In this document: one piece after another, positions 1 to 64,000 of the stretch
Numbering within the stretch: position 1 is the stretch's first letter
Layout of the letters: the number at the start of each line of letters is the position of its first letter
From: an uncultured Mariniplasma sp.
GTDB taxonomy: Bacteria > Bacillota_I > Bacilli_A > Acholeplasmatales > Acholeplasmataceae
Direction of reading: 5' to 3'
Length of the DNA: 64,000 nucleotides
Assembly (NCBI GenBank): GCA_964587475.1
Contig: CAZPLF010000006.1
Coordinates: 1-64,000, forward strand
Program-made: the position numbers and the translations under genes
The notes under the pieces: generated by a model
What the model was told of the DNA's origin: nothing
Databases searched by the model: none
Seen by the model: the letters and a program-made list of their open reading frames with translations, nothing else

Positions 1-75
1 ACATGAATGGATAGAAGAAATCATTAAAAGCTAGCGATTGCTAGTTTTTTTAATAAAAAAGCTGAACTCGCAAGT

Positions 76-561
76 TCAACTTTTGAAAAATTCTAGAAAA
101 TGTTGATTATCTTTAAGTGTTAAGTAAATGGGTAACCCTAATGCATACATTACAACTGCTTCACCAATAAAAACTGATGGAATCGAGTAATAAAGAGGTG
201 CAAGTAAGTAACCATAAGTTAAGAGAGCGCCGACAATTAAACCATTGATGACTGCTGGCCAAACAAACGCTAAAAGAATTTTCTTTCTTGTCATATACAT
301 AAGAATTCCAGCTATTGTTGTTGCCATTGTACCAAAGATAACATCTAAAATGATTGTGGGTCCGAGTAGGTTAGCTACAAAGCAACCCAAGGTTAATCCA
401 ATAATATTCTTCTTGTTAAATAAGATGAGAATCATCAGAATTTCAGCTACTCTAAACTGAACTAAACCAAAGCTAGCAAATCTTAATAAAAAGACTAGCA
501 CGACATAAATTGCAGCAATCATGGATTGCATCAAAAAATCTTTTAAAACCATGTTTTTCAT
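76..561 (-). CDS. queT: QueT-family queuosine-precursor transporter (ECF S-component-like membrane protein)
   Basis: 161 aa polytopic membrane protein of QueT size and composition. It lies divergent to tgt, with a preQ1-like leader immediately upstream. Confidence 0.6.
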   Translation of the reverse strand: MKNMVLKDFLMQSMIAAIYVVLVFLLRFASFGLVQFRVAEILMILILFNKKNIIGLTLGCFVANLLGPTIILDVIFGTMATTIAGILMYMTRKKILLAFVWPAVINGLIVGALLTYGYLLAPLYYSIPSVFIGEAVVMYALGLPIYLTLKDNQHFLEFFKS

Positions 562-565
562 CTTT

Positions 566-615
566 TAATCTCCCTGTTTTGTTTTAGCTGGTTTCCTAGG
601 GTACAGCTAATGATA
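566..615 (-). ncRNA. Probable preQ1-I riboswitch in the queT leader
   Basis: The minus-strand leader reads AGCUG-UACCCUAGGAAAC-CAGCU-AAAACAAAACAGGGAG then about 9 nt then AUG. That gives a 5-bp P1 stem, a 13-nt loop containing CCCU, and an A-rich tail ending in AGGGAG (the SD). The loop CCCU can pair with the AGGG in the tail, the classic preQ1-I pseudoknot that sequesters the SD. Confidence 0.5.
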
Positions 616-671
616 ATTACTTTAACATTGTATCAAAATTATGATATAATTACAAGGTAAAGGATGTATAT

Positions 672-1787
672 ATGAGTATAAAATTTGAAGTGTTACACGT
701 CTGTAAACAAAGTGGTGCCCGACTGGGACGCCTTACAACACCTCATGGTGTTTTTGAAACGCCTTTTTTTATGCCTGTAGGCACTCAGGCGACAGTTAAG
801 ACATTGACTCCAGAAGAGACAAAAGAAGTCTCTGAAGGCTTAATATTGAGCAATACCTACCATCTATGGTTGCAACCGGGAAGAGAACTCATCAAAGAAC
901 ATGGTGGTATTCGTGGTTTTATGCAATGGGATGGTGCACTTTTAACCGACAGTGGTGGATATCAAGTTTTTTCTTTGACTGATATGCGTAAAATCACCGA
1001 TGAAGGTGTTCATTTTAAACATCATAAAAATGGTTCTGCACTTTTCTTATCTCCAGAAGATTCGATTAAAATTCAAGAGGATCTTGGCGCTGACATCATC
1101 ATGAGCTTTGATGAGTGTCCACCACCCTATGAAACCTATGATTATATGAAAGATTCTGTGGAACGTACATTAAGATGGGCAAAAAGAGGGAAAGAAGCAT
1201 TATCTACAAATCAAGCATTATTTGGCATTGTTCAAGGTGGTTTAGATAAAGAATTAAGAAAGCATTGTGCACAAGAATTGATCCAAATGGATTTTCCTGG
1301 ATACTCCATCGGTGGTTTGTCAGTTGGTGAGAAGAAACATGAAATGTATGAAATGACTGCATTCCTCAATCCAATTCTTCCCTTTGATAAACCAAGATAT
1401 TTGATGGGTGTTGGTGCTCCTGATGATCTTGTGGAAAATGTAATTAATGGTATTGATATGTTTGATTGTGTACTGCCTACAAGAATAGCACGACATGGTA
1501 CTGCACTTACAACTGAAGGTAAGATTGTTATCAAAAATCAAACCTATGAACATGACATGAGACCACTTGATCCTCATTTGCTAACTCATGTGTCTAAATA
1601 TACAAGATCATATATCCGACATTTATTTAAAGCAGAAGAAATACTTGGTATGCGACTTGTCACATATCAAAATTTGGCCTACCTAAAGCATTTAATGGGC
1701 CAAATTAGACTGGCAATTAAAGAAGATAGACTTTTGGATTTCAAGGAAGAAATGAAGAAAAAAACGAATTATTTTAAATCGAGATAA
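672..1787 (+). CDS. tgt: Queuine tRNA-ribosyltransferase
   Basis: 371 aa. Typical Tgt N-terminus: [26 protein letters not shown]. Confidence 0.93.
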
Positions 1788-1847
1788 ATCATCTTTATTT
1801 TAATGTGATATTCGTGTAAAATAGAGTTAGTGCTAGGAGGGATACCT

Positions 1848-2993
1848 ATGGTATTTGGCGAATCGGAAAATTTTGAACAAAAACCAGTCATTAAAGTCAT
1901 TGGTGTAGGTGGTGGCGGTGGTAATGCTGTAAATCGAATGATTGAAAACGATGTCAAAGGCGTTGTTTTTGTCGCGATGAATACAGATGCACAAGTCTTG
2001 AAACTTTCAAAGGCTGAAACGAGAGTTCAGATTGGTAAATATTTGACTAGAGGTCTTGGTGCTGGTGCGAAATCAGAAGTTGGTAGAGCAGCTGCAGAAG
2101 AATCTATTGCTGAAATTGAAGACGTATTAAAGGATGCCGACATGGTATTCATCACAGCTGGTATGGGTGGTGGAACTGGAACAGGTGCTGCACCTATCAT
2201 TGCTCAAAAGGCAAAAGAAATGGGATGCTTAACTATTGGTATAGTAACCAAACCTTTCGCATTTGAAGGCCCAGCTCGCATGCAAGCAGCTATTTATGGT
2301 CTAGAAGCATTAAAACCACATGTTGATACTTTAATTGTCATTCCTAATGAAAGATTACTCAATATATCAGGTCCTACGACACAATTATTGGATGCTTTTA
2401 GAGAGTCTGATAACGTACTTAGACAAGGTGTCCAAGGCATAGCAGAAATTATTGCCTTTCCTGGACTAATCAATGTTGATTTTGCTGATGTGAGAACCGT
2501 CATGGAAAACAAAGGTACCGCACTTATGGGTATCGGTATTGCATCAGGTGAAGACCGTGCAGTTGAAGCTGCTAGAAAAGCAATACATTCAAAATTATTA
2601 GAAGTTAGTATTGATGGTGCTACAGATGCAATCGTCAATATCACTTCAGGAACAAATATCACCTTGTTTGAAACAGATCAAGCGCTATCTGAAATTAAGA
2701 ATGCAACTGATCGTGATTTAAATATCATCTATGGTACAACAGTCAATGAAGATTTAGATGACGAATTCATTGTCACTGTCATTGCTACTGGATATGAACT
2801 TAAAGCTAAAGACTCAACAATTGAAAATCTTGCAAGTGAAATTTTTAATAAGACTTCAGATGAACAATTAAAATTAACACGTTCAGGTTTGAAAAGTTCA
2901 GATGAAGATTATATAGATGAAAATGACAAAATGCCAAAAGAAGGCAAACAGCGCAACCTACCTTCATGGCTAACAAAAAAAGGAAAATTTTAA
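1848..2993 (+). CDS. ftsZ: Cell division GTPase FtsZ
   Basis: GGGTGTG tubulin signature with [22 protein letters not shown] at 1835-1841 supports ATG 1848 rather than the GTG at 1830 in the ORF track. Confidence 0.93.
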
Positions 2994-3029
2994 AAGGCGA
3001 AAGCCTTTTTTACTGGAAGGGAATCATTT

Positions 3030-4127
3030 ATGCTAAAAGCAGGAATTATCGGCTTGCCGAATGTTGGAAAATCTACACTTTTCAATGCCATTACTAAAGC
3101 AGAAGCTCTTGCTGCAAACTATCCGTTTGCAACGATTGAACCCAATGTTGGTGTTGTCTATGTGCAAGATCCAAGACTTGATGTTTTAGAAAGAATTTAT
3201 AAACCTAAAAAAGTTGTACCAACAGCTTATGAGTTTATCGATATTGCAGGACTTGTACGTGGTGCATCTAAGGGTGAAGGATTAGGAAATCAATTCTTAA
3301 GTCATATTCGCGAAGTGGATGCTATTTGTCAGGTTGTCCGCTGTTTTGAAGATGGCAATATCACGCATGTAGAAGGTGATATCGATCCAGTCCGCGATAT
3401 TGAAACCATAAAAATTGAACTCAATTTAGCTGATTTAGATTCTGTTGATAAAAGAATTGCTAGACTTGAAAAAAAAGCAAAAGCAAAGCTTAAAGATGCT
3501 ATTTTAGAACATGAACTATTATCTAAAGTCAAAAAAGTATTAGATGATAATGGTAATCCAAGACTGATACCTTTTGAAGAAGAAGAATTAAAAATTATTA
3601 AGAATTTCAATCTTTTATCGATGAAACCAATGATTTATATTGCTAATGTTTCCGAAGAAGATCTACATAATCCGAGTTCAAATAAACATTATCAAAATTT
3701 GCTCAAATTAGCTCAAACGGAGGATACTGAAGTTGTTTTAATTTCTGCGCAAGTGGAAATGGAAATTGCCTCTTTGGAACCCGAAGAACAGTTGACTTTT
3801 CTTGAAGCTTATGGCTTAAAGAAATCAGGTTTGAATGAAGTGATTGAAAAGAGTTATTATCTTTTGGGTTTGAAAACATATTTTACCGCTGGTGAACCAG
3901 AAGTAAGAGCATGGACATTTAAAAAGGGCATGAAAGCTCCTCAATGTGCTGGAATTATTCATACGGATTTCGAAAGAGGATTTATCAAAGCTGAAACATT
4001 GTCTTATGACGATTTGCTTAAATATGGTACACCTCACGTAGCAAAAGAAAATGGTCGAGTTAGACTAGAAGGAAAAGACTATGTTGTCCAAGATGGTGAC
4101 ATCATGCTCTTTAGGTTTAATGTGTAA
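3030..4127 (+). CDS. ychF: Ribosome-binding ATPase YchF (Obg-family GTPase)
   Basis: P-loop GLPNVGKST and a C-terminal TGS domain. 365 aa. Confidence 0.9.
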   Translation: MLKAGIIGLPNVGKSTLFNAITKAEALAANYPFATIEPNVGVVYVQDPRLDVLERIYKPKKVVPTAYEFIDIAGLVRGASKGEGLGNQFLSHIREVDAICQVVRCFEDGNITHVEGDIDPVRDIETIKIELNLADLDSVDKRIARLEKKAKAKLKDAILEHELLSKVKKVLDDNGNPRLIPFEEEELKIIKNFNLLSMKPMIYIANVSEEDLHNPSSNKHYQNLLKLAQTEDTEVVLISAQVEMEIASLEPEEQLTFLEAYGLKKSGLNEVIEKSYYLLGLKTYFTAGEPEVRAWTFKKGMKAPQCAGIIHTDFERGFIKAETLSYDDLLKYGTPHVAKENGRVRLEGKDYVVQDGDIMLFRFNV

Positions 4128-4717
4128 TGTTTGATAATTTCTTAGGAATTGTTGTCTGTGCATCTAAATACTTTACATCATCACAAATAAGATTGCTCAA
4201 TCAAAAGGGTGTTTTTCATTTTGGAGAAAATAGAGTTCAAGATTTACTGGCAAAACAAAAGGATTTGACTGATTTAAATATTGTCTGGCATTTTATTGGT
4301 CATCTTCAAACAAATAAAGTGAAAGACATGATTAATCATATTGATTACTTACATACTTTGGATCGTCTCAATCTAGCAGAAAGCATCCAAAAATATGCAA
4401 ATAAACCGATAAAATGTTTGATTCAAGTCAATTTGACTAATGAAGATCAAAAAAGTGGGATTTTACCTTTGAATTTGGAACAATTTCTTATAGAAATTAA
4501 AAAATATGATAAAATAGAGTTAATCGGTTTGATGACTATAGGCAAAGATGATGATCATGTTCAAACGGAACTAGCATTCAAGACACTTGATGAGCTAGCC
4601 AAAAAATATGAACTGCCATTTCGCTCAATGGGGATGTCAAACGATTATGATCTCGCGATCAAGCATCATGCAACACACCTAAGAATTGGAAGAAAATTCA
4701 TGGAGTTGCTCGATTAG
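4127..4717 (+). CDS. ylmE: YggS/PLPBP-family pyridoxal-phosphate homeostasis protein (YlmE)
   Basis: FGENRVQDL and IGHLQTNK motifs. Its ATG overlaps the ychF stop by 1 nt. The N-terminus is shorter than is typical for YggS. Confidence 0.75.
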   Translation: MFDNFLGIVVCASKYFTSSQIRLLNQKGVFHFGENRVQDLLAKQKDLTDLNIVWHFIGHLQTNKVKDMINHIDYLHTLDRLNLAESIQKYANKPIKCLIQVNLTNEDQKSGILPLNLEQFLIEIKKYDKIELIGLMTIGKDDDHVQTELAFKTLDELAKKYELPFRSMGMSNDYDLAIKHHATHLRIGRKFMELLD

Positions 4718-4725
4718 GAGGTATT

Positions 4726-5067
4726 ATGGGACTTTTTAGTGTTGGAAAGAAAAAGAAGTTGCAAGAAGACATTATCGAAGACAAAACAATAATGTCCGAC
4801 CAGATTATTTTTGAAAAGCTCCAAAATGATGATGATGCATACTTGACTGGTCTTGCTGATCAGATGTTGGATGGACATCCACTGATCTTGAGTTTTGAAC
4901 CTCTTGATATCGACCAAGCTAACAAGGTGATTGCTTTCTTATCAGGTATTATTTATGCCGTTAAGGGAGAAATCGTCAATGTGAAAGAAAAAGTATTCAT
5001 GTTCGCAAGAGGCGATGTTTATCAAGATGGATCAATGGAAGATTTTTTAAAGGATATTGTCGAATAG
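4726..5067 (+). CDS. sepF: Cell division protein SepF (YlmF)
   Basis: 113 aa DUF552-like protein in the conserved position after ylmE. RBS GGAGG precedes it. Confidence 0.7.
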   Translation: MGLFSVGKKKKLQEDIIEDKTIMSDQIIFEKLQNDDDAYLTGLADQMLDGHPLILSFEPLDIDQANKVIAFLSGIIYAVKGEIVNVKEKVFMFARGDVYQDGSMEDFLKDIVE

Positions 5068-5074
5068 AATATTG

Positions 5075-5275
5075 CGATGACAAGGACAAACAGACTTGAT
5101 TGAAGTTAAAAGCGATTTAGGGATGGTGTAAGCCTAAAAACTACTCACAAGTTATGGATCACCTTCGAGCAAAAATAGAATTAAGTGCTAGAGAACGCTC
5201 TCTAGAACTAAGGTGGTACCGCGGAATGTTATTTCGTCCTTAGCTTTTAAGGACGATTTTATTTTTAAGATTAGA
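5075..5275 (+). promoter_or_regulatory. T-box riboswitch leader of ileS (AUC specifier)
   Basis: Conserved T-box sequence AACUAAGGUGGUACCGCGG at 5206-5224. Terminator hairpin UCGUCCUUAG...UAAGGACGA plus a U-run at 5234-5268. Candidate specifier AUC-A at 5158-5161. Confidence 0.85.
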
Positions 5276-5287
5276 GGAGAGATGAAG

Positions 5288-7993
5288 ATGGAATATAAAC
5301 ACACACTGCTTATGCCTAAAACCGATTTTCAGATGCGTGGTAATTTAGGTGTTAGAGAATTAGAATTTCAACAGAGATGGAAAGATATAGATTTATATCA
5401 AAAAGTCTTGGAACAAAATAAAGATAATGAACCTTTTGTACTACACGATGGACCTCCTTATGCGAATGGAGATATCCATATAGGACATACATTGAATAAA
5501 GTCTTGAAAGACTTTGTTTTGCGTTATCAGACAATGATCGGTAAGTATGTCAGATACATCCCAGGTTGGGATACTCATGGACTACCTATTGAAACAGCAT
5601 TAACCAAAAAAGGTATCAATCGTAAAGAAATGCCTCTTGTAGATTATCGCAAACTCTGTCAGAAATTTGCTGCTGAGCAAGTTGCAAAACAGAAAATCCA
5701 ATTTGAAAGACTCGGAATCTTGGGAGAATGGGATTATCCATATATCACTTATGATAAGGATTTTGAAGCAAGCCAAGTCAAGGTATTTGCTAAAATGGTC
5801 GATCGTGGATTGGTTTATAAAGGACTTAAACCGGTTTTTTGGTCTCCATCTTCAGAATCTGCGCTTGCAGAAGCTGAAATTGAATATCAGGATAAACAGT
5901 CGACATCAGTTTATGTTGCTTTTCCTTCGGTTGAACAAAAAGGATTATTACAAGATGCCTCTTTTATCATATGGACAACAACACCATGGACGCTACCAGC
6001 AAATCTGGCCATCTCAGTTCATCCACGTTTGAATTATAATGTGATTTTAGCAGATGGCAATAAGTATGTAGTTGGTGAAACATTGCTTAATGAATTAAAG
6101 AAAATACTCAATTGGACTGATGTTTCTATCTTGGGAACTCTTAAAGGGAAAGAATTAGAATTAGTTCAATATAAGCATCCGCTTTATGATCGCATTTCAC
6201 CTATTATTGTTGGTGAACATGTCACTGATACTGATGGTACTGGACTCGTTCATACAGCACCTGGACATGGTGAAGATGATTACCGTATCGGCAAAACTTA
6301 TAATCTTGAAATATTATGTCCTGTCGATGATAAAGGATATATGACAGAAGAAGCTGGACCATTTAGTGGTTTATATTACGAAGTAGCAAATGAAGAAATC
6401 GTCAAAGCACTTGAAGAAAAAAAGGTTTTACTCAGAAAAGATCGTTTCACTCACTCCTATCCTCATGATTGGAGAACTAAGAAACCAGTGATATTTAGAG
6501 CAACCCCTCAATGGTTTGCTAGTATTGATAAATTAAAAGATGAACTATTAGACGAAGTCGCTAAAGTTTCTTGGATCCCTGTTTGGGGTGAAGTCAGAAT
6601 TTCTAATATGATTACTGGTCGTGAAGACTGGTGCATTTCAAGACAACGTGCTTGGGGTGTTCCAATTCCTGTCTTTTATGCTGAAAACAATGAACCCATT
6701 TTGGATCAGAAAGTCTTGAGTCATATCAGTGATCTATTTAAAGAATTTGGTTCAGATGTATGGTATGAAAGAGAAGCTAAAGACCTACTACCAAAAGGAT
6801 TTAAACATCCTGGTAGTCCTAATGATTTGTTTAGAAAAGAAACTGACATCATGGATGTTTGGTTTGATTCTGGCACCTCATACTCCATTTTGGAATCTAG
6901 AGGCATCAAGTACCCTGCAGACCTCTATCTAGAGGGATCTGATCAATATCGTGGTTGGTTTAATTCTTCTCTGATCACTGGTGTTGCTGCCTATGGAAAA
7001 GCACCTTATAAAAAGGTCGTATCACATGGATTTGTTCTCGATGGACAAGGCAGAAAAATGAGTAAATCACTAGGTAATACAGTTGATCCTCTCGTGATTA
7101 TGAAACAGCAAGGTGCGGATCTATTAAGATTATGGGTTGCAACAGTTGATTATCAAAGCGACGTTAGAATCAGCAATGATATGATGACACAAATTTCTGA
7201 AGGTTATAGAAAAATCAGAAACACTTTCCGCTTTATGTTAGGTAATCTTGATGGATTCGACCCTGAAACGGATTACGTGGGTTATTCGATGAGAGGTAGA
7301 CTCAACCGTGTTATGACATTAAAATATAATCTTCTAGTATCACAAGTACTAGATGCTTATGAAAATTACGCTTTCGATAAGGTTTACCGCGCTGTTGTAC
7401 CATTTATGACGAATGAGTTATCGGCTTTTTATCTAGATTACACAAAAGACATCTTGTATATTGAAAAAGAAAATGACTTTGAACGTAAATGTGTTCAATC
7501 AACGCTATATGATATCACACTAGGAATGCTGAAATTATTGACACCAATCATTCCTCACACCACTTCTGAAGCTTATCTTTTATTACCATTTAGAGAAAAA
7601 GAAGACATTTATTTAGAGCAAATGCCAAGTGCAGGTAGTAAAATGGATGAATATCTTGTAGAAGCATTTGATATATTCGATTCTGTTCGACAAGTCGTTC
7701 TAAAGAAACTTGAAGATGCAAGAGAATTAAAGATTATTGGTAAATCACTTGCTGCTCAAGTCGATTTGATAGTGACCAAAGAGCAGATGGAAGCCATAAA
7801 GATTTTAGAAATGAAAATCCATCAAGTTTTGATCGTATCCAAAGTAAATATTACTTTAGGTGCTCAACTTGATGTCAAAGTATCACCCGCAACAGGAGCT
7901 ACATGTGATCGCTGTTGGAATATCGTTGATCATGTTCATGAAAATGGACTATGTGATCGATGCAATCATATCCTAGGAGAAGATAAAAAATGA
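5288..7993 (+). CDS. ileS: Isoleucyl-tRNA synthetase
   Basis: HIGH (PPYANGDIHIGH) and KMSKS motifs. Start placed at MEYKHTLLMPKT by alignment to the canonical IleS N-terminus. The ORF-track start at 5213 runs into the T-box. Confidence 0.93.
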   Translation: MEYKHTLLMPKTDFQMRGNLGVRELEFQQRWKDIDLYQKVLEQNKDNEPFVLHDGPPYANGDIHIGHTLNKVLKDFVLRYQTMIGKYVRYIPGWDTHGLPIETALTKKGINRKEMPLVDYRKLCQKFAAEQVAKQKIQFERLGILGEWDYPYITYDKDFEASQVKVFAKMVDRGLVYKGLKPVFWSPSSESALAEAEIEYQDKQSTSVYVAFPSVEQKGLLQDASFIIWTTTPWTLPANLAISVHPRLNYNVILADGNKYVVGETLLNELKKILNWTDVSILGTLKGKELELVQYKHPLYDRISPIIVGEHVTDTDGTGLVHTAPGHGEDDYRIGKTYNLEILCPVDDKGYMTEEAGPFSGLYYEVANEEIVKALEEKKVLLRKDRFTHSYPHDWRTKKPVIFRATPQWFASIDKLKDELLDEVAKVSWIPVWGEVRISNMITGREDWCISRQRAWGVPIPVFYAENNEPILDQKVLSHISDLFKEFGSDVWYEREAKDLLPKGFKHPGSPNDLFRKETDIMDVWFDSGTSYSILESRGIKYPADLYLEGSDQYRGWFNSSLITGVAAYGKAPYKKVVSHGFVLDGQGRKMSKSLGNTVDPLVIMKQQGADLLRLWVATVDYQSDVRISNDMMTQISEGYRKIRNTFRFMLGNLDGFDPETDYVGYSMRGRLNRVMTLKYNLLVSQVLDAYENYAFDKVYRAVVPFMTNELSAFYLDYTKDILYIEKENDFERKCVQSTLYDITLGMLKLLTPIIPHTTSEAYLLLPFREKEDIYLEQMPSAGSKMDEYLVEAFDIFDSVRQVVLKKLEDARELKIIGKSLAAQVDLIVTKEQMEAIKILEMKIHQVLIVSKVNITLGAQLDVKVSPATGATCDRCWNIVDHVHENGLCDRCNHILGEDKK

Positions 7994-8727
7994 ACATATT
8001 AGTTGTCAATGATGATGGATATCAAGCTGAAGGCTTAGGTATCTTGGTTAGAGCACTTACACCTTTTGGAAACGTTTATGTTTCAGCACCTAAAGATCAT
8101 CAAAGTGCTAAAAGTCATGCGATTACCATTAAAAGTCGTATCGAAACTTTTATGACGGAACCAATTTTTGGTTCAGCAGGAACTTTGGTTGTCGATGGAA
8201 CACCGGCAGATGCAACCCGTTTGGGTCTCAAGGTTTTTAATGTTGATTTTGATTTGGTCGTATCCGGAATCAATTATGGACAAAACATTGCATCTGATAT
8301 TTTATATTCAGGAACCGTCGCTGCAGCACTTGAAGCAAAAATCCTTGGTGTTGATGCAATTGCTATCTCAGCACACAATACACATTTGCCCTATTTATAT
8401 GACGAAACAATTAAATTGATGGATGAAATCATAGAAGCAAAACTCTATGAAGGTCCTGGCATTTTAAATGTGAATTTTCCAAGAGATACATTTGCAAGAC
8501 CAAAAGGTGTAAAAATTACACAAATGGGACAAAGATTGCAGCATGCAGAATTTATAAAAAGTGAGCGTCCCGATGTTTATCACATCAAATCCAGCATTAT
8601 TAGTTATCAGGAAAACGTTGATTCAGATGTTGCTGCATTTGATGAAGGTTTTGTATCTATAACACCACTTAATATCAATCGTACTGATTTTCAACGAATT
8701 AATGAGATTCTTAAGACAGAAAAATAG
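7990..8727 (+). CDS. surE: 5'/3'-nucleotidase SurE
   Basis: N-terminal ILVVNDDG signature. 245 aa. Confidence 0.85.
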   Translation: MNILVVNDDGYQAEGLGILVRALTPFGNVYVSAPKDHQSAKSHAITIKSRIETFMTEPIFGSAGTLVVDGTPADATRLGLKVFNVDFDLVVSGINYGQNIASDILYSGTVAAALEAKILGVDAIAISAHNTHLPYLYDETIKLMDEIIEAKLYEGPGILNVNFPRDTFARPKGVKITQMGQRLQHAEFIKSERPDVYHIKSSIISYQENVDSDVAAFDEGFVSITPLNINRTDFQRINEILKTEK

Positions 8728-8777
8728 TCATTAAACATAGTTTATGATAGAATAAATACATAGGGGTAGGTGAATTT

Positions 8778-9632
8778 ATGGCGCAATTTAATGTTCATTT
8801 TTTCAAGGAAAAAAGTAGAAAAATAGATTTAGATCAATTAATTGCTTTTTTTGATGATATTGAAGGTATCACTGTTGAAATGGATGAAAAGAGCGTTCGA
8901 TTTAATTATTTGCATCCAAGACTTCACTATGAAGCTCGTTTTTTAATTACGCCAAAATCTCAAGTCCCTGATATTTATCGTTTAAACCCTAAATATTTGG
9001 ATTTAAACTTTCACCTAGAAATGGTTATTTTAACTCCGGATTATGTTGCTAAACATTTGTTTGAAATTGTGAAGAAAGTCTGCGAACGATTTAATTTTCA
9101 CATTTATAATGAGATGTTTGAAGATGTGCTTCCATTCAAGATAGATGTCTTGAATAAAGTTTTTGCGATGCTTAAGGAAGCATATATAGTGAAAAATCCC
9201 GTTATTTTATCTGATTATCATATCTTACCAAAAGAACAGTTAAGTTCGATTCTTAGATATTTAGATGATTTACTAGAACTTCAAAAATATTATAAAGAAC
9301 TTGAAACATATGTTCCTAGATATCATTTTTTAACAACAGAAAAAAAAGAATTAGTCATTGGTATGGAATGGAAAGAACATTCATTAACCGTCTTTCCACC
9401 TTATCTCGATTATCTATTTTATCGTATCGGCAATGAAATAAAAATAGTGGCTTATGATGAAGCTTATCAGCTCATTGAAAAGTTTCTTCTTGACGTTCCT
9501 GGATTCATAAGAGAAACCAAGGTATTACCTAAGAAAACATCAAGTAAAGTGTTTAAGATTATGAAAAAAACAAAATTCAGTTTGATTAATCATACCTTCT
9601 CAAAGGAAAACGTTAAACACTTATTGGATTAG
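8778..9632 (+). CDS. Hypothetical protein
   Basis: 284 aa soluble ORF with good coding appearance and no recognisable motif. Confidence 0.5.
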   Translation: MAQFNVHFFKEKSRKIDLDQLIAFFDDIEGITVEMDEKSVRFNYLHPRLHYEARFLITPKSQVPDIYRLNPKYLDLNFHLEMVILTPDYVAKHLFEIVKKVCERFNFHIYNEMFEDVLPFKIDVLNKVFAMLKEAYIVKNPVILSDYHILPKEQLSSILRYLDDLLELQKYYKELETYVPRYHFLTTEKKELVIGMEWKEHSLTVFPPYLDYLFYRIGNEIKIVAYDEAYQLIEKFLLDVPGFIRETKVLPKKTSSKVFKIMKKTKFSLINHTFSKENVKHLLD

Positions 9633-9644
9633 AAGGAGTTTGTT

Positions 9645-10283
9645 TTGTTAAAAAAATATATAGTTCACATTTCAGGATTCGTTATTATATCACTTGGAAT
9701 TGTTGGTGTCATTTTCTCAAGACTTGGAGCAACTCCAGTTGATGCGTTTAATTATTTCATTTATACGCTCACCCCTTTCTCATTAGGGACGATTGTTATA
9801 TTTACAGGATTATTTGTAGCTTTGCTAGCATTTATCTTTAATCCAACAAAAGATATTATTCTCAGTATCTCATTTATTTTCTTAGTTGGCGTATTAATCG
9901 ATGGTTGGAAATTATTATTTGAATTAGTGCCTATCGCTTTTTATGACGAGTTGTTTATTCGTATTATTATGGCATCACTTAGTTTGATTTTAATTGCATT
10001 TGGTGTTGCTGTTACGATTACTACGGGAATTGTCACATCTCCATATGAAAAATTGATGATGGTTCTTAATAAAAAAATAAATAGTTTACAATTTTCAAAA
10101 ATGATTATTGAAGGAACATTTCTTATTTTAGCAATCATCATGGGAATTTACACAAAACAATTATTTGATCAAGTCAATGTTTTCACGGTCTTATTGGTAT
10201 TTGTCAATGGGCCATTGATTGGTATTTTTGCAAGAATGATCAATAAGAATGTAAAAAAAGGAGAAATTGGATATGCAACTTAA
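9645..10283 (+). CDS. YczE/YitT-like polytopic membrane protein
   Basis: 212 aa with about 6 TM segments and a Gly-rich N-terminus typical of the YczE/DUF161 family. Confidence 0.5.
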   Translation: MLKKYIVHISGFVIISLGIVGVIFSRLGATPVDAFNYFIYTLTPFSLGTIVIFTGLFVALLAFIFNPTKDIILSISFIFLVGVLIDGWKLLFELVPIAFYDELFIRIIMASLSLILIAFGVAVTITTGIVTSPYEKLMMVLNKKINSLQFSKMIIEGTFLILAIIMGIYTKQLFDQVNVFTVLLVFVNGPLIGIFARMINKNVKKGEIGYAT

Positions 10284-10417
10284 TAAGATGACTGTGCACA
10301 CTAAACTTGAAGCAAACTTTTACAACCTACAAGTAGACAAATTTAGCGAGATAATCACAGTTCACATACATAGATCAAAGTCTGTCATTACTATTTCTAA
10401 AAAGGAGAATAAAAACA

Positions 10418-11125
10418 ATGCCAACACCGCATATTGATTTAGAAAATAAAGATTTAATAGCAAAAACAGTTTTAATGCCAGGAGATCCACTGAGAGCCAA
10501 GTATATTGCTGATAACTTCTTAACAAAAGTTGTTCAAATAAACGATGTCAGAAACATGTGGGGGTATACAGGTTATTTTGGTAAAAAGAAAGTTACCGTC
10601 ATGGGTTCTGGAATGGGTATGCCAAGTATTGGTATATACAGTTATGAACTGTTTAAGTTTTATGACGTTGAAAATATAATACGTATTGGATCATGTGGTG
10701 CTTATAGTGATGAATTAAAACTATATGATGTTGTCCTAGTTGAACAAGCATATTCTGAATCAAGTTATGCTAAGACAATGGGTGTTTCATCAAGAAAGAT
10801 TTTACCTGCAAATAAAACCCTTAATAATAAATTGATAAAAGCTGCAGAAAAAATCAATGTTAAATTACATCCTTCAGTTGTTCATTCTTCAGATGTTTTT
10901 TATCGATTGAAGAGTGACGAGTATAAAGAAATACATGAAAAATATGGCGCACAAGCCGTTGAAATGGAGTCATTTGCCTTATTTGCTAATGCTAAAGCAT
11001 TACATAAACGCGCAGCTTGTCTTCTAACCGTATCGGATTCCTTGGTGACACATGAGGCAACCTCATCACAGGAAAGACAAGAAGCATTTACAAAAATGAT
11101 GGAAGTTGCTTTAAATAGTATCTAA
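10418..11125 (+). CDS. deoD: Purine nucleoside phosphorylase, DeoD-type
   Basis: PNP family-1 motifs (MPGDPLRAKYIA, VMGSGMGMPS). 235 aa. Confidence 0.9.
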   Translation: MPTPHIDLENKDLIAKTVLMPGDPLRAKYIADNFLTKVVQINDVRNMWGYTGYFGKKKVTVMGSGMGMPSIGIYSYELFKFYDVENIIRIGSCGAYSDELKLYDVVLVEQAYSESSYAKTMGVSSRKILPANKTLNNKLIKAAEKINVKLHPSVVHSSDVFYRLKSDEYKEIHEKYGAQAVEMESFALFANAKALHKRAACLLTVSDSLVTHEATSSQERQEAFTKMMEVALNSI

Positions 11126-12324
11126 TGCTACTCATTAAAAATGATTTCAAAACGATACAATTCGCTGTCTACTTTACAGACTTAGACGAAGATGAAACAC
11201 GTGTGTATCGTTTTTTGTTGCCTAGATTATTAACATCACATACGAACCAATTACTCAATAAAACAATGATGAATGAAAAACTAGAAGATCTATATGGTGC
11301 CTACTTCAAATCACGCGTTGAACGTGTAGGCAATTTTTCTGTTGTAAGCATTATCTTAACCATTGTGGATCCTTTAATAGTTGAAGATGAACAGTTGATG
11401 AATCAAGCAATTGAACTTTTTAATCAAGTTCTTTACGATCATGATACTTTTGATAAGGATCTTTTCCTTGAAGAAAAAAGAATGGTGATTGAACAATGGG
11501 AAACGCTTCATGATAAGAAAAGATTGTATGCACAAACTAAATTTTATGAACATTTCTTCAAAGGTGATGCCTACGGAACACCTCTTTCAGGTAGTCTAGA
11601 GGACATAAAAAAATTAAACGTACAAAAACTAGAAAAATATTATAAAGAAGTATTTTTGAAAAATACAAAGAAATTCGTGGTAAATGGTAGAGTGAGTCGG
11701 GAAGATCAACTTAAACTTGAAAAAATGATGGCTCATGATTTAGAGAATAAGCATCCATTTGTAACATCATTTAGACCTGTAAGACCGCTACTTTTTATCG
11801 AAGAAGAAACTCAAATGAAGCAAGCAATTCTTAAACTGGGTTATCATTTTCCTATTTTCAGAGAAGATGAACACTACCATGCAGCTATTTTGTTAGATAC
11901 CATTTTAGGAGGTTATCCAGAAAGCAGGCTTTTTCAAGAGATTCGAGAAAAAGATGGATTGTGTTATGATATATCTTCTAACTATGATTACTATAAAGGC
12001 GTCATCATGATTAGTAGTGGTGTTGATCTTATTCAAAAAGATATGGCTTTGGAAGCAATCAAAAATTTAGTTTTAGACATGATTCTCAAAGGCGTTTCAG
12101 AAGAAGAGTTATTGCATGCAAAAGCATATTATACACATCAAATAATGAGTAGCCTTGACAATCAGTCTTTTTTAACAAAAAGAGCATTCATACGCGAGTT
12201 ACTCAATCATGATGAAACCATTGAAGAAAGACTCAATGCACTAAATAAAGTAACAATTGCTGATATTAAGATGCTTCTTAATATGATTACTTTAGATACT
12301 GTTTATGTACTTCACGGAAACTAA
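11125..12324 (+). CDS. M16-family peptidase, non-catalytic subunit (no HxxEH)
   Basis: 399 aa pitrilysin-like fold without the zinc-binding motif. Its likely partner is at 23263. Confidence 0.65.
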   Translation: MLLIKNDFKTIQFAVYFTDLDEDETRVYRFLLPRLLTSHTNQLLNKTMMNEKLEDLYGAYFKSRVERVGNFSVVSIILTIVDPLIVEDEQLMNQAIELFNQVLYDHDTFDKDLFLEEKRMVIEQWETLHDKKRLYAQTKFYEHFFKGDAYGTPLSGSLEDIKKLNVQKLEKYYKEVFLKNTKKFVVNGRVSREDQLKLEKMMAHDLENKHPFVTSFRPVRPLLFIEEETQMKQAILKLGYHFPIFREDEHYHAAILLDTILGGYPESRLFQEIREKDGLCYDISSNYDYYKGVIMISSGVDLIQKDMALEAIKNLVLDMILKGVSEEELLHAKAYYTHQIMSSLDNQSFLTKRAFIRELLNHDETIEERLNALNKVTIADIKMLLNMITLDTVYVLHGN

Positions 12325-12356
12325 ACATTAAAGGATAAATAAGTTTTATTTAAGAT

Positions 12357-12392
12357 ACTTTCATACTCTATTTGGTATGAAGGTTTTTTTAT
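12357..12392 (+). terminator. Rho-independent terminator
   Basis: CUUUCAUAC-loop-GUAUGAAGG hairpin followed by UUUUUUU. Confidence 0.7.
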
Positions 12393-12462
12393 TTATATAT
12401 GTAATTAAATATTCCAATATGAATGAAAATTCCACACATTTTATTAATATTTCATAGAAAGG

Positions 12463-12490
12463 TTGACAATACTGTGAAAAATGATATAAT
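12463..12490 (+). promoter_or_regulatory. Sigma-A type promoter for the BMC locus
   Basis: TTGACA at 12463-12468, a 16-nt spacer, and an extended -10 TGATATAAT at 12482-12490. Confidence 0.6.
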
Positions 12491-12554
12491 TAAGCCAAAT
12501 ATAGACGTGAATATATGAAAGAAAATTACTCAATACAACAAAGAGGTGCGATTA

Positions 12555-13580
12555 GTGATAAAAAATAAAGATATCGCGATACGATCTGGGGTTTCTGTTG
12601 CTACTGTTTCTAGAGTGATGAATCAAAGTGGTTATGTCAAAGATGAAACTAAGGATTTGGTGCTCAAAGCATTCAATGAACTGGTCAATGACGATCAGCT
12701 TTTAGTTCAATCGATAGCAAATGGAAAAACCAATCTCATAGGTGTTGTTGTTCCGGATATTTCAAATCCTTTTTTTGGTGAGGTCATCAAGGGTATATCA
12801 AGCATAGCTGATCAACACTCCGCTAGTTTGTTAGTCTGCAACACAGAAGAACAACTAGATAAGGAAATTAAGTATCTAGAACTGTTTAAGACAAATAACA
12901 TCAAAGGCTTAATTATCACTCCAAAAACAGACCAAGGTGTTTATAATTCAAAATACTTATATCAGCTTGAAGGATTAGGGGTTCCTATTGTCTTATTAGA
13001 TCGCGGTATCAATTTATCTCATTTTAATTCGGTTTTCGTCAACAATACATCAGGTTCTTTTGATGCAATCAATGCTTTGATTAATGAAGGCCACAAAAAT
13101 ATTGCAATAATTTCAGGACCGATGTCATCCAAACCAGGACGTGAAAGATTCTATGGTTATGAAAACGCCTTGAAAAACAATAATCTACCAGTGAATAAAG
13201 ATTATATCTTCTTTGGTGATTTTAAGCTACAAAGTGGTTATGAAATAACCAAAAAAATTCTGAATCTTGAACATAGACCGACTGCTATTTTTGCAGCAAA
13301 CAATATGATGGCTCAAGGATGTATAAAAGCTTTAGTTGAAAACAAATTATCAATTCCAAAAGATATGTCATTTATTAGCTTCGATGATGTTGACATGTTT
13401 GAAATTATGAATCTCAATATTTCAACAGTATCAAGACCAACTGAATTAATGGGTATTGTCGCTGCTGAAATGCTATTTGAACTAGTAGATCATAAACAAG
13501 AGAAGCATACATCCATTAAGGAAGTATTGCTAGAAACCAAACTTGTTTTAAGAGGTTCAGAAAAATTAGTTAAAAAATAA
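12555..13580 (+). CDS. LacI-family transcriptional regulator (HTH plus periplasmic-binding-fold sugar sensor)
   Basis: N-terminal HTH IAIRSGVSVATVSRVMNQ. GTG start at 12555 follows RBS AGAGG. Confidence 0.85.
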   Translation: MIKNKDIAIRSGVSVATVSRVMNQSGYVKDETKDLVLKAFNELVNDDQLLVQSIANGKTNLIGVVVPDISNPFFGEVIKGISSIADQHSASLLVCNTEEQLDKEIKYLELFKTNNIKGLIITPKTDQGVYNSKYLYQLEGLGVPIVLLDRGINLSHFNSVFVNNTSGSFDAINALINEGHKNIAIISGPMSSKPGRERFYGYENALKNNNLPVNKDYIFFGDFKLQSGYEITKKILNLEHRPTAIFAANNMMAQGCIKALVENKLSIPKDMSFISFDDVDMFEIMNLNISTVSRPTELMGIVAAEMLFELVDHKQEKHTSIKEVLLETKLVLRGSEKLVKK

Positions 13581-13592
13581 GGAGTAAACAAT

Positions 13593-14411
13593 ATGGAAAT
13601 TAACGACATCAAACAAATCGTGAGAGATGAACTCGTTACGAGCATTCTAGAATCTCAAGAATTCTTGATTGTGGGTAATTGGAAAATGAATAAAACAAAA
13701 GTTGAAGTCAATGCTTTTTTAGACGATATTGCTAATCATGATTTTGGTGATAAAAATACGGTTGTCATTCTACCTCCAAGTGCTTATCTTTATCTATTTG
13801 AAGATAAACTGAGATTTAGTAAAGTACTATACGGAACTCAAAATTTCTATCCAAAAGAAAACGGTGCATTTACAGGAGAATTTTCAGTAGACATGATGAA
13901 AGATTTTGGATGTAAGTTTGCACTTGCAGGACATTCCGAAAGAAGAGATATATTTATGGAATGTGATGCATTTACTGCTAAAAAAGTGAGAAGTTGTTTA
14001 GAAAATCAAATTAAACCAATTTTATGCATTGGTGAAAATCTAGATCAAAGACAAACAACAGATTATAAACAGTTTTTAATTGATCAACTCAAAAGATCTT
14101 TGGACCGCGTTGAAGGAAAAGATTTAAGTCAAGTCATTATTGCCTACGAACCAATTTGGGCGATCGGTACTGGAGAGACAGCAACACCAGAACAAGTTGA
14201 AGAAATACATATGCATTTAAGAAAGTTTTTAGTTCAACAATATGGATCTGAAATTGGAAAAGAAATTCCTTTATTATATGGTGGAAGTGTTAATGCCAAA
14301 AATGTTAAGGAGCTTGCACTTGCAGAAAGTGTTTCTGGATTCTTAATTGGTGGAGCAAGCTTAAACGCTCAAACATTCATTGAGATAAGCAATATCCTAA
14401 ACGGAAAATAA
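13593..14411 (+). CDS. tpiA: Triosephosphate isomerase paralog with an N-terminal extension of about 21 aa
   Basis: GNWKMN, LAGHSERR and YEPIWAIGTG motifs. There are 27 residues before GNWKMN, against about 6 in housekeeping TpiA. Confidence 0.88.
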   Translation: MEINDIKQIVRDELVTSILESQEFLIVGNWKMNKTKVEVNAFLDDIANHDFGDKNTVVILPPSAYLYLFEDKLRFSKVLYGTQNFYPKENGAFTGEFSVDMMKDFGCKFALAGHSERRDIFMECDAFTAKKVRSCLENQIKPILCIGENLDQRQTTDYKQFLIDQLKRSLDRVEGKDLSQVIIAYEPIWAIGTGETATPEQVEEIHMHLRKFLVQQYGSEIGKEIPLLYGGSVNAKNVKELALAESVSGFLIGGASLNAQTFIEISNILNGK

Positions 14412-14451
14412 TAGTTGTTCATTAAAAAATCCTATAGAAAGGTAGAAGAAT

Positions 14452-15315
14452 ATGGAAATCAAAAATATCGATCGACTTGTCGACAAAGTCGCAGCAAATA
14501 TTTTAGATAAACTGGATTTAAAAACTACATATGGCAACATCAATCATAAATCCTGTTTCATTCTAATACCAAATATGGGACTGGGGATGAAAGAATATAT
14601 CGAATACATCATTGAACACTATCAAGGATACGAACTTTATTTAGCATCAAGAGAAAATGGAGCGAATGTTGGAGATTTTAAAAACATCAAAACACTTGAA
14701 TTTGATATGAAAAACCAAAAATTCATTCATCTCTTAGATTCAGTTGAAAATATCATTGTCTTAGGATTGAAAATCAATCAAATGAAATCTATCATTAAAA
14801 CTGATGACGAAGATGATGTGAATCAACTCATCCTAGAGGGACTTCTCGCAAATAAACAAGTCAACGTGATGATGAACGCAAATGAACATATCTTTAGTAA
14901 ACTAAAAAATATTGTTACTGATTTAAGACATATGGGAGTTTATGTAACTAACATCCATCAAGTGAAAGCTTCTTCAATTGTTTCAAATGTAGAAATTGAA
15001 AAGACACATCATTTAAATTCTCAACAGGAACCAGATAGATCATGGGCGATAGCAACAAAGATTGCACCTGAAAAATTATATACAGCATCTTCTAAGTTGG
15101 AAAAAGAATGTCAACTCAATCCTTTTAAAGAATCAAACGATGTACTCATACCATCAAAAAATGAATTGATTACAGAAAGTTATGTGTTAAAACTTAAAGG
15201 CAGAGGAGTTAGAACAATGATTCTTGATAAGAAACATTTAATTACGCCACTTGCAAAAGATAAATTAAGAGAATATAAAATAGATATCAAATATATAGAG
15301 GAGGCAAAATCATGA
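14452..15315 (+). CDS. Hypothetical BMC-locus protein with an amphipathic N-terminus
   Basis: 287 aa with no recognisable motif. N-terminus NIDRLVDKVAANILDKL. Sits between the TIM and aldehyde dehydrogenase genes. Confidence 0.55.
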   Translation: MEIKNIDRLVDKVAANILDKLDLKTTYGNINHKSCFILIPNMGLGMKEYIEYIIEHYQGYELYLASRENGANVGDFKNIKTLEFDMKNQKFIHLLDSVENIIVLGLKINQMKSIIKTDDEDDVNQLILEGLLANKQVNVMMNANEHIFSKLKNIVTDLRHMGVYVTNIHQVKASSIVSNVEIEKTHHLNSQQEPDRSWAIATKIAPEKLYTASSKLEKECQLNPFKESNDVLIPSKNELITESYVLKLKGRGVRTMILDKKHLITPLAKDKLREYKIDIKYIEEAKS

Positions 15316-16736
15316 GCACACAAGATCTAATTGAAAGACTTAGAGCAGAAATGGAAGAAAAATATGGAAATAAGTCAACAAATACAACAACACCTCGTGA
15401 AGCTATCAATGTAGGAAGACTTGGATGTTATGAAAATGTATTGGATGCTATTGCAGCAGCAAAAGCATCACAAGAACAATTGATGGAACTCTCCATGAAA
15501 AAGCGTAACGAAATCATTGCAGCGATGAGAAAAGCAAGTTTAGATAATGCTGAAAAACTAGCAGTGATGGCACATGAAGAAACCGGATTTGGTAGAGTTG
15601 CTGATAAAATTATCAAAAATATTTTAGCAGCAGAAAAAACACCAGGCACTGAAGATCTCAGATCTCGCGCATACACTGGTGATGATGGTATGACTTTAGT
15701 TGAAATGGCACCATTCGGAGTTATTGGCTCTATTACGCCATCTACTAACCCTAGTTCAACAATCATTAATAACAGTATTAGCATGGTTGCAGCAGGTAAT
15801 GGTGTCGTATTCAATCCTCATCCAAGTGCTAAAAAAGTGACGCTTGAGACGATTTCTATCCTCAATCAAGCCATCCATAAAGTGGGTGGACCTAAAGAAC
15901 TTTTGACTGCACCCATTGATCCAACCATGGAAACCAGCAAGGTCATCATGACGCATAAAGACATTAGAATGTTAGCTGTTACTGGTGGTGAAGCAGTTGT
16001 TGAAGTTGCTATGAGAAGCGGTAAGAAAGTCATTGCTGCTGGTCCAGGTAATCCTCCAGTGATTGTTGATGAAACAGCAAATATTAAGAAAGCTGCTAAT
16101 GATATCCTAAGAGGTTCAAGCTTTGATAACAATATCTTGTGTACTGCAGAAAAAGAAGCCTTTATTCTTAATAGCGTATTTAATGAGCTTAGAAATGAAA
16201 TGATTAGACTTGGAGCTTATGAACTAAAGCACCATGAAATAGATATCGTCACAAAAGAAGTGTTCATCAAGAATAATCAAGGTGAAACAGTAGTTAACAG
16301 AAAATATGTTGGCAAAAATGCTTCAGAGATTTTAAAAGCGTGTAAGATTCCAGTGAATCAAGATGTTAAGTTGATTCTTGCTGAAGTTGATGATTCTCAT
16401 CCATTTGTAAATATAGAAATGTTGATGCCAGTATTGGCATTAGTCAGAGTCTATTCGGTTGATGAAGCTATTGAAAAAGCAGTAGCTGCTGAAGCTGGAA
16501 GACATCACTCAGCCATGATGCATTCAGAAAGCGTTACGAACCTTACAAAAGCCGCACGCGCATTAGACACAACAATTTTTGTGAAAAATGCACCATCATT
16601 TGCTGGATTAGGTATCGAAGGAGAAGGTTTCACAACCTTAACCATTGCAACCCCAACAGGTGAAGGTTTAACCTCAGCTAGAAGTTTTACAAGAATTAGA
16701 AGATGTACTTTATCAGGCGGATTTAGAATTATTTAA
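15312..16736 (+). CDS. CoA-acylating aldehyde dehydrogenase (EutE/PduP family)
   Basis: ALDH fold with catalytic ILCTAEKE. The N-terminal peptide DLIERLRAEMEE resembles an encapsulation peptide. Confidence 0.85.
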   Translation: MSTQDLIERLRAEMEEKYGNKSTNTTTPREAINVGRLGCYENVLDAIAAAKASQEQLMELSMKKRNEIIAAMRKASLDNAEKLAVMAHEETGFGRVADKIIKNILAAEKTPGTEDLRSRAYTGDDGMTLVEMAPFGVIGSITPSTNPSSTIINNSISMVAAGNGVVFNPHPSAKKVTLETISILNQAIHKVGGPKELLTAPIDPTMETSKVIMTHKDIRMLAVTGGEAVVEVAMRSGKKVIAAGPGNPPVIVDETANIKKAANDILRGSSFDNNILCTAEKEAFILNSVFNELRNEMIRLGAYELKHHEIDIVTKEVFIKNNQGETVVNRKYVGKNASEILKACKIPVNQDVKLILAEVDDSHPFVNIEMLMPVLALVRVYSVDEAIEKAVAAEAGRHHSAMMHSESVTNLTKAARALDTTIFVKNAPSFAGLGIEGEGFTTLTIATPTGEGLTSARSFTRIRRCTLSGGFRII

Positions 16737-16757
16737 TGAAAAATAGGAGTGGATAAT

Positions 16758-18071
16758 ATGTCTATTGATTATATCCAAAGAATCAAAGAAATAGGGGTTG
16801 TCGGAGCTGGTGGTGCTGGTTTTCCAACACACGTCAAATTAAACAGTAAAGCTAAAATTGTCATTATCAATGGTGCTGAATGCGAGCCTCTGCTTAGAGT
16901 TGATCAACAATTGATGGAATTTTATCCCCAAGATGTTATAGCTGGATTAAAAATTGCAATGGCTCAAACTGGAGCATCTCAAGGTGTGATTGGCTTAAAG
17001 GGAAAGTATAAAACTGCAATCTTGAAACTCGAAGAACTGATTAAAGATGAAAGTTCAATAGAGATCAAGATTATAGGTGACTATTATCCCGCTGGCGATG
17101 AACAACAACTTGTTTATGAAGTCACCAAGAGAGTTGTTCCACTCATGGGTATTCCACTTGATGTGGGTGCTGTTGTCATTAATGTACTAACAGCAATTAA
17201 TATTGCGCGCAATAAGCCAGTTACTGAAAGAGTTGTTACAGTCACTGGAGTAGTGAAGAAACCACAAACGTTAATTGTTCCTGTGGGAACACCATTTCGT
17301 GAATTGATTGAAGCATGTGAAGGCCCTACTGACGAAAAGAACTTTAGTATCGTTGTTGGAGGACCTATGATGGGAAAAGTTGAATCCAATTGGGATACAC
17401 CCGTATCAAAAGTAACTGGTGGAATCATTGTCCTGCCAAATGATCAATATGTGATTGTTAAAAAGACAAGAAAAACCGAAACCGATCTTCAGTTAACAAA
17501 AGCGATTTGTTGCCAGTGTTCATTATGTACCGAGATGTGTCCAAGGAATATCATCGGACTCAATACAGAACCCCATAAGGTTATGAGAGGACTTGCCAAT
17601 GAAGATCCATCGACATTAGGTGCTATCGGTTCAGTCGTGTCTTGTTGTGACTGTGGATTATGCAGCATCTATGCATGTCCAATGGATTTAGATCCAGGTA
17701 AAATAACGAATTTGGTTAAGCAGAGCTTACTTAGAAAAGGTGCTAAAACCGAAAAGGTCATTCCTTATGAAGTTGATCCCTTAAGAGATAGCAAGAAGGT
17801 CCCAACAAAAAGGCTTATTGCAAGACTAGAATTATTAGATTATAATGTTGCAGCTCCCTTGAATTTCAATATATTTGAGACAAAGGCTGTAAAGGTTTTA
17901 TTAAAGCAACATATTGGTGTTGATGCAACACCAATTAAAAAGATTGGTGATACTGTTACGAAAGGTACATTAATTGCAACTTGTTATGATAAATTAGGTG
18001 CTAATGTTCATGCGAGCATCGATGGGCGCATTACAGATATTACTGATAAGTATATAGAAATACATGCATAA
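16758..18071 (+). CDS. PduS/RnfC-family flavin and 2x[4Fe-4S] oxidoreductase
   Basis: GAGGAGFPT nucleotide-binding site. Two Cys clusters: CCQCSLCTEMCP and CCDCGLCSIYACP. Confidence 0.8.
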   Translation: MSIDYIQRIKEIGVVGAGGAGFPTHVKLNSKAKIVIINGAECEPLLRVDQQLMEFYPQDVIAGLKIAMAQTGASQGVIGLKGKYKTAILKLEELIKDESSIEIKIIGDYYPAGDEQQLVYEVTKRVVPLMGIPLDVGAVVINVLTAINIARNKPVTERVVTVTGVVKKPQTLIVPVGTPFRELIEACEGPTDEKNFSIVVGGPMMGKVESNWDTPVSKVTGGIIVLPNDQYVIVKKTRKTETDLQLTKAICCQCSLCTEMCPRNIIGLNTEPHKVMRGLANEDPSTLGAIGSVVSCCDCGLCSIYACPMDLDPGKITNLVKQSLLRKGAKTEKVIPYEVDPLRDSKKVPTKRLIARLELLDYNVAAPLNFNIFETKAVKVLLKQHIGVDATPIKKIGDTVTKGTLIATCYDKLGANVHASIDGRITDITDKYIEIHA

Positions 18072-18085
18072 GGAGGAACTATGTT

Positions 18086-18631
18086 ATGGAAGCATTAGGC
18101 ATGCTCGAACTAAATAGTATTGCACGAGGTATTGAAGCTGGAGATACTGCGATTAAAACTGCTAATGTTAAATTAATTGGTGCTTATGCAGCTTGTCCTG
18201 GTAAATTTGTTGTGATGATAAGAGGTGAGGTTGCTGCTGTAAAAAGTGCCATTCAAGCTGGAGCTATCATCGCAGGTAAATCACTGATTAAAGATATCGT
18301 GATAGCAAATATACATGATCAAGTATTTTCAGCATTAAACTGTACAACAGAAATTGATCCAAAAGGTGCAGTTGGTATTATAGAAACCTATTCACTCGCA
18401 ACAGCTGTCTTAATATCTGATGCTGCCGTTAAGGCGGCAAGCGTTGAGTTATTGGAGATTAGATTAGGACGTGGACTTGGTGGAAAAGCATTTACCGTTT
18501 TGACTGGTGATGTGAGTAGCGTCAAAGCCGCAGTTGAAGCAGCTGTTATTGCCAGTAAAAATGATGGACTTTTAGCCCATACAGCAGTAATTCCAAGAAT
18601 TAGCAAGGAAATGTTACAAACATTGATTTAA
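18086..18631 (+). CDS. Tandem-domain BMC shell protein (BMC-T, PduT-like)
   Basis: Two BMC domains in 181 aa. Cys in AACPGKF sits at the position of the PduT pore 4Fe-4S ligand. Confidence 0.85.
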
Positions 18632-18656
18632 AAATAAAATAAGGGAGAATAAGAAA

Positions 18657-18932
18657 ATGGTAGTTGAAGCATTAGGATTAATCGAAACAAGAGGATTTGT
18701 AGGAGCTATTGAAGCTGCAGATGCAATGGTTAAAGCAGCAAATGTTAAACTTGTTGGAAAAGAAAAATCAGGTAGTGGATTAGTCGCAATTATGGTTCGT
18801 GGTGATGTTGGTGCCGTCAAAGCAGCAACTGAAGCTGGTGCTGAAGCAGCACGTAGAGTTGGAGAATTAGTATCAGTTCATGTGATCCCTAGACCACATG
18901 CAGATGTAGAAGACTTGCTTAGTAAGCTTTAA
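18657..18932 (+). CDS. BMC-H hexameric shell protein (PduA/EutM-like) 1
   Basis: [11 protein letters not shown]...[12 protein letters not shown] canonical BMC domain. Confidence 0.95.
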
Positions 18933-18963
18933 AAAAATAGATTAGAATAGGAGAATTAAAATT

Positions 18964-19236
18964 ATGAAAGAAGCATTAGGATTAATTGAAACAAGAGGAT
19001 TTGTTGCAGCAATTGAAGCTGCAGATGCAATGGTCAAAGCAGCAAATGTTAAACTAATTGGCAGAGAAAAATCAGGTAGTGGATTAGTTGCTATGATGGT
19101 TCGTGGAGATGTCGGTGCCGTCAAGGCAGCAACAGAAGCTGGCGCTGAAGCAGCGCGTAGAGTTGGAGAATTAGTATCAGTTCATGTGATCCCAAGACCA
19201 CATGCAGATGTTGAAGAATTACTCAACAATCTATAA
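18964..19236 (+). CDS. BMC-H hexameric shell protein 2
   Basis: Near-identical paralog of the previous gene. Confidence 0.95.
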
Positions 19237-19251
19237 AAAAGGAGAAAGAAA

Positions 19252-19560
19252 ATGAAAGAAGCATTAGGATTAATCGAAACTAGAGGTTTTGTCGCAGCAA
19301 TTGAAGCAGCAGACGCAATGGTTAAGGCTGCAAATGTAAGACTTATCGGAAAAGAAAAGTCAGGTAGTGGATTAGTAGCTATGATGGTTCGTGGTGATGT
19401 CGGTGCCGTCAAGGCAGCAACTGAAGCTGGCGCTGAAGCAGCTCGCAGAGTTGGCGAATTAGTATCAGTACATGTTATTCCAAGTCCACATGCAGATGTA
19501 GAAGAATTATTAAGTGCGCTTAAAGAATCACCTGCAAAAGTCGTCAAAGTAGCAAAATAA
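19252..19560 (+). CDS. BMC-H hexameric shell protein 3
   Basis: Paralog with a short C-terminal tail [13 protein letters not shown]. Confidence 0.95.
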
Positions 19561-19610
19561 TTTTTTGACAATAATTTGTGAATAAATCTATACAGAAAGG
19601 AGAAAACAAA

Positions 19611-19880
19611 ATGGTAGAAGCATTAGGTTTGATCGAAACTAGAGGATTTGTTAGTGCCGTCGAAGCTGCAGACGCAATGGTCAAAGCTGCAAATGTAAGA
19701 CTCATTGGAAAAGAAAAATCAGGCAGTGGGTTAGTCGCAGTTATGGTTCGTGGTGATGTAGGTGCCGTCAAGGCAGCTACTCAAGCTGGAGCTGAAGCAG
19801 CTCGCCGTGTCGGTGAGCTTGTTTCCGTACATGTTATTCCAAGACCACATGCAGATGTTGAAGAATTATTAAAGAAATAA
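19611..19880 (+). CDS. BMC-H hexameric shell protein 4
   Basis: Paralog. RBS AGGAG is 9 nt upstream of ATG 19611. The ORF-track start at 19578 is too long. Confidence 0.93.
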
Positions 19881-19889
19881 AAAGATAAA

Positions 19890-20675
19890 GTGAAAAGAGC
19901 TGAAATTATGGAATTAGATAAATTAATAGAAAGAATTGCTAATGAAATCTATAGCAAAATCGCAAAAGAAGACAATGGTTCATCAAGCATTAAAGTAAAT
20001 GACAATAGTGATCTTGCTAAAATGATTGATCATACATTGTTGAAACCAGAAGCAACAGAAGAAGATATTAAGAAGGTTTGTGAAGAAGCATTACAATATA
20101 AGTTTAAATCTGTTTGTGTAAACACACACTATGTTGCTTTAGTTTCACGTCTTTTGGCTGGATCTAGTGTTTTAACTTGTGGTGTTGTAGGATTCCCATT
20201 AGGTGCGATGACTACAAGAGCTAAAGTAGATGAAACTAGTGATGCGATTAAGAGTGGTGCACATGAAATCGATATGGTTATCAATATTGGTGCACTTAAA
20301 TCTGGCAATTGGAATATTGTCAAAAGTGATATTGAAGGTGTTGTCAATGTAGCAAGAGGTCGGGCGATAGTTAAAGTTATTTTGGAAACATCATTATTAA
20401 CTGATGAAGAAAAAATAAGAGCTTGTACAATTGCTAAAATGGCTGGTGCTGATTTTGTCAAAACCTCAACTGGATTTAATAAAGGTGGAGCAACAATCGA
20501 AGATATTACATTAATGCGTAAAGTTGTAGGACCACATATGGGTGTTAAAGCTTCTGGTGGTGTTCGTGATACTGAAACTGCGAGAGCAATGATTGCTGCT
20601 GGTGCAACAAGAATTGGAACAAGTTCAGGAATAAATATCATTAAGGGCTCTAAGCCTGCGACTGGTACTTATTAA
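19890..20675 (+). CDS. deoC: Deoxyribose-phosphate aldolase with an N-terminal extension of about 38 aa (SPU-type signature enzyme)
   Basis: Aligns along the full length with class-I DERA ([28 protein letters not shown]). Carries an extra N-terminal segment [19 protein letters not shown] plus a linker. The start may instead be ATG 19908. Confidence 0.9.
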
Positions 20676-20697
20676 TACCTAGAAAAGAGGAAATTAT

Positions 20698-21018
20698 ATG
20701 TATGCTGCGAGAATTATTGGAACTGTTGTGTGTACGCAAAAGGATCCAAGTATGAACAGTTTAAAGATGCAGGTTGTACAACCTGTTAACATCATTACCT
20801 TTAAAGATGAGGGTAAACCTGCAGTAGCAATTGATGCTGTTGGAGCTGGTGATTCAGAAATTGTTTTAGTTGTAGCTGGTAGTTCTGCAAGACTCACTGA
20901 ACTTACACAAAATAAACCTACTGATGCAACGATTATGGCAATTGTTGATTATGTCGATATTGAAGGTAAAAATGTCTTCAGTAAAAATAAAAAACAACCA
21001 GAAGTAGGTTCAAAATAA
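20698..21018 (+). CDS. BMC-P pentameric vertex protein (EutN/PduN/CcmL) 1
   Basis: 106 aa EutN fold. Opens with RIIGTVV. Confidence 0.85.
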   Translation: MYAARIIGTVVCTQKDPSMNSLKMQVVQPVNIITFKDEGKPAVAIDAVGAGDSEIVLVVAGSSARLTELTQNKPTDATIMAIVDYVDIEGKNVFSKNKKQPEVGSK

Positions 21019-21091
21019 ATTAAGACAAATCATCAGATTCAAAATGAAGATTAATATGCAATTTTTGCATATTATATAAGGAGATGTAACA

Positions 21092-21553
21092 ATGAAAATT
21101 GCTATTGGTTGTGACCATGGTGGTTATGAATTAAAGGAAAAAGCAAAAAAATATATTACAGAAGAATTAAAAATGCAAGTACAAGATTTTGGCACCTATA
21201 ATAAAAATAGATGTGATTATCCAGACTATGCATTTTTGGTTGCTTCTGCAGTTTCACTTAAAAAATGTGATTTCGGCATCATGATTGATGGCGCTGGTAT
21301 TGGTTCTTCCATGATGGCAAACAAAGTACCTGGCGTACTTGCTGCATGTGCAAATGAAGTCTATACAGCACATAATAGTCGCGAACATAACGGAGCTAAC
21401 GTTTTAACATTGGGTAGCTATGTTATAGGTGAAGGTGTCGCAAAAGAAATCATTAAAACATTCCTAAGTACCAAATTTGAAGGTGAAAGAAATTTACAAC
21501 GTGTAAAGAGTATTTTAGAAATCGAAAAAAGAATTTTAAGCAATAGGGAGTGA
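21092..21553 (+). CDS. rpiB: Ribose-5-phosphate isomerase B / LacAB-family sugar-phosphate isomerase
   Basis: MKIAIGCDHGGYELKE N-terminus. 153 aa. Confidence 0.88.
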   Translation: MKIAIGCDHGGYELKEKAKKYITEELKMQVQDFGTYNKNRCDYPDYAFLVASAVSLKKCDFGIMIDGAGIGSSMMANKVPGVLAACANEVYTAHNSREHNGANVLTLGSYVIGEGVAKEIIKTFLSTKFEGERNLQRVKSILEIEKRILSNRE

Positions 21554-21557
21554 TACT

Positions 21558-21830
21558 ATGCAAATGGCAAAAGTGATCGGTACTGTGACATCAACAGTCA
21601 AGATCAAAGATATTAAAGGTGTATCTTTACTAGTGATTCAACCTGTTAATTCAAAGTATGAATCACTAGGTGCACCTATTGTTGCCGGAGATAATTACGG
21701 TGCAGGTGTTGGTGAATATGTTTTCTATTCGAAAAGTAAAGAAGGAGCAATGAATTTACCGATTCCTACTTCATGTGTTGATGCTGGGATAGTTGGTATC
21801 ATTGATTATGTCTTTAGAAAAGATGAATAA
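21558..21830 (+). CDS. BMC-P vertex protein 2
   Basis: 90 aa EutN fold. Confidence 0.82.
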   Translation: MQMAKVIGTVTSTVKIKDIKGVSLLVIQPVNSKYESLGAPIVAGDNYGAGVGEYVFYSKSKEGAMNLPIPTSCVDAGIVGIIDYVFRKDE

Positions 21831-21851
21831 CATTAAGAATGAGGTGTTATT

Positions 21852-22148
21852 ATGCAACTAGCAATAGTCGTAGGGAATTTGGTTTCAACACATAAAAATG
21901 AATTAATCAAAGGAAAAAAACTTTTGTTTGTCCAACCTATTGATGAAAAATTGATCCCATTTGGTGATGAAATGCTTGCTGTTGATGCTGTAGGAGCAGG
22001 CATAGGTGATGTCGTTGTCATTCTGCATGAAGGTACGTCAGCAAGACAGGTTACCCATGCAGAAAGCAAATACTCACCAATCGAATTGTGTATTGCAGGC
22101 ATTGTCGATTCGATTAAAACTGAAGGTAGCTATAAAACTTTTGATTAG
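21852..22148 (+). CDS. BMC-P vertex protein 3
   Basis: 98 aa EutN fold. Confidence 0.82.
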   Translation: MQLAIVVGNLVSTHKNELIKGKKLLFVQPIDEKLIPFGDEMLAVDAVGAGIGDVVVILHEGTSARQVTHAESKYSPIELCIAGIVDSIKTEGSYKTFD

Positions 22149-22160
22149 TAGGATGATAAA

Positions 22161-23162
22161 ATGAACCTTTTAGATCATATAATTGAACAAGCAAAAAAGA
22201 ATATTAAAACGATTGTTCTTCCCGAAGGGAAGGATCAAAGAACCATTACCGCTGCAAGAAAACTTCAAAGTCAGAATATTGTAAATGTGATTGTTTTAAT
22301 TAATCGTGCTGATATGAATGATGAGACCACAAAGTTGCAAAGTGAAGGTATCAAAGTCATTGTTTTGGAACAATCTGAACAATTGAATTTGTACAGTTCA
22401 CAATTATACGAATTAAGAAAAGAAAAAGGAATGACAAAAGAAGAAGCTGATAAGCTTGTTCTCAATACTGTTTATCATGGCGTGATGATGGTTAAGAACC
22501 AAGATGCTGATGGTATGGTTGCTGGTGCAATTACTGCATCAGGTGATGTCTTAAGACCAGCACTTCAAATTCTTAAAACGGCAGAAAACGTAAAGATTGT
22601 GTCGTCGTTTTTCTTAATGGAAATTCCAAATTCCAAACATGTAATGAATAAAGTGTTTGCTTTTTCGGATTGTGGTCTAGTGGTTAATCCAAACGCAGAT
22701 GAATTAGCGGAAATTGCAATTCAAACTGCAAAATCATTTGCATATCTAACACATGAAGATCCTCGAGTAGCTATGCTTTCCTATTCAACTTATGGAAGTG
22801 CAAAAGGAGAGCTTGTTGATAAGGTTGTTACTGCAACAAAAAATGTACAATCGAAATATCCTAATCTTAAAATTGATGGCGAATTACAACTAGATGCTGC
22901 AATTGTACCTTCTGTTGCTCAATTAAAAGCACCATTAAGTAGAGTTGCAGGATATGCTAATGTATTGATATTTCCCGATTTGCAATCTGGAAATATAGGA
23001 TATAAATTAGTAGAGAGATTGGCTAATGCAGCAGCTTATGGACCAATCACTCAAGGATTGAGCAAACCTGTCAATGATCTTTCAAGAGGATGTTCAGCAG
23101 AAGATATTGTTGCTGTTGTGGCAATTACTGCTCTTCAAACACAATCAGGTATAGTTCATTAA
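22161..23162 (+). CDS. pta: Phosphate acetyltransferase (Pta/EutD type)
   Basis: 333 aa PTA_PTB fold. Motifs IVLPEGKDQR, AFSDCG, DLSRGCSAED. Confidence 0.88.
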   Translation: MNLLDHIIEQAKKNIKTIVLPEGKDQRTITAARKLQSQNIVNVIVLINRADMNDETTKLQSEGIKVIVLEQSEQLNLYSSQLYELRKEKGMTKEEADKLVLNTVYHGVMMVKNQDADGMVAGAITASGDVLRPALQILKTAENVKIVSSFFLMEIPNSKHVMNKVFAFSDCGLVVNPNADELAEIAIQTAKSFAYLTHEDPRVAMLSYSTYGSAKGELVDKVVTATKNVQSKYPNLKIDGELQLDAAIVPSVAQLKAPLSRVAGYANVLIFPDLQSGNIGYKLVERLANAAAYGPITQGLSKPVNDLSRGCSAEDIVAVVAITALQTQSGIVH

Positions 23163-23262
23163 TAAAATCCCAAGCACTAATTCAATTTGAAGAATTTTAG
23201 GAGAAAGGAATATATAGTCTAACTCTAATTAATGATTACAGTTATGAGTATACAATGTCAAA

Positions 23263-24537
23263 ATGATAAAAAAAACATTTGAACGCTTTAATGAATCACT
23301 TTATATAATCAAACTGAGAAATGGTATGCAAGTTCATATATTGCCTAAAGAAGATCCTTATTTCACGACATATGTTGAAGCAAGTGTTCCTTTTGGAGCT
23401 CTAGATTTATCATATAAAACTGATGATAAATTAATCAATACACCATATGGAACAGCACACTTCTTAGAACATAAAATATTTGCAATGCCTGATGGAGATG
23501 CATTTGCGCATTTTTCTGCTTTGGGTGTTGATGCAAATGCTATGACCTCATATGATCAAACGTCTTATTTATTTATTGCTACTCAAAATATGATTTCTGC
23601 TTTAGAGTATCTATTTGAAATGATTGACACGCCTTTTTTTACAAATGAAAATGTCGATCAAGAGAAACGCATTATCGCAGAAGAACTAAAGATGTATCTA
23701 GATGATCCGAATGTTGTCATGCATAACCAACTAATAGAGATGATGTATCATGCTCACCCTCTAAAGTATGATATTGGAGGAACGCTTGAATCAATTATGG
23801 ATATTACTCCAGAAATTCTTAAAGATGTCTATGATAAATTTTATAATCCCTCAAATCGGTTAATTACAATTGCTGGTAAAGTAGATATTAAAGAACTACA
23901 AATATTCTTTAAAAACTATGATTTAAAAAATCCAGTAAAATATAAAAAAGTAAAGACTATTTATCCGAAAGAACCTATGCGATTATACCAAAAATCAATG
24001 ATAGAAATCAAAGATGTTGGAATTGATAAGCTGATGCTTGGTATTAAACTTAGTCCAAGTAAGTCAAATCAAAGAGATCAAGTGAAAAAAGAAATGGCAG
24101 TTTCAATGCTTTTGAATATTCTTTTAGGCCCATCTTCTCAAACTTATGCAAAATTACTTGAAGATAAGTTGATCAATCAAAGTTTTTATGTCAACACAAC
24201 ATTTGAAAAAAAAGCAGAAAATATTATTGTATTTGCTGAAACGAAAAGAATTTATAAACTGAAGAAAATCTTAATCGATATTCTAACTGTTCAAGCTTTG
24301 AGTTTGGTAACTCAAGAAGCTTTTGATCGGTATAAGAAAGTTTATTTAGGCCAATTCATATTTGCTCTAAACAATCTAGAAACAAAAGCGTATCTTTATG
24401 GTAAATATTTCCATATGGGATCTTCTTTGTTTGATGTTGTCGATTTACTTAAAGAAATAGAATATGAAGACGTACTTCAAGAACTTAAATCAATACAAAG
24501 AAAATATATTGCTGTACTAATACATAAAAAGGCTTAA
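23263..24537 (+). CDS. M16-family zinc peptidase, catalytic subunit
   Basis: HFLEH inverted zincin motif. 424 aa. Confidence 0.75.
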   Translation: MIKKTFERFNESLYIIKLRNGMQVHILPKEDPYFTTYVEASVPFGALDLSYKTDDKLINTPYGTAHFLEHKIFAMPDGDAFAHFSALGVDANAMTSYDQTSYLFIATQNMISALEYLFEMIDTPFFTNENVDQEKRIIAEELKMYLDDPNVVMHNQLIEMMYHAHPLKYDIGGTLESIMDITPEILKDVYDKFYNPSNRLITIAGKVDIKELQIFFKNYDLKNPVKYKKVKTIYPKEPMRLYQKSMIEIKDVGIDKLMLGIKLSPSKSNQRDQVKKEMAVSMLLNILLGPSSQTYAKLLEDKLINQSFYVNTTFEKKAENIIVFAETKRIYKLKKILIDILTVQALSLVTQEAFDRYKKVYLGQFIFALNNLETKAYLYGKYFHMGSSLFDVVDLLKEIEYEDVLQELKSIQRKYIAVLIHKKA

Positions 24538-24706
24538 TTAAGTCTTTTTTTTCTTTAATTTCAAAATTTCTTTTTTAATTTCTGCATCTTTTAGTAAGCA
24601 TATGCTTTCTATATATAAATCACACGTATGAGGAACTTTATGATTAATTTGGCAATTATGTCATATTTTTTTCTTGGTTTATACTACAAGAAAACAAGGA
24701 GGACAT

Positions 24707-25069
24707 ATGTTAAATCAACTTATTATTATTGGTCGTTTGACCCACGATCCAGAAACAAAAATTCTTGAGGATGGAAGAAAAGTCAGCGATATCACACTTG
24801 CTGTCCAGCGCACGTTTAAGAACATGGATGGTAACTATGATACGGATTTCATCAAAGTAACTGTTTGGGAAGGACTAGCTACAGCCATTGAGGCATATTG
24901 TAAGAAGGGTGTCATGGTGGCTGTCAAAGCAAGATTACAAAGCTGGAAGTACGATTTGCCTGAAGACCGTAAGCTCAATATGCTTGAAGTTATTGCCGAA
25001 AGAATCAGCTATTTATCTCCATCAGGAAAGAATGAATTTAAGGTCTCAGAAGAAAGTTCAACAAAATGA
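24707..25069 (+). CDS. SSB-like single OB-fold protein lacking the acidic C-terminal tail
   Basis: LIIIGRLTHDPE start and single OB fold. No DDDIPF-like tail. RBS AGGAGG. Confidence 0.65.
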   Translation: MLNQLIIIGRLTHDPETKILEDGRKVSDITLAVQRTFKNMDGNYDTDFIKVTVWEGLATAIEAYCKKGVMVAVKARLQSWKYDLPEDRKLNMLEVIAERISYLSPSGKNEFKVSEESSTK

Positions 25070-25079
25070 ACTTTTTTTA

Positions 25080-25108
25080 TTGACATATCATACTATGCAA
25101 TGTATAAT
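25080..25108 (+). promoter_or_regulatory. Consensus sigma-A promoter of the padR operon
   Basis: TTGACA, a 17-nt spacer, then TGTATAAT. Confidence 0.65.
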
Positions 25109-25138
25109 ATAAGACATAAGGCAGTATGAGGTGATATT

Positions 25139-25441
25139 ATGAAAGAGCAAGTAAAAAAAGGAGTCCTAGAAATATTTGTTTTAGCTATCTTGATGAGAAG
25201 CGATTCCTATGGATACAAAATCGTAAGTGACCTGATACAATATATTGATATTAGCGAATCGACCCTCTACCCAATTCTAAGACGTCTAGAAAAGGCAGAT
25301 GAACTCGAAACGTACAATGTTTTGTTTCAAGGCAGGAATCGAAAGTATTACAAGATTACAAAAACAGGAAAGAAGCATATCGATGAATTTTTACTCGAAT
25401 GGGAAGACATTCGCAAAATCTACGATATCTTGATGAAATGA
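25139..25441 (+). CDS. PadR-family transcriptional regulator
   Basis: 100 aa winged-helix. Motifs VLAILMRSDSYGYKI and STLYPILRRLE. Confidence 0.85.
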   Translation: MKEQVKKGVLEIFVLAILMRSDSYGYKIVSDLIQYIDISESTLYPILRRLEKADELETYNVLFQGRNRKYYKITKTGKKHIDEFLLEWEDIRKIYDILMK

Positions 25442-25448
25442 GGATACT

Positions 25449-26012
25449 ATGAAAACTTGGCTTAAAGAATTAGAAAGAGAATTAAAGAAAAGATTTTATT
25501 TAACTGAAGTTGAAGGAATTGTTTCATATTATGAAGAAATTATTCAGGAGCGCATAGATAATGGTGAATCGATTGATGATGTTTTGAGCGACTATGATGC
25601 AAAAGAAATTGCAAAATCCATGACTGCTGAAGTTGTTATGAAAAGAGCAAACGATACATATAAATCTATTGCCAAAAGCTCTAAGCAATTGATGCTGTTT
25701 CTCTTATCCTCACCTTTGCTTATCCCATTGGGATTTGCATATGTGATTATCCTAATTGTTGCTGTTTCACTCATGTTTTCATTGGTTACAGTCATATTTG
25801 CCAGCGTTGTTGGTATGGTTGGACTCTTCTTGAACATGTATCAATCTGGACTTGGACAAAATGAAATTATTGGTTTCATCGGTGTTGGCTTAATGGCATT
25901 TTCATTCGCAGTCCTCATCTTGATATGGCTTTATCAAGCTGTTGAACAGCTTGCCAAAAAATTATTATATATATTTAGCAAACTAGCTAAAGATAAAGGA
26001 GAAAGAAAATGA
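25449..26012 (+). CDS. DUF1700-like membrane protein (PadR operon partner)
   Basis: Soluble N-terminal half followed by 3 TM segments. Typical second gene of a PadR/DUF1700/DUF4097 operon. Confidence 0.6.
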   Translation: MKTWLKELERELKKRFYLTEVEGIVSYYEEIIQERIDNGESIDDVLSDYDAKEIAKSMTAEVVMKRANDTYKSIAKSSKQLMLFLLSSPLLIPLGFAYVIILIVAVSLMFSLVTVIFASVVGMVGLFLNMYQSGLGQNEIIGFIGVGLMAFSFAVLILIWLYQAVEQLAKKLLYIFSKLAKDKGERK

Positions 26013-27022
26013 AATTTTTAATCAAACTTGTTTTACTCATATTTTTTGTAGGTTTAATCTTAGCTGTAGTTGCCTTTTTTGGAGGGGTTAACCTTGGTAA
26101 TCTTGGCGATTATTTCATTGACAATGAAGCATATGGTGATCCTATAGAATATGTATCGACAACGACCATTGATACGCTCAATGTTGAGTTGGATACTAGA
26201 AATATATTAATTTCAGTTACTGTAGGTGATGAATTCATCGTTACTTATCATGAGCATGAAAAAGATACATGGTCAATTGATGAAACAGATGGAACATTAA
26301 CGATTACACAAACGACTAAACCGGTTTTTTTCAACTGGTTCAATTTTAAAACAGCATCATCGGAAGTTCTTACGGTTTATATTGAAATTCCTGCAGATCT
26401 TGTCTTAAATTATTCTTTATCAAGTAATGTTGGGTTTATCACTTATGTAGATGGTCCACAATTAGCAAATGAAATATATGCTAACTCAAATACTGGTGAA
26501 GTACAAATCGAAGATGTAACTATGAATTCTCTGATGGTTCGAATGAATACAGGAACTATCACATTATCAAATTTAGTAATCACAGGTGATTTGGATGCGA
26601 AAACTGATACGGGACATATAGAACTTGATCATTTATCAGCAGATGAAATTATCCTAGATACTGATACAGGAAGAGTAGAAATGAATGCAATATCTGCTTA
26701 TCAGGTTGATGCACGATCAGATACAGGAAGAGTAGAAATGAATGATTCTGTCATATTGGGACTCGTTGACTTATCTACTTCAACTGGGAATGTTACAGTT
26801 GTTGACACAGTTGCTACAGGTTTTGATCTATCTTCAAGCACTGGAAACGTCAGATTCACAAGTGCAACTTCAATGGATTTGCGCTATGATCTAGAAACTA
26901 CAACCGGCAGTGTTTCAGTAAATGGAGATGATCAGGGTTCTAAACATTCAACATCAACAGGAACTATATTGCTCAAAGTTAAAGTAAGTACCGGAAATAT
27001 CACAGTAAGTGTACAGGACTAA
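26009..27022 (+). CDS. DUF4097-like beta-helical repeat protein (putative adhesin or cell-envelope stress sensor)
   Basis: N-terminal TM followed by repeated TDTG/STGN beta-strand units. Contains an intragenic 25-bp direct repeat. Confidence 0.6.
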   Translation: MKFLIKLVLLIFFVGLILAVVAFFGGVNLGNLGDYFIDNEAYGDPIEYVSTTTIDTLNVELDTRNILISVTVGDEFIVTYHEHEKDTWSIDETDGTLTITQTTKPVFFNWFNFKTASSEVLTVYIEIPADLVLNYSLSSNVGFITYVDGPQLANEIYANSNTGEVQIEDVTMNSLMVRMNTGTITLSNLVITGDLDAKTDTGHIELDHLSADEIILDTDTGRVEMNAISAYQVDARSDTGRVEMNDSVILGLVDLSTSTGNVTVVDTVATGFDLSSSTGNVRFTSATSMDLRYDLETTTGSVSVNGDDQGSKHSTSTGTILLKVKVSTGNITVSVQD

Positions 27023-27118
27023 GTCTTGTACATTTTTTTTATTTAGAAATAAAATTCAGATTCTGTCGCTTTATTCCCTTTGTGATTTATGCTACAATGT
27101 AAAGAGGAGATGATAACT

Positions 27119-28498
27119 ATGTCTATTAATTTTAAAGAAGAAGTATTTAAAAGAAAAGATGAATTGATTGCCGATTTAACAAAAATTATTCAGATTAACT
27201 CTGAGATGACCACATTTGATCCGAATCGCAAACAAGCACCTTTTGGTCCTGGACTAAAAGAAGCATTGGATACAATGCTTGCAATCGGACAAAGAGATGG
27301 TTTTGAGATTGTAAATTTAGATGGTTATGCAGGACATATTGAATACGGTAACCAAAAAGACTTTGTTGGAATGATTGGTCATTTGGATGTCGTACCCGCT
27401 GGTAACGATTGGACATATGCCCCTTATGGTGCTGAAATCCATGATGGGAAAATGTATGGACGTGGAACTGAAGATGACAAAGGACCAACAATTGCTGCAT
27501 ATTATGCACTAAAAATATTAAAAGAACTCAATGTACCTCTTTCAAAAAGAATTAAATTGATTTTAGGTAATGATGAAGAAACCGCTTGGAGAGGTGTGAG
27601 ACATTATTTTAGTGTCTATCCAGAAGCTCCAGTTTCTGGATTTATTCCTGATGCTGATTTTCCATTGATCTACGCAGAAAAAGGCATTTCTAGAATTCTT
27701 GTTCAAGGTAAACTTGATCGAGACGTATTGGTTGCCGTTGATGGTGGATTTAGGGATAATATGGTACCGGATTATGCATCAGCTAAATTAAATCCAACAA
27801 AGGATTTTGCTCAATTATTTACTAAATTCCTTAAAAAGAATAATTATGAAGGAAGCACATCGATTGAAAATAGACTCATAGTTATCCGAGTTGCAGGCAA
27901 GAGTGCTCATGGATCAACACCTGAATTTGGAGCAAACGCCATTGATCGTTTATTTGAGTTCCTAATCGAACAAAATATAAAATCTCCGGTTGTACAACTG
28001 GTTGAAAAATTCTTAATTCATGATATTCACGGAACGAAACTTGATGTTGCTTATCATGATGAAGAAATGGGATATTTGACCAATAATTTTGGTGTTATCA
28101 AATCTGAAAATGATCTATATACCATCAGTTTGAATTTAAGATATCCAAATGGTGTTGTATTTGATGAAGTTGTAGCAAAACTTACTGAGCAATTTGCTCA
28201 ATTTAAAGCAACAGTCAAGGTTGATTCCCATCAAAAATTGCTTTATAAAGATCCCAATTCACCTTTAGTAAAAACATTAATGGCTGTTTATAAGAGAAAT
28301 ACAAATGATCCAGATGCTAAGCCAATCAACATTGGTGGCGGAACATTTGCGAGAGCAATGCCTAATTGTGTTGCATTCGGACCACACTTTTTAAATAAAC
28401 CAACCTTCATTCATCAAAAGAATGAATTTATTGAAATTGAAGACTTACTCTTAGCAACGGTTATCTATACAGAGGCACTTTACGAACTAGCAAAATAA
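27119..28498 (+). CDS. pepV: M20-family dipeptidase (PepV-like)
   Basis: HLDVVPAG and GRGTEDDKGP motifs. About 460 aa. Confidence 0.85.
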   Translation: MSINFKEEVFKRKDELIADLTKIIQINSEMTTFDPNRKQAPFGPGLKEALDTMLAIGQRDGFEIVNLDGYAGHIEYGNQKDFVGMIGHLDVVPAGNDWTYAPYGAEIHDGKMYGRGTEDDKGPTIAAYYALKILKELNVPLSKRIKLILGNDEETAWRGVRHYFSVYPEAPVSGFIPDADFPLIYAEKGISRILVQGKLDRDVLVAVDGGFRDNMVPDYASAKLNPTKDFAQLFTKFLKKNNYEGSTSIENRLIVIRVAGKSAHGSTPEFGANAIDRLFEFLIEQNIKSPVVQLVEKFLIHDIHGTKLDVAYHDEEMGYLTNNFGVIKSENDLYTISLNLRYPNGVVFDEVVAKLTEQFAQFKATVKVDSHQKLLYKDPNSPLVKTLMAVYKRNTNDPDAKPINIGGGTFARAMPNCVAFGPHFLNKPTFIHQKNEFIEIEDLLLATVIYTEALYELAK

Positions 28499-28513
28499 GC
28501 TTTGGAGGTATTC

Positions 28514-29380
28514 ATGAAACCTTATCTTGATTTATGTCGTCATGTCATAGAAAATGGCAATTATAAAATGGATAGAACTGGAACAGGAACAAAAAGTGTT
28601 TTTGGATATCAAATGCGCTTTGATTTAAGCGAAGGTTTTCCTCTTTTGACAACTAAGAAAGTGCATCTCAAGTCCATTATTCATGAATTACTATGGTTTA
28701 TTCAAGGCGATACGAATATCAAATATCTTGTCGATCATGAGGTTAAGATATGGAATGATTGGCCCTATCAGGCTTTTACAAAAAGTGATGACTACCATGG
28801 CGAAACGATGGATCAATTTGTTGAAAAAATAAAAGCCGATGAAGTGTTTGCAACAAAGTATGGTGAATTAGGACCAGTTTATGGTGCTCAATGGCGTAAT
28901 TTTAATGGTGTCGATCAACTTCAATATATCCTAGATGAAATCAAAAACAATCCAGACTCTAGACGTATGATATTAAGTGCATGGAATCCTGCTGAAATTA
29001 AAAACATGGCTTTACCACCATGCCATACGCTCATTCAGTTTTATGTTAGGGATAACAAAATATCCTTGCAATTATATCAAAGAAGCGCTGATATCTTTTT
29101 AGGTGTTCCATTTAATATAGCATCTTATGCTTTACTGTTGATGATGGTTGCGCAAGTTTCAGATCTTGAGGTTGGTGAGTTTATTCATACCTTAGGCGAT
29201 GCACATATCTATCAAAACCACTTTGATCAAATCAACCTTCAATTAAGTAGAGAAATCAGAAAAAAACCAACAATGAAAATCAATCCAGAAATCAAATCTT
29301 TGTTTGATTTTAGATTTGAAGATTTCGAACTACAAAACTATCATCCTCACGCAGGAATCAAAGGTAAGGTGGCAGTATGA
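28514..29380 (+). CDS. thyA: Thymidylate synthase
   Basis: MKPYLDL, RTGTGT and PPCH active-site Cys region. Confidence 0.92.
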
Positions 29381-29847
29381 TTTCAATGATCTGGGCAATG
29401 GATGAAAATTGGTTAATTGGCAAAGATAATTTATTGCCTTGGCACTATCCCAAGGATTTAGCATATTTCAAAAATCACACCAAAAATAAAACTGTGTTAA
29501 TGGGTGATATGACTTATCAATCACTAAAAACTTATTATGTAACTAAACCTTTACCATTTAAAAAAGTTTTTGTTGCAAATATAGAAGATCAAAATTACCC
29601 TGATGCACATCATGTGAAGGATTTGTTTCATTTTCTTGAAACAACAAAAGAAGATATCATGATTATTGGCGGTCGAACTATCTATCAGCTATCTTTACCT
29701 TATGCTAAAAGACTTTATATAACATATGTGCTAAAAGCACACAAAGGGAATGTCTATTTCCCTAAATTAGATTTGAATGACTTTCAATTGATTGAAAAAA
29801 CACTTGAAGATGGATTAATCTTTGCTGTCTATGAAAGGATATCATAA
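29377..29847 (+). CDS. folA: Dihydrofolate reductase
   Basis: [23 protein letters not shown]. Start overlaps the thyA stop. Confidence 0.88.
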
Positions 29848-30635
29848 TGGTTTCAGCATTCTTCCTTTTAGTATGGTTTACAAGCACATATTTTTTAACT
29901 ATATGGGTCGGTAATTACTATCTGATTCCTGTTTGGTTAATTTTAGCCTATTTTATAGGTCTTTTAAGTATTGTTTTCTTTCTTTTTGTTAATTTACCCA
30001 TCATGAAATACACTAAAGTAACAAACAAATATAAAATCTATGCAACGAGAAGTATCGCAATATTTATGAATCATTTTGTTATGAGATTAAAACTAACCAT
30101 AGAAGGACTCGAAAATGTTCCTAAGGATGGTAAATTAACGATTTATGCTAATCATAAGTCTTACGCTGATCCCTTTATTATTATGGAAGCCATCAAATTT
30201 CCTTTAACAGTTACGCCAAAGATGGGTGTATACAAACTACCTTTGATTGGTTTATGGTTAAAATATTTAGGTGCATTTCCAATTGATAGGTCCAGTGATA
30301 GAAATACAGCTAGAGCCATGGTTGATGCCATCAGAGTCGTCAAAGATGGTATGGGTATGCTGATATTTCCTGAGGGAGGTATCAAAGATCGTTATGCTGA
30401 AAAAATGGTTGCAATGCGTGCTGGTGCCTATCGTGTGGCAATGAAGGCTGGTGCAGATATGCTACCTATCAGTTTACAAAACACAACCAATATTAAATAT
30501 CGTGCACCATTTAGATCCACACATGTTAAGGTGATCATTCATCCACTCATTCGTTTTGAGGATGTTAAACAGCTAGCGACATCAGTCATTGCAGATCAGT
30601 TATTTCACATTATTAATGATCATTTGATTGATTGA
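29847..30635 (+). CDS. plsC: 1-acyl-sn-glycerol-3-phosphate acyltransferase (PlsC family)
   Basis: NHKSYADP (HX4D) and FPEGG motifs. N-terminal TM segments. Confidence 0.8.
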   Translation: MVSAFFLLVWFTSTYFLTIWVGNYYLIPVWLILAYFIGLLSIVFFLFVNLPIMKYTKVTNKYKIYATRSIAIFMNHFVMRLKLTIEGLENVPKDGKLTIYANHKSYADPFIIMEAIKFPLTVTPKMGVYKLPLIGLWLKYLGAFPIDRSSDRNTARAMVDAIRVVKDGMGMLIFPEGGIKDRYAEKMVAMRAGAYRVAMKAGADMLPISLQNTTNIKYRAPFRSTHVKVIIHPLIRFEDVKQLATSVIADQLFHIINDHLID

Positions 30636-30661
30636 GAATTAACAAAACATTGTTTTTTTAA

Positions 30662-30695
30662 AGCCAGATCCAATAAGGTTTGGCTTTTTTTATGA
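30662..30695 (+). terminator. Rho-independent terminator
   Basis: AAGCCAGA...UUUGGCUU hairpin followed by a U-run. Confidence 0.6.
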
Positions 30696-30857
30696 AATAA
30701 TAGGCAATTTAGTATAGTAAAACAATGAAATAATAAAAAAGAGGCTCTAATATCCCATCTATCATGTATAATATAATAAAATCAAATGAATTTTACAGCT
30801 TTGCCATCCTCCATATCTCTTCCAAAATCTAAGCATCATTTTGAAAGGACATGAACC

Positions 30858-32165
30858 ATGACTCATAAACTGCAAAAAATCATTAATAAATATGGTGTTA
30901 TAGTCGTATTTGTACTTGCTTTTACCTTTGCACTAACACTTGAACCTTTAGCTGATATCCTATCTAATTATAGGCGGATTTTAACGAGTTCATCGGTTTT
31001 ATTATCAGATTATCTATATATTGGTGGCTTATCAGCAACTTTGATCAATGTTCTTTTAACAACGGGTTTAAATCTTCTCATCATCAAAGCACTTAAGGTA
31101 AAAATGGACGGATCCATTTTTGCATGTATGCTTACTATCGCTGGTTTTGCATTTTTTGGTAAAAACCTTTATAATGCGTTACCTCTATATTTTGGTATTT
31201 TTCTTTATTGTAAAATTACCAAAGCACAATGCAAAGATCATATAACGGTCTTTTTATTATCTTCAGGGATATCACCAATCACTAGTTTTCTAATTTTTGG
31301 TGCAGGATTTTCCCTTGTATATGGTATCATTTTAGGAGTTATTGTTGGAATTATTATTGGTTTAATTCTACCTGCATTCAACGAGTATTCAATGAAATTC
31401 CATCAAGGCTATAATTTATATAATACAGGTTTTTCAATGGGTGTGATTTCTATGATCTTAACAGGTATTTTAGGATCTTTTGGTGTTCAGATTATTAGAA
31501 ACTCCGAGCTGAATAATAGTTATCACACACAACTGTTCATCACAATTATCGTTATTTCTATATTGTTCATATTATTTGCTTTCTTTGAGAATAAAAATGT
31601 ATTAAGAAAATATCCATCCATTTTCAAATCTTCAGGTAGATTAGTTACTGACTTTTCAATATCTTTAGGTAAAGATGTTGCTCTACTAAACATTGGGTTT
31701 ATGGGTTTAATCATTTCAACTTTGATCTATTTCATGGGCATACAAATTAATGGACCAGTCATGGGAGCCATATTAACAGTTATAGGGTTTTCAGCACTTG
31801 GTAAACATCCATTAAATACAATACCGGTAATTATTGGAGCTATTCTTGCAATTGAACTGACGCCACTTGAATGGACGATCGGATCATCTTTATCAATTAT
31901 ATTTGTTACAGGTCTTGCTCCACTGGCTGGTCAGTTTGGAATTGTAGCTGGTATGATTGCAGGATTCATTCATGTAATGATTACACCTCTTGCACTCAAT
32001 TTTCAAGGGGGATTTGACCTTTATAACAATGGATTTGCTGCTGGATTTGTTTGTGCGCTATTAGCACCAATCTATAGTATTATTTTTAAAAAAAGAGATG
32101 ATACAAAGAAATGGAATTTAATATTACCGTTAAATATAAAAAAAAAGGCTAACGCCCTTGACTAA
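30858..32165 (+). CDS. Polytopic membrane protein (DUF1576-like)
   Basis: 435 aa with at least 10 TM segments and no catalytic motif. Confidence 0.5.
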   Translation: MTHKLQKIINKYGVIVVFVLAFTFALTLEPLADILSNYRRILTSSSVLLSDYLYIGGLSATLINVLLTTGLNLLIIKALKVKMDGSIFACMLTIAGFAFFGKNLYNALPLYFGIFLYCKITKAQCKDHITVFLLSSGISPITSFLIFGAGFSLVYGIILGVIVGIIIGLILPAFNEYSMKFHQGYNLYNTGFSMGVISMILTGILGSFGVQIIRNSELNNSYHTQLFITIIVISILFILFAFFENKNVLRKYPSIFKSSGRLVTDFSISLGKDVALLNIGFMGLIISTLIYFMGIQINGPVMGAILTVIGFSALGKHPLNTIPVIIGAILAIELTPLEWTIGSSLSIIFVTGLAPLAGQFGIVAGMIAGFIHVMITPLALNFQGGFDLYNNGFAAGFVCALLAPIYSIIFKKRDDTKKWNLILPLNIKKKANALD

Positions 32166-32719
32166 ATGATAGTGATTTGATTGTTCTCGATTGAAAAACA
32201 GATAACATCAGCATTATTAACAGAATCTATAAAACTATATCTCAAAGGATCAACGTAGACTCTAAGTGCTTTAATGACATGGGAGTGAGTGACCAATAAT
32301 ACATTTTTTTTAGTAGATTCATTAGCAAATGTAAGTGTTGCTTTAACTACTCTATTGATTAACAAGCGATCATTTTCATAGCCCTCAAAAGTGTAATCTT
32401 TTTGTCTAACTAACGGCATTGCATCACCAACTGGAAGTTCATCCAAATGAAAAAAATCACGCTCAACAAACTGATGATCAACTCGAATGGGTTGGTCATA
32501 TTTTATTTTTTTGGCGATAATAAATGCGGTTTCCAAAGCTCTTGATAAAGGCGAAGTTAAAATCTGATCAAATTGTTTTTTCTGACTTAAAAATACGTTT
32601 GCAAGCTCTATAGATTGTTTTCTTCCTATTTCATTTAGTGGAATATTAACTCGACCTTGTACGATACCATTGATATTATAGTCTGTTTGTCCGTGTCTAA
32701 CCATTGATATTATCATCAT
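32162..32719 (-). CDS. Histidine phosphatase family protein (phosphoglycerate-mutase-like)
   Basis: MVRHGQTDYN catalytic RHG motif. Start set at the internal MMIIS with RBS GAAAAGAGGG. The ORF-track 5' extension looks spurious. Confidence 0.75.
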   Translation of the reverse strand: MMIISMVRHGQTDYNINGIVQGRVNIPLNEIGRKQSIELANVFLSQKKQFDQILTSPLSRALETAFIIAKKIKYDQPIRVDHQFVERDFFHLDELPVGDAMPLVRQKDYTFEGYENDRLLINRVVKATLTFANESTKKNVLLVTHSHVIKALRVYVDPLRYSFIDSVNNADVICFSIENNQITII

Positions 32720-32795
32720 ATCCCTCTTTTCACCTTTCTCATTATAACATAATGAGCTATAAATATGATAAAATAATAACAAGGAGGCGAGAACG

Positions 32796-34091
32796 ATGCA
32801 TATTGTAGACTTAATCACCAAAAAGAGAGATGGCAAAGCTTTAAGTAAAAACGAAATAGAATTTATCATCAAAGGATATACAAATGGTAAAATTCCTGAT
32901 TATCAAATCAGTGCTTTATTAATGGCTATTTATTTTCAAAATATGAATGATGAGGAATCAACATATCTAGCATTAGCGATGAGAGATTCAGGTGATTCCA
33001 TTGATTTATCAGAAATTCCAGGAATCAAAGTTGACAAACATTCAACAGGTGGTGTTGGTGACAAGGTGACACTTGTTTTAGGACCACTATTAGCATGTTT
33101 AGGCGTGAAATTCGCTAAAATGAGCGGCAGAGGTCTTGGCCATACTGGCGGTACCATTGATAAACTTGAAAGCATACCAGGATTTAAGGTTGTTTTGCCA
33201 GTTGAAGTATTCATTCAACAGGTTAAAGATATAGGTATTGCTATTGTAGGACAAAGTGGAGATGTTGCACCTTCTGATAAGAAGCTTTACGCACTAAGAG
33301 ATGTTACGGCAACCGTAGATACAATTCCACTCATTGCTTCAAGTATTATGTCAAAGAAACTTGCAAGTGGTGCTGATGCCATTGTTTTAGATGTTAAAGT
33401 TGGGCATGGTGCCTTCATGAAAACAGAGGAAGAAGCAGTTAAATTAGCAAAACTTATGGTTAGCATCGGAAAACTTGCAGGCAAAAAAGTAACAGCGATT
33501 CTAACAGGAATGGATGAACCTCTAGGACATAAGATTGGTAATGCTCTAGAAGTTTATGAAGCCATTGAAACTTTGAATGGCCAAGGTCCTAAAGATCTAG
33601 TTGCTGTTACAGTTGAAATTGGTGCACATCTTCTACTAGATGCTCAGATTGAAACAGATTTTGAGATCGCTAAGATTAGATTACAAGAGGCACTTCAAAA
33701 TGGAACTGCTTATCAGAAGTTTCTTGAACTTGTAGAAGCTCAAGGAGGAGACGTTAATAGCCTTCTTGAACCAAGTTTGCTATTGTCTAAGGATACTGTA
33801 GAGGTTTTATCTGAAAAAGAAGGATTTATTATGGATATTAACGCTATGGATATCGGTAAGGCTGCAATGAGATTGGGTGCTGGAAGAGAAACCAAAGAAG
33901 ATGAAGTCTATCTTGACGTTGGCCTTGATTTGCATAAAAAGATAGGCTCATACGTTAAAAAAGGTGAATCTATTGCTACGCTATATGTTAGAGAAAAAGG
34001 TGTTAAAGAGGCTAAACAACTCATTCTAGATGCGATAACTATAGGCAAAGAACACAAGAAAATTGTTTTGATAAAACAAACCATTAAATAA
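32796..34091 (+). CDS. pdp: Pyrimidine-nucleoside (thymidine) phosphorylase
   Basis: Glycosyl-transferase family 3 motif KHSTGGVGDK. 431 aa. Confidence 0.9.
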   Translation: MHIVDLITKKRDGKALSKNEIEFIIKGYTNGKIPDYQISALLMAIYFQNMNDEESTYLALAMRDSGDSIDLSEIPGIKVDKHSTGGVGDKVTLVLGPLLACLGVKFAKMSGRGLGHTGGTIDKLESIPGFKVVLPVEVFIQQVKDIGIAIVGQSGDVAPSDKKLYALRDVTATVDTIPLIASSIMSKKLASGADAIVLDVKVGHGAFMKTEEEAVKLAKLMVSIGKLAGKKVTAILTGMDEPLGHKIGNALEVYEAIETLNGQGPKDLVAVTVEIGAHLLLDAQIETDFEIAKIRLQEALQNGTAYQKFLELVEAQGGDVNSLLEPSLLLSKDTVEVLSEKEGFIMDINAMDIGKAAMRLGAGRETKEDEVYLDVGLDLHKKIGSYVKKGESIATLYVREKGVKEAKQLILDAITIGKEHKKIVLIKQTIK

Positions 34092-34101
34092 GGGTGAAAA
34101 G

Positions 34102-35220
34102 ATGATCATGCATCCTGATTATGACAATTCGATATTGAATGTGACTGCAACCATTCTTAAAAATTACCATGCACCATCGATTTATTCTTCAATTCAAGAA
34201 TTAGATGAGGCCTTGGATAATCATCCAAAGCACCTGATTCTTGTCTTACTTGATGGCATGGGTATAAATATCATCAATCGCTATTTGCAACCTGATGATT
34301 TTTTAAGAAAGCAAGTCAAAAAGACAATTACTTCAGTGTTTCCACCAACGACTGTTGCGGCAACCAATGCTGTCTTGTCAGGATTACCACCCTATAGTAG
34401 TGGTTATTTGGGATGGGTTCAATACTTTAAGAAAGAGAAAACAAATCAAATTGTTTTTCTAAATCAAGATTTCTATGATTTGTCTAGAAAATTTGACGAT
34501 ATTCTTAGAGATAAATACTTGAGATATCCGACACTCTATGAGCAAATTCAAATGCATAGTCCTAAAGTAAAAACCTATGAATTATTCCCTAGTTTCAGGC
34601 TAAATGGATTTGAAACCTTTGAGAAACAAGTTGATTATGCTATAGAACTGACCCATAAAGATGAAGAAAATTTCAGTTATATTTATTGGACACAACCCGA
34701 CTTCATACAACATGATTTTGGAACAGAATCCGAACATACTGAAAAAATACTGAAATCTTTAAATGTACAGGCAGAAAGATTATCAAAAGAAGTGGGTCAA
34801 GATACAATCATTACGATTATTGCTGATCATGGTTTGACAAATGTTATCGGCATCGATTTATTTGATGATCAAGAAATTATGAGTTTGTTAAGAAGAAAGC
34901 CGTCTATAGAACCTAGAGCAACAAACTTCTTCATCAAAACGTTCATGAAAAAGAAGTTTAAAAATGTATTTAATGAAAAATATGGACATGAGTTCATACT
35001 TCATACAAAAAAAGAACTCTATGCATCAGGTCTACTGGGATATGGAGTCAAACATCCATTACTTGATGATTTTATTGGTGATTATGTTGCAATATCTATA
35101 GGTAATAAAATGTTTAATTTTAAAGAGCATTCTGCATTTCTTGGGCATCATGCTGGTTTGACAAAAGAAGAGATGGAAGTACCACTTATTATCTTTTATA
35201 AAGATAAAGACAACCAATAA
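34102..35220 (+). CDS. Alkaline-phosphatase-superfamily metalloenzyme (type I phosphodiesterase/NPP or phosphomutase family)
   Basis: LVLLDGMG followed by TSVFPPTTVAATNAVLSGLPP, which has a nucleophile Thr in an NPP-like motif. ADHG near the C-terminus. Confidence 0.6.
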   Translation: MIMHPDYDNSILNVTATILKNYHAPSIYSSIQELDEALDNHPKHLILVLLDGMGINIINRYLQPDDFLRKQVKKTITSVFPPTTVAATNAVLSGLPPYSSGYLGWVQYFKKEKTNQIVFLNQDFYDLSRKFDDILRDKYLRYPTLYEQIQMHSPKVKTYELFPSFRLNGFETFEKQVDYAIELTHKDEENFSYIYWTQPDFIQHDFGTESEHTEKILKSLNVQAERLSKEVGQDTIITIIADHGLTNVIGIDLFDDQEIMSLLRRKPSIEPRATNFFIKTFMKKKFKNVFNEKYGHEFILHTKKELYASGLLGYGVKHPLLDDFIGDYVAISIGNKMFNFKEHSAFLGHHAGLTKEEMEVPLIIFYKDKDNQ

Positions 35221-35270
35221 AGTTGTCTTTTTTTTAAAGAAAAAGGCTTAGATTGAACTAAGCCTTTATT
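35202..35270. terminator. Two adjacent hairpins forming a bidirectional terminator region
   Basis: AAGACAAC...GUUGUCUU followed by Us. AGGCUUAG...CUAAGCCU serves the convergent minus-strand gene. Confidence 0.6.
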
Positions 35271-35272
35271 TA

Positions 35273-36217
35273 CTATTTAACTGGTTTTGAATCTTTTGCA
35301 AATTCTGCAGCCATTAAAACTGTTGATGCTATGTCAGTAATGTTTGTAGGAACAACAATCTTCGTAGCTTGACCATTTGCAACTGCAACAAGTGCTTCAA
35401 GTGATTTCAATGTTAACACGGATTGATCAGCACCCGCATCTTTAATCAATTTAATACCAAGTGCTTCAGCTTCTTTAATCTTAAATATTGCAGAAGCTTC
35501 CCCTTCGGCTTGAAGAATCTTTTGTTGTTTGTTTGCTTCAGCTCTTAATAGAACAGCTTCAGCTTCACCTTCAGCCTCAAGAATCTTAGAACGTTTTTCC
35601 CCTTCAGCAATCAAAATGGTTTGACGTTTTTCACGTTCGGCACGCATTTGTTTTTCCATGGAATCGCGGATATCTTTTGGTGGAACGATGTTTTTAACTT
35701 CAACACGATTGACTTTAATGCCCCATGGATCAGTTGCTTCATCTAAAATAACTCTCATCTTAGTATTGATTAAATCTCTAGATGTAAGTGTTTGATCTAA
35801 ATCTAAATCACCAATAATATTACGCAATGTAGTTGCTGAAATGTTTTCAATAGCCATCATTGGATTTTCTGTACCATAAGTGTAAGCTTTTGGATCTGTG
35901 ATTGCAAAGAAGACAACAGTATCGATTTGCATTGTCACATTATCTCTTGTAATAACTGGTTGAGGATCGAAATCTTTAACTTGTTCTTTTAGAGATACAG
36001 TTTTCACTTGACGATCTAAAATTGGTACTAAGAAATGGACACCAACGCCCCAAGTCTTATAATAACCACCAAGACGTTCAACAATAACTTTTTTGGTCTG
36101 TGTGACCAATCTGAAACTAGCTGCAAGGATTATGAGCAGAATAGCACCAATGATAATCAGTACAATTCCCACAGTTCCTAATGCAATAGGTGCAAGTAAA
36201 TTACTTAAAAAATTCAT
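35273..36217 (-). CDS. SPFH/band-7 (stomatin/flotillin-like) membrane protein
   Basis: N-terminal TM, SPFH domain, then a coiled-coil AEGEKRSKILEAEGEAEA repeat region. Confidence 0.85.
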   Translation of the reverse strand: MNFLSNLLAPIALGTVGIVLIIIGAILLIILAASFRLVTQTKKVIVERLGGYYKTWGVGVHFLVPILDRQVKTVSLKEQVKDFDPQPVITRDNVTMQIDTVVFFAITDPKAYTYGTENPMMAIENISATTLRNIIGDLDLDQTLTSRDLINTKMRVILDEATDPWGIKVNRVEVKNIVPPKDIRDSMEKQMRAEREKRQTILIAEGEKRSKILEAEGEAEAVLLRAEANKQQKILQAEGEASAIFKIKEAEALGIKLIKDAGADQSVLTLKSLEALVAVANGQATKIVVPTNITDIASTVLMAAEFAKDSKPVK

Positions 36218-36235
36218 TTTTATTCCTCTTTTCTT

Positions 36236-36661
36236 TTATTGTATTTTTTCTACAATCAATTTTGCGCCTTCAACATCTAAGACACGAACATTTTCGCCAA
36301 CTTGAATCACTTCATTTGAAATAGCTGACCAATCTTGATTTCTAACTTTGACACGACCAATTGAATCAATTTCAATCAATTGGATACAAACACCACTTGC
36401 GCCAATATATAAATCGACGTTGGTCTTAATTTCATTAGTTTTGAAGTATTTCATTGCTAATGGTCTTGTTAGAGCAAGTAGTAATATTGTAACGATAGCA
36501 AATAATACGACTTGGATGACAATGTATACATTTAACAAAGCTAAAATGAAACTAGGAATTGCAGCTAATGCAAACCATACACTTACCATGTCAGCAGTAG
36601 CAAATTCGACCATTAAAGCAACAACGAAAATACCTAACCACAACCATAACATCCATTCCAT
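36236..36661 (-). CDS. NfeD-family membrane protein (short form, stomatin operon partner)
   Basis: Two or three TM segments followed by a C-terminal OB-fold beta domain. 141 aa. Confidence 0.7.
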   Translation of the reverse strand: MEWMLWLWLGIFVVALMVEFATADMVSVWFALAAIPSFILALLNVYIVIQVVLFAIVTILLLALTRPLAMKYFKTNEIKTNVDLYIGASGVCIQLIEIDSIGRVKVRNQDWSAISNEVIQVGENVRVLDVEGAKLIVEKIQ

Positions 36662-36663
36662 AA

Positions 36664-37047
36664 TTACAATTCCTCCTTCATATCAACAATTAAAAGTTGA
36701 TCTTTACTATTCCAATTTGCCTTGTATTTATGAGTTTCGAATTCAAGATTCAGATTGGCTAAATCACTAACTTCTTGCATGAATGCCTTATTGGTGACAC
36801 GACTATATGATGAGCGAACAGTAATCCGATATTTTTGATTTTCCGGAATATCGTGACGAATTGCATCTGTTTTATTGAGTGGTTTCACCACAATAAATTT
36901 TTTCGCTTTATCAAAACCTAGCATGACACTATATGCATTCTCAAAATAGGTTGTTGCTGGCTTATTTAGTGTTAAATTTCCAGCAGCTAATGTAACGATA
37001 CAGTCTTTTGGCTTTTCATTAAACCAAGTTATTTCCATTGCAATCAC
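36664..37047 (-). CDS. Hypothetical protein in the SPFH cluster
   Basis: 127 aa with no recognisable motif. Translationally coupled to nfeD. Confidence 0.45.
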   Translation of the reverse strand: MIAMEITWFNEKPKDCIVTLAAGNLTLNKPATTYFENAYSVMLGFDKAKKFIVVKPLNKTDAIRHDIPENQKYRITVRSSYSRVTNKAFMQEVSDLANLNLEFETHKYKANWNSKDQLLIVDMKEEL

Positions 37048-37115
37048 TCCTTACACTTACTATTATACACCAAATTATTTAAATTGCAAGAAGTATTACT
37101 AAAAATTATTTTATG

Positions 37116-37577
37116 TTATTTAAGACACAATTCAATGATTTCTACACCAAGATTATCTGCATATTCACGAATTAGGTGTTCTTCCTCTTTAGTAAATGAG
37201 TTTGAAATTTCAGTGTGATCTCTGATATATTCTTTTATGGTTTGAATTGAATCAAGAGCAGCATAAACGAAAAGTTTGATATTGATAACGCGATATTTAA
37301 TATAGACTTTGTATTCAGTAGTCTCATCAGTTATTTTAATTGTGAACGTTTTTTCTTGGATATCTAGCGGAACAATTTCTACAACGCGATCTAAGAGTGG
37401 AATTGTTATGTATATACCAGGATGATCAACGATTTTTAAAAATCGCCCCAATCTTTCAACAACTAAAGCTTTGTTAACTTGAACCAGTTTTATATTTGGA
37501 ACCATGAGTAGCATGATTAAAAATGCAATGACTAATAGACCTTTAACAATATCTGGCATCATATACCCTCTTTTCAA
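37116..37577 (-). CDS. Short SPFH-domain paralog
   Basis: N-terminal TM followed by an SPFH-like VVERLGRF and IPLLDRV core. 153 aa. Confidence 0.6.
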   Translation of the reverse strand: MKRGYMMPDIVKGLLVIAFLIMLLMVPNIKLVQVNKALVVERLGRFLKIVDHPGIYITIPLLDRVVEIVPLDIQEKTFTIKITDETTEYKVYIKYRVINIKLFVYAALDSIQTIKEYIRDHTEISNSFTKEEEHLIREYADNLGVEIIELCLK

Positions 37578-37625
37578 TAGAGTTTGAATCTTGTGTATTT
37601 TATATATTCATGATATGATATGAAT

Positions 37626-37716
37626 GATCACTACGGGGAGCTTAAATGCTGAGAGGACGAAAGTCGACCCGCGAACCTGATCTGGATCATACCAGCGGAG
37701 GGATAGTCGACATAAT
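37626..37716 (+). ncRNA. TPP (THI-box) riboswitch
   Basis: ACGGGGAGC...GCUGAGAGG...ACCCGCGAACCUGAUCUGGAUCAUACCAGCGGAGGGA matches the THI-element consensus (CUGAGA, ACCUGAUCUGGAUAAUGCCAGCG). Confidence 0.9.
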
Positions 37717-37785
37717 TAATTGTCATTTACTATCAATTTCTTGGTTCATCCATAGAAATTTTTTATTTTCTAAGGAGAAAAAGAA

Positions 37786-38478
37786 ATGAAATTGAAGAAA
37801 GAAACGCTTAGAATGCTAATCGCTGTTAATTTATTAGCAGTAGCAATTGTTTTGGATGTCTTAACAAATGCTATACCCGGGTTAAACTTGAGTATGCCAT
37901 TTGGAGGCAAGTTTTTTGGGATTTCAATGTTGCCTTTGATTTTAATAGGTTTACTCATTGGTTTCAAATATGGATTGATTTCAACACTCATTTTTGCAGT
38001 GTATAATTTTGGAATTGATTATATCATTTATCTAGAAACATTAAGAATCACTTTAGAAACTTGGACAGGTATATCTTGGACGATTTGGATGATAGGATTA
38101 TTGGTATTACTTGATTATGTGATTCCATTTATGTCATTTGGATTATCAGGTTTCTTTAGAGATGGACTTAAAAAAAGGAAAATATTTGTTATTGCTGTTA
38201 TTTCAGTTAGTTTGATCAGACTCATATCAAGCACACTCAGTGGTGTCATCTTATGGGGTAGTAGTATTGAATATGCAGCTTCACAAGTTGCATCTGGCGA
38301 TGAAGCACAAAATCTTGCAACTCGCATCTTCTCAGTTGTTGGAGAAAACTTGTGGTTGTATAGTTTTGGATATAACTTCATTTATATATTTACAACAGGA
38401 TCAACTGTCATTGTCATCGGATTATTAATTTTTAAGAGACTCCAAGTTTTAGCTCAAAATTTATTGGAAAGAAATTGA
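37786..38478 (+). CDS. thiT: ThiT/YuaJ-like thiamine transporter (ECF S-component-like)
   Basis: 230 aa six-TM protein immediately downstream of the TPP riboswitch. Confidence 0.65.
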   Translation: MKLKKETLRMLIAVNLLAVAIVLDVLTNAIPGLNLSMPFGGKFFGISMLPLILIGLLIGFKYGLISTLIFAVYNFGIDYIIYLETLRITLETWTGISWTIWMIGLLVLLDYVIPFMSFGLSGFFRDGLKKRKIFVIAVISVSLIRLISSTLSGVILWGSSIEYAASQVASGDEAQNLATRIFSVVGENLWLYSFGYNFIYIFTTGSTVIVIGLLIFKRLQVLAQNLLERN

Positions 38479-39038
38479 TCAATGACTTTGATGTAATCAA
38501 GTCTTGGTTGAAAACCAAATGGGATTAGAAAAGCTTTTTCAAGAAATGTGGAATAAGGGATGGATTTACGTCCTTTTTCTTTATCATATTGAATATCCCA
38601 TAAAGAGAATAGAACCTCAGCAGGAAGATAAAAATACTGATTATATTTCTTGAAATGCACAATTAAAAAAGCGATACCACCTTGTTTATGAACATTTCTC
38701 AAATGATCTATTTGATGTTCATGGATATTTTTTAAAGGCATCGAGGTTGTTGAATTGGTCTCTTTTGCATCAAAATCGATATACTTACCGTTATAAACAC
38801 CATTAAAGTCTGTTGTTGATGGGGTTTTATAATAGGCTTCAGTAATCTTGGCTTTGTTTCTCGCTGGATAACTGACATTGACCACTTGAATTGGTGTTGG
38901 TTTTTTATGAATAACAGCAATACCTATGTTTAAATAATAGGCATTTGTTGTCTCAATATCTGATTCAAGAGTCATACCAAGGTTTGCATAACTTGTTGTT
39001 TTTACTTGTGATTTACGTTTTATCGGATAATTTATCAT
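38454..39038 (-). CDS. recU: Holliday-junction resolvase RecU
   Basis: Strong similarity to B. subtilis RecU throughout: NLGMTLE, IAVIHKKPTPIQVVNV, STTDFNGVYNGKYIDFDAKET. Confidence 0.9.
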   Translation of the reverse strand: MINYPIKRKSQVKTTSYANLGMTLESDIETTNAYYLNIGIAVIHKKPTPIQVVNVSYPARNKAKITEAYYKTPSTTDFNGVYNGKYIDFDAKETNSTTSMPLKNIHEHQIDHLRNVHKQGGIAFLIVHFKKYNQYFYLPAEVLFSLWDIQYDKEKGRKSIPYSTFLEKAFLIPFGFQPRLDYIKVIDQFLSNKF

Positions 39039-39150
39039 ACATTATTCTCCTATTAACATGATAACATAGATCTAAAACAAAATCATTGTTATATTCTAAA
39101 AACATGGTATAATATCAGTAGTAAAAAACGTTGCTATAGGAAGTGATAGT

Positions 39151-40824
39151 TTGAGTGAAATTCGTTTTTTTGCTTTGGGCGGATTGGGTGAAAATGGCAA
39201 GAATATGTATGTTGTCGAAGTTGACAAACAGCTGTTCATTTTAGATGCTGGTATTAAATATCCAAGTTCAGAGCTTTATGGGGTAGATGAGATTATCCCA
39301 GATTATAGAATACTGATTCGTGCAAAAGACCGCATTCGTGGTATTTTTCTATCGCACGCTCATGAAGATCATATCAGTGCTTTGCCTCACATACTGAGGG
39401 ATTTAAATGTTCCTGTTTATGCGACTAATTTTACGATGCAAGTCGTTATGGATATGCTTAAAGATGAAGATTATAATTTAGAAGAGCTGACACTTAATAC
39501 TATTTCTCAAAACAGTATCATTAAATTTGGTAATGTACGTGTTACTTTTTTTAGCACGACCCATTCAATCCCTGAATCTGTTGGTATCGCCGTTCATACT
39601 TTAGATGGCTCCATCGTCTATACGAGTGATTTTACATTTGACCAGAGTGGAGATTTAAAATATCAAACTGATTTCAGAAAAATCAATGAGTTGGCTGAAA
39701 AAAATGTCTTGGCTTTATTGACTGAATCTTTGGGATCCACTCTAGAACTTAATAGTGGAGTTAACGACACACTCATGCATAAGCTCAATAGTGTATATAC
39801 CAATGCCGATGGAAGAATTATTGTCTCATTGTTTTCATCAGATTTACAAAAAATACAGCGCATTGTTGACATCTCTTTAGCACATCATAAAAAGATAGCT
39901 ATCATCGGTAGACGAGCACAACGTATCGTCGATATTGCTATTGAAGATGGTTATTTAAAAATACCCACTGAATCACTTATTAATTTAAGATACATTGATG
40001 AAAAAAATAAAAACGATGACAATGACATTGTCGCTTTAGTTACTGGAAGCAGACATGAACCATTTTTCATGATACAAAGAATGTGTAAAAAATCTGACCG
40101 TTTGATTCATATCACAGAAAAGGATACTGTCATCTTAATGACACCTCCTGTTCCTGGAACAGAAAAGATGGCAGCCAGAACACTAGATATTTTGTACCGC
40201 AGTGACGCGCAGGTTCAAATGATTAATAAAAGACTTCTTACATCTGCACACGCATCCGCAGAAGAACTGAAGATGATGATGAATTTGCTTAAGCCTAAGT
40301 ATATCATTCCAGCCATTGGCGAATATCGCCATCAATATGGTGTTAAAAAATTAGCTGAAACGATTGGTTATCATGCAGAAGACGTCTTTATTCTTGACAA
40401 TGGTGATGTTCTTACCATAAAGGACAAGGAAGCCTATGTATCCAAAAATGATATTAGCGTTGGTGAAATCTTAATCGATGGAACTGCTGTAGGTGATGTC
40501 AATGATTTTGTCATGAAGGATAGAGAACTACTTGCTGAAGATGGTGCACTTCTCATTGTCGCTCATGTCAGTCCAAAAACAAAAACAATTTTAGGTGAAG
40601 TCCAAATTGTAACCAGAGGGTTTGTTTATATTCAAGAATCCGAAGAACTTTTAGGAAAAGTTAAAGATATGTTCTATGAAGTGAGTAAAAAACATCTTGA
40701 TGGAAAGTATATCAATTGGAATGAATATAAAAGAGATGTCAGAAATGAAGTCAACCGTTTTATCTATCAAGAAACTAGAAGAAGTCCCATAACAATACCT
40801 GTTATTATTTCAACTGAAGGGTAA
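39151..40824 (+). CDS. rnj: Ribonuclease J
   Basis: Beta-lactamase/beta-CASP fold with the HAHEDH motif. 557 aa. Apparent TTG start. Confidence 0.88.
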   Translation: MSEIRFFALGGLGENGKNMYVVEVDKQLFILDAGIKYPSSELYGVDEIIPDYRILIRAKDRIRGIFLSHAHEDHISALPHILRDLNVPVYATNFTMQVVMDMLKDEDYNLEELTLNTISQNSIIKFGNVRVTFFSTTHSIPESVGIAVHTLDGSIVYTSDFTFDQSGDLKYQTDFRKINELAEKNVLALLTESLGSTLELNSGVNDTLMHKLNSVYTNADGRIIVSLFSSDLQKIQRIVDISLAHHKKIAIIGRRAQRIVDIAIEDGYLKIPTESLINLRYIDEKNKNDDNDIVALVTGSRHEPFFMIQRMCKKSDRLIHITEKDTVILMTPPVPGTEKMAARTLDILYRSDAQVQMINKRLLTSAHASAEELKMMMNLLKPKYIIPAIGEYRHQYGVKKLAETIGYHAEDVFILDNGDVLTIKDKEAYVSKNDISVGEILIDGTAVGDVNDFVMKDRELLAEDGALLIVAHVSPKTKTILGEVQIVTRGFVYIQESEELLGKVKDMFYEVSKKHLDGKYINWNEYKRDVRNEVNRFIYQETRRSPITIPVIISTEG

Positions 40825-40831
40825 AAAAATT

Positions 40832-40868
40832 AAAGGTGTTAGCGATAAGCTACACCTTTTTTATTTTT
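40832..40868. terminator. Bidirectional rho-independent terminator
   Basis: AAGGUGU-loop-ACACCUU hairpin flanked by A-runs and U-runs between convergent rnj and rarA. Confidence 0.7.
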
Positions 40869-42102
40869 GATTTCTTTTTTTATGCTTGACTTTATCAATC
40901 ATTTTCAATCGATCAGATAGAGCCTTTTCATAACTTGATTCATCCTTTGGATGATAATAGGTTTTATCTTTAATTGCATCAGGCAAATATGACTGATCGT
41001 TGACACTATCAACATCGTTATGTGGGTAGTGATAAATATCAGGATTCAGTTTTATCTTTCGATTGCTTGCTTGATCTGGAACAACACCGGTATCATTTTC
41101 TCCATAATCGTGAAGTGCATCATCAATTGCTATAACTGCAGTATTGGATTTAGGTGAAATTGCCATGTCAATGACAATAGCAGATAAAATGATTCTAGCT
41201 TCAGGAAGTCCAACGCGGATAGCGCTGTCACAAGCATTTAACACCTTGCCTCCCATTAAAGGATTTGCTAAACCGATATCTTCATAAGCTATGACGATAA
41301 GTCTTCTGATGATAGCTTGAAGATCGCCTAAAGTAATCAACCTAGCTAAGTAATGGATCGATGCATCAACATCTGAACCTCTAATTGATTTTTGAAGTGC
41401 ACTGAGCAAGTCATAAAAATGATCTTCATGATCGTCTAAATCATGATTGATTTTACCAGCAATACGATAAATAATTTGTGGTGTAAGCATATCACCGTCA
41501 TTTAAGACCAATGATGCACTTTCTAAAATGTTAAGTGCAGTTCTTACCTCATGGTTGGAATAACGAATAATTGCAGATAATGCACTTTTTTCAATTCTTA
41601 TATCGACATCGAGTTCTTTAACACCATTGAGCACAGCTTTTTCCAAAGCTTCGTCATCTAGATTTTTTACTTCGTAAAGATGGCATCTTGAGCGTATTGC
41701 CATATTGATACTTTGATATGGATTTAAAGTTGTTATACCAATGATTGTAGCATTACCTTTTTCCATGTATGGAAGTAAGTAGTCTTGAATATCTGTTTTC
41801 ATTCGGTGAATTTCATCGATAACAATCAAGATGTCATGATAGGAAGTCGTATCAATAATATCCTTTAATTTTGCCTTGCTATCAGTAGAGGCATTAAAGA
41901 AATACACATCTAAACCGGATTGGGCAGCGAATAGCTGAGCTATTGTTGTTTTTCCAGTACCGGGAGGTCCATAAAGGATAAAAGATAGCAGCTTCTTTTT
42001 TTCAAGCATGGAAACTAAAATACCATCTTTTCCTACAAGATGGTCTTGTCCATAAACATCTTCAAATTTTTGTGGTCTCATGCGGTATGCTAGAGGCTTC
42101 AT
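40861..42102 (-). CDS. rarA: Replication-associated recombination protein RarA/MgsA (AAA+)
   Basis: Walker A GPPGTGKTT. 413 aa. Confidence 0.88.
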   Translation of the reverse strand: MKPLAYRMRPQKFEDVYGQDHLVGKDGILVSMLEKKKLLSFILYGPPGTGKTTIAQLFAAQSGLDVYFFNASTDSKAKLKDIIDTTSYHDILIVIDEIHRMKTDIQDYLLPYMEKGNATIIGITTLNPYQSINMAIRSRCHLYEVKNLDDEALEKAVLNGVKELDVDIRIEKSALSAIIRYSNHEVRTALNILESASLVLNDGDMLTPQIIYRIAGKINHDLDDHEDHFYDLLSALQKSIRGSDVDASIHYLARLITLGDLQAIIRRLIVIAYEDIGLANPLMGGKVLNACDSAIRVGLPEARIILSAIVIDMAISPKSNTAVIAIDDALHDYGENDTGVVPDQASNRKIKLNPDIYHYPHNDVDSVNDQSYLPDAIKDKTYYHPKDESSYEKALSDRLKMIDKVKHKKRNQK

Positions 42103-42215
42103 TATCTCACCCGTTTACATTATAGCATACTTGCTTAAAACTATAAAATAGAGTAAAATAAGAAGATAATAGTAGGTCTTTTTTTCTTATGAAAGACACT
42201 TGTGGAGGAATAATA

Positions 42216-42728
42216 ATGAATTTAAAAGAATTTATTGCAGATGTACCTGATTTTCCAATTAAGGGCATTCTATTTAGAGATATTACACCATTGATGCTCA
42301 ATGGCAAAGCATACAAATATGCTGCTGATCAATTTACCAAGTTTGCTGCTGAAAAGAAAGCAACTGTTATTGTTGGACCCGAAGCTAGAGGGTTTATCTT
42401 TGGCTGTCCAGTAGCTGCTAATCTAGGCATTGGGTTTGCTCCTGTTAGAAAACCAGGCAAACTTCCAAGAGATGCAGTAAATGTTACTTATGAACTTGAA
42501 TATGGAGTCAACAAATTATGCATGCATTCTGATGCCGTTAAAAAAGGTGACAAGGTTTTAATCGTCGATGATCTGTTAGCTACAGGCGGAACGATTCAAG
42601 CAACCATTGAATTAGTGGAAAAACTTGGTGGTGAAGTAGTTGGATTGGCTTTTTTAATTGAACTTTCCGATTTAAATGGTAGAGAAAAACTTGGAGAATA
42701 TGATATATTAACTTTAATCACTTATTAA
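42216..42728 (+). CDS. apt: Adenine phosphoribosyltransferase
   Basis: PRPP-binding [13 protein letters not shown]. 170 aa. Confidence 0.9.
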
Positions 42729-42740
42729 GGAAGTGAATGC

Positions 42741-44918
42741 ATGAATGATCCTTTGTTTCAATCCCTTATTGAATCTTTCGATTCATATATAAAAAGAGAT
42801 TCAGACATTAAGCTTATTGAAAAGGCTTATGTTTTAGCGCGGGATAAACACGAAGGACAAATGAGAAAGAGTGGGGAACCATATATCACTCATCCCATTG
42901 CTGTAGCTAAAATTTTAGCTGAACTAAGAGCTGGACCTGCAACTTTGATTGCTGCTCTGCTTCACGACACAGTCGAAGATACAGTTTTGACTTTGAAGGA
43001 TGTTGATTCAATGTTTGGTTCTGATATTGCTCAATTGGTTGATGGTGTGACCAAAATTGGGAAATTATCATTTACAACAACAGCAAGTCAAGTAGATAAT
43101 CATCAAAAGATGCTGCTAGCGATGGCTAAAGACATCAGAGTTGTCTTAATCAAAATAGCAGATAGACTTCATAACGTTAGAACTTTAGATTCTATGTCTC
43201 CAGAAAAACAATATAAAATTGCGACTGAGACCTTAGAGATTTATGCACCTTTGGCTCATCGCTTAGGTATTTTTAGAATTAAAGCTGAATTGGAAGACCG
43301 TTCCTTAAGATATACAGATCCACCGATGTATTATCGAGTATCTAATATGATACAAGCAAAAAGAAATGAACGGGAAGCGTCCATCGACCATGTGATCACA
43401 AATATCACTGAATTGTTTACGATGAGTGATCTACATGATTTTGAAATCAAAGGACGCATAAAGAATATTTTTAGTATCTATAAGAAAATGGTTAAAGATA
43501 GCCGTGCTTTTGAAGATATCTATGATTTGCTAGCTGTTCGAATCATTGTCGATCGCATTGAAACATGCTATCAAGCACTTGGTATTATTCATGCGAATTT
43601 TACACCCATACCAAGAAGGTTCAAAGATTACATTGCTGTACCAAAACCTAATATGTATCAATCTTTGCATACGACAGTGCTTTCAGATGATGGTACCCTT
43701 TTTGAAGTTCAAATAAGAACCTCAGAAATGGATCAGATAGCTGAATATGGGATTGCTGCACACTGGGCATATAAAGAAAATAAAACGTATTCCAAGGAAA
43801 AAGAACAGTTTGAAATAGCCCAAAAATTAAAGTGGTACGGCGAATTACTCAAGATGAGTGAGGATATCGATGAAACCGATGGCGGGGCAGAGGAGTTTGT
43901 AGGTACCATAAAAGGCGATATTTTAGAAGCCAATATTTATGTTTTTACGCCAAAAGGTGAAGTTATTGAGTTACCAAAAGGATCAACACCTATAGACTTT
44001 GCTTATCGAATCCATACCGATATCGGAAATAAGATGGTTGGCGCACTTGTCAATAATCGTATTGTCACTTTGGATTACCAATTAAGTACTGGTGACATCG
44101 TCAGTGTCAAGATTAACAAAAACTCCTATGGCCCAAGTGAAGATTGGATGAAAATTGCCAAATCTGCACATGCTAAACATAAGATTAAGAGCTTTTTAAA
44201 CAAACAAAATCGTGATCAAATTATCATCATGGGTAAAGATATGCTAGAAAGAGAACTTTCTTCGCAAAAAGTCACCGAAACCCTAGATGATCAATTTGCA
44301 AAAAAACATTTTGAAAAAAATATGGTGACCAGTGTTCCTGACCTATATCTAGAAATTGGTAAGGGCATCATTAGTCCTAAAACTGTTGTCAGTAAATTGC
44401 TAGGTCAAGAAGTCGATCGCGACCTAATGTTACAAAGACAAATGGAAAAGGCATCAAAACAACTGACTACACATAGTGAAACAGGCGTTGTGATTGAAGG
44501 TTTATCAAGCCCTCAATTAAAACTTGCAAACTGTTGTCTTCCCATACCTGGAGATTCGATAATAGGTTATGTCAGTAAACAGAGTGGCATCGTGATCCAT
44601 GCTGCATTTTGTCCAAATTGCAGCCAATTTGAAGAAAATCGACTGATTGATGCTTTTTGGTCAAATAAGATTTCTAGAAAATATCCAACATGGATTAAAG
44701 TTGTCGGTGGAAATAGACCAACCATGCTCGCAGATGTTGTTACTGTCATTAACGCTTCAAGTGTCTCCATTGCTGAAGTCAATGCAATGACAACAAATAA
44801 TATGGAAATGATTATGCGAATCAAAGTTTCAATCGATAATGCTCAATCACTACAATCCTTAATGATTAACTTAAGAAAAGTAAGTGAATTGTATAGTGTG
44901 GAAAGAGATTTCAAATGA
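42741..44918 (+). CDS. relA: Bifunctional (p)ppGpp synthetase/hydrolase Rel
   Basis: HD hydrolase domain, synthetase domain, then TGS and ACT. 725 aa. Confidence 0.92.
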   Translation: MNDPLFQSLIESFDSYIKRDSDIKLIEKAYVLARDKHEGQMRKSGEPYITHPIAVAKILAELRAGPATLIAALLHDTVEDTVLTLKDVDSMFGSDIAQLVDGVTKIGKLSFTTTASQVDNHQKMLLAMAKDIRVVLIKIADRLHNVRTLDSMSPEKQYKIATETLEIYAPLAHRLGIFRIKAELEDRSLRYTDPPMYYRVSNMIQAKRNEREASIDHVITNITELFTMSDLHDFEIKGRIKNIFSIYKKMVKDSRAFEDIYDLLAVRIIVDRIETCYQALGIIHANFTPIPRRFKDYIAVPKPNMYQSLHTTVLSDDGTLFEVQIRTSEMDQIAEYGIAAHWAYKENKTYSKEKEQFEIAQKLKWYGELLKMSEDIDETDGGAEEFVGTIKGDILEANIYVFTPKGEVIELPKGSTPIDFAYRIHTDIGNKMVGALVNNRIVTLDYQLSTGDIVSVKINKNSYGPSEDWMKIAKSAHAKHKIKSFLNKQNRDQIIIMGKDMLERELSSQKVTETLDDQFAKKHFEKNMVTSVPDLYLEIGKGIISPKTVVSKLLGQEVDRDLMLQRQMEKASKQLTTHSETGVVIEGLSSPQLKLANCCLPIPGDSIIGYVSKQSGIVIHAAFCPNCSQFEENRLIDAFWSNKISRKYPTWIKVVGGNRPTMLADVVTVINASSVSIAEVNAMTTNNMEMIMRIKVSIDNAQSLQSLMINLRKVSELYSVERDFK

Positions 44919-45349
44919 GATGCATTGTTCAAAGAGTTGTTCAAGCTCTAGTTGAAGTGGAAAATGAAGTTATAGGATCAATTGAAAAAGGGTTTTTAGT
45001 TTACGTGGGCATCCATCATTCGGATGATGAAAAAACAGTTGAAAAGATGGCTCAAAAAGTGATTTCATTACGCATATTTGAAGATGAACAAGAGAAAATG
45101 AATCTCAATTTGAAACAGGTTGATGGACAAATATTATCCATTTCTCAATTTACACTTTATGGTGATACCAAAGGTAATAATAGACCATCATTTATCGAAG
45201 CTGCTAAACCAGAGCAAGCTATAAAACTCTATAATCTTTTTAATGAAAAATTAGAAGAACATTGTCATGTGGAAAAAGGATTGTTTGGTGCCCATATGAA
45301 AATCAAATCAATCAATGATGGACCAGTAACAATCCTCATTGAAATGTAA
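44915..45349 (+). CDS. dtd: D-aminoacyl-tRNA deacylase
   Basis: MRCIVQRV N-terminus and the SQFTLY motif. 144 aa. Confidence 0.9.
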   Translation: MRCIVQRVVQALVEVENEVIGSIEKGFLVYVGIHHSDDEKTVEKMAQKVISLRIFEDEQEKMNLNLKQVDGQILSISQFTLYGDTKGNNRPSFIEAAKPEQAIKLYNLFNEKLEEHCHVEKGLFGAHMKIKSINDGPVTILIEM

Positions 45350-45374
45350 TTGACAAAAGTAGTAAATTAAGATA

Positions 45375-45585
45375 TCATGTTTATGTAAGTGAATCGTCTG
45401 TGATGAAGGAAGAATTCATTGATTTCTATTAGCGATGGCAGATAGTGAAAGAGCCAAGATATCAAGAATTGTGACACCTTCGGAGACATGTTGTTATTGA
45501 GGGCTAGAAATGTTCTAGAACTAAGGTGGTACCGCGTATACAATTACGTCCTTAGATGTTTTAAGGATGTTTTTATTTTTTTGGA
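45375..45585 (+). promoter_or_regulatory. T-box riboswitch leader upstream of GNAT, hisS and aspS
   Basis: T-box sequence AACUAAGGUGGUACCGCG at 45518-45536. Terminator CCUUAG...UUAAGGA plus a U-run at 45550-45582. Specifier region GUGACACCUUCGG at 45470-45482. Confidence 0.85.
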
Positions 45586-45593
45586 GTATATAA

Positions 45594-46172
45594 ATGAAGA
45601 AACCCTATCAGAAAATGCCAGTGATCTATTTTGATGATTATTGTTTGAGAACCATCAAAAGATCAGATGCAAAAAACATGTATGAATACGGAAAAGATCC
45701 AGAAGTCACCTGTTTTTTGTCGTGGGGACCATTTATTCTTCTTGAAGAAGCCAAAAAATCGATTGTAAACATTTTTCTTCCCCGATTAAGAGAAGAATTA
45801 CCCGTAGGGTATGCCATAATTGATATGAAAATACCAAAAATGATTGGAACCATCGATTTTCATAGTAAAATAAAAGGTGTCAATGGTGCTGAAATTGGAT
45901 TTGTGTTGCATAAGACTTACTGGAATAAGGGAATCATGACGAAAGCACTTCAAAAAATGGTGGTTATTGGATTTGATTATTTGAATTTTGATGTCATTAA
46001 GATAAAACATCTTAAACAAAATACTGCAAGTCAGAAAGTCATTCAAAAAGTTGGTTTTAAATTTGTTAAGACCGAATTGTATATATTGGAAAAACGAGAT
46101 CATGTCGTAAAAGATGAACTGCTCACTTATGAGCTAACTAAGGAGGATTATTATGGCAATCAACAAAGTTAA
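45594..46172 (+). CDS. GNAT-family N-acetyltransferase (RimJ/RimL-like)
   Basis: 192 aa. Acetyl-CoA motif A region HKTYWNKGIMTKAL. The stop overlaps the hisS start. Confidence 0.65.
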   Translation: MKKPYQKMPVIYFDDYCLRTIKRSDAKNMYEYGKDPEVTCFLSWGPFILLEEAKKSIVNIFLPRLREELPVGYAIIDMKIPKMIGTIDFHSKIKGVNGAEIGFVLHKTYWNKGIMTKALQKMVVIGFDYLNFDVIKIKHLKQNTASQKVIQKVGFKFVKTELYILEKRDHVVKDELLTYELTKEDYYGNQQS

Positions 46173-47421
46173 GGGAACCTATGATGTTTTACCAAATGAA
46201 TCATATCTATGGCAGGCCTTGGAACAGAAAATCAGAGATATATTAAGTGTATATAATATGAAGGAAATGCGTACGCCAATCATGGAATATAGCGATGTTT
46301 TTCATCGTCATACTGAATTATCGGATATGGTTACCAAAGAAACCTATGATTTTGATGACCGTGCAGATAGAAAGCTCACATTAAGACCTGAAGGCACAGC
46401 AGGTATTATCCGAAGTTACGTTGAAAATAAACTATATGCAAGTCAAGAATTGGAAAAAGTTTACTATATTGGCCCAAATTTCCGTTATGAAAGACCACAA
46501 AAAGGACGATATCGTCAATTCTATCAATTTGGCGTTGAAGCAATAGGAGCAATTGATCCAGCACTTGATGCTGAAATGATTATTTTGTCCTATGATTTCA
46601 TCAAGAGATTAGGCCTTAAGGGCGTTAGAGTCAGAGTTAATAGCTTAGGTGATGAATCTTCCAGTTTGAATTATCAAGAAGCACTAAAGACCTATTTTAT
46701 GCCACATCTCAAAGAACTTTGTGATGATTGTAAAGTGAGACTAAATAAAAATCCTTTACGCATCCTTGATTGCAAAATCGATCACAAGAATGAAGCGGTA
46801 AAAAATGCTCCAACACCTCAAGATTATTTGAATCATGAATCTAGAGCTTACTTTAAGCAAGTTCTTGATCATTTGAATGCAGCGAAAATCAGTTATGAAA
46901 TCGCGCCTAAGCTCGTTCGAGGATTAGACTACTATAGTCACACAGTTTTTGAAATAGAAGCGGATATTGAAGGATTTGGTGCTCAAAACGTACTTGGTGG
47001 AGGCGGCAGATATCAAAATTTAGTTTCTGAACTCGGTGGACCTGATTTAGGTGGAATCGGTTTTGCTTTTGGTATGGAAAGACTCTTGCTCGCACTTGAT
47101 GCTGAAAATGTTAATTTTGCTCAGGAAAGAGATCTAGATGCCTTTGTTATCGTTTTTAAGGATGAGTTAAAGACAGTAGCAACTGAGATTCTATATGAAC
47201 TTCGAAAAGCTGACTTGGTTGCAGATACCAATTACTCGCAAAAAGCCTTTAAGGGACAACTTAAACAGGCACTTCGTTATAAAGCGAAATACTTGATCAT
47301 TTTAGGTGAAGAAGAGTTTCAAAAAGGTGTAGTAGCAATAAAAGATACAAAGACAGAAGTTCAAGAAGAAGTTTTAATTCCTAAAATTAAAAAGTACTTA
47401 TTAGAAAAATTGGAGAAGTAA
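46153..47421 (+). CDS. hisS: Histidyl-tRNA synthetase
   Basis: Class II aaRS motifs with an HisRS-specific fold. 422 aa. Confidence 0.92.
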   Translation: MAINKVKGTYDVLPNESYLWQALEQKIRDILSVYNMKEMRTPIMEYSDVFHRHTELSDMVTKETYDFDDRADRKLTLRPEGTAGIIRSYVENKLYASQELEKVYYIGPNFRYERPQKGRYRQFYQFGVEAIGAIDPALDAEMIILSYDFIKRLGLKGVRVRVNSLGDESSSLNYQEALKTYFMPHLKELCDDCKVRLNKNPLRILDCKIDHKNEAVKNAPTPQDYLNHESRAYFKQVLDHLNAAKISYEIAPKLVRGLDYYSHTVFEIEADIEGFGAQNVLGGGGRYQNLVSELGGPDLGGIGFAFGMERLLLALDAENVNFAQERDLDAFVIVFKDELKTVATEILYELRKADLVADTNYSQKAFKGQLKQALRYKAKYLIILGEEEFQKGVVAIKDTKTEVQEEVLIPKIKKYLLEKLEK

Positions 47422-47422
47422 T

Positions 47423-49141
47423 ATGAAATATACACACCACAACAATGAATTGAATAGCACGCATCTCAATCAAAAAGTGTTTCTAAAAGGTTGGGTAGCC
47501 AAAAATAGAAATCTTGGAGGTCTTATGTTTATTGATTTAAGAGACCGTTTTGGTATAACTCAACTTGTTGTCAAACCAGAAAACCCATTTTATGAGATTG
47601 CTCTTAAGATTAAGAATGAGTTTGTCATTGAAGCCAAAGGTATTGTCATTATGCGCGAGAGCATCAATAAAGGAATTGCTACTGGAGAGATTGAAGTTGA
47701 TGTCACTGAACTCACGATTTTGAGCGCAGCTGAAACAACACCAATGATTATTGCAAATGATACAGATGCGTTAGAAGACACCAGACTTAAATATAGATAT
47801 CTAGACTTAAGAAGACCAGTGATGCAAAACTTTATGATTAAAAGACATCAAATCACTCAAGCGATTCGTTCAACTTTAGTCGATGAAGGATTTTATGAAC
47901 TGGAAACACCTATATTAGGTAAATCTACTCCTGAAGGAGCTAGAGATTATCTTGTACCTTCTAGATTATATCCAGGCACTTTCTATGCGCTTCCTCAATC
48001 ACCACAAATCTATAAGCAGCTTTTCATGATTGCAGGATTTGAGAAGTATTTTCAGGTTGCACGTTGCTTTAGAGATGAAGATCTTAGAGCAGATAGACAA
48101 CCCGAGTTTACTCAAATAGATATTGAAGCATCCTTTGTTGATCAATCAGATGTTCAAGAAGTAGTTGAAAAAGTCATGGTACAAACATTTAAGAAAGTGC
48201 TTGATATCGATGTAAAAGCACCATTTGTTCAAATGTCATATCAGGAAGCTATGGAAAAATATGGTACTGATAAACCTGATATGCGCTATGAATTATTATT
48301 ACAAGACTATACTGATTTCTTTAAATCAATTGATATTCCATTTTTTAATGATAGAGAGTTTGTTAAAGGACTATTGGTTGAGAATGGTAGCCATTTGACG
48401 AGAAAAAACATCGATGCACTGACTGATCTAGTCAAGAAAAACCATGGTGAAGCGCTTGCCTTTGTTAAGATGAGCGAAGGTGTCATATCTGGAAGCATTG
48501 TGAAATACATGAGTGAAGAAGAGCAATCCTCACTTGGTTTAAACAATGGTGAGATTTTGTTTCTTGTACCTGGTAAATTTGACAATGTGTCATCTGCTCT
48601 TGGTGCATTAAGAATTGCTATTGCTACAGAATTTAAGTTGATTCCAGAAGGTGTTTATAAGTTTCTTTGGGTTGTTGATTGGCCATTGTTAGAATATAAC
48701 GAAGAAGAACAAAGATATTATGCAAAACATCATCCATTTACTGCACCGGTTGATCCTAAAGTCCTCAAGAATAATCCGAAGGATGCGATGGCTAAAGCCT
48801 ATGATATCGTGTTAAATGGCTATGAAATCGGTGGAGGATCCATTCGTATTCATAATCAGGAAGTTCAAAAATTAATGTTTGATACATTAGGATTAACAAA
48901 AGAAGACGTAGCCCATCGCTTTGGTTTCTTTGTTGATGCCTTAAAATATGGAACACCACCACATGGTGGATTAGCTTTGGGATTGGATCGGGTTGTCATG
49001 CTGATGACGAACACATCAAACATCAAAGATGTTGTAGCCTTCCCAAAAACACAAAGTGCAAAAGATATGATGATGCAAGCACCTAGTGATGTTGATCAGA
49101 TTCAGTTGGACGAATTGCAGATTAAGGTGACTAAACCATGA
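47423..49141 (+). CDS. aspS: Aspartyl-tRNA synthetase
   Basis: N-terminal OB anticodon-binding domain, class II core with the FRDEDLRADRQPEFTQ motif and a GAD insertion. Confidence 0.92.
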   Translation: MKYTHHNNELNSTHLNQKVFLKGWVAKNRNLGGLMFIDLRDRFGITQLVVKPENPFYEIALKIKNEFVIEAKGIVIMRESINKGIATGEIEVDVTELTILSAAETTPMIIANDTDALEDTRLKYRYLDLRRPVMQNFMIKRHQITQAIRSTLVDEGFYELETPILGKSTPEGARDYLVPSRLYPGTFYALPQSPQIYKQLFMIAGFEKYFQVARCFRDEDLRADRQPEFTQIDIEASFVDQSDVQEVVEKVMVQTFKKVLDIDVKAPFVQMSYQEAMEKYGTDKPDMRYELLLQDYTDFFKSIDIPFFNDREFVKGLLVENGSHLTRKNIDALTDLVKKNHGEALAFVKMSEGVISGSIVKYMSEEEQSSLGLNNGEILFLVPGKFDNVSSALGALRIAIATEFKLIPEGVYKFLWVVDWPLLEYNEEEQRYYAKHHPFTAPVDPKVLKNNPKDAMAKAYDIVLNGYEIGGGSIRIHNQEVQKLMFDTLGLTKEDVAHRFGFFVDALKYGTPPHGGLALGLDRVVMLMTNTSNIKDVVAFPKTQSAKDMMMQAPSDVDQIQLDELQIKVTKP

Positions 49142-49635
49142 AGACCATTGTATTAGCTGGTGGTTGTTTTTGGGGCCTTGAAGCCTATTTTAATCAACTG
49201 AAAGGCGTCGTAGATACATCTGTTGGTTATGTTGACGGTAATATGAAAAACCCTACATACGAACAAGTATGCAGCGGAAAAGCAAAACATGCTGAAGCAT
49301 GTCAGGTTTTTTATGATGAAACTGTCATCACGTTGGAACAAGTTCTAGATCAATTTTTTAGAATCATCAATCCTTTTAGCATCAATAAGCAAGGACACGA
49401 TATTGGTCATCAATACCGAAGTGGTATTTACTTTAATGATAGCTTAGATGAACCATTGATTTTAAGTTTTATGAAAACATATTTTGGTAAAGATTTTAAA
49501 CGCGTGGCAACTCAAGTTAAACCTAATAATGATTATGAACTTGCAGAAGCATATCATCAGGATTACTTAATTAAAAATCCAGGTGGATATTGTCATGTAA
49601 ACTTAGGCTTAGCAACAAAGGAGGAAATTAAATAA
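49138..49635 (+). CDS. msrA: Peptide methionine sulfoxide reductase A
   Basis: GGCFWG active-site motif. Confidence 0.9.
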   Translation: MKTIVLAGGCFWGLEAYFNQLKGVVDTSVGYVDGNMKNPTYEQVCSGKAKHAEACQVFYDETVITLEQVLDQFFRIINPFSINKQGHDIGHQYRSGIYFNDSLDEPLILSFMKTYFGKDFKRVATQVKPNNDYELAEAYHQDYLIKNPGGYCHVNLGLATKEEIK

Positions 49636-50108
49636 TGCGAAAGGATTATATTTCCTGGGATCAATATTTTATGGGTGTTGCAAAATTATCCTCATTAAGA
49701 AGCAAGGACCCTAGCACTCAAGTTGGCGCATGTATTATCAATCCTGGTAAGCGGATTGTAGGTATAGGCTATAATGGTCTACCGCAAGGATGCAGCGATG
49801 AAACGTTTCCTTGGGCAAGTGAAGGAGAATATGTAGATACAAAGTATCCATATGTCGTTCATGCAGAAGCAAATGCAATTCTTAATGCAACAACTAATCT
49901 TAAAGGCTCATCGATATATGTTACCTTATTTCCATGCAATGAATGTACGAAACTGATCATTCAAAGTGGTATTATAGAAATTGTTTATGAATCTGATAAG
50001 TATAAAGATACAAAAGAACATCAAGCGGCAATCAAAATGCTCAAAGCATCTGGAGTTAGATATCGCCAAATAGAAGTTGGTGAATTAAGCTATGTTACAA
50101 CTAATTAA
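49635..50108 (+). CDS. dCMP deaminase (ComEB-like)
   Basis: CDA zinc motifs HAEANA and PCNECTK. Confidence 0.88.
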   Translation: MRKDYISWDQYFMGVAKLSSLRSKDPSTQVGACIINPGKRIVGIGYNGLPQGCSDETFPWASEGEYVDTKYPYVVHAEANAILNATTNLKGSSIYVTLFPCNECTKLIIQSGIIEIVYESDKYKDTKEHQAAIKMLKASGVRYRQIEVGELSYVTTN

Positions 50109-51087
50109 GCAATACAAAAAACTATTAATTATCCTCATATTTCCCTTTGTATATTTACTTTTTGTTTTGGTTGCACCTACACAATTAGCAGTAATTGCTC
50201 CAGGTGGACTCACACAAGTAGTTGAAACAATCGAAATTGATGGATATGAGATGGTTGACAATTTCAATACAATATATGTTTATACATATTCTCCAATAAC
50301 CCCATTTCAATCGTGGGTTTTAGCCATTGACGAAACCATCAACATCTATCCGATGACGAAGCGTCAAAAGGATTTATCGATGAAAGATGAATTTGCACAA
50401 GGTCAACTTTCGAAATTGGTCTCACTAAAAACATCAATCATTAAAGCCTATGAACTTGCTCATGATAGTAAACCTGAAATAAGCATTGATTATCATTATG
50501 AAGGGTTATATGTCTATTACCGACCTAGTCACATCGAAGGTCTTGAAATAGGGGATCAAATCGTTGCAATCAATGGTCGACACTATTCTGATTATACACA
50601 TGAAGAATTCGTTGCTTTAGCTTATGATCCTGAAGTTGAGTTTACAATTAAGCGTATTGAAGGTGAAGGAAACATCTATGAAAGTGTATCATATGTTTAT
50701 ACTGAAGATGATGCCTATATGATTTTTTATCCTGATTATGTGATTGATTTAGCAACTCCAAGCTTTCAGCTACCAGGTTTAAGTAGTCTTGTTGGCGGCC
50801 CAAGCGGGGGACTCATCCAAACACTTAGTATTTATGTAAGTTTAGTAAATATAAACATTGGTGATGTAAAAATTGCGGGTACAGGGACGATAGAAATGAG
50901 TGGAGATGTCGGTAGAATTGGTGGAATTACGCAAAAAATGTATACTGCAATCTACAATAATATCGACATTATGTTCATGCCATCATCCCATTATTCTGAG
51001 ATTCCCAACATGGATTATCCATTTATAATTGTAGCTGTAGACACTGTAGAAGAGGCGGTACAATGGCTCAATGAAGAGTTTAACTAA
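50092..51087 (+). CDS. YlbL/SepM-like membrane-anchored PDZ plus Lon-C (S16) protease
   Basis: N-terminal TM, a PDZ-like middle, and a C-terminal VGGPSGGL...GGI..K Lon-like Ser-Lys region. Confidence 0.6.
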   Translation: MLQLIKQYKKLLIILIFPFVYLLFVLVAPTQLAVIAPGGLTQVVETIEIDGYEMVDNFNTIYVYTYSPITPFQSWVLAIDETINIYPMTKRQKDLSMKDEFAQGQLSKLVSLKTSIIKAYELAHDSKPEISIDYHYEGLYVYYRPSHIEGLEIGDQIVAINGRHYSDYTHEEFVALAYDPEVEFTIKRIEGEGNIYESVSYVYTEDDAYMIFYPDYVIDLATPSFQLPGLSSLVGGPSGGLIQTLSIYVSLVNINIGDVKIAGTGTIEMSGDVGRIGGITQKMYTAIYNNIDIMFMPSSHYSEIPNMDYPFIIVAVDTVEEAVQWLNEEFN

Positions 51088-51466
51088 GATAATTGATTTT
51101 GTTTTTCGCTTCTTTAGAAGATTTGCCAAACTGGTTAAAATAATAGATAAAAAAACAGCGATGAAATTAGTTGTCAAATCTGTATTTGGAGCGTTACTGA
51201 TTTCGGTGTTGATCGTTTTAATACCAGCTTTAGTAATGATCAATATGTTTATATATACTAAACTTAAGTTTTTTATATCCATGCTTTTGGTTTTGCTCAT
51301 TATGGGGTGGAGTTTTCTTTATTATTATTTTTATTATCGGTTATTGAAAATTTATCATCCAGCACTTGAAGATATCAATACAAAAATACCTCAATTGACG
51401 GAAAGTACAATTGTTGCCTTATTTTTCATGATTTTAGGCATTGTCGTTCTGTCGGTTGTATTCTAG
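51071..51466 (+). CDS. Small membrane protein, hypothetical
   Basis: 131 aa with 3 TM segments. Confidence 0.4.
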   Translation: MKSLTKIIDFVFRFFRRFAKLVKIIDKKTAMKLVVKSVFGALLISVLIVLIPALVMINMFIYTKLKFFISMLLVLLIMGWSFLYYYFYYRLLKIYHPALEDINTKIPQLTESTIVALFFMILGIVVLSVVF

Positions 51467-51475
51467 GAGGATTCT

Positions 51476-52012
51476 ATGCTTTTAGCAACAATCATTATTA
51501 TATTCTCAATCTTAATAGATCAAATATCCAAACAGGTTGCTCAGGCTTATATACCTCTTTTGATGAGCGGAAATGATAATATCGTTCTTATTCCCAAATT
51601 AATTGAATTGAGTTACCATCAAAATACTGGAGCTTCGTTTAATATTTTTGATGGTGCACAACTATTTTTCATGCTCATTACAATTGTTGCACTGATTATA
51701 TTCGGTTATCTGTTCACAGATATTAATTTCAAAACCAAAAAAGTTTACAGTATTTCCATTGCTTTATTTATAGGTGGAACGCTTGGTAATGCTATCGACC
51801 GCGCTTTATTTGGATATGTTATTGATTTTTTACACTTTCCATTCTTGACACCAATCTTAAATTTATTTGGTGCTAGCAATTTCTATAACAATTTCGCAGA
51901 CATCTTTTTAAGTGCTGCAATCGTTTTATTCGCTATTGATCTATTTGTAATTGATCCAAAGCGAAAGAAAAAGGAGAAACAAAATGTCATTATCAATCAA
52001 GATCAATCATGA
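51476..52012 (+). CDS. lspA: Lipoprotein signal peptidase II
   Basis: Motifs NTGASF, GGTLGNAIDR and FLHFP. Confidence 0.88.
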   Translation: MLLATIIIIFSILIDQISKQVAQAYIPLLMSGNDNIVLIPKLIELSYHQNTGASFNIFDGAQLFFMLITIVALIIFGYLFTDINFKTKKVYSISIALFIGGTLGNAIDRALFGYVIDFLHFPFLTPILNLFGASNFYNNFADIFLSAAIVLFAIDLFVIDPKRKKKEKQNVIINQDQS

Positions 52013-52898
52013 ATCTGTTGGATTGAGGCTAGATCACTTTCTTCTGGAACATTACTATAAAGAAAAAAGTAGAAGTTATGTTCAGCATGCAATCAAAGAA
52101 GGCTATGTATTAGTCAATGGGGTAAAAGCTAAAACTGGACATACGTTAAAATTAGACGATTTAATCCAATTAGAAGCTATTGAAACCAAAAAACTTGATT
52201 TGGATGCTGTCAATTTGCATTTGGACATTGTTTATGAAGATGATGACCTACTCGTCATCAATAAACCTCAAGGTATGGTTGTCCATCCAGCTTCTAGTTA
52301 CCATGAACCAACATTAGTCCATGGTCTTTTATATCAAGTTGACGAATTGAGTTCAATCAATGGGGTTGCACGTCCTGGTATCGTTCATCGTATCGATAAA
52401 GATACTTCAGGATTGCTTGTTGTTGCAAAAAATGACTTTACCCATCAAGCCTTAAGTCATGATCTCTCAGAACATAAAATTCAAAGAGAATACATTACTT
52501 TAGTCTATGGGAAGTTTAAAGAGAACGAGGGAACAATTGATGCTCCAATCTCAAGACACCCCAAAAATAGACTAAAAATGACAATCGTAAGTGGTGGGAA
52601 ACCAGCAAAGACCCATTTTAACGTCATTGATAGATTCGAACACTACACATTGCTGACTTGTCAGTTGGAAACAGGTAGAACACATCAAATTCGTGTTCAT
52701 ATGGCCTATATCAACCACCCCATAGTTGGTGATCCAATCTATGGACCTAAAGATGTTGTCGGAAAAACCGGACAATTCTTACATGCTCAAAAAATATCGT
52801 TTTTCCATCCAACAAAAAAAGAGCATATGACATTTACTGCCGATATGCCCCAAGAATTTAAAGATATTTTGAAAAAACTTACGTCAGATTCTGTTTAG
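51984..52898 (+). CDS. rluD: RluA/RluD-family 23S rRNA pseudouridine synthase
   Basis: S4 domain followed by the HRIDKDTSGLLVVAK catalytic motif. Confidence 0.88.
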   Translation: MSLSIKINHESVGLRLDHFLLEHYYKEKSRSYVQHAIKEGYVLVNGVKAKTGHTLKLDDLIQLEAIETKKLDLDAVNLHLDIVYEDDDLLVINKPQGMVVHPASSYHEPTLVHGLLYQVDELSSINGVARPGIVHRIDKDTSGLLVVAKNDFTHQALSHDLSEHKIQREYITLVYGKFKENEGTIDAPISRHPKNRLKMTIVSGGKPAKTHFNVIDRFEHYTLLTCQLETGRTHQIRVHMAYINHPIVGDPIYGPKDVVGKTGQFLHAQKISFFHPTKKEHMTFTADMPQEFKDILKKLTSDSV

Positions 52899-53742
52899 TG
52901 ACATTCTTGAAATTCATTTTTGTGACTAATGATAATGTTTTTAGTCCCCTAGAATCATAAATATCTCTGACCATTTCATCAACGTCTTTGCTAGCGCCTT
53001 TGAGTAAAGTAGTATCTAGCTTTTTGCCATATTCATCCATTTTAACCAAAAAGGCATATCGAGCAATAATAGAAGCAGCAGCAACACTTAAGTGAATCTG
53101 TTCTGCTCTAACATGAAAATCAATGTCACGGTAAATTAGGGTTTCATCTTTAATATAATTAAAGTATAATTGAGGTGTGCAAAATTGATCAACAATCACC
53201 GCAACAGGAGTTTTAAGTTTTGAAGATGTTTTAATGATTGCTTGATTATGTAGCAAAGCCTTGATTTTATTTAGATTATAACCTTGTTCGACAAGTTCAT
53301 TATATTTTCTAGGTGGAAGTATTAATAAAGAATGAATTAACTTTTTTGCTATTTTAGGTGCAATCGCAATAATTGCTTTATCATTCATGTTTTTAGAATC
53401 ACGAACATTCAAACTTTCTAAAAATGCGATGTCGCTTGAGGATGCATAAAGGGCACAAACTACAATGGGACCAAAAACATCTCCTGTACCGACTTCATCG
53501 GAACCAATGGCTTCATAATCTTCACGGTTGAGATGACTTTTGATAGAAACAAGTTCATGAGTAACTTCTTTACCTTGTAGCAAAACTTTCCCAGTTTTGT
53601 ATCCTAAAATATCAATACCATTGTGTTCTGCATGAAAAAGCAAATAGGGATTTGTATCCTCTATTTGGTGATATTGATAAACTTTGTTTAGTTTTTCGAG
53701 TTCAATTTCATTAACTGAAATGGTATAGTGCTTCATGGACAT
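52879..53742 (-). CDS. rnhC: Ribonuclease HIII
   Basis: N-terminal TBP-like domain followed by an RNase HII/HIII core (GSDEVGTGD). Confidence 0.85.
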   Translation of the reverse strand: MSMKHYTISVNEIELEKLNKVYQYHQIEDTNPYLLFHAEHNGIDILGYKTGKVLLQGKEVTHELVSIKSHLNREDYEAIGSDEVGTGDVFGPIVVCALYASSSDIAFLESLNVRDSKNMNDKAIIAIAPKIAKKLIHSLLILPPRKYNELVEQGYNLNKIKALLHNQAIIKTSSKLKTPVAVIVDQFCTPQLYFNYIKDETLIYRDIDFHVRAEQIHLSVAAASIIARYAFLVKMDEYGKKLDTTLLKGASKDVDEMVRDIYDSRGLKTLSLVTKMNFKNVTKQNLT

Positions 53743-53795
53743 CTCCTGCTCTTTATATATTATACCATATTTTTTAAAAAATAGGTGGCTCTTGA

Positions 53796-56116
53796 TGAGA
53801 TTTATGATGAATGCTTTAGAATTAAATCAAATACTTGAATTGATAGCAAAACATGCAAAATCAGATACGATTAGAAATGAAATTATCAATTTAGAACCCA
53901 TGACGGATATGCAGTTGATTGGACTAGCATTAGATGAAACCATGGATATGACCACACTCATTTTTCGAGCTGGTGTTTTACCGTTTTTAGAAGACTATGA
54001 CATTCACGAATTATTGAAATATGCGAGCCTAGAAAGAATATTTTCTATTCAAGAATTGTTGTATATCCGTTTATTTTTGTTGATGGAAAGAGATATCATC
54101 AAATATTTTCGTGAACTAGATCGGCTGAAAATTAATGTTGGATCCCTTTCGAAGTATTTTCAAAATCTTCATACACATCGTAGTTTACTTGATTATATTC
54201 AATCAAAAATAGATGAAGATGGTCAAATTTTAGATGATGCAACACCGGAACTATTGAGAATTAGAAGAGGTAAATCGAGATTTGAGAAACAGCTTCAAGA
54301 CAAATTACAGAAATTTCTCATCGATCACAGTGCCTACTTAAATGAATTGATCATAGTTCAGAGAAATGATCGTTTTTGTATACCAGTCAAGGATACATAT
54401 AAGAATAAAATCAAAGGTGTCATTCATGATGTTTCCGCTAGTAAGCAAACCATCTATATTGAACCTGAAGCAACCAGACAAATTACAGCACAAATTGAAC
54501 AGCTCAAAGTAGAAGAAGAAAAAGAAATCCAAAAGATAATTGCTTTATTAAGCGAAGAAGTTCATAATGCTCATGCGAGTCTGAAGGATAATCTAGACAT
54601 TTTTCTAGGCTTAGATTTCATTTCAGCAAAAGCTCAATATGCAATTAAGCTCAATGCAATGAAACCAAGTATCAATGAAGTTGGTACAATTTCATTGATT
54701 AAAGCGAAACATCCCTTATTGGATCAGAAGCTTGCGATACCGATTACGCTTGAATTAAATAAAGATCTTAAAACCTTATTGATTACTGGACCAAACACTG
54801 GTGGTAAAACAGTTGCTTTAAAGACAGTTGGATTATTGACCTTAATGACTCAATGTGGTCTATTAATTCCTGCGAGCGAAGCATCCAATGTAGCTATCTT
54901 TGATCAGATTTTTGCAGACATCGGAGACGAACAGTCTATTTTGCAATCTCTATCCACTTTTTCTTCGCATCTCAATAAAATTATAGCAATGATTGAAGGT
55001 GTGAAAGATAATAGTTTGGTATTGCTTGATGAACTTGGCAGTGGTACCGATCCAAATGAAGGTGTTTCCTTGGCAATTGCTATTCTTAACGCATTTAAAC
55101 CATTTGATATAAGAATGATGGTAACTACGCATTATTCTGAACTTAAGAGCTATGCTTATGAACAACCCAATATGATCACTGCAAGTGTCGCCTTTGACAA
55201 AAAGACGTTAAAACCTCTATACTACCTTCAAATGGGTACTACGGGGTCTTCACATGCATTTCTCATCGCAAGAAGACTTGGGCTAAAGGAAGAGGTTGTA
55301 AGAGACGCTGAAACCATTTATCAAGGCAGACAAACCGACTTAGCAAAAATCATGGAAAAACTCAATGATGAGATGCTCTATATTGAAAAACAAAAAGAAA
55401 ATCTTGCCAGTGAAATACTAGAAAGTAGAAAAGCTAAGATCGAATTTCAACAATCCAAAGAGAAATTATTAGCAGAACAAGATAAAACGATTGAGAAAGT
55501 AAGAATCAAAGAAGAAAAAGCATTTAATGAACTCAAAGACGAAGTGAGAGAAATTATCATTGAACTACAAAAGAAAAATGAAGTTTCAAAGCCAGAACTA
55601 GCAGCAATCAAGTATAAGCTTAATCAACAAATTGATAATCAAAAATTAGTTTCATTCGATGATGAGCTTCAAGTAGGTAATCGTGTATTTATTCTTTCTT
55701 ATCAGCAATATGGAGAGATTAAATCAATCAAGAATGATGATTATCGAGTTGTATTCGGCAAATTTGACTTGGTATTTAAATCCTATGAATTAAGAAAAGA
55801 AGAAGCCAAAAAAGAGCCAGATAAGGCTGTGAAACATGAAAAACACATCATTGGAGATACACCTGTACGAAGTGCTAAGTTTGAGCTTGATTTAAGAGGA
55901 TATCGCTTTGAAGAAGTTAAAGATGCCATGGATCAAGCTATTGATTCTGCAATACTTTCGGGTTTAGAAACCATGCGCATTATACATGGCTTTGGAAGCG
56001 GTGCAGTAAGAAAAGCTGTCTATGATTATATCAAGTCTTCACCATATATCAAGACACATCGGTTTGGTGGTGATGGAGAAGGATTAAATGGCGTTACAAT
56101 AATTACTTTAAAATAG
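53796..56116 (+). CDS. mutS2: Endonuclease MutS2 (MutS ATPase plus C-terminal Smr)
   Basis: Walker A GPNTGGKT and a C-terminal Smr domain. Start at ATG 53796 after RBS GGTGG. The ORF-track start overlaps rnhC. Confidence 0.88.
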
Positions 56117-56191
56117 TGCATAAGGCTTGATAAATTCAAGTTTTCAGCATATAATAAGAATTGAAAATTATAAAGAAATGAGGAAAATTTA

Positions 56192-56500
56192 ATGATTGAT
56201 TATCAAGGACAACCCTATCAAGAAGTAATTGGACATCAAGGTTTAGTTGTAGTACAGTATTTTGCAACTTGGTGTGGACCATGCAAAATGTTAAAACCGG
56301 TTTTAGAATCTTTGAGTACAGAAATGGTAGACACTAAGTTTTATCGGATAGATATTGATTTATATAGAAATCAAGCTGTAGAAGCTGGCATTCGCAGCGT
56401 TCCAACTGTAGTACTGTATAAAGATGGCGAAGAAGTTGATCGCCAAAGCGGTTATCAACCTAAAGAAAGAGTAGCTGCTTGGTTTAACCAATTCAAATAA
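56192..56500 (+). CDS. trxA: Thioredoxin
   Basis: WCGPC active site. 102 aa. Confidence 0.92.
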   Translation: MIDYQGQPYQEVIGHQGLVVVQYFATWCGPCKMLKPVLESLSTEMVDTKFYRIDIDLYRNQAVEAGIRSVPTVVLYKDGEEVDRQSGYQPKERVAAWFNQFK

Positions 56501-56502
56501 AT

Positions 56503-56530
56503 AGAGCACGCGAGTGCTTTTTTTATTCTG
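56503..56530 (+). terminator. Rho-independent terminator
   Basis: AGCAC-GCG-GUGCU hairpin followed by UUUUUUU. Confidence 0.7.
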
Positions 56531-56562
56531 CGAAATAGTGTATAATTTGAGGTGGTGATAAC

Positions 56563-57411
56563 ATGGATGGTTTTTTTCTCATCAACAAGCCTATCGGAAT
56601 GACGTCTCATGATGTTGTTTTTCAGATTAAAAAGAAATTTCATCTTGATAAAATTGGCCATACAGGTACATTAGACCCATTTGCAAGTGGTCTTTTAATT
56701 CTTTGTGCAGGAAAAGCAACAAAACTTGCCTATTTGTTTTCTAATCTAGATAAAACCTATGAAGGTTCAATTCTTTTTGGTCATCATTATGATACTTATG
56801 ATACAACCGGAAAAATCATGAATTCAAAAATCACAAATCTCAAAACAGATGATATTGAGTTGGCGATGAAACAAATGATAGGTACATATAATCAGCTGCC
56901 ACCAATGTATTCTGCGATCAAGCAAAATGGTAGAAAACTCTACGAACTTGCACGTCAAGGACAGGATATTGAAAGAGAGACAAGACCAGTTGTCATCTAT
57001 GATTTCAAGATGACAAGTACCTATGAGTTAAATAAATGCTCATTTTATGCTTTTGTATCAAAAGGTACCTATATTAGAAGCCTCGCCGTTGATTTAGCTG
57101 AAAAACTTGATACATATGCTGCTCTTGACTCACTAAATCGCTTATCAATCGGTCAATATATGCTTCAAAATTCAAAAAGCATTGAAGAAATTACAAAAGA
57201 TGATATGATATCTTTAAAGACATTCTTTAAAAATACCCAACGTGTTATTCTTAATGATTATTTGATTGGTTTGGTCAAAAATGGAGTTTATCTTGATGAT
57301 CGTCAAATCATAACAGATCAACCATTTATTGTATATAATGAAAAAGAAGAAATGATAGCCTTTTATGAAGTAAAAAATGAGAATCAGTATAAACCAGTAT
57401 TGATTTTATAG
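56563..57411 (+). CDS. truB: tRNA pseudouridine(55) synthase
   Basis: GHTGTLDP catalytic motif. Confidence 0.9.
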   Translation: MDGFFLINKPIGMTSHDVVFQIKKKFHLDKIGHTGTLDPFASGLLILCAGKATKLAYLFSNLDKTYEGSILFGHHYDTYDTTGKIMNSKITNLKTDDIELAMKQMIGTYNQLPPMYSAIKQNGRKLYELARQGQDIERETRPVVIYDFKMTSTYELNKCSFYAFVSKGTYIRSLAVDLAEKLDTYAALDSLNRLSIGQYMLQNSKSIEEITKDDMISLKTFFKNTQRVILNDYLIGLVKNGVYLDDRQIITDQPFIVYNEKEEMIAFYEVKNENQYKPVLIL

Positions 57412-57419
57412 GAGTTAAC

Positions 57420-58325
57420 ATGAAAATAGTATCTGCAAACTATAAGTTAATACAAAATGATGAACCCATAACACTTGCTATGGGTAATTTTGACGGACTT
57501 CATCTTGGGCACCAGAAACTCATCAAACGTGTTGTCACTTATACCGATACCAAGCATGCTGTTTTGACATTTGAACCACACCCATCTTTTATCTTGCGCA
57601 AGCAACCGTTTAAGACTTTGACACAAAAAAATGACAAAATTGAACTTTTATCAAGCTATGGACTCGATTTTGTCTTTGTTATTGATTTTAATCTAGAATT
57701 TTCACATTTATCGATACAAGAATTTGTTGAATTTTTAAGAAGAATAAATGTAAAACGCTTAGTTATAGGAAGAGATGCAAGATTTGCTTATCGCGGTGTG
57801 GGCACAATTGCCGATTTGAAGAAATGGTTTATTATAGATGTTGTTGAGGATATGCAATTTAACAATACACGTCTTTCTACAACATACGTTAAAGACTACC
57901 TTTTGGCAGGAGATCTTGCTGCAGCACGCACACTTCTTAACAGATATTATCACATCAAAGGACAAGTCATACACGGAAACCACGTGGGACATAAACTAGG
58001 TTTTCCCACAGCAAATATTGACTACGATCATTATTTTTTACCTCAAAGTGGTGTTTATTATGTGCGCGTATTATTTAAGGGTATATGGTATCACGGTATG
58101 GCAAATATTGGTAATAATCCGACTCTAAACTTCAGTTTTGAGAAAAGATTAGAAATATATATTCTTGATTTTGATCAAAATATCTACGGTCAGAATTTAG
58201 AAATTGTATTTTTTATGCGATTTAGAGATGAACTTAAATTCAAAGGGAAAAAGGAATTAATCGAGCAATTAAAGAAGGATGAAATTGAAGTGAGAAGATT
58301 AACAAATCTGAAAATTATGATATAA
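57420..58325 (+). CDS. ribF: Bifunctional riboflavin kinase / FAD synthetase
   Basis: GNFDGLHLGH nucleotidyltransferase motif and a C-terminal riboflavin kinase domain. Confidence 0.9.
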   Translation: MKIVSANYKLIQNDEPITLAMGNFDGLHLGHQKLIKRVVTYTDTKHAVLTFEPHPSFILRKQPFKTLTQKNDKIELLSSYGLDFVFVIDFNLEFSHLSIQEFVEFLRRINVKRLVIGRDARFAYRGVGTIADLKKWFIIDVVEDMQFNNTRLSTTYVKDYLLAGDLAAARTLLNRYYHIKGQVIHGNHVGHKLGFPTANIDYDHYFLPQSGVYYVRVLFKGIWYHGMANIGNNPTLNFSFEKRLEIYILDFDQNIYGQNLEIVFFMRFRDELKFKGKKELIEQLKKDEIEVRRLTNLKIMI

Positions 58326-58348
58326 TATGACCGTAAGGTGGTGGATTT

Positions 58349-58672
58349 ATGAAATTGATATTAGCTATCGTATCTAACGATGATGCAAACAAAGTTCAAA
58401 AAGCATTAGTTAAAGATAGATTCTTTTCAACACGTCTTGCAACCACTGGTGGATTCCTTAGAGCAGGTAATGTTACATTTCTCATTGGAGTCAATGACGA
58501 GAAGGTACCTCAAGCACTTGAAATCATTGAAGCACACAGTAAAAAGAGAACTAAACTCGTTCCAAATACCATTGTTAATGAATTTGGATCATTCTCCGCA
58601 TTACCTATAGAAGTAGAAGTCGGTGGTGCAACAGTCTTTGTTGTAAACGTTGACCAATTTGTTAAAATATAG
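58349..58672 (+). CDS. darA: PII-like c-di-AMP receptor DarA (YaaQ/PstA family)
   Basis: Aligns with B. subtilis DarA across 107 aa: KLATTGGFL, GNVTF.IGV, VEVEVGGATVFV..VD.F. Confidence 0.8.
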   Translation: MKLILAIVSNDDANKVQKALVKDRFFSTRLATTGGFLRAGNVTFLIGVNDEKVPQALEIIEAHSKKRTKLVPNTIVNEFGSFSALPIEVEVGGATVFVVNVDQFVKI

Positions 58673-58767
58673 TTGCATTTTATAAAAAAAATGCTACAAT
58701 ATAAAAGGCGGTAACAAGGATGAGGGAAAGCCAACCCCGTCTTTAGTTATTCGAGAAAGGAAACACT

Positions 58768-59037
58768 ATGGCATTAGATAAGGCAAAAAAGACTGAAATC
58801 ATCAAAGCATATGCAATCAAAGAAGGGGACACTGGTTCGCCAGAAGTTCAAATCGCAGTTCTTACTCAAGAAATCAACGATTTAAACAACCATCTTACAC
58901 AGCATATTCATGATTTTCACTCTCGTCGTGGTCTTTATATGAAGATCGGACTAAGACGTCGCTTGTTAAAGTATTTACGTTCAAAAGACGTAACACGTTA
59001 TCAAGTATTGATTCAAAAACTTGGATTACGTCGGTAA
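58768..59037 (+). CDS. rpsO: 30S ribosomal protein S15
   Basis: 89 aa. Canonical S15 sequence. Confidence 0.95.
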
Positions 59038-59038
59038 A

Positions 59039-59068
59039 AAGATTGCTCAAGCAATCTTTTTTTTTATT
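59039..59068 (+). terminator. Rho-independent terminator
   Basis: AGAUUGCU-caa-GCAAUCU hairpin followed by a long U-run. Confidence 0.75.
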
Positions 59069-59073
59069 TATTC

Positions 59074-60906
59074 TTAACTGCGATTAAATAGTTTTTTTAG
59101 TAGATCAACATATAAATCTTGTGTATGCTCAGTATTTGTTATTTCTATAGCTACAATTGGATCATCAGTAATGATGCCGTCGATGTCACTGAAAATAAGT
59201 GATTCTAATTGCGCAGGATCGTTAACTGTCCATACATAAGCCTTTTTCCCTTTGAGATGGATGAGATCTAAAAGACCTGGATTACCTTGAATATACGATC
59301 TTTCGAGACCATAAGCATCAACCTCTATAAAATTAATCAGTGTGTCTGGATTACCAAAATATGATGAGAGAAGAAGTAAAGTTTGATAATCAGAATTCAT
59401 GGCTTTTATGCGCTGAAGCTGACTTCGATTCGTTGATAAAAATGTTGTTATATCGAGCATATCGTTTTCTTCAATCATTTCAATAACTATTTGTTCCAAA
59501 TTTTCATTATTGGCCTTAAGATCAATAAAGATGTTAATCTGATGATCAATTAAAGCTATAGCTTCTTCAAGAGTAGGTACGGGTTCAAAAAGATAGTCAG
59601 TTGAAAACCAGCTTCCTGCACTTACTTCTTTAAGTTCCTCTAAAGTCATATCCTGGACCCTAATACCACTTGTTACATTTGTTGTTCGTTTGATTGTATC
59701 ATCATGCATCAAAACTGGTATGCCATCTTTTGTTAATCGAACATCAAATTCAACAACATCAGCACCTTGATTAATTGCTAGCTCTATGGATGCAAGTGTA
59801 TTTTCAGGTGCATACATAGAAGAACCCCTATGTGCAACAATTTCGGTTTTATTGAGTAATTCAAATTGGGATTCAGGTTGAACGACAGCAACTATTGTTG
59901 TAATATTTAGAATTGAAAATAGGATAATTAAGACAACAAAACCTCTTCTGAACCATTTTGAATTGAAATTAACCTTATTCATTCTTACGAGTAAAGCATC
60001 AGGTCTTACAAGTCCATTTTTTTCTTTATATTGGTAATACCATGTGGTTATAAGTGAAAAGTTAACGGGTATTAAAATGATGGTTGCAAATAAACCTACA
60101 ATGAGATATACAGAATAAAGTACGGATAGCAAATAACCAAGAATAACTTCTTGACCTCTAGTGATCCAAATGAAACCAGCGATGAAAGCAATGATCAAAA
60201 AATAGAATAAATAGAGAATTAAATTGAGAAATAGATTGACGACTCCAAATTCAAGAAGCATTTTTAATCTATTTCCTTTAAGCATCTTCCTGCTTTGATA
60301 ATAAGCAGATTTTAGCGAATACTGATCGATTGAAAATAGATGTATAGAAAAAAGAGATTCAATAAAAATGACAATCATCAAGAAGATAAAACCATATATA
60401 ATGATGCTAAAAAGTTGATTTTGATTGATCTGATTAACGATATAAGATGGTATTTGTACGGTTGATGCAATACCAACAAAATTCATAATTTGAACCAGAA
60501 ACACCAAAGAAAATGCGGGTACTAATATAAAAATATGATATTTTCTAAATGCAAGCAAGACACGTTTAAATCCTAGCAAAACAAAGTTACTAAAGGAGAT
60601 GTTTTGTTTATGGTACCCCAAATCATAGAGTAAAGCGAGAAAAATGAATTCTACAAGAATATAGACACTAAATAACAAAATGAGCATAAAAATCAGAAAT
60701 AATGTTAATGGTTTGGTGAGATAACTGATAAATTGTGCGTTGATAACATATGTATATCCACTTGCAGATATTGAATAATAAAAGATGAGTCTAGCAATTG
60801 GATAAATGATAAAAATACCTATAATTCTATAGATGAATTCGAATAACAAAAGCGTTCTGCCATTAAAAAGCATTTGCTTAAAAGCTTGAACCATTGTTTT
60901 TTTCAT
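59074..60906 (-). CDS. Polytopic membrane protein with a C-terminal glycerophosphodiester phosphodiesterase (GDPD) domain
   Basis: About 8 TM segments followed by HRGSSMYAPENT...VEFDVRLTKDGIPVLMHDDT, the GDPD catalytic His/Glu/Asp region. Confidence 0.8.
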   Translation of the reverse strand: MKKTMVQAFKQMLFNGRTLLLFEFIYRIIGIFIIYPIARLIFYYSISASGYTYVINAQFISYLTKPLTLFLIFMLILLFSVYILVEFIFLALLYDLGYHKQNISFSNFVLLGFKRVLLAFRKYHIFILVPAFSLVFLVQIMNFVGIASTVQIPSYIVNQINQNQLFSIIIYGFIFLMIVIFIESLFSIHLFSIDQYSLKSAYYQSRKMLKGNRLKMLLEFGVVNLFLNLILYLFYFLIIAFIAGFIWITRGQEVILGYLLSVLYSVYLIVGLFATIILIPVNFSLITTWYYQYKEKNGLVRPDALLVRMNKVNFNSKWFRRGFVVLIILFSILNITTIVAVVQPESQFELLNKTEIVAHRGSSMYAPENTLASIELAINQGADVVEFDVRLTKDGIPVLMHDDTIKRTTNVTSGIRVQDMTLEELKEVSAGSWFSTDYLFEPVPTLEEAIALIDHQINIFIDLKANNENLEQIVIEMIEENDMLDITTFLSTNRSQLQRIKAMNSDYQTLLLLSSYFGNPDTLINFIEVDAYGLERSYIQGNPGLLDLIHLKGKKAYVWTVNDPAQLESLIFSDIDGIITDDPIVAIEITNTEHTQDLYVDLLKKLFNRS

Positions 60907-61122
60907 ATAATCACACTCAATTCACATCTTCATTATATCATTTTGAAACAAAGTATTTTAAACATAAGGTGTAGTAGAATATCTCGTTTGATAACGAAAT
61001 CTCTAAAAATCGAGAAATAATCTACAAACGACTCTTTTTACTATGAATAAATACAAATTATGGTATAATTATTAAGGTTAAAAAAATAGAAAAGAAATAT
61101 AAAATGAAGGAGATTTTATATC

Positions 61123-63255
61123 ATGCAAAAGAAAGTTTATGAAACAACACTAGGCGGTAGAGTTCTACGTGTTGAAACAGGTGAAATGGCGAAGCAAGCT
61201 CATGGCTCAGCTTTGATTTCATACGGTGACTCTACAGTATTAAGTGTTGTAACAGCTAGAAATGAAGCTTCCACACAAGATTTCTTCCCTTTAATGGTAA
61301 TATATCAGGAAAAACTTTATGCAGCTGGAAAAATCCCTGGAGGATTTTTAAGAAGAGAAGGCAGACCATCAGAACATGAAACTTTGACTTCACGTTTAAT
61401 TGATAGACCACTTCGTCCATTATTTCCAGAAGGATTTAAAAATGAAGTTCAAATCATTAATACAGTATTATCAAGTGATCCAGAATGTACAACTGAAATG
61501 GCAGCATTATTGGGTTCATCCCTAGTACTTGGTCTTTCAAACATTCCATTCAATGGACCAATAGCTGGTGTACAAATCGGTAGAGTAGATGGTGAGTTTG
61601 TAATTAATCCTACACCTGATCAATTGTTAACAAGTGACTTAGATTTGATTGTTACAGGTACTAAGACTGCAATCAATATGGTTGAAGCTGGTGCTAAACA
61701 AGTTGATGAAGAAACCATTTTATCAGCAATTATGTTTGGTCATGAAATCATTAAAGAACTTATTGCTTTTCAAGAAAAGATTTTAGCTGATTTCGATATA
61801 GTTAAGATGGATTATGATGATTTTGCAGTTGATGATGCTGTTAGTAGCGAAGTTAATCAATATGCAAAAGATCGTTTGATTAAAGCAGTATCAATCTTTG
61901 ATAAGCTTGAAAGATATCATGCCATTGATGCAATATCTGAAGAAACAATTGAACATTTCGAAAAGAAATCATTCTTTAAACTGATTGATGGTGTTAAAGT
62001 ATTTGACGAAAAAGCGCAAAAAACATATCTTGCACAAGTTAAAAAAATGGTAGATAGTATTGTTACAGCTGAAGTTAGACGTTTAATCACTCAAGATAAA
62101 GTACGTCCCGATGGACGTAAGGTTGATGAAATCAGACCATTATCATCACGTGTTGATGTGTTGCCTAGAACTCATGGATCAAGCTTGTTCACCAGAGGTC
62201 AAACTCAAGCATTAGGTGTTGTTACATTAGGTGCCTTAGGTGAAAACCAGATCATTGACGGTTTAGGACTTGATGATGTAAAGAGATTTATGTTACATTA
62301 TAATTTTCCACCATTTAGTGTTGGTGAAACCGGACGCTATGGTTTTGTTGGACGTCGTGAAGTAGGACATGGAGCATTGGGCGAACGTGCCTTGTTACAG
62401 GTTTTACCAAACGAAGAAGAATTCCCATATACCATTCGTATCGTATCTGAAATTCTAGAATCTAATGGTTCAAGTTCCCAAGCAACTATTTGTGCCGGTA
62501 CAATGGCATTGATGGCAGCTGGTGTTCCAATTAAAGCTCCAGTTGCAGGTATTGCTATGGGTTTGATTAAAGAAGGCGATTATTACACCATTTTATCAGA
62601 CATTCAAGGCATGGAAGATCATGAAGGCGATATGGATTTCAAGGTTGCTGGCACTGAAACAGGTATTACTGCCTTACAAATGGATATTAAGATTTCAGGT
62701 ATCACCGAACAAATTTTAAGAGAAGCACTTGAACAAGCACGTTTAAGTAGATTACATATCTTAAAGCATATGTTGGAAACAATTCCAGCAGTTGCTCCTG
62801 ACTTATCAAAATTTGCTCCAAAAGTTAAACTTATTACAATCAATCCAGATAAAATCAGAGATGTTATTGGTGCTGGCGGAAAAATTATCACTAAGATTAT
62901 CGAGGATAACAATGGTGTTAAAATTGATATCAGTCAAGATGGTAAAGTCATTTTAATGCATATGGAAACTAAATGGATTGAAAGTGCCGCTCAACGCATC
63001 ATGGATTTAGTCCGTGAAGCAGAAGTAGGTAAGATTTATGAAGGTAAAGTCACTCGCATTGAAAAATTTGGTTGTTTCGTAGAATTATGGCCTGGAACAG
63101 AAGGTTTGGTTCATATCTCACGTCTTGCAAAAGAACGTGTCGAAAAAGTCGAATCAGTCGTGTCGCTTGGTGATCAAATTCTTGTTAAGTGTATTGGAAT
63201 TGATGATAAAGGCCGTGTGGATCTTTCTAGAAAAGATGCATTGTCAGCTAAGTAA
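61123..63255 (+). CDS. pnp: Polynucleotide phosphorylase
   Basis: Two RNase PH domains followed by KH and S1 domains. 710 aa. Confidence 0.95.
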
Positions 63256-63328
63256 AGATTAAATGGCTTAAGATAAATAACTTTAAAATAATGATATAAT
63301 AGAAGTATAGATTGAAAGGAGAATAACA

Positions 63329-63928
63329 ATGAATTTAGAATTAAGAGTAGATCCTATTCGAAAAGTCCGTAGTGAAAATAAAGTTCCAGGGGTTATGTAT
63401 GGAACGTCCTTCAAATCAACATCAATTCAAGTTGACGAAAAGGAATTAAAAGAAGCGCTAAAAACACATGGCAAAAATATGACCTTTAAGGTTAAATTAG
63501 AGGGAAAACAACATTTTGCTTATATTCAACATGTCAAAACACTCGTGCTTAAACCTCATGACATCATTCATTTTGACTTGCGCTGTGTTGGAGCAAAAGA
63601 AATGGTTTCTGCAATGATTCCAGTAGTGCTTATTGGTAAAGAAGTATTCCATAAAACTGCACTTTACCCACAAGAAACACTGACTGAAATTGAAGCAGAA
63701 TATTTACCAGGTTATGGTGTTTCTAAGATTGAAATAGATGTTTCTAAGTTAAAACTTGGTGACTCCGTTAGAGTCAAAGATTTAGTTCTTGAACAGCACA
63801 TTCATGTTTTAGAAGATCCAGAACAAGCAATTGTCACTATCAAGGAAATTCATATTAAAGTTGAAGAAGAAGTTGATGAAGATCTTGAATCAGATGATGA
63901 AAGCGAAGAAGAAACCGTTGTTGAGTAA
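63329..63928 (+). CDS. ctc: 50S ribosomal protein L25 / general stress protein Ctc
   Basis: L25 beta-barrel N-domain and an acidic C-terminal tail. Confidence 0.85.
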   Translation: MNLELRVDPIRKVRSENKVPGVMYGTSFKSTSIQVDEKELKEALKTHGKNMTFKVKLEGKQHFAYIQHVKTLVLKPHDIIHFDLRCVGAKEMVSAMIPVVLIGKEVFHKTALYPQETLTEIEAEYLPGYGVSKIEIDVSKLKLGDSVRVKDLVLEQHIHVLEDPEQAIVTIKEIHIKVEEEVDEDLESDDESEEETVVE

Positions 63929-64000
63929 GTAAAGAGTACCTTGTTGTATTAATTACTTTATGATATAATGTCTTTTGTCAGTGGAAGGTGATCGAGCCTA

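Follow-up and report, generated by a model that had tools for sequence, protein, structure and literature searches.

The 287-aa accessory protein of a Mariniplasma SPU4 microcompartment operon: a relative of eut_hyp and PduM and a candidate shell-core linker

The operon and its 287-aa reading frame

Few bacterial microcompartments (BMCs) are as widespread as those of the SPU type. An operon for such a compartment is located in the window, i.e., the whole 64,000-nt stretch of DNA from an uncultured Mariniplasma sp. that was analysed here. It codes, in this order, for TIM, the 287-aa protein under study, AldDH, a PduS-like flavo-iron-sulfur protein (two genes downstream of the 287-aa gene), BMC-T, four copies of BMC-H, DERA (DeoC), BMC-P, RpiB, two more BMC-P and Pta. 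All the genes that define an SPU4 locus are present: AldDH, DERA (pfam01791), RpiB (pfam02502), TIM (pfam00121), a PTAC and the BMC-P triplet. The PTAC is the PF01515 Pta rather than PF06130, and the operon has no PduL. The locus is perfectly syntenic with that of Izimaplasma HR2, which is classed as SPU4. It has DERA, RpiB and TIM and no EutABC, which is not the eut operon setting that goes with TIGR02536. A SurE nucleotidase and a PNP/UDP nucleoside phosphorylase are encoded upstream of the BMC operon, consistent with deoxyribose-phosphate catabolism. Coordinates of all features are collected in Table 1.

Table 1. Features of the 287-aa gene and its surroundings (positions within the window)
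Feature	Position	Strand	Basis or remark
LacI regulator	12546-13580		upstream of the operon; Pfam scans
Host operon, SPU4-type BMC	13593..23162	+	Pfam scans; gene order shared with Izimaplasma HR2 and 23 other loci
TIM	13593-14411	+	upstream neighbour of the 287-aa gene; Pfam
Ribosome-binding site GAAAGG	14437..14442	+	9 nt before the ATG; read from sequence
Complete ORF, 287 aa, ATG start	14452..15315	+	eut_hyp-type/PduM-superfamily BMC accessory protein
Amphipathic N-terminal helix, residues 4-21, encapsulation-peptide type	14461..14514	+	AlphaFold helix, muH, register match
Disordered tether, residues 22-30	14515..14541	+	pLDDT<50 at 21-30; 33% mean identity, least conserved segment
Central domain, residues 31-172, six-stranded alpha/beta, HFCD/UbiX flavoprotein-like fold	14542..14967	+	
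58-aa disordered insertion, residues 180-237, between central domain and C-module	14989..15162	+	alignment A1
C-module, residues 238-284, ELITESYV...ITPLAKDKLREYKIDIKY	15163..15303	+	beta-alpha-beta-beta-alpha-beta; most conserved segment
AldDH Shine-Dalgarno GAGGAGG within the final codons of the ORF	15298..15304	+	read from sequence
Region of probable AldDH coupling	15298..15315		overlap and internal Shine-Dalgarno
ATGA overlap, stop of the 287-aa ORF/start of AldDH	15312..15315	+	read from sequence
AldDH	15312-16736	+	downstream neighbour of the 287-aa gene; Pfam
BMC-T	18086-18631	+	shell gene of the operon
BMC-H	18657-19880	+	shell genes of the operon

The initial annotation had placed a 287-aa protein between TIM and AldDH in the BMC operon, and a complete reading frame lies exactly there. 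A word-indexed search has found 42 homologues, mostly of about 230 aa, and an exhaustive profile search of 1.84 billion proteins has added depth with 227 cluster representatives at E<=0.001. Two profiles are referred to below: A1, representing the window's own subfamily (33 close homologues), and A3, built from 73 distant relatives. In all 24 close-family loci, which come from species-representative genomes of Mycoplasmatota, Izemoplasmatales, Mariniplasma or Haloplasmataceae, the gene is placed between those for TIM and AldDH; the loci nearest to the window are those of uncultured Mariniplasma. Since the reading frame has 42 homologues and keeps its position in 24 of the 24 related operons, it is not a chance one. 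One split match (L027), considered as a possible variant, was rejected, as the split corresponds to a masked run of N.

Overlap of the ORF with the AldDH start, together with the AldDH Shine-Dalgarno located inside the ORF, makes it probable that translation of AldDH is coupled to that of the 287-aa protein.

The gene is the fastest evolving one in the operon, with a mean identity of 38.9% (range 30-52%) vs 70-89% for all other genes. Conservation is distributed unevenly along the protein: mean identity is 66% in the C-module, 53% in the N-terminal helix, 47% in the central domain and 33% in the tether.

Of the distant relatives, all five on informative contigs sit in BMC loci, either SPU-like or of the EUT type (one of them, P0146, in a eut locus); the contigs of P0173 and P0053 are too short and were left out of these five. 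The neighbours of the distant relatives are PduL or EutN, not AldDH. In P0188 and P0189 the C-terminal halves are identical and the N-termini unrelated; these two sequences were excluded as likely chimeras of assembly or gene calling.

Family membership and domain architecture

The protein had been called unassigned and devoid of recognisable motifs, which was fair: it has no Pfam match at E<0.01, and its NCBIfam matches are all below threshold. The better of these is to TIGR02536 (eut_hyp), with an E-value of 1.2e-12 and 47.9 bits vs a cutoff of 152.6. The same model is matched by 33/33 close and 72/73 distant homologues, in each case below the cutoff. The window protein is thus a relative and not an equivalog of TIGR02536. 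The subfamily and the wider family can be aligned over their full length (A1 vs A3: hhalign probability 100%, E 2e-39).

A eut_hyp (TIGR02536)-like protein of SPU4 loci, that of Izimaplasma HR2 included, has been described already (Sutter et al., 2021, Supplementary Data 2; PMC8217296). The catalog notes its flavoprotein relationship and an N-terminal extension of 30-40 aa consisting of an amphipathic-helix encapsulation peptide (EP) and a poorly conserved linker, and its supplement reports a protein of this type in almost all SPU4 loci (PMC8217296). Absence from other SPU loci, which according to the initial annotation would, combined with a match to an unrelated housekeeping family, have spoken against its reading, is therefore not what is seen. 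The window protein shares with the catalogued type the kind of locus, the TIGR02536 signal, the flavoprotein relationship and the N-terminal EP. It differs in scoring far below the TIGR02536 cutoff, in having a 58-aa insertion and in its surroundings: in the window lineage the gene is located between TIM and AldDH instead of beside a PduL-type PTAC, and the PF01515 Pta is used. Our family, fold and EP results thus reproduce a published observation, and the window gene adds a member with an insertion to a type already known. What is added here beyond the catalog is the link to PduM, the link of the C-module to EutQ and the evidence for a modular adaptor. The eut_hyp-type protein is absent from the main text of the 2024 experimental SPU BMC paper, and no homology bridge from eut_hyp to PduM and to the end of EutQ that binds the shell was found in the literature searched.

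The N-terminal helix was predicted by AlphaFold (a model of the whole protein built with 33 sequences). The hydrophobic moment of the protein peaks at residues 4-17 (muH 0.73, a value reached by 69 out of 5000 shuffles). The pattern of hydrophobic positions, h....h..hh..h...hh, is kept across the 33 close and 73 distant homologues, and its h....h..hh..h...h part is common to the subfamily, the wider family and PduM. The helix, EIKNIDRLVDKVAANI, is nearly the same as the N-terminal extension of DERA encoded in the same operon (BLOSUM62 score 38 over 16 aa), and TIM, DERA and AldDH of the operon all have comparable amphipathic extensions in front of their catalytic domains. It can also be placed on residues 1-21 of Salmonella PduM ungapped and with an offset of 0 (BLOSUM62 score 18 over 20 aa); 34 of 20000 shuffles reach this score. 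Experiments on Salmonella PduM have shown that its residues 1-23 suffice as a core-targeting signal (PMC12108088), and the window helix, by its ungapped, same-register correspondence, would qualify as a signal of this kind. The poorly conserved disordered stretch at residues 21-30 that follows the helix completes the arrangement known from SPU4 accessory proteins. The amphipathic N-terminus that had been noticed by eye is therefore borne out by hydrophobic moment, model and conserved register, and the in-register matches to the validated PduM signal and to the DERA helix support its assignment as a putative encapsulation peptide.

The central domain is modelled confidently (pLDDT 77-91 for residues 31-172) and has a fold like that of the HFCD/UbiX flavoproteins (PF02441). 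HFCD proteins are built from trimers, the fold being characteristically trimeric. The relationship to pfam02441 is one at the level of fold: none of the 33 subfamily members matches PF02441 in Pfam, the A1 and A3 profiles compared with E. coli UbiX by hhalign remain under 1%, and neither the subfamily nor the wider-family profile retrieved anything meaningful, nor any solved flavoprotein, from the PDB. A homologue search with UbiX as bait yielded near-identical E. coli sequences only and no usable profile. Identity to the HFCD, UbiX and DmrB flavoproteins (PF02441) is 9-17% with no profile-level similarity; unlike them, the window protein lacks a recognisable canonical FMN-binding loop and has BMC-specific terminal modules. 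A reading by eye that equated 'GLKINQM...MNAN' with the HFCD PASANT/PxMN motifs was dropped because of the negative UbiX hhalign result.

Residues 173-228, which follow the central domain, are disordered in the model (pLDDT about 30). The 58-aa insertion was found only in the closest, Mariniplasma-like relatives; orthologues of about 230 aa lack it.

The C-module forms a small alpha/beta domain that is confident in the AlphaFold model and keeps a pLDDT of 84 when modelled alone. Its consensus, [LV][IV]T..D[VI]...G...-IITP[LE]A[KR][DE]-, covers about 45 residues, and T265, P266, L267, A268 and D270 of the window protein form an invariant face (T265-P266-L267-A268-x-D270). Seven isolated C-modules were compared with Pfam and returned only PF15953, the family of PduM itself, plus a weak sub-threshold match to E3_binding.

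Relationship to PduM and EutQ

The initial annotation had suggested, among other readings, an assembly scaffold analogous to PduM. Comparison of profiles supports more than an analogy. A3 aligns with the enterobacterial PduM profile with a hhalign probability of 90.7% and an E-value of 1.3e-6 over 121 columns (PduM 41-161), which take in the C-module together with the latter half of the central domain. The direct comparison of A1 with PduM is not significant (E 0.013, last 28 columns only), so the link of the window protein to PduM is transitive and passes through the wider family, whose homology to PduM we consider supported. At the C-terminus of the window protein, the PduM model TIGR04493 gives 16.4 bits vs a cutoff of 50 (E 0.0063); this model matches 30/33 close and 26/73 distant homologues. 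PF15953 has no match in the window protein at E<=1 and is weakly matched by 22 of the 33 subfamily members (best 1.9e-5), while all proteins named PduM in their source carry it.

A separate HMM of the C-module was constructed from distant relatives only and run with HMMER against 3000 shuffles as a control. It scored 56.6 bits on residues 228-287 of the window protein, 27.2 bits on EutQ 1-60 (best of 3000 shuffles 8.4), 20.2 bits on PduM 110-163 (best of 3000 shuffles 7.0) and 64.5 bits on the N-terminal extension of a Bacteroidetes RpiB (best of 3000 shuffles 10.4). By this score and the A3 alignment, the C-terminal ...VTALAR[DE]AA... module of PduM appears to have its counterpart in the window protein.

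Gene order points in the same direction. The pdu operon has the order pduL-pduM-pduN, and it is mirrored by the PTAC(PduL)-X-EutN order found for distant relatives, which supports the link to PduM. The window gene itself, located between TIM and AldDH, does not share the placement of pduM beside genes for a PduL-type PTAC and BMC-P. PduM and the window protein share the signal helix in the same register and, via the wider family, the C-module and the latter half of the central domain. They differ in size (163 vs 287 aa), in the flavoprotein-like domain, whose first half PduM does not have, and in the type of compartment, PDU for PduM and SPU for the window protein.

EutQ is the second relative reached through the C-module. 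The A3 C-module aligns with residues 2-48 of an annotated Klebsiella EutQ (hhalign probability 93%, E 3.4e-7), and the full-length EutQ model is weakly matched by four distant relatives. Direct comparisons of A1 with EutQ (hhalign E 0.11) and of PduM with EutQ (E 0.13) are not significant. Taken through the wider family, the C-module of the window protein would be homologous to EutQ 2-48. The likeness ends there, since the alignment stops at residue 48 and no PF06249/cupin match is present in the window protein.

This region of EutQ has been defined by experiment. Helices H1/H2 (residues 9-41) contact the shell proteins EutM/EutL, as found by deletion, imaging and binding assays, and in the delta-eutQ(9-41) mutant shell and cargo separate; a flexible segment followed by H3/H4, which bind cargo EPs, completes the bridge between shell and cargo (PMC12487888). 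Pull-down of EutM requires EutQ 1-100 (PMC4827028). The EutQ N-terminal linker (residues 1-99; PMC12487888) is thus made up of the module, a flexible stretch and another element engaging the core, as is proposed here for the window protein. The order is reversed, the module being N-terminal in EutQ and C-terminal in the window protein. Furthermore, EutQ binds the EPs of cargo via H3/H4 whereas the window protein itself bears an EP-like helix; EutQ has a cupin/acetate kinase domain and no flavoprotein-like domain whereas the opposite is true for the window protein; and H1/H2 of EutQ are described as helices whereas the C-module is modelled as a small alpha/beta unit.

Gram-positive EutQ proteins lack H1-H3, and how those compartments are assembled was left open (PMC12487888). 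In the Firmicute eut locus that was sampled (L033), EutQ is 151 aa long and devoid of the module, and a eut_hyp-like gene bearing the module is located three genes upstream. According to predictions in a 2026 atlas, a Listeria TIGR02536 protein assembles as a trimer and docks on that of EutL (PMC13181095).

The module and the helix can be found without the rest of the protein. Variants of just 90 aa consisting of the N-terminal helix, a linker and the C-module are encoded in two diverged genomes (P0060; L029:9887-10159), in the same operon position. The C-module is also fused to the N-terminus of RpiB in a Bacteroidetes genome (no BMC genes are present within 10 kb), and one PduL::X fusion protein was found. 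The mini variants and the fusions indicate that the conserved functional core consists of the helix and the module. The central domain, which the mini variants lack and of which PduM has half, is dispensable in some lineages; the 58-aa insertion likewise shows that the spacing between the two ends of the protein is free to vary.

Function in the compartment

The existence of the reading frame, its conservation, synteny, domain architecture and fold and its homology to the wider family, PduM and the EutQ N-terminus are computed results. The reading that accommodates them best, to which we assign a probability of roughly 60%, is that the window gene is the SPU4 version of the eut_hyp/PduM superfamily and codes for a non-enzymatic linker between shell and core. 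Low overall identity (39%) compared to 70-89% for the other genes, combined with the best conservation at the two ends, is not the signature of an enzyme.

For the window protein itself we infer every binding step, all experimental support coming from homologues: core targeting by ssPduM and separation of shell and cargo in delta-pduM and delta-eutQ(9-41). The N-terminal helix, being like the extensions of DERA, TIM and AldDH in type, would co-assemble with the cargo core as the PduM signal does. The C-module, homologous to the EutQ H1/H2 region, may fix the protein to the shell through BMC-H and/or BMC-T. Oligomerisation of the flavoprotein-like central domain is probable, since HFCD proteins are trimeric and the Listeria relative is predicted to be a trimer on EutL, and the linker may thereby become multivalent. 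The 58-aa disordered insertion can be considered a putative flexible spacer specific for the lineage.

The role proposed agrees with PduM genetics: shell and cargo partly separate in delta-pduM, and when residues 1-37 of PduB are absent, PduM stays with cargo and does not associate with the shell (PMC9132943). The latter suggests that the module may bind an extension of a shell protein and not the tile itself. The BMC-T of SPU4 is of PduT type and not of PduB/EutL type, so the dependence of PduM on PduB 1-37 makes the identity of the shell partner uncertain. Functional analogues have been named as well, the carboxysome linkers CcmN and CsoS2 (PMC12487888, PMC9132943). The likeness is one of function only, i.e., that of a fast-evolving and partly disordered shell-cargo adaptor, and the searches run here detected no sequence or fold relationship between them and the window protein.

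In place of a linker, the protein could be an encapsulated cofactor-binding protein whose central domain binds FMN or a nucleotide and which acts as an enzyme or a redox partner, e.g., of the PduS-like protein, with the N-terminal helix serving as an ordinary cargo encapsulation peptide. Residues D119, K135, N144 and N167 of the central domain are invariant within the subfamily (alignment A1), which exceeds the needs of a spacer and indicates a possible ligand site; cofactor binding by the domain is possible. We nevertheless consider this explanation unlikely. No profile similarity to UbiX or solved flavoproteins was found, the wider-family consensus does not preserve the glycine-rich phosphate loop that follows strand 1, the domain is missing its N-terminal half in PduM and is absent altogether from the mini variants, the gene evolves faster than any other in the operon, and Firmicute eut loci have the family without PduS in the 10 kb seen downstream. 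The reading as an unknown cargo enzyme, also raised by the initial annotation, is for us less likely than a linker.

Equally improbable in our estimate is a protein that makes no contact with the shell, either a core-only scaffold (an oligomer with helices that seed the cargo condensate) or an AldDH-specific chaperone. The ATGA overlap and the AldDH Shine-Dalgarno inside the coding sequence, the presence of AldDH next to the gene in each of the 24 loci, and the retention of PduM with cargo instead of shells in the absence of PduB 1-37 would all fit. Against it, distant relatives have PduL or EutN and not AldDH as a neighbour, and conservation of the protein is highest in the C-module, whose EutQ homologue is the part that binds the shell. 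A degenerate phosphotransacylase, the remaining proposal of the initial annotation, can practically be dismissed: TIGR02536-type genes are often located beside PduL and one is fused to it, but the PduL domain of the fusion is complete and separate and elsewhere PduL is a separate gene, neither the window protein nor the 33 members give a PF06130/PF01515 signal, the fold is HFCD-like and not that of PduL or Pta, and the operon has an intact Pta of its own.

Returning to the linker, we speculate that the C-module of about 45 residues may be a universal metabolosome anchor common to PduM, the EutQ N-terminus and the eut_hyp-type proteins, which until now have been regarded as unrelated assembly factors, and sometimes attached to cargo (PduL, RpiB); this wider proposal is tentative, and we would put it slightly short of an even chance. 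If the homology of the module is true, one small domain would explain the joining of shell and cargo in PDU, EUT and SPU organelles and PduM would obtain a mechanism. The statement that PduM has no homologues outside Pdu (PMC12108088) would then be contradicted. In Gram-positive Eut and SPU compartments, eut_hyp would take over the function that H1-H3, missing from EutQ there, have in Salmonella, and so resolve the assembly question raised in PMC12487888. The module would also constitute a second portable tag for the loading of engineered cargo besides encapsulation peptides, and the 90-aa mini variant would be a natural, ready-made minimal linker.

N-terminal extensions and the operon phosphotransacylase

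In TIM, the canonical GNWKMN start is preceded by a 24-aa extension, MEINDIKQIVRDELVTSILESQEF, with the Pfam match beginning only at residue 25. This extension is an amphipathic helix resembling an encapsulation peptide, in agreement with the SPU literature on the triosephosphate isomerase of SPU4 loci. The N-terminus of DERA is extended by about 40 aa, and the helix in this extension has almost the same pattern as the N-helix of the 287-aa protein (BLOSUM62 score of 38 over 16 aa). This likeness suggests that several operon proteins share one recognition code.

The phosphotransacylase of the operon is a housekeeping-type Pta (PF01515), whereas the SPU literature lists a PduL-type enzyme (PF06130) for SPU4. 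With its Pfam domain beginning at residue 3, this Pta lacks an N-terminal extension and is possibly not encapsulated. The situation is the same in the syntenic operon of Izimaplasma HR2.

Coordinates of the features discussed (window positions unless a locus of another genome is named)
Feature	Position	Remark
SurE 5'/3'-nucleotidase; PNP/UDP-family nucleoside phosphorylase	7990-8727 and 10418-11125	
M16_C-only protein (M16-family peptidase)	11125-12324	upstream of LacI and BMC operon
TIM extension MEINDIKQIVRDELVTSILESQEF	13593-13664	TIM residues 1-24
C-terminal tail of the 287-aa protein, AldDH Shine-Dalgarno GAGGAGG, ATGA overlap	15298-15315	
DeoC/DERA N-terminus	19890-20030	N-terminal extension
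Pta (PF01515)	22161-23162	Pfam
M16 + M16_C peptidase	23263-24537	downstream of LacI and BMC operon
90-aa mini variant	L029:9887-10159	
90-aa mini variant		protein P0060
RpiB with N-terminal PduM/EutQ-type module	L030:9995-10648	Bacteroidetes MAG
P0122, PduL-type PTAC fusion, 412 aa	L032:3484-4722	
Citrate synthase gene; LAGLIDADG-type ORF	L037:2297-3793 and 8145-9680	

Module variants in relatives and the C-terminal tail

Two diverged Mycoplasmatota genomes carry natural 90-aa variants that consist of the N-helix, a linker and the C-module, are devoid of the central domain, and lie between TIM and AldDH just as the gene of the window does. In P0122, a complete PduL-type phosphotransacylase is fused to the second half of the family (half of the central domain and the C-module); its gene is followed by PduS and BMC genes. 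A PduM/EutQ-type module, MKKLITESDVLNLFRTGSKVLFVDSGTIITPLAKDKLKELKIEL, also forms the N-terminal extension of a Bacteroidetes RpiB. The gene of this RpiB adjoins ManC, DHODH and Mur ligase genes, no BMC genes were found within 10 kb of it, and perhaps it represents a satellite cargo gene belonging to a BMC encoded elsewhere.

The C-modules of two homologues, P0100 and P0154 (...ITPLAKDKARELGIDI...), repeatedly gave weak, sub-threshold Pfam matches to the E3_binding/peripheral-subunit-binding domain PF02817 (E about 0.008-0.01, some 18 residues), probably reflecting a convergent helix-turn motif; we do not claim homology. P0100, a distant relative, belongs to an SPU-like BMC operon (L037), where a citrate synthase gene lies between P0100 and EutN and a LAGLIDADG-type ORF is placed among the shell genes.

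The C-terminal '...EE[AD]K' tail is nearly invariant and coincides with both the GAGGAGG Shine-Dalgarno sequence of the downstream AldDH gene and the ATGA stop/start overlap. Nucleotide-level constraint may account for part of its apparent protein conservation.

Genes flanking the operon

LacI and the BMC operon are bracketed by two M16-family peptidase genes, whereas RsmH and a deoxynucleoside kinase flank the Izimaplasma HR2 operon. The window operon may be an island inserted between a pair of peptidase genes. The SurE and nucleoside phosphorylase genes just upstream are compatible with a nucleotide-to-deoxyribose-phosphate feed into the compartment.

Follow-up and report, generated by a model that had tools for sequence, protein, structure and literature searches.

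A putative encapsulation peptide on the deoxyribose-phosphate aldolase of a Mycoplasmatota-like sugar-phosphate-utilisation microcompartment locus

Introduction

Encapsulation peptides (EPs) of bacterial microcompartments (BMCs) consist of an amphipathic helix of 15-20 residues and a poorly conserved hydrophilic linker, and they have no counterpart in non-BMC homologues (PMC4594438). Sugar-phosphate-utilisation (SPU) microcompartments are defined by a pfam01791 deoxyribose-phosphate aldolase (DERA, DeoC) together with a pfam02502 RpiB-type isomerase (PMC8217296), and a BMC-P triplet rule applies to their shell set (PMC11585597). Dwyer, Sutter & Kerfeld (2024, Commun Biol, PMC11585597) reported that every SPU-associated DERA has an EP-type amphipathic N-terminal extension which is absent from non-BMC DERAs, and they proposed DERA as the universal SPU signature enzyme. 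They found that full-length SPU6 DERA is insoluble unless the N-terminal extension is removed, and that DERA and RPI form a complex. The SPU6 complex was formed with N-terminally truncated DERA and can therefore do without the extension. The same study warned that automated gene starts miss DERA extensions. Its support for the extension as a targeting peptide is bioinformatic, along with the insolubility phenotype. In addition, Sutter et al. (2021, PMC8217296) described EP-like pfam01791 aldolases from HO-BMC genomes, where they occupy satellite positions.

Here we describe a DERA gene in a 64,000-nt stretch of DNA, called the window below. An EP-like extension on SPU DERAs is already published (PMC11585597), and the present case adds no new principle. 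What sets it apart locally is a short helix-plus-linker form, an EP-less RPI with a Cys-to-Asp replacement, and a classical phosphotransacetylase (Pta) instead of PduL.

Results

Gene content of the locus

The DERA gene is contained in a co-directional, operon-like block at 12546-23162 (+). The features of this block and of the region ahead of it, apart from DERA itself, are:

12357-12384: terminator-like hairpin, 5' of the sigma-70 consensus
12463-12490 (+): sigma-70 promoter by consensus match only, ahead of the operon; 12/12 matches, extended -10
12546-13580 (+): LacI-family regulator, first gene; same position in L081, L084 and L085
13593-14411 (+): triosephosphate isomerase (TPI); Pfam TIM match from residue 25
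14452-15315 (+): PduM / eut_hyp-like protein, 287 aa; TIGR02536 1.2e-12 and PduM 0.006, both under the cutoffs
15312-16736 (+): CoA-acylating aldehyde dehydrogenase (AldDh); PF00171 from residue 38, NF011927 636 bits
16749-18071 (+): PduS-like flavin/Fe-S protein; Complex1_51K, SLBB, Fer4 and RnfC_N
18086-18631 (+): tandem-domain BMC-T, PduT-like, with the cysteine motif ACPGKF; PF00936 twice, TIGR02526 3e-38 (under the cutoff)
18657-19880 (+): four tandem BMC-H genes at 18657-18932, 18964-19236, 19252-19560 and 19578 (or ATG 19611)-19880; PF00936 for the first, the other three near-identical paralogues
20698-21018 (+): BMC-P (EutN/CcmL) pentamer protein 1; PF03319
21092-21553 (+): RpiB-type isomerase; PF02502, TIGR01120 152 bits
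21558-22148 (+): BMC-P proteins 2 and 3 at 21558-21830 and 21852-22148, completing the BMC-P triplet; PF03319
22161-23162 (+): classical Pta, last gene of the locus, no extension; PF01515

The gene order is LacI, TPI, PduM-like, AldDh, PduS-like, BMC-T, four BMC-H, DERA, BMC-P, RpiB, two BMC-P and Pta. This order, including Pta, is common to a complete Mycoplasmatota genome (L081, CP074575.1) and two metagenomic or MAG contigs (L084 and L085), and a Lachnospiraceae-type contig (L086) has the same order minus RpiB. The classical Pta, without an EP, is kept at the operon end in all four. We found DERA and RpiB, an acylating AldDh and a shell set of BMC-H, BMC-T and a BMC-P triplet. Because DERA, RpiB, AldDh and the BMC-P triplet are the defining SPU content, the locus at 12546-23162 is, as judged from its genes, a complete SPU microcompartment operon with DERA as the predicted signature enzyme. 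The nearest named relatives are Mycoplasmatota, and the host of the SPU locus is a low-GC, Mycoplasmatota-like organism.

Identity and start of the DERA gene

The DERA gene and its parts are:

19890-19907 (+): in-frame stretch from GTG 19890 to the ATG, probably 5' UTR; SD-like AAAAGAG at 19893-19899
19908-20675 (+): DERA (DeoC) CDS, 255 aa plus stop, most likely start ATG 19908
19911-19961 (+): putative EP helix, residues 2-18, helical in the AlphaFold2 (AF2) model
19962-20009 (+): disordered hydrophilic linker, residues 19-34, Asn/Ser/Gly-rich, about 16 residues
20010-20672 (+): catalytic TIM-barrel core, residues 35-255, AF2 pLDDT >90
20271-20273 (+): Asp122, invariant alignment column
20460-20462 (+): Schiff-base Lys185, invariant alignment column
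20547-20549 (+): Lys214, invariant alignment column

A mechanical listing of open reading frames gives 19890-20675 (+) as a 261-aa frame with a GTG start, and the N-terminal peptide quoted in the original prediction was found in it. PF01791 spans residues 44-251 of this GTG form, and the NCBIfam deoC equivalog model TIGR00126 matches residues 36-245 of the 255-aa form at 288 bits (cutoff 117). Neither of two homologue alignments, of 27 and 76 sequences, shows any variation at D122, K185 or K214. By motif matching to the E. coli sequence, we take these residues to be E. coli D102, K167 and K201, respectively. D102, K167 and K201 are given as the active-site residues of E. coli DERA in PMC11585597. 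An equivalog-level score combined with the catalytic Asp, the Schiff-base Lys and the second Lys places the protein in class I (TIGR00126), and the ORF at 19890-20675 is, by these sequence signatures, a genuine DERA. Its core is 60-70% identical to housekeeping class I DERA (B. subtilis or Bacillus-type DeoC, TIGR00126) and has the same invariant residues. A tblastn search of the 64,000-nt window revealed no second, housekeeping deoC.

The start codon was assigned from homologue lengths and local conservation. Among the roughly 60 closest homologues in the database, at 73-97% identity, nearly all are proteins of 253-257 aa that start with MEL or MEI. The ATG at 19908 and an SD-like (G/A)AAAGAG 8 nt 5' of it are kept in the window and in L081, L083, L084 and L085, so that GAAAGAG or AAAAGAG was present upstream in 5/5 sequences compared. 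The upstream GTG, on the other hand, has become TTG or ACG in L081 and L085, and GTG 19890 was rejected as the start, the homologues also favouring ATG 19908. On account of the homologue lengths and MEL/MEI starts, the conserved ATG and SD-like motif and the unconserved GTG, translation almost certainly begins at ATG 19908.

Counted from this ATG, the IDHT motif begins at residue 40. In DERAs with an ordinary N-terminus the motif comes after 6-15 residues, which leaves a net extension of about 33 aa. The original prediction had put it at 38-44 aa, with housekeeping enzymes starting about 5 residues before IDHT. It was right that an extension exists, that ordinary DERAs are without one and that their N-terminus is short, but the length of the extension needed correction.

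Anatomy and conservation of the extension

The first part of the extension had been predicted to be an amphipathic helix, and the secondary-structure check bore this out. In an AF2 model built from a 76-sequence alignment (mean pLDDT 90.4), residues 2-18 form a helix with pLDDT 73-77, with L3, L6, I7, I10, I14 and I18 on its hydrophobic face. The hydrophobic moment is 0.58 for residues 2-19, a value matched by 0.9% of 10,000 shuffles (p 0.009), and 0.61 for residues 3-20, which is the top 18-residue value in the whole protein. Among the 93 ORFs of the window, the DERA N-terminus ranks third in amphipathicity. With its acidic and hydrophobic residues spaced at i, i+3/4 and i+7, the helix is reminiscent of PduD and EutC. 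Residues 19-32 are non-regular in the model, with pLDDT of about 52 and below 50 at 24-26, and the confident TIM barrel comes next. The low-complexity linker that had been expected behind the helix is thus found at residues 19-34.

Column entropy, measured over 68 extension-bearing homologues, was lowest in the core (0.77 bits), higher in the helix (1.17) and highest in the linker (2.82), and L6, I7 and I10 of the helix were nearly invariant. The helix is conserved in homologues from Mycoplasmatota, Lachnospiraceae, Synergistales and Paenibacillus. Both the sequence and the length of the linker vary, with distances of 37-64 residues to IDHT across extension-bearing homologues. Among five close relatives, pN/pS was 0.125 in the helix, 0.41 in the linker and 0.139 in the core, with pS about 0.57. 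Purifying selection constrains the helix no less than the catalytic core, and the linker is relaxed. The low pN/pS of the helix therefore indicates that the extension is translated and selected.

These features were compared with the definition of a BMC encapsulation peptide (Kinney 2012; Aussignargues 2015). The extension has the terminal amphipathic helix, and its residues 19-34 have the character of the poorly conserved hydrophilic linker. In the 77-locus survey described below, BMC-associated homologues have it and ordinary ones do not, with the caveat that a further 29 loci allow a long N-terminus but lie away from shell genes. The view that the extension has every sequence-level property of a BMC encapsulation peptide is supported by these comparisons. 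The targeting architecture that had been read from the N-terminus holds up in this sense, its gene lying inside a complete BMC operon.

Extensions and shell genes across DERA loci

A scan of one genome per species gave 80 DERA loci, each taken with at most 10 kb of flanking DNA on either side, and 77 of them were analysable. Shell genes were found with HMMs built from the BMC-H and BMC-P proteins of the window, and the largest possible N-terminus was measured from stop-to-stop frames regardless of annotation. Short database homologues were rejected as non-BMC controls: the best one, P0108 from Anoxybacter fermentans, which is the closest homologue to be annotated with no extension, sits in an SPU locus. 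It is annotated as 217 aa starting with MIDHT, and its real frame is 480 aa, begins MIWLNLETLIQETARKVLADM and has an EP-like start; stop-to-stop ORFs were therefore used. The roughly 200-aa insert of the Anoxybacter DERA had no significant homology to the PduM-like protein of the window (E = 0.66). A narrow HMM of the Mycoplasmatota-type EP was also rejected as a classifier. It missed SPU6-type helices, and extension length was therefore used instead. The case of P0108 reinforces the view that annotation often misplaces the start of DERA genes in BMC loci.

We found shell genes within 10 kb at 0/30 loci whose DERA has at most 20 residues before IDHT. Conversely, 18/18 shell-adjacent loci had room for at least 34 residues before IDHT (Fisher p = 4e-5, 77 loci), and all 18 of these DERAs show an amphipathic helix motif such as (D/E)xLI(E/D)xI(T/A)xEV. 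At the remaining 29 of the 77 loci a long N-terminus is possible and no shell genes lie within 10 kb. At several of these the apparent N-terminus is spurious frame, the ATG standing only 9-16 codons ahead of IDHT. At others the helix is clearly EP-like and is often accompanied by a Cys-rich motif and AGADR, and nine of the latter have RpiB immediately upstream. Extension-bearing DERAs away from shell genes came from Acidobacteriota, Bryobacterales, Myxococcota, Oligoflexia and Calditrichaeota loci. The comparison with non-BMC enzymes that the original prediction had proposed comes out as expected for ordinary N-termini, with these loci that have EP-like extensions and no shell genes within 10 kb as a caveat. 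Because extended DERAs also occur away from shell genes, often paired with RPI, the extension marks BMC cargo and not necessarily adjacency to shell genes.

Paenibacillus offers a comparison within one genus. The DERA of P. alba, in a BMC locus, has an extension of 64 aa. In three further DERAs of the genus, which lack shell genes, IDHT is preceded by 15 residues or fewer. In another Paenibacillus locus (L080) there are 31 residues before IDHT from a TTG (23 from an ATG), with low amphipathicity.

RpiB, Pta and other EP-like N-termini

The RpiB-type isomerase of the locus is without any N-terminal extension, and its ORF has no room for one upstream. Alignment to 3he8 and 1nn4 showed that the catalytic Cys is replaced by Asp (IMIDGAGIG versus I(V/L)ICGTG), which agrees with the reported loss of the catalytic Cys from SPU RPI (PMC11585597). 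Since RpiB has no EP and a DERA-RPI complex has been published (PMC11585597), the RpiB-like protein probably enters the shell by piggy-backing on DERA.

A PduL-type phosphotransacylase (pfam06130) is present in almost all SPU1/4/7 loci, the subtypes without BMC-T(dp). We found no match to PF06130 among the locus proteins, and the locus has the classical Pta at its 3' end in place of the PduL of those subtypes.

DERA was taken in the original prediction to be the encapsulated signature enzyme. The SPU gene set and the bioinformatic evidence support this, but DERA is not the sole protein here with an EP-like N-terminus; the N-terminal sequences of the PduM-like protein, AldDh and TPI make these EP candidates as well. 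The N-terminus of the PduM-like protein is EP-like (EIKNIDRLVDKVAANILDKL), is the second most amphipathic among the 93 window ORFs and comes second among the matches to an HMM of DERA EPs (E = 0.005). AldDh has an N-terminal helix plus linker beyond the family model (MSTQDLIERLRAEMEEKYGNKSTNTTTPREA); it starts MSTQDLIERLRAEMEEKYG, and the linker follows. The TPI extension of about 22 aa (MEINDIKQIVRDELVTSILESQ) is likewise beyond the family model, and an EP on SPU4 TPI has been reported in PMC11585597. In the ranking of window ORFs on the Eisenberg scale, AldDh and TPI were mid-range in N-terminal amphipathicity.

Discussion

Comparison with described systems

The DERA of the window resembles the SPU DERAs of PMC11585597 in being a pfam01791 enzyme with the D/K/K residues and an N-terminal amphipathic helix, in a locus with AldDh, RPI, PduS, TPI and a BMC-P triplet. 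The published warning about mis-annotated starts was reproduced at L082. The DERA of SPU6 (Chloroflexi) differs: its extension comprises about 70 residues, with a helix of about 25-30 residues and two beta strands (PMC11585597). The window protein has a 17-residue helix, a 16-residue linker and no strands in the AF2 model, so it is not of the SPU6 type, and as modelled it is the classical short EP form. SPU6-related long forms in other surveyed loci also bear the Cys-rich motif and AGADR. Similarly, SPU6 RPI has its own EP with a linker of about 75 residues (PMC11585597), whereas the window RPI has none.

The EPs of PduP, PduD, EutC, EutE and CcmN (PMC4594438) share with the DERA peptide a terminal amphipathic helix of 15-20 residues, a hydrophilic, poorly conserved linker, absence from non-BMC homologues and occurrence on signature and core enzymes. 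They differ in cargo enzyme, and theirs have been validated whereas the DERA peptide is predicted. Beside the linkers of signature enzymes, for which ranges of 22-91 aa are given (PMC4594438), the 16 aa of the DERA linker fall at the short end. The HO-BMC satellite aldolases (PMC8217296) belong to the same aldolase family and have an EP-like N-terminal extension; the orphan RPI-DERA pairs of our survey (L019, L061, L064 and L067) resemble them, whereas the window gene sits centrally in the main shell locus. Housekeeping class I DERAs are unlike the window DERA in their 6-15 residues before IDHT and in having no shell genes nearby.

Proposed role of the extension and rival explanations

We consider it likely, with a probability of about 0.8, that this DERA is the aldehyde-generating signature enzyme of an SPU microcompartment and that its first ~34 residues are a putative encapsulation peptide which would recruit it into the organelle. 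The hydrophobic face of the helix would bind the lumenal side of the shell, the co-cargo helices of AldDh, the PduM-like protein and TPI, or both. DERA would thereby be co-condensed with the core and enclosed by a shell of BMC-H, BMC-T and BMC-P proteins. Inside the shell, DERA would split deoxyribose 5-phosphate into glyceraldehyde 3-phosphate and acetaldehyde, and the AldDh, which may bear its own EP, would convert acetaldehyde to acetyl-CoA. The RpiB-like protein, EP-less and with Asp for Cys, may enter together with DERA. The analysis shows the anatomy of the extension, its conservation and purifying selection, its genomic association with shell genes and the intact catalytic residues of the enzyme; from these we infer both the physical binding of the helix to shell or core and the piggy-backing of RPI.

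The helix might instead act mainly in cargo-cargo aggregation, nucleating the core by self-association or by pairing with the AldDh, PduM-like and TPI helices, with no direct shell binding of its own and with AldDh, the PduM-like protein or another component recruiting the shell. Four locus proteins have similar N-terminal helices, DLIERLRAEM of AldDh resembles the DERA helix, and the PduM-like N-terminus ranks just behind the best match of the DERA-EP HMM. The insolubility that the N-terminal extension imposes on full-length SPU6 DERA also fits, as does the description of EPs as acting on other enzymes, the shell or both (PMC11585597). Aggregation is nevertheless compatible with shell binding, sequence does not separate the two roles, and validated EPs of the same form (PduP, PduD, EutC and CcmN) interact with shell proteins (PMC4594438). 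We therefore regard aggregation as the main role as somewhat unlikely, although it is a live rival and does not exclude encapsulation. Much less probable is a helix that has nothing to do with BMCs, serving one DERA subfamily as a generic appendage for oligomerisation or regulation and found with shell genes by shared ancestry only. Such an appendage would account for the extended DERAs of Acidobacteriota, Bryobacterales, Myxococcota, Oligoflexia and Calditrichaeota that lie away from shell genes. However, the association of extension and shell genes spans distant phyla and several extension architectures, and no ordinary short DERA adjoined shell genes (0/30). Moreover, many orphan extended DERAs keep the SPU-specific RPI partner, and satellite EP-bearing pfam01791 aldolases are documented in genomes with BMCs elsewhere (PMC8217296).

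The extension could also be an annotation artefact, with translation starting near the DLAKMIDHT core and the upstream frame being non-coding. Automated calls for some relatives do start at or near IDHT (P0108 at 217 aa, P0054 and P0062), and ATG 19908 is not preceded by a strong GGAGG Shine-Dalgarno sequence. Yet the helix codons have a pN/pS of 0.125 at a pS of 0.57, like the catalytic core, the ATG and the AAAGAG motif 8 nt upstream are conserved, and there is no ATG, GTG or TTG with an SD just before the DERA core. The truncated calls of relatives are mis-annotations, as illustrated by the 480-aa Anoxybacter ORF with its EP-like start and by the warning in PMC11585597. An artefact is accordingly the least probable of these explanations, and we give it hardly any weight.

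Meaning for SPU microcompartments

Read as an encapsulated signature enzyme, DERA would belong to an SPU microcompartment that channels deoxyribose 5-phosphate from DNA or nucleosides via an acetaldehyde intermediate. Relatives of the host group (Izemoplasma) have been reported as DNA degraders, and a microcompartment was postulated for Ca. Izemoplasma HR2 (bioRxiv 10.1101/528695). With its short linker, the 17-residue helix is a compact candidate for a tag that loads cargo into SPU shells.

A more speculative proposal, to which we give well under even odds, concerns the Mycoplasmatota/Lachnospiraceae-type SPU locus. There the EP-less, Cys-less RpiB may depend for its entry on the short DERA peptide alone and then serve as a scaffold, in an organelle without internal PduL. 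The latter part is proposed because the locus has no BMC-T(dp) and keeps, as its relatives do, an EP-less classical Pta as the last gene. If this is true, acetyl-CoA and CoA must cross a shell composed only of BMC-H, PduT-like BMC-T and BMC-P, which would be a departure from the usual internal CoA-recycling model for metabolosomes.

With regard to the question of horizontal acquisition, base composition was 0.31-0.40 GC across the BMC locus versus 0.30-0.36 in its flanks. The same 64,000-nt window also contains deoD, pdp and surE.

Enzymes and shell proteins of the BMC block

The sugar-phosphate-utilisation (SPU) bacterial microcompartment (BMC) block of the window (12546-23162) includes the following genes besides deoC, which encodes deoxyribose-phosphate aldolase (DERA):

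13593-14411, + strand: triosephosphate isomerase (TPI) with an N-terminal extension
14452-15315, + strand: PduM/eut_hyp-like protein, 287 aa
15312-16736, + strand: acylating aldehyde dehydrogenase (AldDh) with an N-terminal helix and linker
16749-18071, + strand: PduS-like flavin/Fe-S protein
18086-18631, + strand: tandem-domain BMC-T shell protein, PduT-like, with an ACPGKF cysteine motif
21092-21553, + strand: RpiB-type isomerase
22161-23162, + strand: classical Pta (PF01515) without an extension

N-termini resembling an encapsulation peptide (EP) were found in several of these proteins. In AldDh, an N-terminal helix is followed by a Thr/Asn-rich linker, and its segment DLIERLRAEM is similar to a 10-residue stretch of DERA. 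The TPI extension of about 22 aa has no linker and leads directly into the fold. The 287-aa protein begins with a strongly amphipathic, EP-like segment, EIKNIDRLVDKVAANILDKL; it has no Pfam match, its sole similarities, to TIGR02536 (eut_hyp) and PduM, are both weak, and relatives carry a gene of 229-266 aa at the matching position. The SPU6 isomerase described in the literature bears an EP, whereas the window RpiB-type isomerase lacks an N-terminal extension. Compared with solved RpiB structures, its catalytic Cys is replaced by Asp (IMIDGAGIG versus I(V/L)ICGTG).

The PduT-like BMC-T carries a cysteine motif and adjoins the PduS-like protein, an arrangement that hints at a route for electrons through the shell. 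BMC-T(dp) is absent from the window SPU locus. Classical Pta without an extension is the conserved final gene of this locus type in the window, a Mycoplasmatota complete genome (CP074575.1, L081), two metagenomic or MAG contigs (L084 and L085) and a Lachnospiraceae-type contig (L086); PduL (PF06130) is absent from the type ending in this gene.

DERA variants in other organisms

A CxxCGxCxxxCP motif lies in a C-terminal insertion (alignment A1, columns ~280-310) of homologues P0063-P0107, which are BMC-type DERAs of Lachnospiraceae, Extibacter, Synergistales and metagenomic clades related to these. The motif is similar to that of 4Fe-4S ferredoxins, and some of these proteins have a precomputed PF12838 match. 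The insertion is missing from the window DERA and its Mycoplasmatota relatives. In Anoxybacter fermentans, deoC lies in an SPU locus with PduL, and its product is annotated as 217 aa from MIDHT, versus the longer frame found here:

CP016379.1, locus L082 9212-10654: DERA open frame, 480 aa

This frame encodes, in order, an EP-like helix, a ~200-aa domain, a Cys-rich motif, SGADR and the DERA core. Similarity of the extra domain to the window PduM-like protein is not significant (E = 0.66).

Nine loci from Bryobacterales, Acidobacteriota, Chloroflexota and Planctomycetota (L019, L021, L023, L031, L042, L050, L061, L064 and L067) pair RpiB with a DERA whose extension is long, EP-like and Cys-rich. 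No BMC-H or BMC-P shell genes occur within their available flanks, and these pairs may be satellite cargo modules.

Genomic setting of the BMC block

Genes flanking the block or elsewhere in the window are:

7990-8727, + strand: surE 5'/3'-nucleotidase
10418-11125, + strand: deoD purine nucleoside phosphorylase
11125-12324, + strand: M16-family peptidase
23263-24537, + strand: M16-family peptidase
32796-34091, + strand: pdp pyrimidine nucleoside phosphorylase

Paired M16-family peptidase genes are usually adjacent. Here one lies on each side, enclosing the entire block, and the genes flanking the same block differ in relatives; cassette insertion would fit this pattern, but the GC content is not distinctive. 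With surE, deoD and pdp, the window also encodes enzymes of nucleotide and nucleoside catabolism, as would suit a supply of deoxyribose phosphate. For phosphopentomutase the window yielded no clear candidate; 34102-35220 matches PF01663 weakly.

On the minus strand, at 18942-19771 and 20129-20641, long ORFs of 60-170 aa overlap the BMC-H genes and deoC in antisense orientation. They mirror the coding-strand frames, are rich in Ala, Pro, Thr and Ser, and look like artefacts rather than genes.

Follow-up and report, generated by a model that had tools for sequence, protein, structure and literature searches.

A BMC-P triplet and an RpiB-like gene in an SPU4-type microcompartment locus of an uncultured Mariniplasma sp.

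Introduction

Why does a microcompartment locus carry three divergent pentamer genes, and what is the role of the RpiB-family protein encoded between them? Both questions are raised by four consecutive genes in a 64,000-nucleotide stretch of contig CAZPLF010000006.1 (assembly GCA_964587475.1), hereafter the window, from an uncultured Mariniplasma sp. Sugar-phosphate-utilising (SPU) compartments are among the most widespread microcompartment types. The locus is a clean and compact example of the SPU4 subtype from a DNA-scavenging, wall-less bacterium and bears on why SPU-type shells retain three ancient pentamer paralogs and on the role of the RpiB paralog in which a Cys is replaced by Asp. Little of it is new: both the triplet and the RpiB-like gene hold up, but each is a published hallmark of SPU4, re-found here in a lineage in which SPU4 is already catalogued, and the locus represents a known system in an ordinary form. 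An RpiB-like protein (RPI) that has no encapsulation peptide (EP), its invariant pocket and a conserved tandem unit of two of the pentamer genes sharpen both questions slightly, although they answer neither.

Four genes of a microcompartment cassette

All four ORFs lie on the plus strand with coordinates identical to those of the preliminary description (Table 1), and sequence inspection places a Shine-Dalgarno-like motif 5-8 nt upstream of the ATG of each. An HMM comparison, which the preliminary description had proposed as the way to reject the EutN/CcmL fold, instead assigns all three BMC-P proteins to PF03319 EutN_CcmL with 79.7-91.3 bits each, compared with a gathering cut-off of 25 bits, and over the entire profile. 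The D-x-x-G-A-G motif is conserved in all three full-length proteins, whose relatives in the PDB belong without exception to CcmL, EutN, CsoS4 or shell pentamers, and the BMC-P genes share an operon-like cassette with the BMC-H (PF00936) shell genes at 18086-19880. An RpiB-family gene is indeed located between the first and the second BMC-P gene (PF02502, 175.7 bits). The full-length HMM matches, together with about 50% identity to solved RpiBs, settle the fold of the pentamers and of RPI. BMC-P paralogs 2 and 3 (P2 and P3) are 36% and 33% identical to paralog 1 (P1), respectively, and similarity at the DNA level is limited to a single 19-nt motif common to the three genes, whereas the four BMC-H copies share 79-89% nucleotide identity. 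By this measure the BMC-H genes are recent tandem duplicates, and the three BMC-P genes are, as had been proposed, divergent paralogs that did not arise by recent duplication. Compared with L085, a complete Mycoplasmatota genome, dN/dS is 0.09 for P1, 0.09 for RPI, 0.10 for P2 and 0.17 for P3, next to 0.13 for each of the neighbouring genes coding for DERA and phosphotransacetylase (Pta). On these ratios (0.09-0.17) all four genes are under purifying selection and, judged by sequence, all four are real, maintained genes and no chance ORFs.

Table 1. Features of the window discussed in the text
Feature	Coordinates	Strand	Support or remarks
SurE, candidate substrate-supply gene	7990-8727		
DeoD-type PNP, candidate substrate-supply gene	10418-11125		
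Candidate cassette promoter	12463-12490	+	TTGACA-16 nt-TATAAT, extended TG; 12/12 consensus match, consensus scan only
LacI-type regulator	12546-13580	+	Pfam/NCBIfam
Triosephosphate isomerase (TPI)	13593-14411	+	Pfam/NCBIfam; pfam00121
eut_hyp-like protein, EP-like helix	14452-15315	+	Weak: TIGR02536, 47.9 bits vs cut-off 152.6
Acylating aldehyde dehydrogenase (AldDH)	15312-16736	+	NF011927, 635.7 bits
PduS/RnfC-like Fe-S flavoprotein	16749-18071	+	Pfam/NCBIfam
Tandem-domain BMC-T, 181 aa	18086-18631	+	PF00936
Four BMC-H genes	18657-18932, 18964-19236, 19252-19560, 19578-19880	+	PF00936
DERA, SPU signature enzyme	19890-20675	+	TIGR00126 deoC, 288 bits vs cut-off 117.3
BMC-P paralog 1 (P1), 106 aa	20698-21018	+	PF03319, 91.3 bits, E 5.7e-26, positions 1-83/83
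SPU-type RpiB-like protein (RPI), 153 aa	21092-21553	+	PF02502 LacAB_rpiB, 175.7 bits
BMC-P paralog 2 (P2), 90 aa	21558-21830	+	PF03319, 79.7 bits, E 2.4e-22, positions 1-83/83
BMC-P paralog 3 (P3), 98 aa	21852-22148	+	PF03319, 85.1 bits, E 4.8e-24, positions 1-83/83
Phosphotransacetylase (Pta), last cassette gene	22161-23162	+	PF01515, 399.8 bits, residues 3-324; TIGR00651 pta, 380.8 bits
Pyrimidine-nucleoside phosphorylase, candidate substrate-supply gene	32796-34091		

The cassette (12546-23162) has the order LacI, TPI, eut_hyp, AldDH, PduS-like, BMC-T, four BMC-H, DERA, P1, RPI, P2, P3 and Pta. A terminator-like hairpin (12357-12384) lies just upstream of the candidate promoter, and the sole plus-strand terminator-like site from this promoter to position 23162 is found within the LacI gene (12681-12698). 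DERA has an N-terminal extension of about 41 amino acids, with the domain starting at residue 42, that contains an amphipathic EP-like helix of 15 residues. The hydrophobic moments of the N-terminal amphipathic helices are 0.72 for DERA, 0.74 for the eut_hyp-like protein and about 0.4 for TPI and AldDH; we infer a putative EP function for these helices, N-terminal EPs on DERA, AldDH and eut_hyp being among the features by which SPU4 loci are described. Pta is of the housekeeping pfam01515 type and has neither an N-terminal extension nor an EP. A hairpin in the 73-nt spacer between P1 and RPI was considered as a regulatory element and rejected, since its 10-bp AT-rich stem (-10.4 kcal/mol, z = -1.2) is not significant; it is missing in L085 and in the Lachnospiraceae contig L086, where the P1 and RPI genes abut.

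Assignment to SPU4 and proposed pathway

In the SPU4 description of PMC8217296 (Supplementary Data 2), the subtype comprises AldDH, pfam02502, pfam01791, PTAC, pfam00121, eut_hyp, a BMC-P triplet and PduS-associated BMC-Ts. Two enzymes define SPU loci in general, one of them encoded by the RpiB-type gene (pfam02502). All components of the SPU4 description are found at the locus, the eut_hyp protein as a weak match. The same source lists Ca. Izimaplasma sp. HR2 as an SPU4 member; according to bioRxiv 10.1101/528695, its microcompartment was first postulated in ref. 27 of that work. As far as a comparison based on the catalog description and locus tags instead of aligned sequences goes, HR2 and the window share AldDH, the pfam01791 DERA, the pfam02502 RPI, PTAC, the pfam00121 TPI, eut_hyp, the BMC-P triplet, the PduS-associated 181-aa BMC-Ts and the host lineage. 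Going by its locus tags, HR2 has a 101-aa BMC-P gene at the fifth position past the BMC-T, which would fit the order of the window if HR2 has three BMC-H genes like L085, and the HR2 pentamer in the position equivalent to P1 is catalogued as P_heather2_spu4like. A difference concerns PTAC: the window has the pfam01515 Pta without an EP, whereas pfam06130 (PduL) is attributed to almost all SPU4 loci in a 2024 summary.

The four genes very probably form the 3' part of an SPU4-type cassette in an Izemoplasmatales-like host of the Mycoplasmatota, with the following pathway, the flow of which we infer from the known functions of the families involved. The nucleoside phosphorylases encoded nearby would release deoxyribose phosphate, and deoxyribose-5-P (dR5P) would enter the shell, where DERA, with its putative EP, would cleave it to glyceraldehyde-3-P and acetaldehyde. 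AldDH would convert the acetaldehyde to acetyl-CoA, from which Pta would form acetyl-phosphate, and TPI would interconvert the triose phosphates. Since the pfam01515 Pta has no EP, the final reaction may take place outside the shell. NADH would probably be re-oxidised via the PduS-like protein, BMC-T and the eut_hyp flavoprotein-like protein. The deoxyribose-5-P context assumed in the preliminary description is borne out by the neighbouring DERA (TIGR00126 deoC, 288 bits), which is encoded two genes upstream of RPI.

Three ancient pentamer paralogs

P1 has the canonical GSSAR motif and an 11-residue Lys-rich C-terminus, and its nearest solved structure is the 5V74 pentamer (70.8 bits). P2 is the most divergent paralog: SKEGA replaces the G(S/T)SAR of P1 and P3, and its best PDB match reaches merely 46.9 bits. 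P3 is nearest to the EutN/GrpN-type pentamers 4I7A (66.8 bits) and 2HD3 (57.1 bits). The P2 gene starts 4 nt past the RPI stop codon and has its ribosome-binding site within the 3' end of the RPI gene. P2 and P3 are a conserved tandem pair, with P3-clade orthologs located directly 3' of P2 orthologs in most triplet loci.

In a neighbour-joining (NJ) tree the BMC-P sequences fall into three clades, to each of which every triplet locus contributes one sequence; the loci come from Firmicutes, Chloroflexi, Bacteroidota, Thermoanaerobaculia and others (at least five phyla), and identity is 46-53% within and 31-37% between clades. The P2 clade has a bootstrap value of 76%, whereas the exact partitions of the P1 and P3 clades reach 12% and 20% with all sequences, values that are low because of singleton sequences and an alignment of only 95 columns; P1 rises to 60% in the triplet-only data. 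A P1-type ortholog is unambiguous in all ten triplet loci, but in the Chloroflexi triplet loci the P2 and P3 split is weak by pairwise score and best-hit assignment fails to separate the two. From these alignments the three pentamers appear to represent three ancient paralogous groups, each with orthologs across phyla, and we regard orthology as firm only for P1 and among close relatives. P1 likely represents an SPU4-specific pentamer clade and the principal vertex protein; it resembles pentamers capping solved shells and would probably be the main vertex cap, with P2 and P3 as a conserved accessory pair.

The rarity of three pentamer genes in one locus, implied by the preliminary description, was overstated, as the BMC-P triplet is a recurrent published feature. 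[quoted passage not shown] Triplets also occur in the HO shell (Haliangium ochraceum) and in PVM, ACI and FRAG loci, again as three divergent paralogs of which two are a recurrent pair (Sutter 2021), and the SPU-type compartments of Hodarchaeales likewise have three AMC-P paralogs (PMC12747264). However, the signature enzymes of the HO, PVM, ACI and FRAG locus types and of Hodarchaeales differ from those of the window.

An RpiB-like protein with replaced active-site residues

RPI is about 50% identical to the canonical RpiB 3HE8, which it matches in fold and length, and the equivalents of D9/H10, His99/Asn100 and Arg133/Arg137 are conserved. In contrast, alignment to 3HE8 and 1NN4 places Asp66, Ala68 and Ser72 of RPI where canonical enzymes have Cys66, Thr68 and Ile/Met72, and His134 is replaced by Asn in the RPI clade. 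The Asp66/Ala68/Ser72 signature was found in 36/36 SPU-type relatives, including Chloroflexi RPIs, compared with Cys66/Thr68 in 43/43 canonical RpiBs, and His99 is kept alongside Asp66 in RPI and in all 36 relatives. RPI retains the fold of RpiB together with its phosphate site and its ring-opening His, with Cys66/Thr68 changed to Asp/Ala. Going by sequence, we do not class RPI as a functional RpiB, as it has neither a catalytic base of the Cys66 or Glu type nor Thr68.

The replacement of Cys66 by Asp in all SPU RPIs has been reported in a study of the SPU6 DERA/RPI pair of Chloroflexi bacterium GWB2_54_36 (Dwyer, Sutter & Kerfeld 2024, PMC11585597). The enzymology of SPU RPIs comes from this one Chloroflexi SPU6 ortholog, about 50% identical to RPI of the window: it is a homotetramer with negligible ribose-5-P isomerase activity that complexes with DERA, and complex formation does not improve DERA kinetics (PMC11585597). 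The two proteins have Asp66 and His99 in common and are both encoded together with DERA and a BMC-P triplet. Natural RPI-DERA fusions exist in SPU3, and DERA adjoins RPI in other subtypes. The SPU6 and window loci differ in gene order (RPI-DERA-P...P-P compared with P1 between DERA and RPI) and in that SPU6 has BMC-Tdp and no PduS, whereas the window has a PduS-like protein and PduS-associated BMC-Ts. With the catalytic Cys66/Thr68 replaced, RPI is most likely a DERA-associated core component, and a housekeeping function in ribose-5-P isomerisation is not expected.

At its N-terminus the SPU6 RPI has an encapsulation peptide followed by a linker of about 75 residues, both of which are absent from RPI of the window. 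The ORF of the latter opens at the first start codon past an in-frame stop, the domain begins at residue 1-3, and there is no extension at either terminus; RPIs of L001, L002, L009 and L019 likewise have no N-terminal extension, and the SPU4 entries in Supplementary Data 2 of PMC8217296 do not have pfam02502 among the EP-bearing proteins. That RPI of the SPU4 subtype has no encapsulation peptide is a small addition of the present analysis. RPI of this subtype would be carried into the compartment by DERA with its putative EP. Because RPI itself has none, its function in general cannot be that of a packaging adaptor with an EP. A database entry of 174 aa for RPI (P0001) was rejected: it continues through the TGA stop (...SNRE-W-YYANG...), as would be expected from gene calling with code 4; genetic code 11 applies, since RPI homologs end at NRE or NKE.

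Alternative functions of RPI and the pentamers

RPI could instead be a working enzyme with a re-tooled site, in which the carboxylate of Asp66 might act as the base, as Glu does in Mycobacterium tuberculosis RpiB; RPI would then work on some other sugar phosphate or in furanose ring opening or anomer handling of dR5P for DERA. Across 37 SPU-type sequences (mean identity 59%, minimum 40%), 28 positions are invariant, including D66, S72 and the whole remaining pocket (D8, H9, H99, N100, R133 and R137); a canonical clade of equal divergence has 19 such positions. The two clades are told apart by columns 66 and 68 alone, and the Glu of the M. tuberculosis-type locus L034 falls at column 72, where RPI has none. 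The invariant pocket, a second small addition of the present analysis, argues that the site is under selection and against a decayed one, and would fit a structural role alone no better than a role in ligand binding or catalysis. The low dN/dS of RPI points in the same direction, and the authors of PMC11585597 allow for further substrates. On the other side stand the SPU6 ortholog, with its negligible activity on ribose-5-P (R5P) and a complex that brings no gain in DERA kinetics, and established chemistry, as a 2-deoxy sugar is incapable of C1-C2 aldose-ketose isomerisation. Moreover, no pathway step within the locus needs an isomerase, and conservation of the pocket could equally serve ligand-dependent assembly or regulation. 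An enzymatic function with a re-tooled site is possible but doubtful. We advance with the same reserve, as a tentative idea, that SPU RPIs are not dead scaffolds and have a maintained, re-tooled site that binds or transforms a sugar phosphate, for example by opening or positioning the dR5P furanose for DERA, without an EP in SPU4.

A different objection concerns the division of labour among the pentamers, as the three BMC-P proteins may be interchangeable, redundant vertex caps, for instance condition-dependent alternatives. Each of the three matches PF03319 over its full length and has the D-x-x-G-A-G motif, a shell needs only 12 pentamers, and published work assigns no separate functions to the paralogs. 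However, three orthologous groups, 31-37% identical to one another, persist across phyla, the loss of the GSSAR motif from P2 is clade-specific, each gene is under purifying selection, and pure redundancy would rarely last so long. In addition, one of the three pentamers of archaeal SPU-type compartments is reported in a 2025 preprint to have a paralog-specific tail that binds DNA; the tail of archaeal AMC-P2 is long and K/R-rich (PMC12747264), and long tails are absent from the three paralogs of the window. Redundancy therefore seems unlikely, and a main cap P1 with an accessory pair P2 and P3 is preferred.

It is more improbable still, and we consider it very unlikely, that RPI is a canonical ribose-5-phosphate isomerase B linking the pentose-phosphate pathway to the compartment, although its homologs are named 'ribose 5-phosphate isomerase B' in databases and it scores 152.5 bits against the TIGR01120 rpiB equivalog (cut-off 138.65) and exceeds the cut-off of NF004051. 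These scores are set against the changes of Cys66 to Asp and Thr68 to Ala, a column 72 that has no Glu of the M. tuberculosis type, and the negligible activity of an ortholog with identical substitutions (PMC11585597). Among the loci compared, those with shell genes all have the D66 type, and C66 types were not found with shell genes; at the locus itself, neither a transketolase nor any other step connecting R5P with DERA was found. LacAB-like and tetrose-phosphate isomerase identities were rejected, as RPI scores far below the cut-offs of the LacB (110 vs 234), LacA (109.5 vs 164) and DerI (D-erythrulose-4-P isomerase, 92 vs 240) equivalogs. The suggestion in the preliminary description that RPI acts on ribose-5-P or in the manner of LacAB is thereby made less likely, while its statement that the role is unclear agrees with the literature; taken as a whole, its interpretation is partly supported. 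Hardly credible at all is a LacA-like arrangement in which RPI, as a subunit without catalytic function, would form a hetero-oligomeric isomerase with a Cys-bearing LacB- or RpiB-like partner encoded elsewhere: Asp also occupies the base position of LacA (PMC11585597, discussion) and the Lachnospiraceae SPU4 locus L086 has two more PF02502 genes right after Pta, but, besides the LacA and LacB scores, a second PF02502 gene was found neither among the Pfam-scanned ORFs of the window nor among the called genes of L081 and L085, and the SPU6 RPI is a DERA-binding homotetramer.

Relatives and synteny

The nearest homologs of RPI are named Mycoplasmatota, Izemoplasma or Tenericutes. In a contig search with RPI alignment, the best match was 64% identical and no close Izemoplasma relatives were among the matches listed; the close relatives L081, L085 and L086 were recovered via exact-protein look-ups. 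The order of the four genes is kept in L085, L086 and the Dorea MAG L001, and the order of the cassette is common to these three and L081. The gene set of the upstream half, from LacI to the PduS/RnfC-like gene, is also present in L081, L085 and L086. The number of BMC-H copies differs by an extra recent duplicate, with four in the window and three in L085.

The cassette and its pentamer genes

The cassette is a textbook locus for a sugar-phosphate-utilising (SPU) microcompartment (BMC), with short spacers and every gene on the forward strand. Its three BMC-P pentamer genes (P1, P2 and P3) and the RpiB/LacAB-family gene between the first and second of them (RPI) had been reported in a preliminary description, and the ORF listing reproduced all four exactly, each preceded by a Shine-Dalgarno-like motif. 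P1, P2 and P3 all span positions 1–83 of the 83-position EutN_CcmL Pfam profile at 79.7–91.3 bits (cut-off 25 bits), and none of them fell outside the EutN/CcmL family. P2 and P3 share 36% and 33% identity with P1, and a single 19-nt motif is the only DNA common to the three genes, in agreement with the earlier view that they are mutually divergent and not recent duplicates.

Features of the window in order of position, with cassette genes numbered
Feature	Coordinates	Strand	Remarks
M16-family peptidase	11125–12324		5′ flank
Terminator-like hairpin	12357–12384		directly 5′ of candidate promoter
Candidate promoter (scan)	12463–12490		TTGACA-16-TATAAT, 12/12 consensus, extended TG; upstream of gene 1
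Cassette	12546–23162	+	
1 LacI-type regulator		+	
Terminator-like site	12681–12698	+	within gene 1; sole + strand site inside cassette
2 Triosephosphate isomerase (TPI)		+	
3 eut_hyp		+	287 aa; weak TIGR02536 'eut_hyp' match
4 Acylating aldehyde dehydrogenase (AldDH)		+	
5 PduS/RnfC-like Fe-S flavoprotein		+	
6 BMC-T		+	tandem-domain
7–10 BMC-H (four genes)	18657–19880	+	tandem array
11 Deoxyribose-phosphate aldolase (DERA)		+	TIGR00126, 288 bits
12 P1	20698–21018	+	106 aa; EutN_CcmL 91.3 bits (Pfam)
P1–RPI spacer hairpin	21051–21074		10-bp stem
13 RPI	21092–21553	+	153 aa; LacAB_rpiB 175.7 bits (Pfam)
14 P2	21558–21830	+	90 aa; EutN_CcmL 79.7 bits (Pfam)
15 P3	21852–22148	+	98 aa; EutN_CcmL 85.1 bits (Pfam)
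16 Phosphotransacetylase (Pta)	22161–23162	+	pfam01515
M16-family peptidase	23263–24537		3′ flank
Pyrimidine-nucleoside phosphorylase	32796–34091		
372-aa protein	34102–35220		PF01663, 50 bits

The BMC-H genes share 79–89% nucleotide identity and number four, versus three in Mycoplasmatota bacterium WC30, whose genome is complete. This difference points to a recent, lineage-specific duplication of the hexamer genes, unlike the pentamers, which are old paralogs. Relative to WC30, dN/dS is 0.09 for both P1 and RPI, 0.10 for P2 and 0.17 for P3, and 0.13 each for DERA and Pta. The only sizeable intergenic gap among the four genes is the P1–RPI spacer. It holds a perfect AT-rich stem (UAAUAUGCAA-UUU-UUGCAUAUUA) that does not fold significantly better than chance (z = -1.2) and is missing in WC30 and in a Lachnospiraceae contig (L086), where P1 and RPI abut. 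A 174-aa public version of RPI (P0001, window 21092–21616) was rejected as a TGA read-through that runs into the beginning of the P2 region (...SNRE-W-YYANGKSDRY...). It looks like a code-4 gene call on a code-11 organism, in which TGA is a stop, and such miscalls could corrupt protein catalogues of free-living Mycoplasmatota.

Relation to known SPU systems

SPU loci were defined by a DeoC-like aldolase, AldDH and an RpiB-like isomerase (Axen et al. 2014), and pfam01791 and pfam02502 are common to all of more than 280 loci from 26 phyla (Sutter et al. 2021, PMC8217296). All carry a BMC-P triplet or more, and RPI commonly neighbours DERA or is fused to it (Dwyer et al. 2024, PMC11585597). The SPU4 part of Supplementary Data 2 of PMC8217296 gives AldDH, pfam02502/pfam01791, a PTAC, a pfam00121 TPI and an eut_hyp protein bearing an encapsulation peptide (EP) as enzymes, a BMC-P triplet and PduS-associated BMC-Ts as shell components, and Candidatus Izimaplasma sp. 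HR2 among the members. The 181-aa BMC-T (KQ78_01061) and 101-aa BMC-P (KQ78_01066, P_heather2_spu4like) of HR2 are spaced as are BMC-T and P1 in WC30, and a microcompartment with a role in aldehyde catabolism had already been proposed for HR2 (cited in bioRxiv 10.1101/528695). The triplet and RPI are already known as defining hallmarks of SPU BMCs, and SPU4 is already catalogued in this lineage; the gene identities of the preliminary description stand, whereas the rarity it gave to a pentamer triplet does not, and it was overgenerous toward a canonical isomerase activity. The window makes minor additions, namely an SPU4 RPI that lacks an EP, the invariance of the RPI pocket, a pfam01515 Pta, and ancient pentamers beside recently duplicated hexamers. 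Dwyer et al. 2024 (PMC11585597) describe as unknown why these loci have several pentamers and what RPI does, and a search of the later literature brought no answer to either question.

A neighbour-joining tree of 38 BMC-P sequences from the retrieved RPI loci (Firmicutes, Chloroflexi, Bacteroidota, Thermoanaerobaculia and others) has three clades, each with one paralog per triplet-bearing locus. Assignment to the P1 type is unambiguous in 10/10 triplet loci; bootstrap support is 76% for the P2 clade, exact-partition support is low for the P1 and P3 clades, and pairwise scores separate P2 and P3 poorly in Chloroflexi. P2 and P3 orthologs mostly form a tandem pair. The nearest solved structures are the 5V74 shell pentamer for P1 and 4I7A/EutN for P3, and P2, the most divergent paralog, is without the G(S/T)SAR motif. 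A short tail rich in Lys closes P1 (residues 96–106, 20983–21015; SKNKKQPEVGSK) and is missing from P2 and P3; it is much shorter than the long K/R-rich DNA-binding tail reported on one of the three pentamers of archaeal SPU-type compartments (2025 preprint, PMC12747264).

The RPI pocket

Alignment with the RpiB proteins of C. thermocellum (3HE8) and E. coli (1NN4) (GIMIDGAGIGSS vs GIVICGTGLGIS) gives the window RPI Asp66, Ala68 and Ser72, together with equivalents of D9/H10, His99/Asn100 and Arg133/Arg137. Among the 80 genomic loci surveyed from the matches listed for the RPI alignment search, 43 encode RpiBs with C66/T68/(I,M,V)72, none of them near shell genes (0/43), and 36 encode RPIs with D66, A/V/M/T at 68 and S72; every locus bearing BMC-P or BMC-H has the D66 type. 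One further locus encodes a Gly66/Glu72 RpiB of the M. tuberculosis type (L034, 10001–10438), away from shell genes, and its Glu72 marks column 72, an invariant Ser in SPU RPIs, as the alternative base position.

The suggestion that RPI isomerizes ribose-5-P (R5P) is made unlikely by Asp66/Ala68 and by the negligible R5P isomerase activity of a purified SPU RPI (PMC11585597). Purified SPU RPI and DERA form a complex of roughly 1:1 stoichiometry (PMC11585597). The most likely role of RPI is that of a core component associated with DERA, rather than that of an R5P isomerase. In the D66 clade, 28 positions never vary, among them the entire pocket, versus 19 in the canonical clade at similar divergence (mean identity 59% vs 56%), and columns 66 and 68 alone tell the clades apart. 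Such invariance does not resemble that of a dead site under relaxed selection; hence a ligand-binding or altered catalytic role is retained as a tentative, rather unlikely reading. Residue 134 (about 21491–21493) is Asn in the window and in a Dorea ortholog (L001). Canonical RpiBs always have His134, as do most SPU RPIs, and its replacement is a further pocket change specific to the SPU4 branch of the window.

Cargo and proposed pathway

RPI has no N-terminal extension in the window or in the SPU4-like loci L001, L002, L009 and L019; Chloroflexi and Acidobacteria RPIs have 40–180 extra residues. N-terminal amphipathic helices are present in DERA, eut_hyp, TPI and AldDH of the window and absent from RPI and Pta, so that in SPU4 recruitment of RPI via DERA would be needed. 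Almost all SPU4 loci have pfam06130 (PduL) PTACs (Dwyer et al. 2024, PMC11585597); the window's Pta is of the housekeeping pfam01515 type. Since it lacks an EP, acetyl-CoA conversion to acetyl-P may fall outside the shell in the Izemoplasma/Lachnospiraceae SPU4 branch (window, L001, WC30 and L086). Some Acidobacteria D66-type RPIs with extensions of ~60–160 residues adjoin DERA (extended RPIs at L016, L032, L053 and L056, Acidobacteriota/Blastocatellia; L040–L042 and L048). A profile search found no BMC-P or BMC-H within ±10 kb of them, and these may represent satellite loci that provide cargo for a compartment encoded at another site, e.g. of the ACI type.

Gene identities, residue substitutions, conserved gene order, orthology and selection were observed directly; beyond these, a pathway can be proposed from established family functions and the SPU model of PMC11585597. 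Nucleoside-derived deoxyribose-5-P (dR5P) would enter the shell, where EP-tagged DERA would yield glyceraldehyde-3-P and acetaldehyde; AldDH would form acetyl-CoA for Pta, TPI would handle triose phosphates, and NADH would be recycled by the PduS-like protein, BMC-T and eut_hyp. P1 is the probable main vertex cap, P2/P3 would be a conserved accessory pair, and RPI would be brought in with DERA. A DeoD-type purine-nucleoside phosphorylase two genes 5′ of the cassette, the pyrimidine-nucleoside phosphorylase and a SurE nucleotidase in the window could supply deoxyribose phosphate. Directly following the pyrimidine-nucleoside phosphorylase, the 372-aa protein of the alkaline-phosphatase superfamily has no NCBIfam match and is a candidate non-canonical phosphopentomutase, which could convert deoxyribose-1-P to dR5P for the compartment.

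Relatives and mobility of the cassette

The closest RPI homologs (77–87% identity) belong to MAGs or genomes that carry the names Mycoplasmatota, Candidatus Izemoplasma, Tenericutes or Bacilli. An identical cassette occurs on metagenome contig ERZ27248937:k141_139687, and the order from LacI through Pta, with DERA-P-RPI-P-P, recurs in WC30, L086 and the Dorea MAG L001. Two M16-family peptidase genes are expected as an adjacent pair; in the window one lies on each side of the cassette. The flanks in WC30 are wholly different (an unannotated 511-aa ORF 5′, a HAD hydrolase and a xanthine/uracil permease 3′). Together with the 64–68% identity of the window RPI to Lachnospiraceae versions, these flanks suggest that the cassette moves as a unit. 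In L086, two more PF02502 (RpiB/LacAB) genes of 146 aa each (12214–12654 and 12785–13225) directly follow Pta.

Follow-up and report, generated by a model that had tools for sequence, protein, structure and literature searches.

We have found that in the window, i.e., the whole stretch of 64,000 nucleotides from an uncultured Mariniplasma sp. of the Acholeplasmataceae analyzed here, the genes coding for the histidyl- and aspartyl-tRNA synthetases (hisS and aspS) belong to an operon headed by a GNAT acetyltransferase gene, and that this operon is probably governed by an aspartate-specific T-box transcription attenuator. The initial annotation of the region had described a T-box followed by a 192-aa GNAT whose stop codon overlaps the start of hisS, and every one of these elements was found in place (Table 1). 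The neighborhood relA-dtd-hisS-aspS in which it had put them was confirmed by Pfam and NCBIfam. The gap between dtd and the GNAT gene is 244 nt long and contains a promoter-like site, the T-box leader and an intrinsic terminator. At the other end, GNAT and hisS overlap by 20 nt (GNAT stop codon TAA at 46170-72, hisS ATG at 46153), and both the Shine-Dalgarno of hisS, AAGGAGGA at 46140-46147, and its ATG are located within the 3'-terminal part of that gene. The two genes are probably translationally coupled. Between aspS and position ~52898 we detected no terminator, and the abutting genes from msrA onward, up to that position, may be carried by the same transcript as aspS.

Table 1. Features of the hisS-aspS region of the window, in order of position (nucleotides counted from the first one of the window).
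Feature	Position	Strand	Evidence and remarks
relA/spoT-type (p)ppGpp synthetase-hydrolase gene, upstream neighbor	42741..44918	+	Pfam HD_4, RelA_SpoT, TGS, ACT_4
dtd (D-aminoacyl-tRNA deacylase)	44915..45349	+	Pfam Tyr_Deacylase 7.9e-57; stop codon adjoins the leader promoter
Putative sigma-70-like promoter TTGACA-17-TATCAT	45350..45378	+	11/12 consensus matches; directly after the dtd stop
T-box leader, glyQS-like reduced architecture (Stem I, 16-nt linker, Stem III, antiterminator/terminator)	45391..45582	+	Rfam RF00230 and folds
Stem I	45397..45487	+	Basal helix 45405-45409 / 45477-45481; AG bulge AGCGA; distal loop GAUAGUGAAAG
Specifier codon GAC (Asp)	45473..45475	+	Next base is the purine A45476; the basal helix comes after it
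Overlapping CAC (His codon)	45475..45477	+	C45477 pairs with G45409, first pair of the basal helix
Stem III (CUAGAA-AUG-UUCUAG)	45504..45518	+	GAGGG 5' flank, AA 3' flank; Rfam alignment and fold
Antiterminator with T-box bulge UGGU 45527-45530	45521..45555	+	Rfam alignment and fold
Intrinsic terminator, 11-bp stem 45546-45570 and T-run to 45582	45546..45582	+	Terminator prediction; fold z = -3.5
GNAT acetyltransferase, 192 aa	45594..46172	+	Pfam Acetyltransf_3 9.5e-24; Shine-Dalgarno GGAG 45583-45586
hisS (histidine--tRNA ligase)	46153..47421	+	TIGR00442 2.7e-139; Pfam/NCBIfam
aspS (bacterial-type aspartate--tRNA ligase)	47423..49141	+	NF001750 1.4e-238; begins 1 nt past the hisS stop
Co-directional abutting/overlapping genes: msrA, cytidine/tRNA-type deaminase, Lon_C/PDZ protein, others	49138..52898	+	

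There are two T-boxes in the window, the one described here and the leader of ileS at 5068-5244 (specifier AUC, 83.7 bits). A default Rfam scan of the whole window at the gathering threshold reported a TPP riboswitch only and neither of them, and a local, laxer scan was required to detect both. The gathering score of the T-box family (RF00230) is 93 bits. The leader upstream of the GNAT gene matched the model over 45391-45556 with 60.6 bits (E 7.6e-13, local search of 451 nt), and the low score is explained by the deletion in the alignment of 40 model positions that correspond to Stem II and IIA/B. Actually, both T-boxes of the window are free of Stem II and of the IIA/B pseudoknot, and in the Asp leader just 16 nt (45488-45503) are found between Stem I and Stem III. 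The basal helix of Stem I, GAAGG/CCUUC, has 5 bp and covaries among the nine orthologues with a long Stem I, the AG bulge is present, and the distal loop contains AGUGAAA vs. the usual GGUGAAA, a single change. For Stem III a conserved context, RRRxG-Stem III-AA, has been described (PMC7583486), to be compared with the flanks given in Table 1. The 14-nt conserved T-box sequence AAGGUGGUACCGCG is located at 45523-45536 with the UGGN bulge inside the antiterminator, and the window contains exactly two copies of a 12-mer, GGTGGTACCGCG, one at 5212 and the other at 45525. The antiterminator and the terminator share 45546-45555, i.e., they compete with each other, and the T-box motif that accompanies these competing hairpins is conserved in 72 loci. 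The UGGU bulge is expected to pair with the NCCA 3' end of the tRNA. On the other hand, with an altered distal loop and without Stem II one would expect weaker binding of the tRNA at a codon other than that of glycine (PMC7583486), a point that counts against our main reading.

The specifier region reads GUGACACCUUCGGAG, with GAC (Asp) and CAC (His) sharing one base. The initial annotation had put GAC in the codon slot, and had proposed that with the overlapping CAC a single leader could sense either of the two tRNAs served by the operon. We aligned 73 orthologous leaders to compare their specifiers. The codon slot is occupied by GAC in 72 of them, the only exception being a GGC (locus L014). 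An A follows in 66 leaders, a G in five and a C in two, so that the slot is succeeded by a purine in 71 of the 73. The overlapping triplet is CAC in just 54 leaders, and is replaced in the other 19 by CAA (11), CGC (5), CCT, CCC or CAT. Consensus folding of 27 short and nine long leaders placed the beginning of the basal helix exactly one base past GAC, so that the last base of CAC is already a helix base. In one of the leaders (L051) this C has changed to U and its partner G to A, by which CAC becomes CCU and the helix pair is preserved. This comparison of sequences indicates that the leader reads tRNA-Asp and that CAC is a structural by-product of GAC, the conserved purine A and the first C of the helix, since 72 of the 73 leaders have retained GAC but only 54 have CAC, and the last C covaries with its helix partner. 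The placement of GAC in the slot thus stands, as does the presence of CAC one register further on in the window; the conservation of both overlapping codons that characterizes a two-codon T-box is not found among the 73 leaders.

The alignment of the window leader to the Rfam model has a low posterior probability at the specifier loop and nominally leaves ACA in the slot, and is therefore ambiguous. An orthologue from Anaeroplasma (L069), in which Stem II is preserved, exceeds the gathering score with 107.8 bits. It was aligned with high posterior probability, and in it GAC is found in the slot, preceded by the S-turn GAA and followed by A. Besides, ACA as a threonine specifier was considered and rejected: there is no threonine-related gene downstream, and the conserved purine would be lost, the base that follows ACN being mostly C and an A in only ~11 of the 73 leaders. 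There are two observations that do not fit the aspartate reading so well. In the leaders of Acholeplasma sensu stricto (GGGACAACUU) GAC is located two bases away from the helix and not one, and in L014 it is GAC that has been replaced while CAC has been kept.

This last case could be taken in favor of dual sensing, in which GAC would be read by tRNA-Asp or, one register on, CAC by tRNA-His, so that one switch would attend to both synthetases. The GACAC string itself, found in the window and in 54 of the 73 orthologues, agrees with the idea, and so do the naming of the Staphylococcus aureus hisS-aspS T-box as a histidine T-box (PMC7927825) and the precedent of a two-codon Asn/Glu T-box in Clostridium acetobutylicum (Saad et al., 2013, to the extent that it is summarized in PMC4052509). 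However, the 19 leaders that have no CAC still have hisS in their operon, the third C of the triplet changes with its helix partner, and a reading of CAC would demand the opening of the first helix pair and a pyrimidine at the position of the conserved purine. The bulge of the antiterminator gives additional information. In 47 leaders its variable base is U and in the other 26 it is C; G and A do not occur. The discriminator of tRNA-Asp is G73, with which either U or C can pair, so that the bulge is compatible with tRNA-Asp throughout. A bulge base that is never G speaks against tRNA-His, but we have downgraded this argument, since TBDB, which accepts G:U pairing at this position, exempts the His T-boxes from the discriminator rule (C73 of tRNA-His can be paired with G-1), and tRNA-His is in this respect compatible too. 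No tRNA genes were found within the window or in 44 of the loci. Altogether we consider dual sensing very unlikely in the window. Neither is the overlap new: in the part quoted in PMC5313534, Gutierrez-Preciado et al. (2009) noted GACAC in the hisS-aspS T-boxes of bacilli and lactobacilli and suggested mainly tRNA-Asp as the one read.

The aspartate reading extends to the GNAT gene through the layout of the transcription unit. The T-box leader is preceded by the sole good promoter-like site, a putative promoter recognized by its match to the consensus, and in the leader alignment TTGACA is visible at the equivalent place in most of the orthologues. In the stretch that leads from the terminator to the GNAT gene no separate promoter was detected; only ~11 nt, including the Shine-Dalgarno GGAG, separate the T-run from the ATG. 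As GGAG and ATG come right after the terminator, a promoter belonging to the GNAT gene alone would not fit in. With the only good promoter-like site 5' of the leader and this short spacing, transcription of the GNAT gene should therefore depend on uncharged tRNA, as had been predicted before from the T-box position, and the layout supports the GNAT gene as the first one of the T-box-controlled unit. The initial annotation had named what would speak against its reading, namely a covariance model that placed the specifier on CAC only together with a promoter belonging to the GNAT gene; instead we found the ambiguous alignment described above and no space for such a promoter.

To these observed elements, with their conservation, covariation and gene order, a sequence of events can be added whose steps of tRNA binding and read-through are taken from the established T-box mechanism. 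Transcription would begin at the promoter just 3' of dtd, and the nascent leader would fold Stem I and offer GAC (45473-75) in the specifier loop, where the GUC anticodon of tRNA-Asp would pair. In the uncharged state this tRNA would have a 3' end free to pair with the UGGU bulge (45527-30) and would so stabilize the antiterminator, and RNA polymerase would continue into GNAT, hisS and aspS, and probably into the abutting genes downstream. Charged tRNA-Asp would be unable to pair with the bulge, and the terminator (45546-82) would form. In this way both hisS and the GNAT gene would be regulated by the charging of aspartyl-tRNA and not by that of histidyl-tRNA. For the lineage, the comparison settles the question of GAC or CAC, and HisRS synthesis in these bacteria is apparently under aspartyl-tRNA charging only.

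Two points are then still of interest, namely that a conserved GNAT heads the hisS-aspS operon and that the T-box architecture is reduced. To follow the first, we looked for close homologues of the GNAT and found 109, from genomes of Acholeplasmataceae/Tenericutes. Taking one genome per species, 80 loci were fetched, and the order T-box, GNAT, hisS, aspS was found in 72 of them and in four further loci, with hisS and aspS following wherever the contig continues. The carriers of the T-box-GNAT order include Acholeplasma laidlawii, A. oculi, A. equifetale, Peloplasma, MAGs of 'Mariniplasma' and many Anaeroplasmataceae. The unit has been retained in ~70 genomes of two families of bacteria that have no cell wall, Acholeplasmataceae and Anaeroplasmataceae, and persists where the identity of the GNAT drops to ~38%. 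Judging from this distribution, the GNAT gene has been linked to hisS-aspS since before the split of the two families. Even the replacement in Anaeroplasmataceae of the bacterial aspS by an archaeal-type, non-discriminating AspRS has left the gene order unchanged. In two loci (L055 and L061) the T-box has been lost and dtd adjoins the GNAT gene, and GNAT-hisS-aspS is still kept.

Such persistence might have a trivial origin. At the 70 GNAT/hisS junctions that we compared, the genes overlap in 56 (by 4–32 nt in most loci) and are separated by no more than 5 nt in the other 14. With the hisS Shine-Dalgarno and start inside it, the GNAT could be an unrelated passenger, trapped because its deletion would be costly, and its T-box control would have no adaptive meaning. 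The four most distant relatives of the GNAT (L077-L080, from Caldanaerobacter, Lachnospiraceae and others), the nearest ones outside of the clade, are not beside synthetase genes, and among the best 150 representatives of the family there are no synthetase fusions, both in agreement with a passenger. However, the Anaeroplasmataceae keep the GNAT although there the two genes do not overlap and are separated by gaps of 1–5 nt. Insertions of other genes are found ahead of the T-box (in some lineages a gene for an efflux pump or a transporter has entered between dtd and the leader) or after aspS, never between GNAT and hisS. Besides, purifying selection is clear: 27 residues, catalytic serine included, are invariant across GNAT sequences down to 42% identity. 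We consider therefore a mere passenger improbable. As a deeply conserved and probably translationally coupled gene ahead of hisS-aspS, the GNAT provides a lead that can be put to the test; it may serve translation or protect AspRS or HisRS.

With regard to its class, the protein belongs to the RimJ/RimL/MccE group (Acetyltransf_3, PF13302), with 85.1 bits over a cut-off of 25.4. Searched as a profile against the PDB sequences it matched 3fbu, an uncharacterized GNAT of B. anthracis (1.4e-14), RimJ (3igr, 5e-14), YdaF, RimL (1.2e-8) and MccE (3r95, 4e-6). The AF2 model (pLDDT 94.8) has the GNAT beta-alpha topology, and Foldseek matched it to GNATs down to E ~1e-13, with RimJ, RimL, SpeG and YdaF about equally good. 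The scores against the NCBIfam equivalogs were 24.8 bits for RimL (PRK10151, cut-off 184) and 19.1 for RimJ (PRK10809, cut-off 190), so far under the cut-offs that we have not filed the GNAT as an orthologue of either. Its best NCBIfam match, 'IleRS with GNAT domain', was dropped, as the IleRS of the window has no GNAT domain and the best 150 representatives have no synthetase fusions. The family comprises ~89 representatives (at the 50% identity level) that match at E<1e-30, and in more distant relatives the GNAT is joined to a kinase, peptidase, RNase H or HAD domain. The serine S146, invariant in 27 sequences (A1 alignment), aligns in the HMM alignment with the serine of the RimL motif 'NQAS', and in RimL S141 is the general-acid catalytic serine (PMC4964394). 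This conservation suggests that the enzyme is probably active. As to its substrate, we tentatively favor, with considerable reserve, an N-alpha-acetyltransferase whose target would be the N-terminal amine of some component of the translation apparatus that is a protein.

An enzyme of this class could also be a resistance determinant of the MccE/RimL type: inhibition of AspRS would leave tRNA-Asp uncharged, the T-box would open, and both a detoxifier and AspRS would be made. The GNAT shares Acetyltransf_3 with MccE and RimL and matches both of them in the profile search, RimL itself has MccE activity and the target of microcin C is AspRS (PMC4964394). The specificity of the switch for aspartate agrees too, AspRS being the target of all compounds of the microcin C type, as does the tie between GNAT and aspS over a deep divergence, even past the replacement of aspS; moreover, some of the fused relatives carry domains of the aminoglycoside-kinase type, a pattern typical of enzymes that provide resistance to small molecules. 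Against it, the match to MccE is weaker than those to RimJ and to uncharacterized GNATs, and MccE is outside of the best 50 structural matches. The GNAT persists in the two loci where the T-box is gone, and no microcin-related genes were seen nearby. A resistance enzyme is thus unlikely in our view. The more precise version, an inducible self-protection against a microcin C-like aminoacyl-nucleotide antibiotic that targets AspRS, with the T-box as the antibiotic sensor, is a little more doubtful still. If true, the T-box would sense the antibiotic and induce a drug-inactivating acetyltransferase plus more AspRS.

The second point of interest, the reduced T-box architecture, could be followed as a series in the orthologous Asp leaders. 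In Anaeroplasmataceae Stem II and the pseudoknot have been kept. The leaders of the window and of Acholeplasma have a long Stem I and no Stem II. Finally, in ~30 genomes of Acholeplasmataceae (for example L002, the Peloplasma L003 and the complete genomes L018 and L034) Stem I is ultrashort, with 32–41 nt from the 5'-most conserved bases of the leader (UCGUC) to the codon, and is made up of an outer and a basal helix, the specifier loop and a hairpin of 4–7 bp whose self-complementary sequence is variable. These leaders do not have Stem II either, and the intrinsic terminator is still found at their end. In two genomes with an ultrashort Asp leader the leader of ileS keeps a long Stem I, from which we conclude that the extreme reduction is specific to the Asp leader. 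No further T-boxes were found in 84 loci. According to the literature, glycine T-boxes are naturally devoid of Stem II, something that has been ascribed to the strong GGC:GCC pairing, the platform of a long Stem I is generally needed by the transcriptional T-boxes, and a truncated Stem I hardly binds tRNA unless Stem II is present (PMC7583486). T-boxes for amino acids other than glycine without Stem II, and relatives that have no platform and nevertheless end in a terminator, challenge these statements about the need for platform and Stem II. We found no description of Asp leaders without Stem II or with an ultrashort Stem I in the searchable literature, which is itself incomplete, and TBDB may already list the sequences. 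They represent very small natural T-boxes for study. In practical terms, since both T-boxes of the window fall under the Rfam gathering score for want of Stem II, standard pipelines will overlook T-box control in this group of Mollicutes.

The closest known systems are the hisS-aspS T-boxes of Bacillales and Lactobacillales, with which the window shares the synthetase pair, the dtd-hisS-aspS neighborhood, the specifier sequence GACAC, which in the literature is taken mainly for Asp (PMC5313534), and the attenuation of transcription. Set against that literature description, the window differs by the GNAT gene located between leader and hisS and by having neither Stem II nor IIA/B. In the latter respect the leader resembles the glyQS-type T-box, which has the same succession of Stem I, short linker, Stem III and antiterminator/terminator, also without Stem II or IIA/B. 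The specifier there is GGC, whereas in the window it is GAC (AUC in the ileS leader), and for that reason the explanation of Stem II loss by GGC:GCC pairing (PMC7583486) is not applicable here. The Asn/Glu T-box of Clostridium acetobutylicum is similar in having two overlapping codons in a leader of genes that serve two amino acids; according to what PMC4052509 summarizes of it, both tRNAs were shown to bind there, whereas the second codon of the window varies among the orthologues and shares a base with a helix pair.

The GNAT has in common with RimJ, RimL and MccE the Pfam family, the fold, the RimL-type serine and the size (~180–190 aa), but is only ~20% identical to any characterized member, its best matches being uncharacterized (3fbu), and T-box control and coupling to hisS-aspS are described for none of these enzymes. 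Lastly, many relatives of the leader are similar to the ileS T-boxes of Actinobacteria with an ultrashort Stem I: of their Stem I only the basal helix, a specifier loop and one short hairpin are left, without the platform that binds the tRNA elbow. The actinobacterial leaders, however, have retained Stem II with IIA/B and regulate translation (PMC7583486), while the ultrashort leaders of the relatives are devoid of Stem II and carry an intrinsic terminator at their end, and the leader of the window itself still has the long Stem I.

An ultrashort Stem I was found in the orthologous Asp T-box, the GAC-reading leader of the GNAT-hisS-aspS operon, of about 30 related genomes, always upstream of the GNAT acetyltransferase gene (loci L002, L003, L009-L013, L015-L038, L040 and L051, handles for regions fetched from relatives). 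Stem I consists here of the basal helix, the specifier loop and a hairpin of 4-7 bp, without AG bulge or distal loop, and Stem II is likewise absent; Stem III, the antiterminator and the U-run terminator are retained. The ileS leaders of two of these genomes (L085 and L086, from the genomes that also gave L002 and L018) keep the AG bulge, the distal loop and a long Stem I, so that in the two genomes compared the extreme shortening is specific to the Asp leader. The Asp leader of the window carries AGUGAAA in its Stem I distal loop (45440-45450) in place of the widely conserved GGUGAAA, a variant common to its closest relatives (L001, L004, L005, L007 and L008). Other relatives show a decayed elbow-binding platform, and this change may mark the beginning of the same process.

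Features of the window and of loci from related genomes (locus coordinates are internal to each locus)
Feature	Location	Strand	Details
ileS T-box	window 5068-5244	+	specifier AUC; upstream of ileS 5282-7993
TPP riboswitch	window 37624-37720	+	RF00059, 63 bits
Abutting or overlapping co-directional genes	window 45594-52898	+	at least 8 genes
Ultrashort Asp leader	L002 5841-5993		upstream of GNAT gene
Leader with GGC codon slot	L014 5803-5898		GUGGCACC
T-box-less loci	L055 2835-3842; L061 5556-6552		Acholeplasmataceae MAGs
Archaeal-type non-discriminating AspRS	L069 7861-9162		433 aa; NF003483, 1e-124
RND/MMPL-type efflux pump and TetR regulator	L081 734-4682		between dtd and leader
AI-2E family transporter	L083 3759-4841		between dtd and leader
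ThiF-family gene	L081 8635-9351		between aspS and msrA
ileS leaders with long Stem I	L085 1270-1480; L086 1290-1480

A single orthologous leader, that of L014, has GGC and not GAC in the codon slot, while retaining CAC. Possible explanations are that the MAG contains a sequencing error, that a G:U pair with the anticodon of tRNA-Asp is tolerated, or that specificity has genuinely switched. The T-box was completely lost in two Acholeplasmataceae MAGs (L055 and L061), where the GNAT gene directly follows dtd or overlaps it, making relA-dtd-GNAT-hisS-aspS one unbroken string. In Anaeroplasmataceae (L058-L070, L074 and L076) it is the bacterial-type aspS that has been swapped for an archaeal-type AspRS, at the same position and with the GAC T-box, GNAT and hisS unmoved.

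The insertions flanking the conserved unit are lineage-specific, and no inserted gene was found at the GNAT/hisS junction in any locus looked at. Downstream of the window leader, the gene run comprises GNAT, hisS, aspS, msrA, a deaminase and a Lon_C/PDZ protein among others. No terminator-like site was found among these genes, and the T-box may gate a transcript much longer than the two synthetase genes. The search of GNAT family representatives also returned several proteins of about 370 aa with two GNAT copies, and one of 1754 aa (P0110) in which nine separate stretches match the GNAT profile, apparently GNAT domains repeated in tandem.

At Rfam default thresholds the TPP riboswitch was the sole RNA family across the whole window. 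The ileS T-box scores 83.7 bits, below the gathering score of 93 (as the Asp T-box also does), because Stem II/IIA-B is missing. It combines a glyQS-type architecture with a specifier for an amino acid other than glycine. A 2020 review describes the Stem I platform as required by transcriptional T-boxes, and Stem II as required where Stem I is short (PMC7583486). The ultrashort Asp leaders lacking Stem II may be the smallest natural T-boxes.
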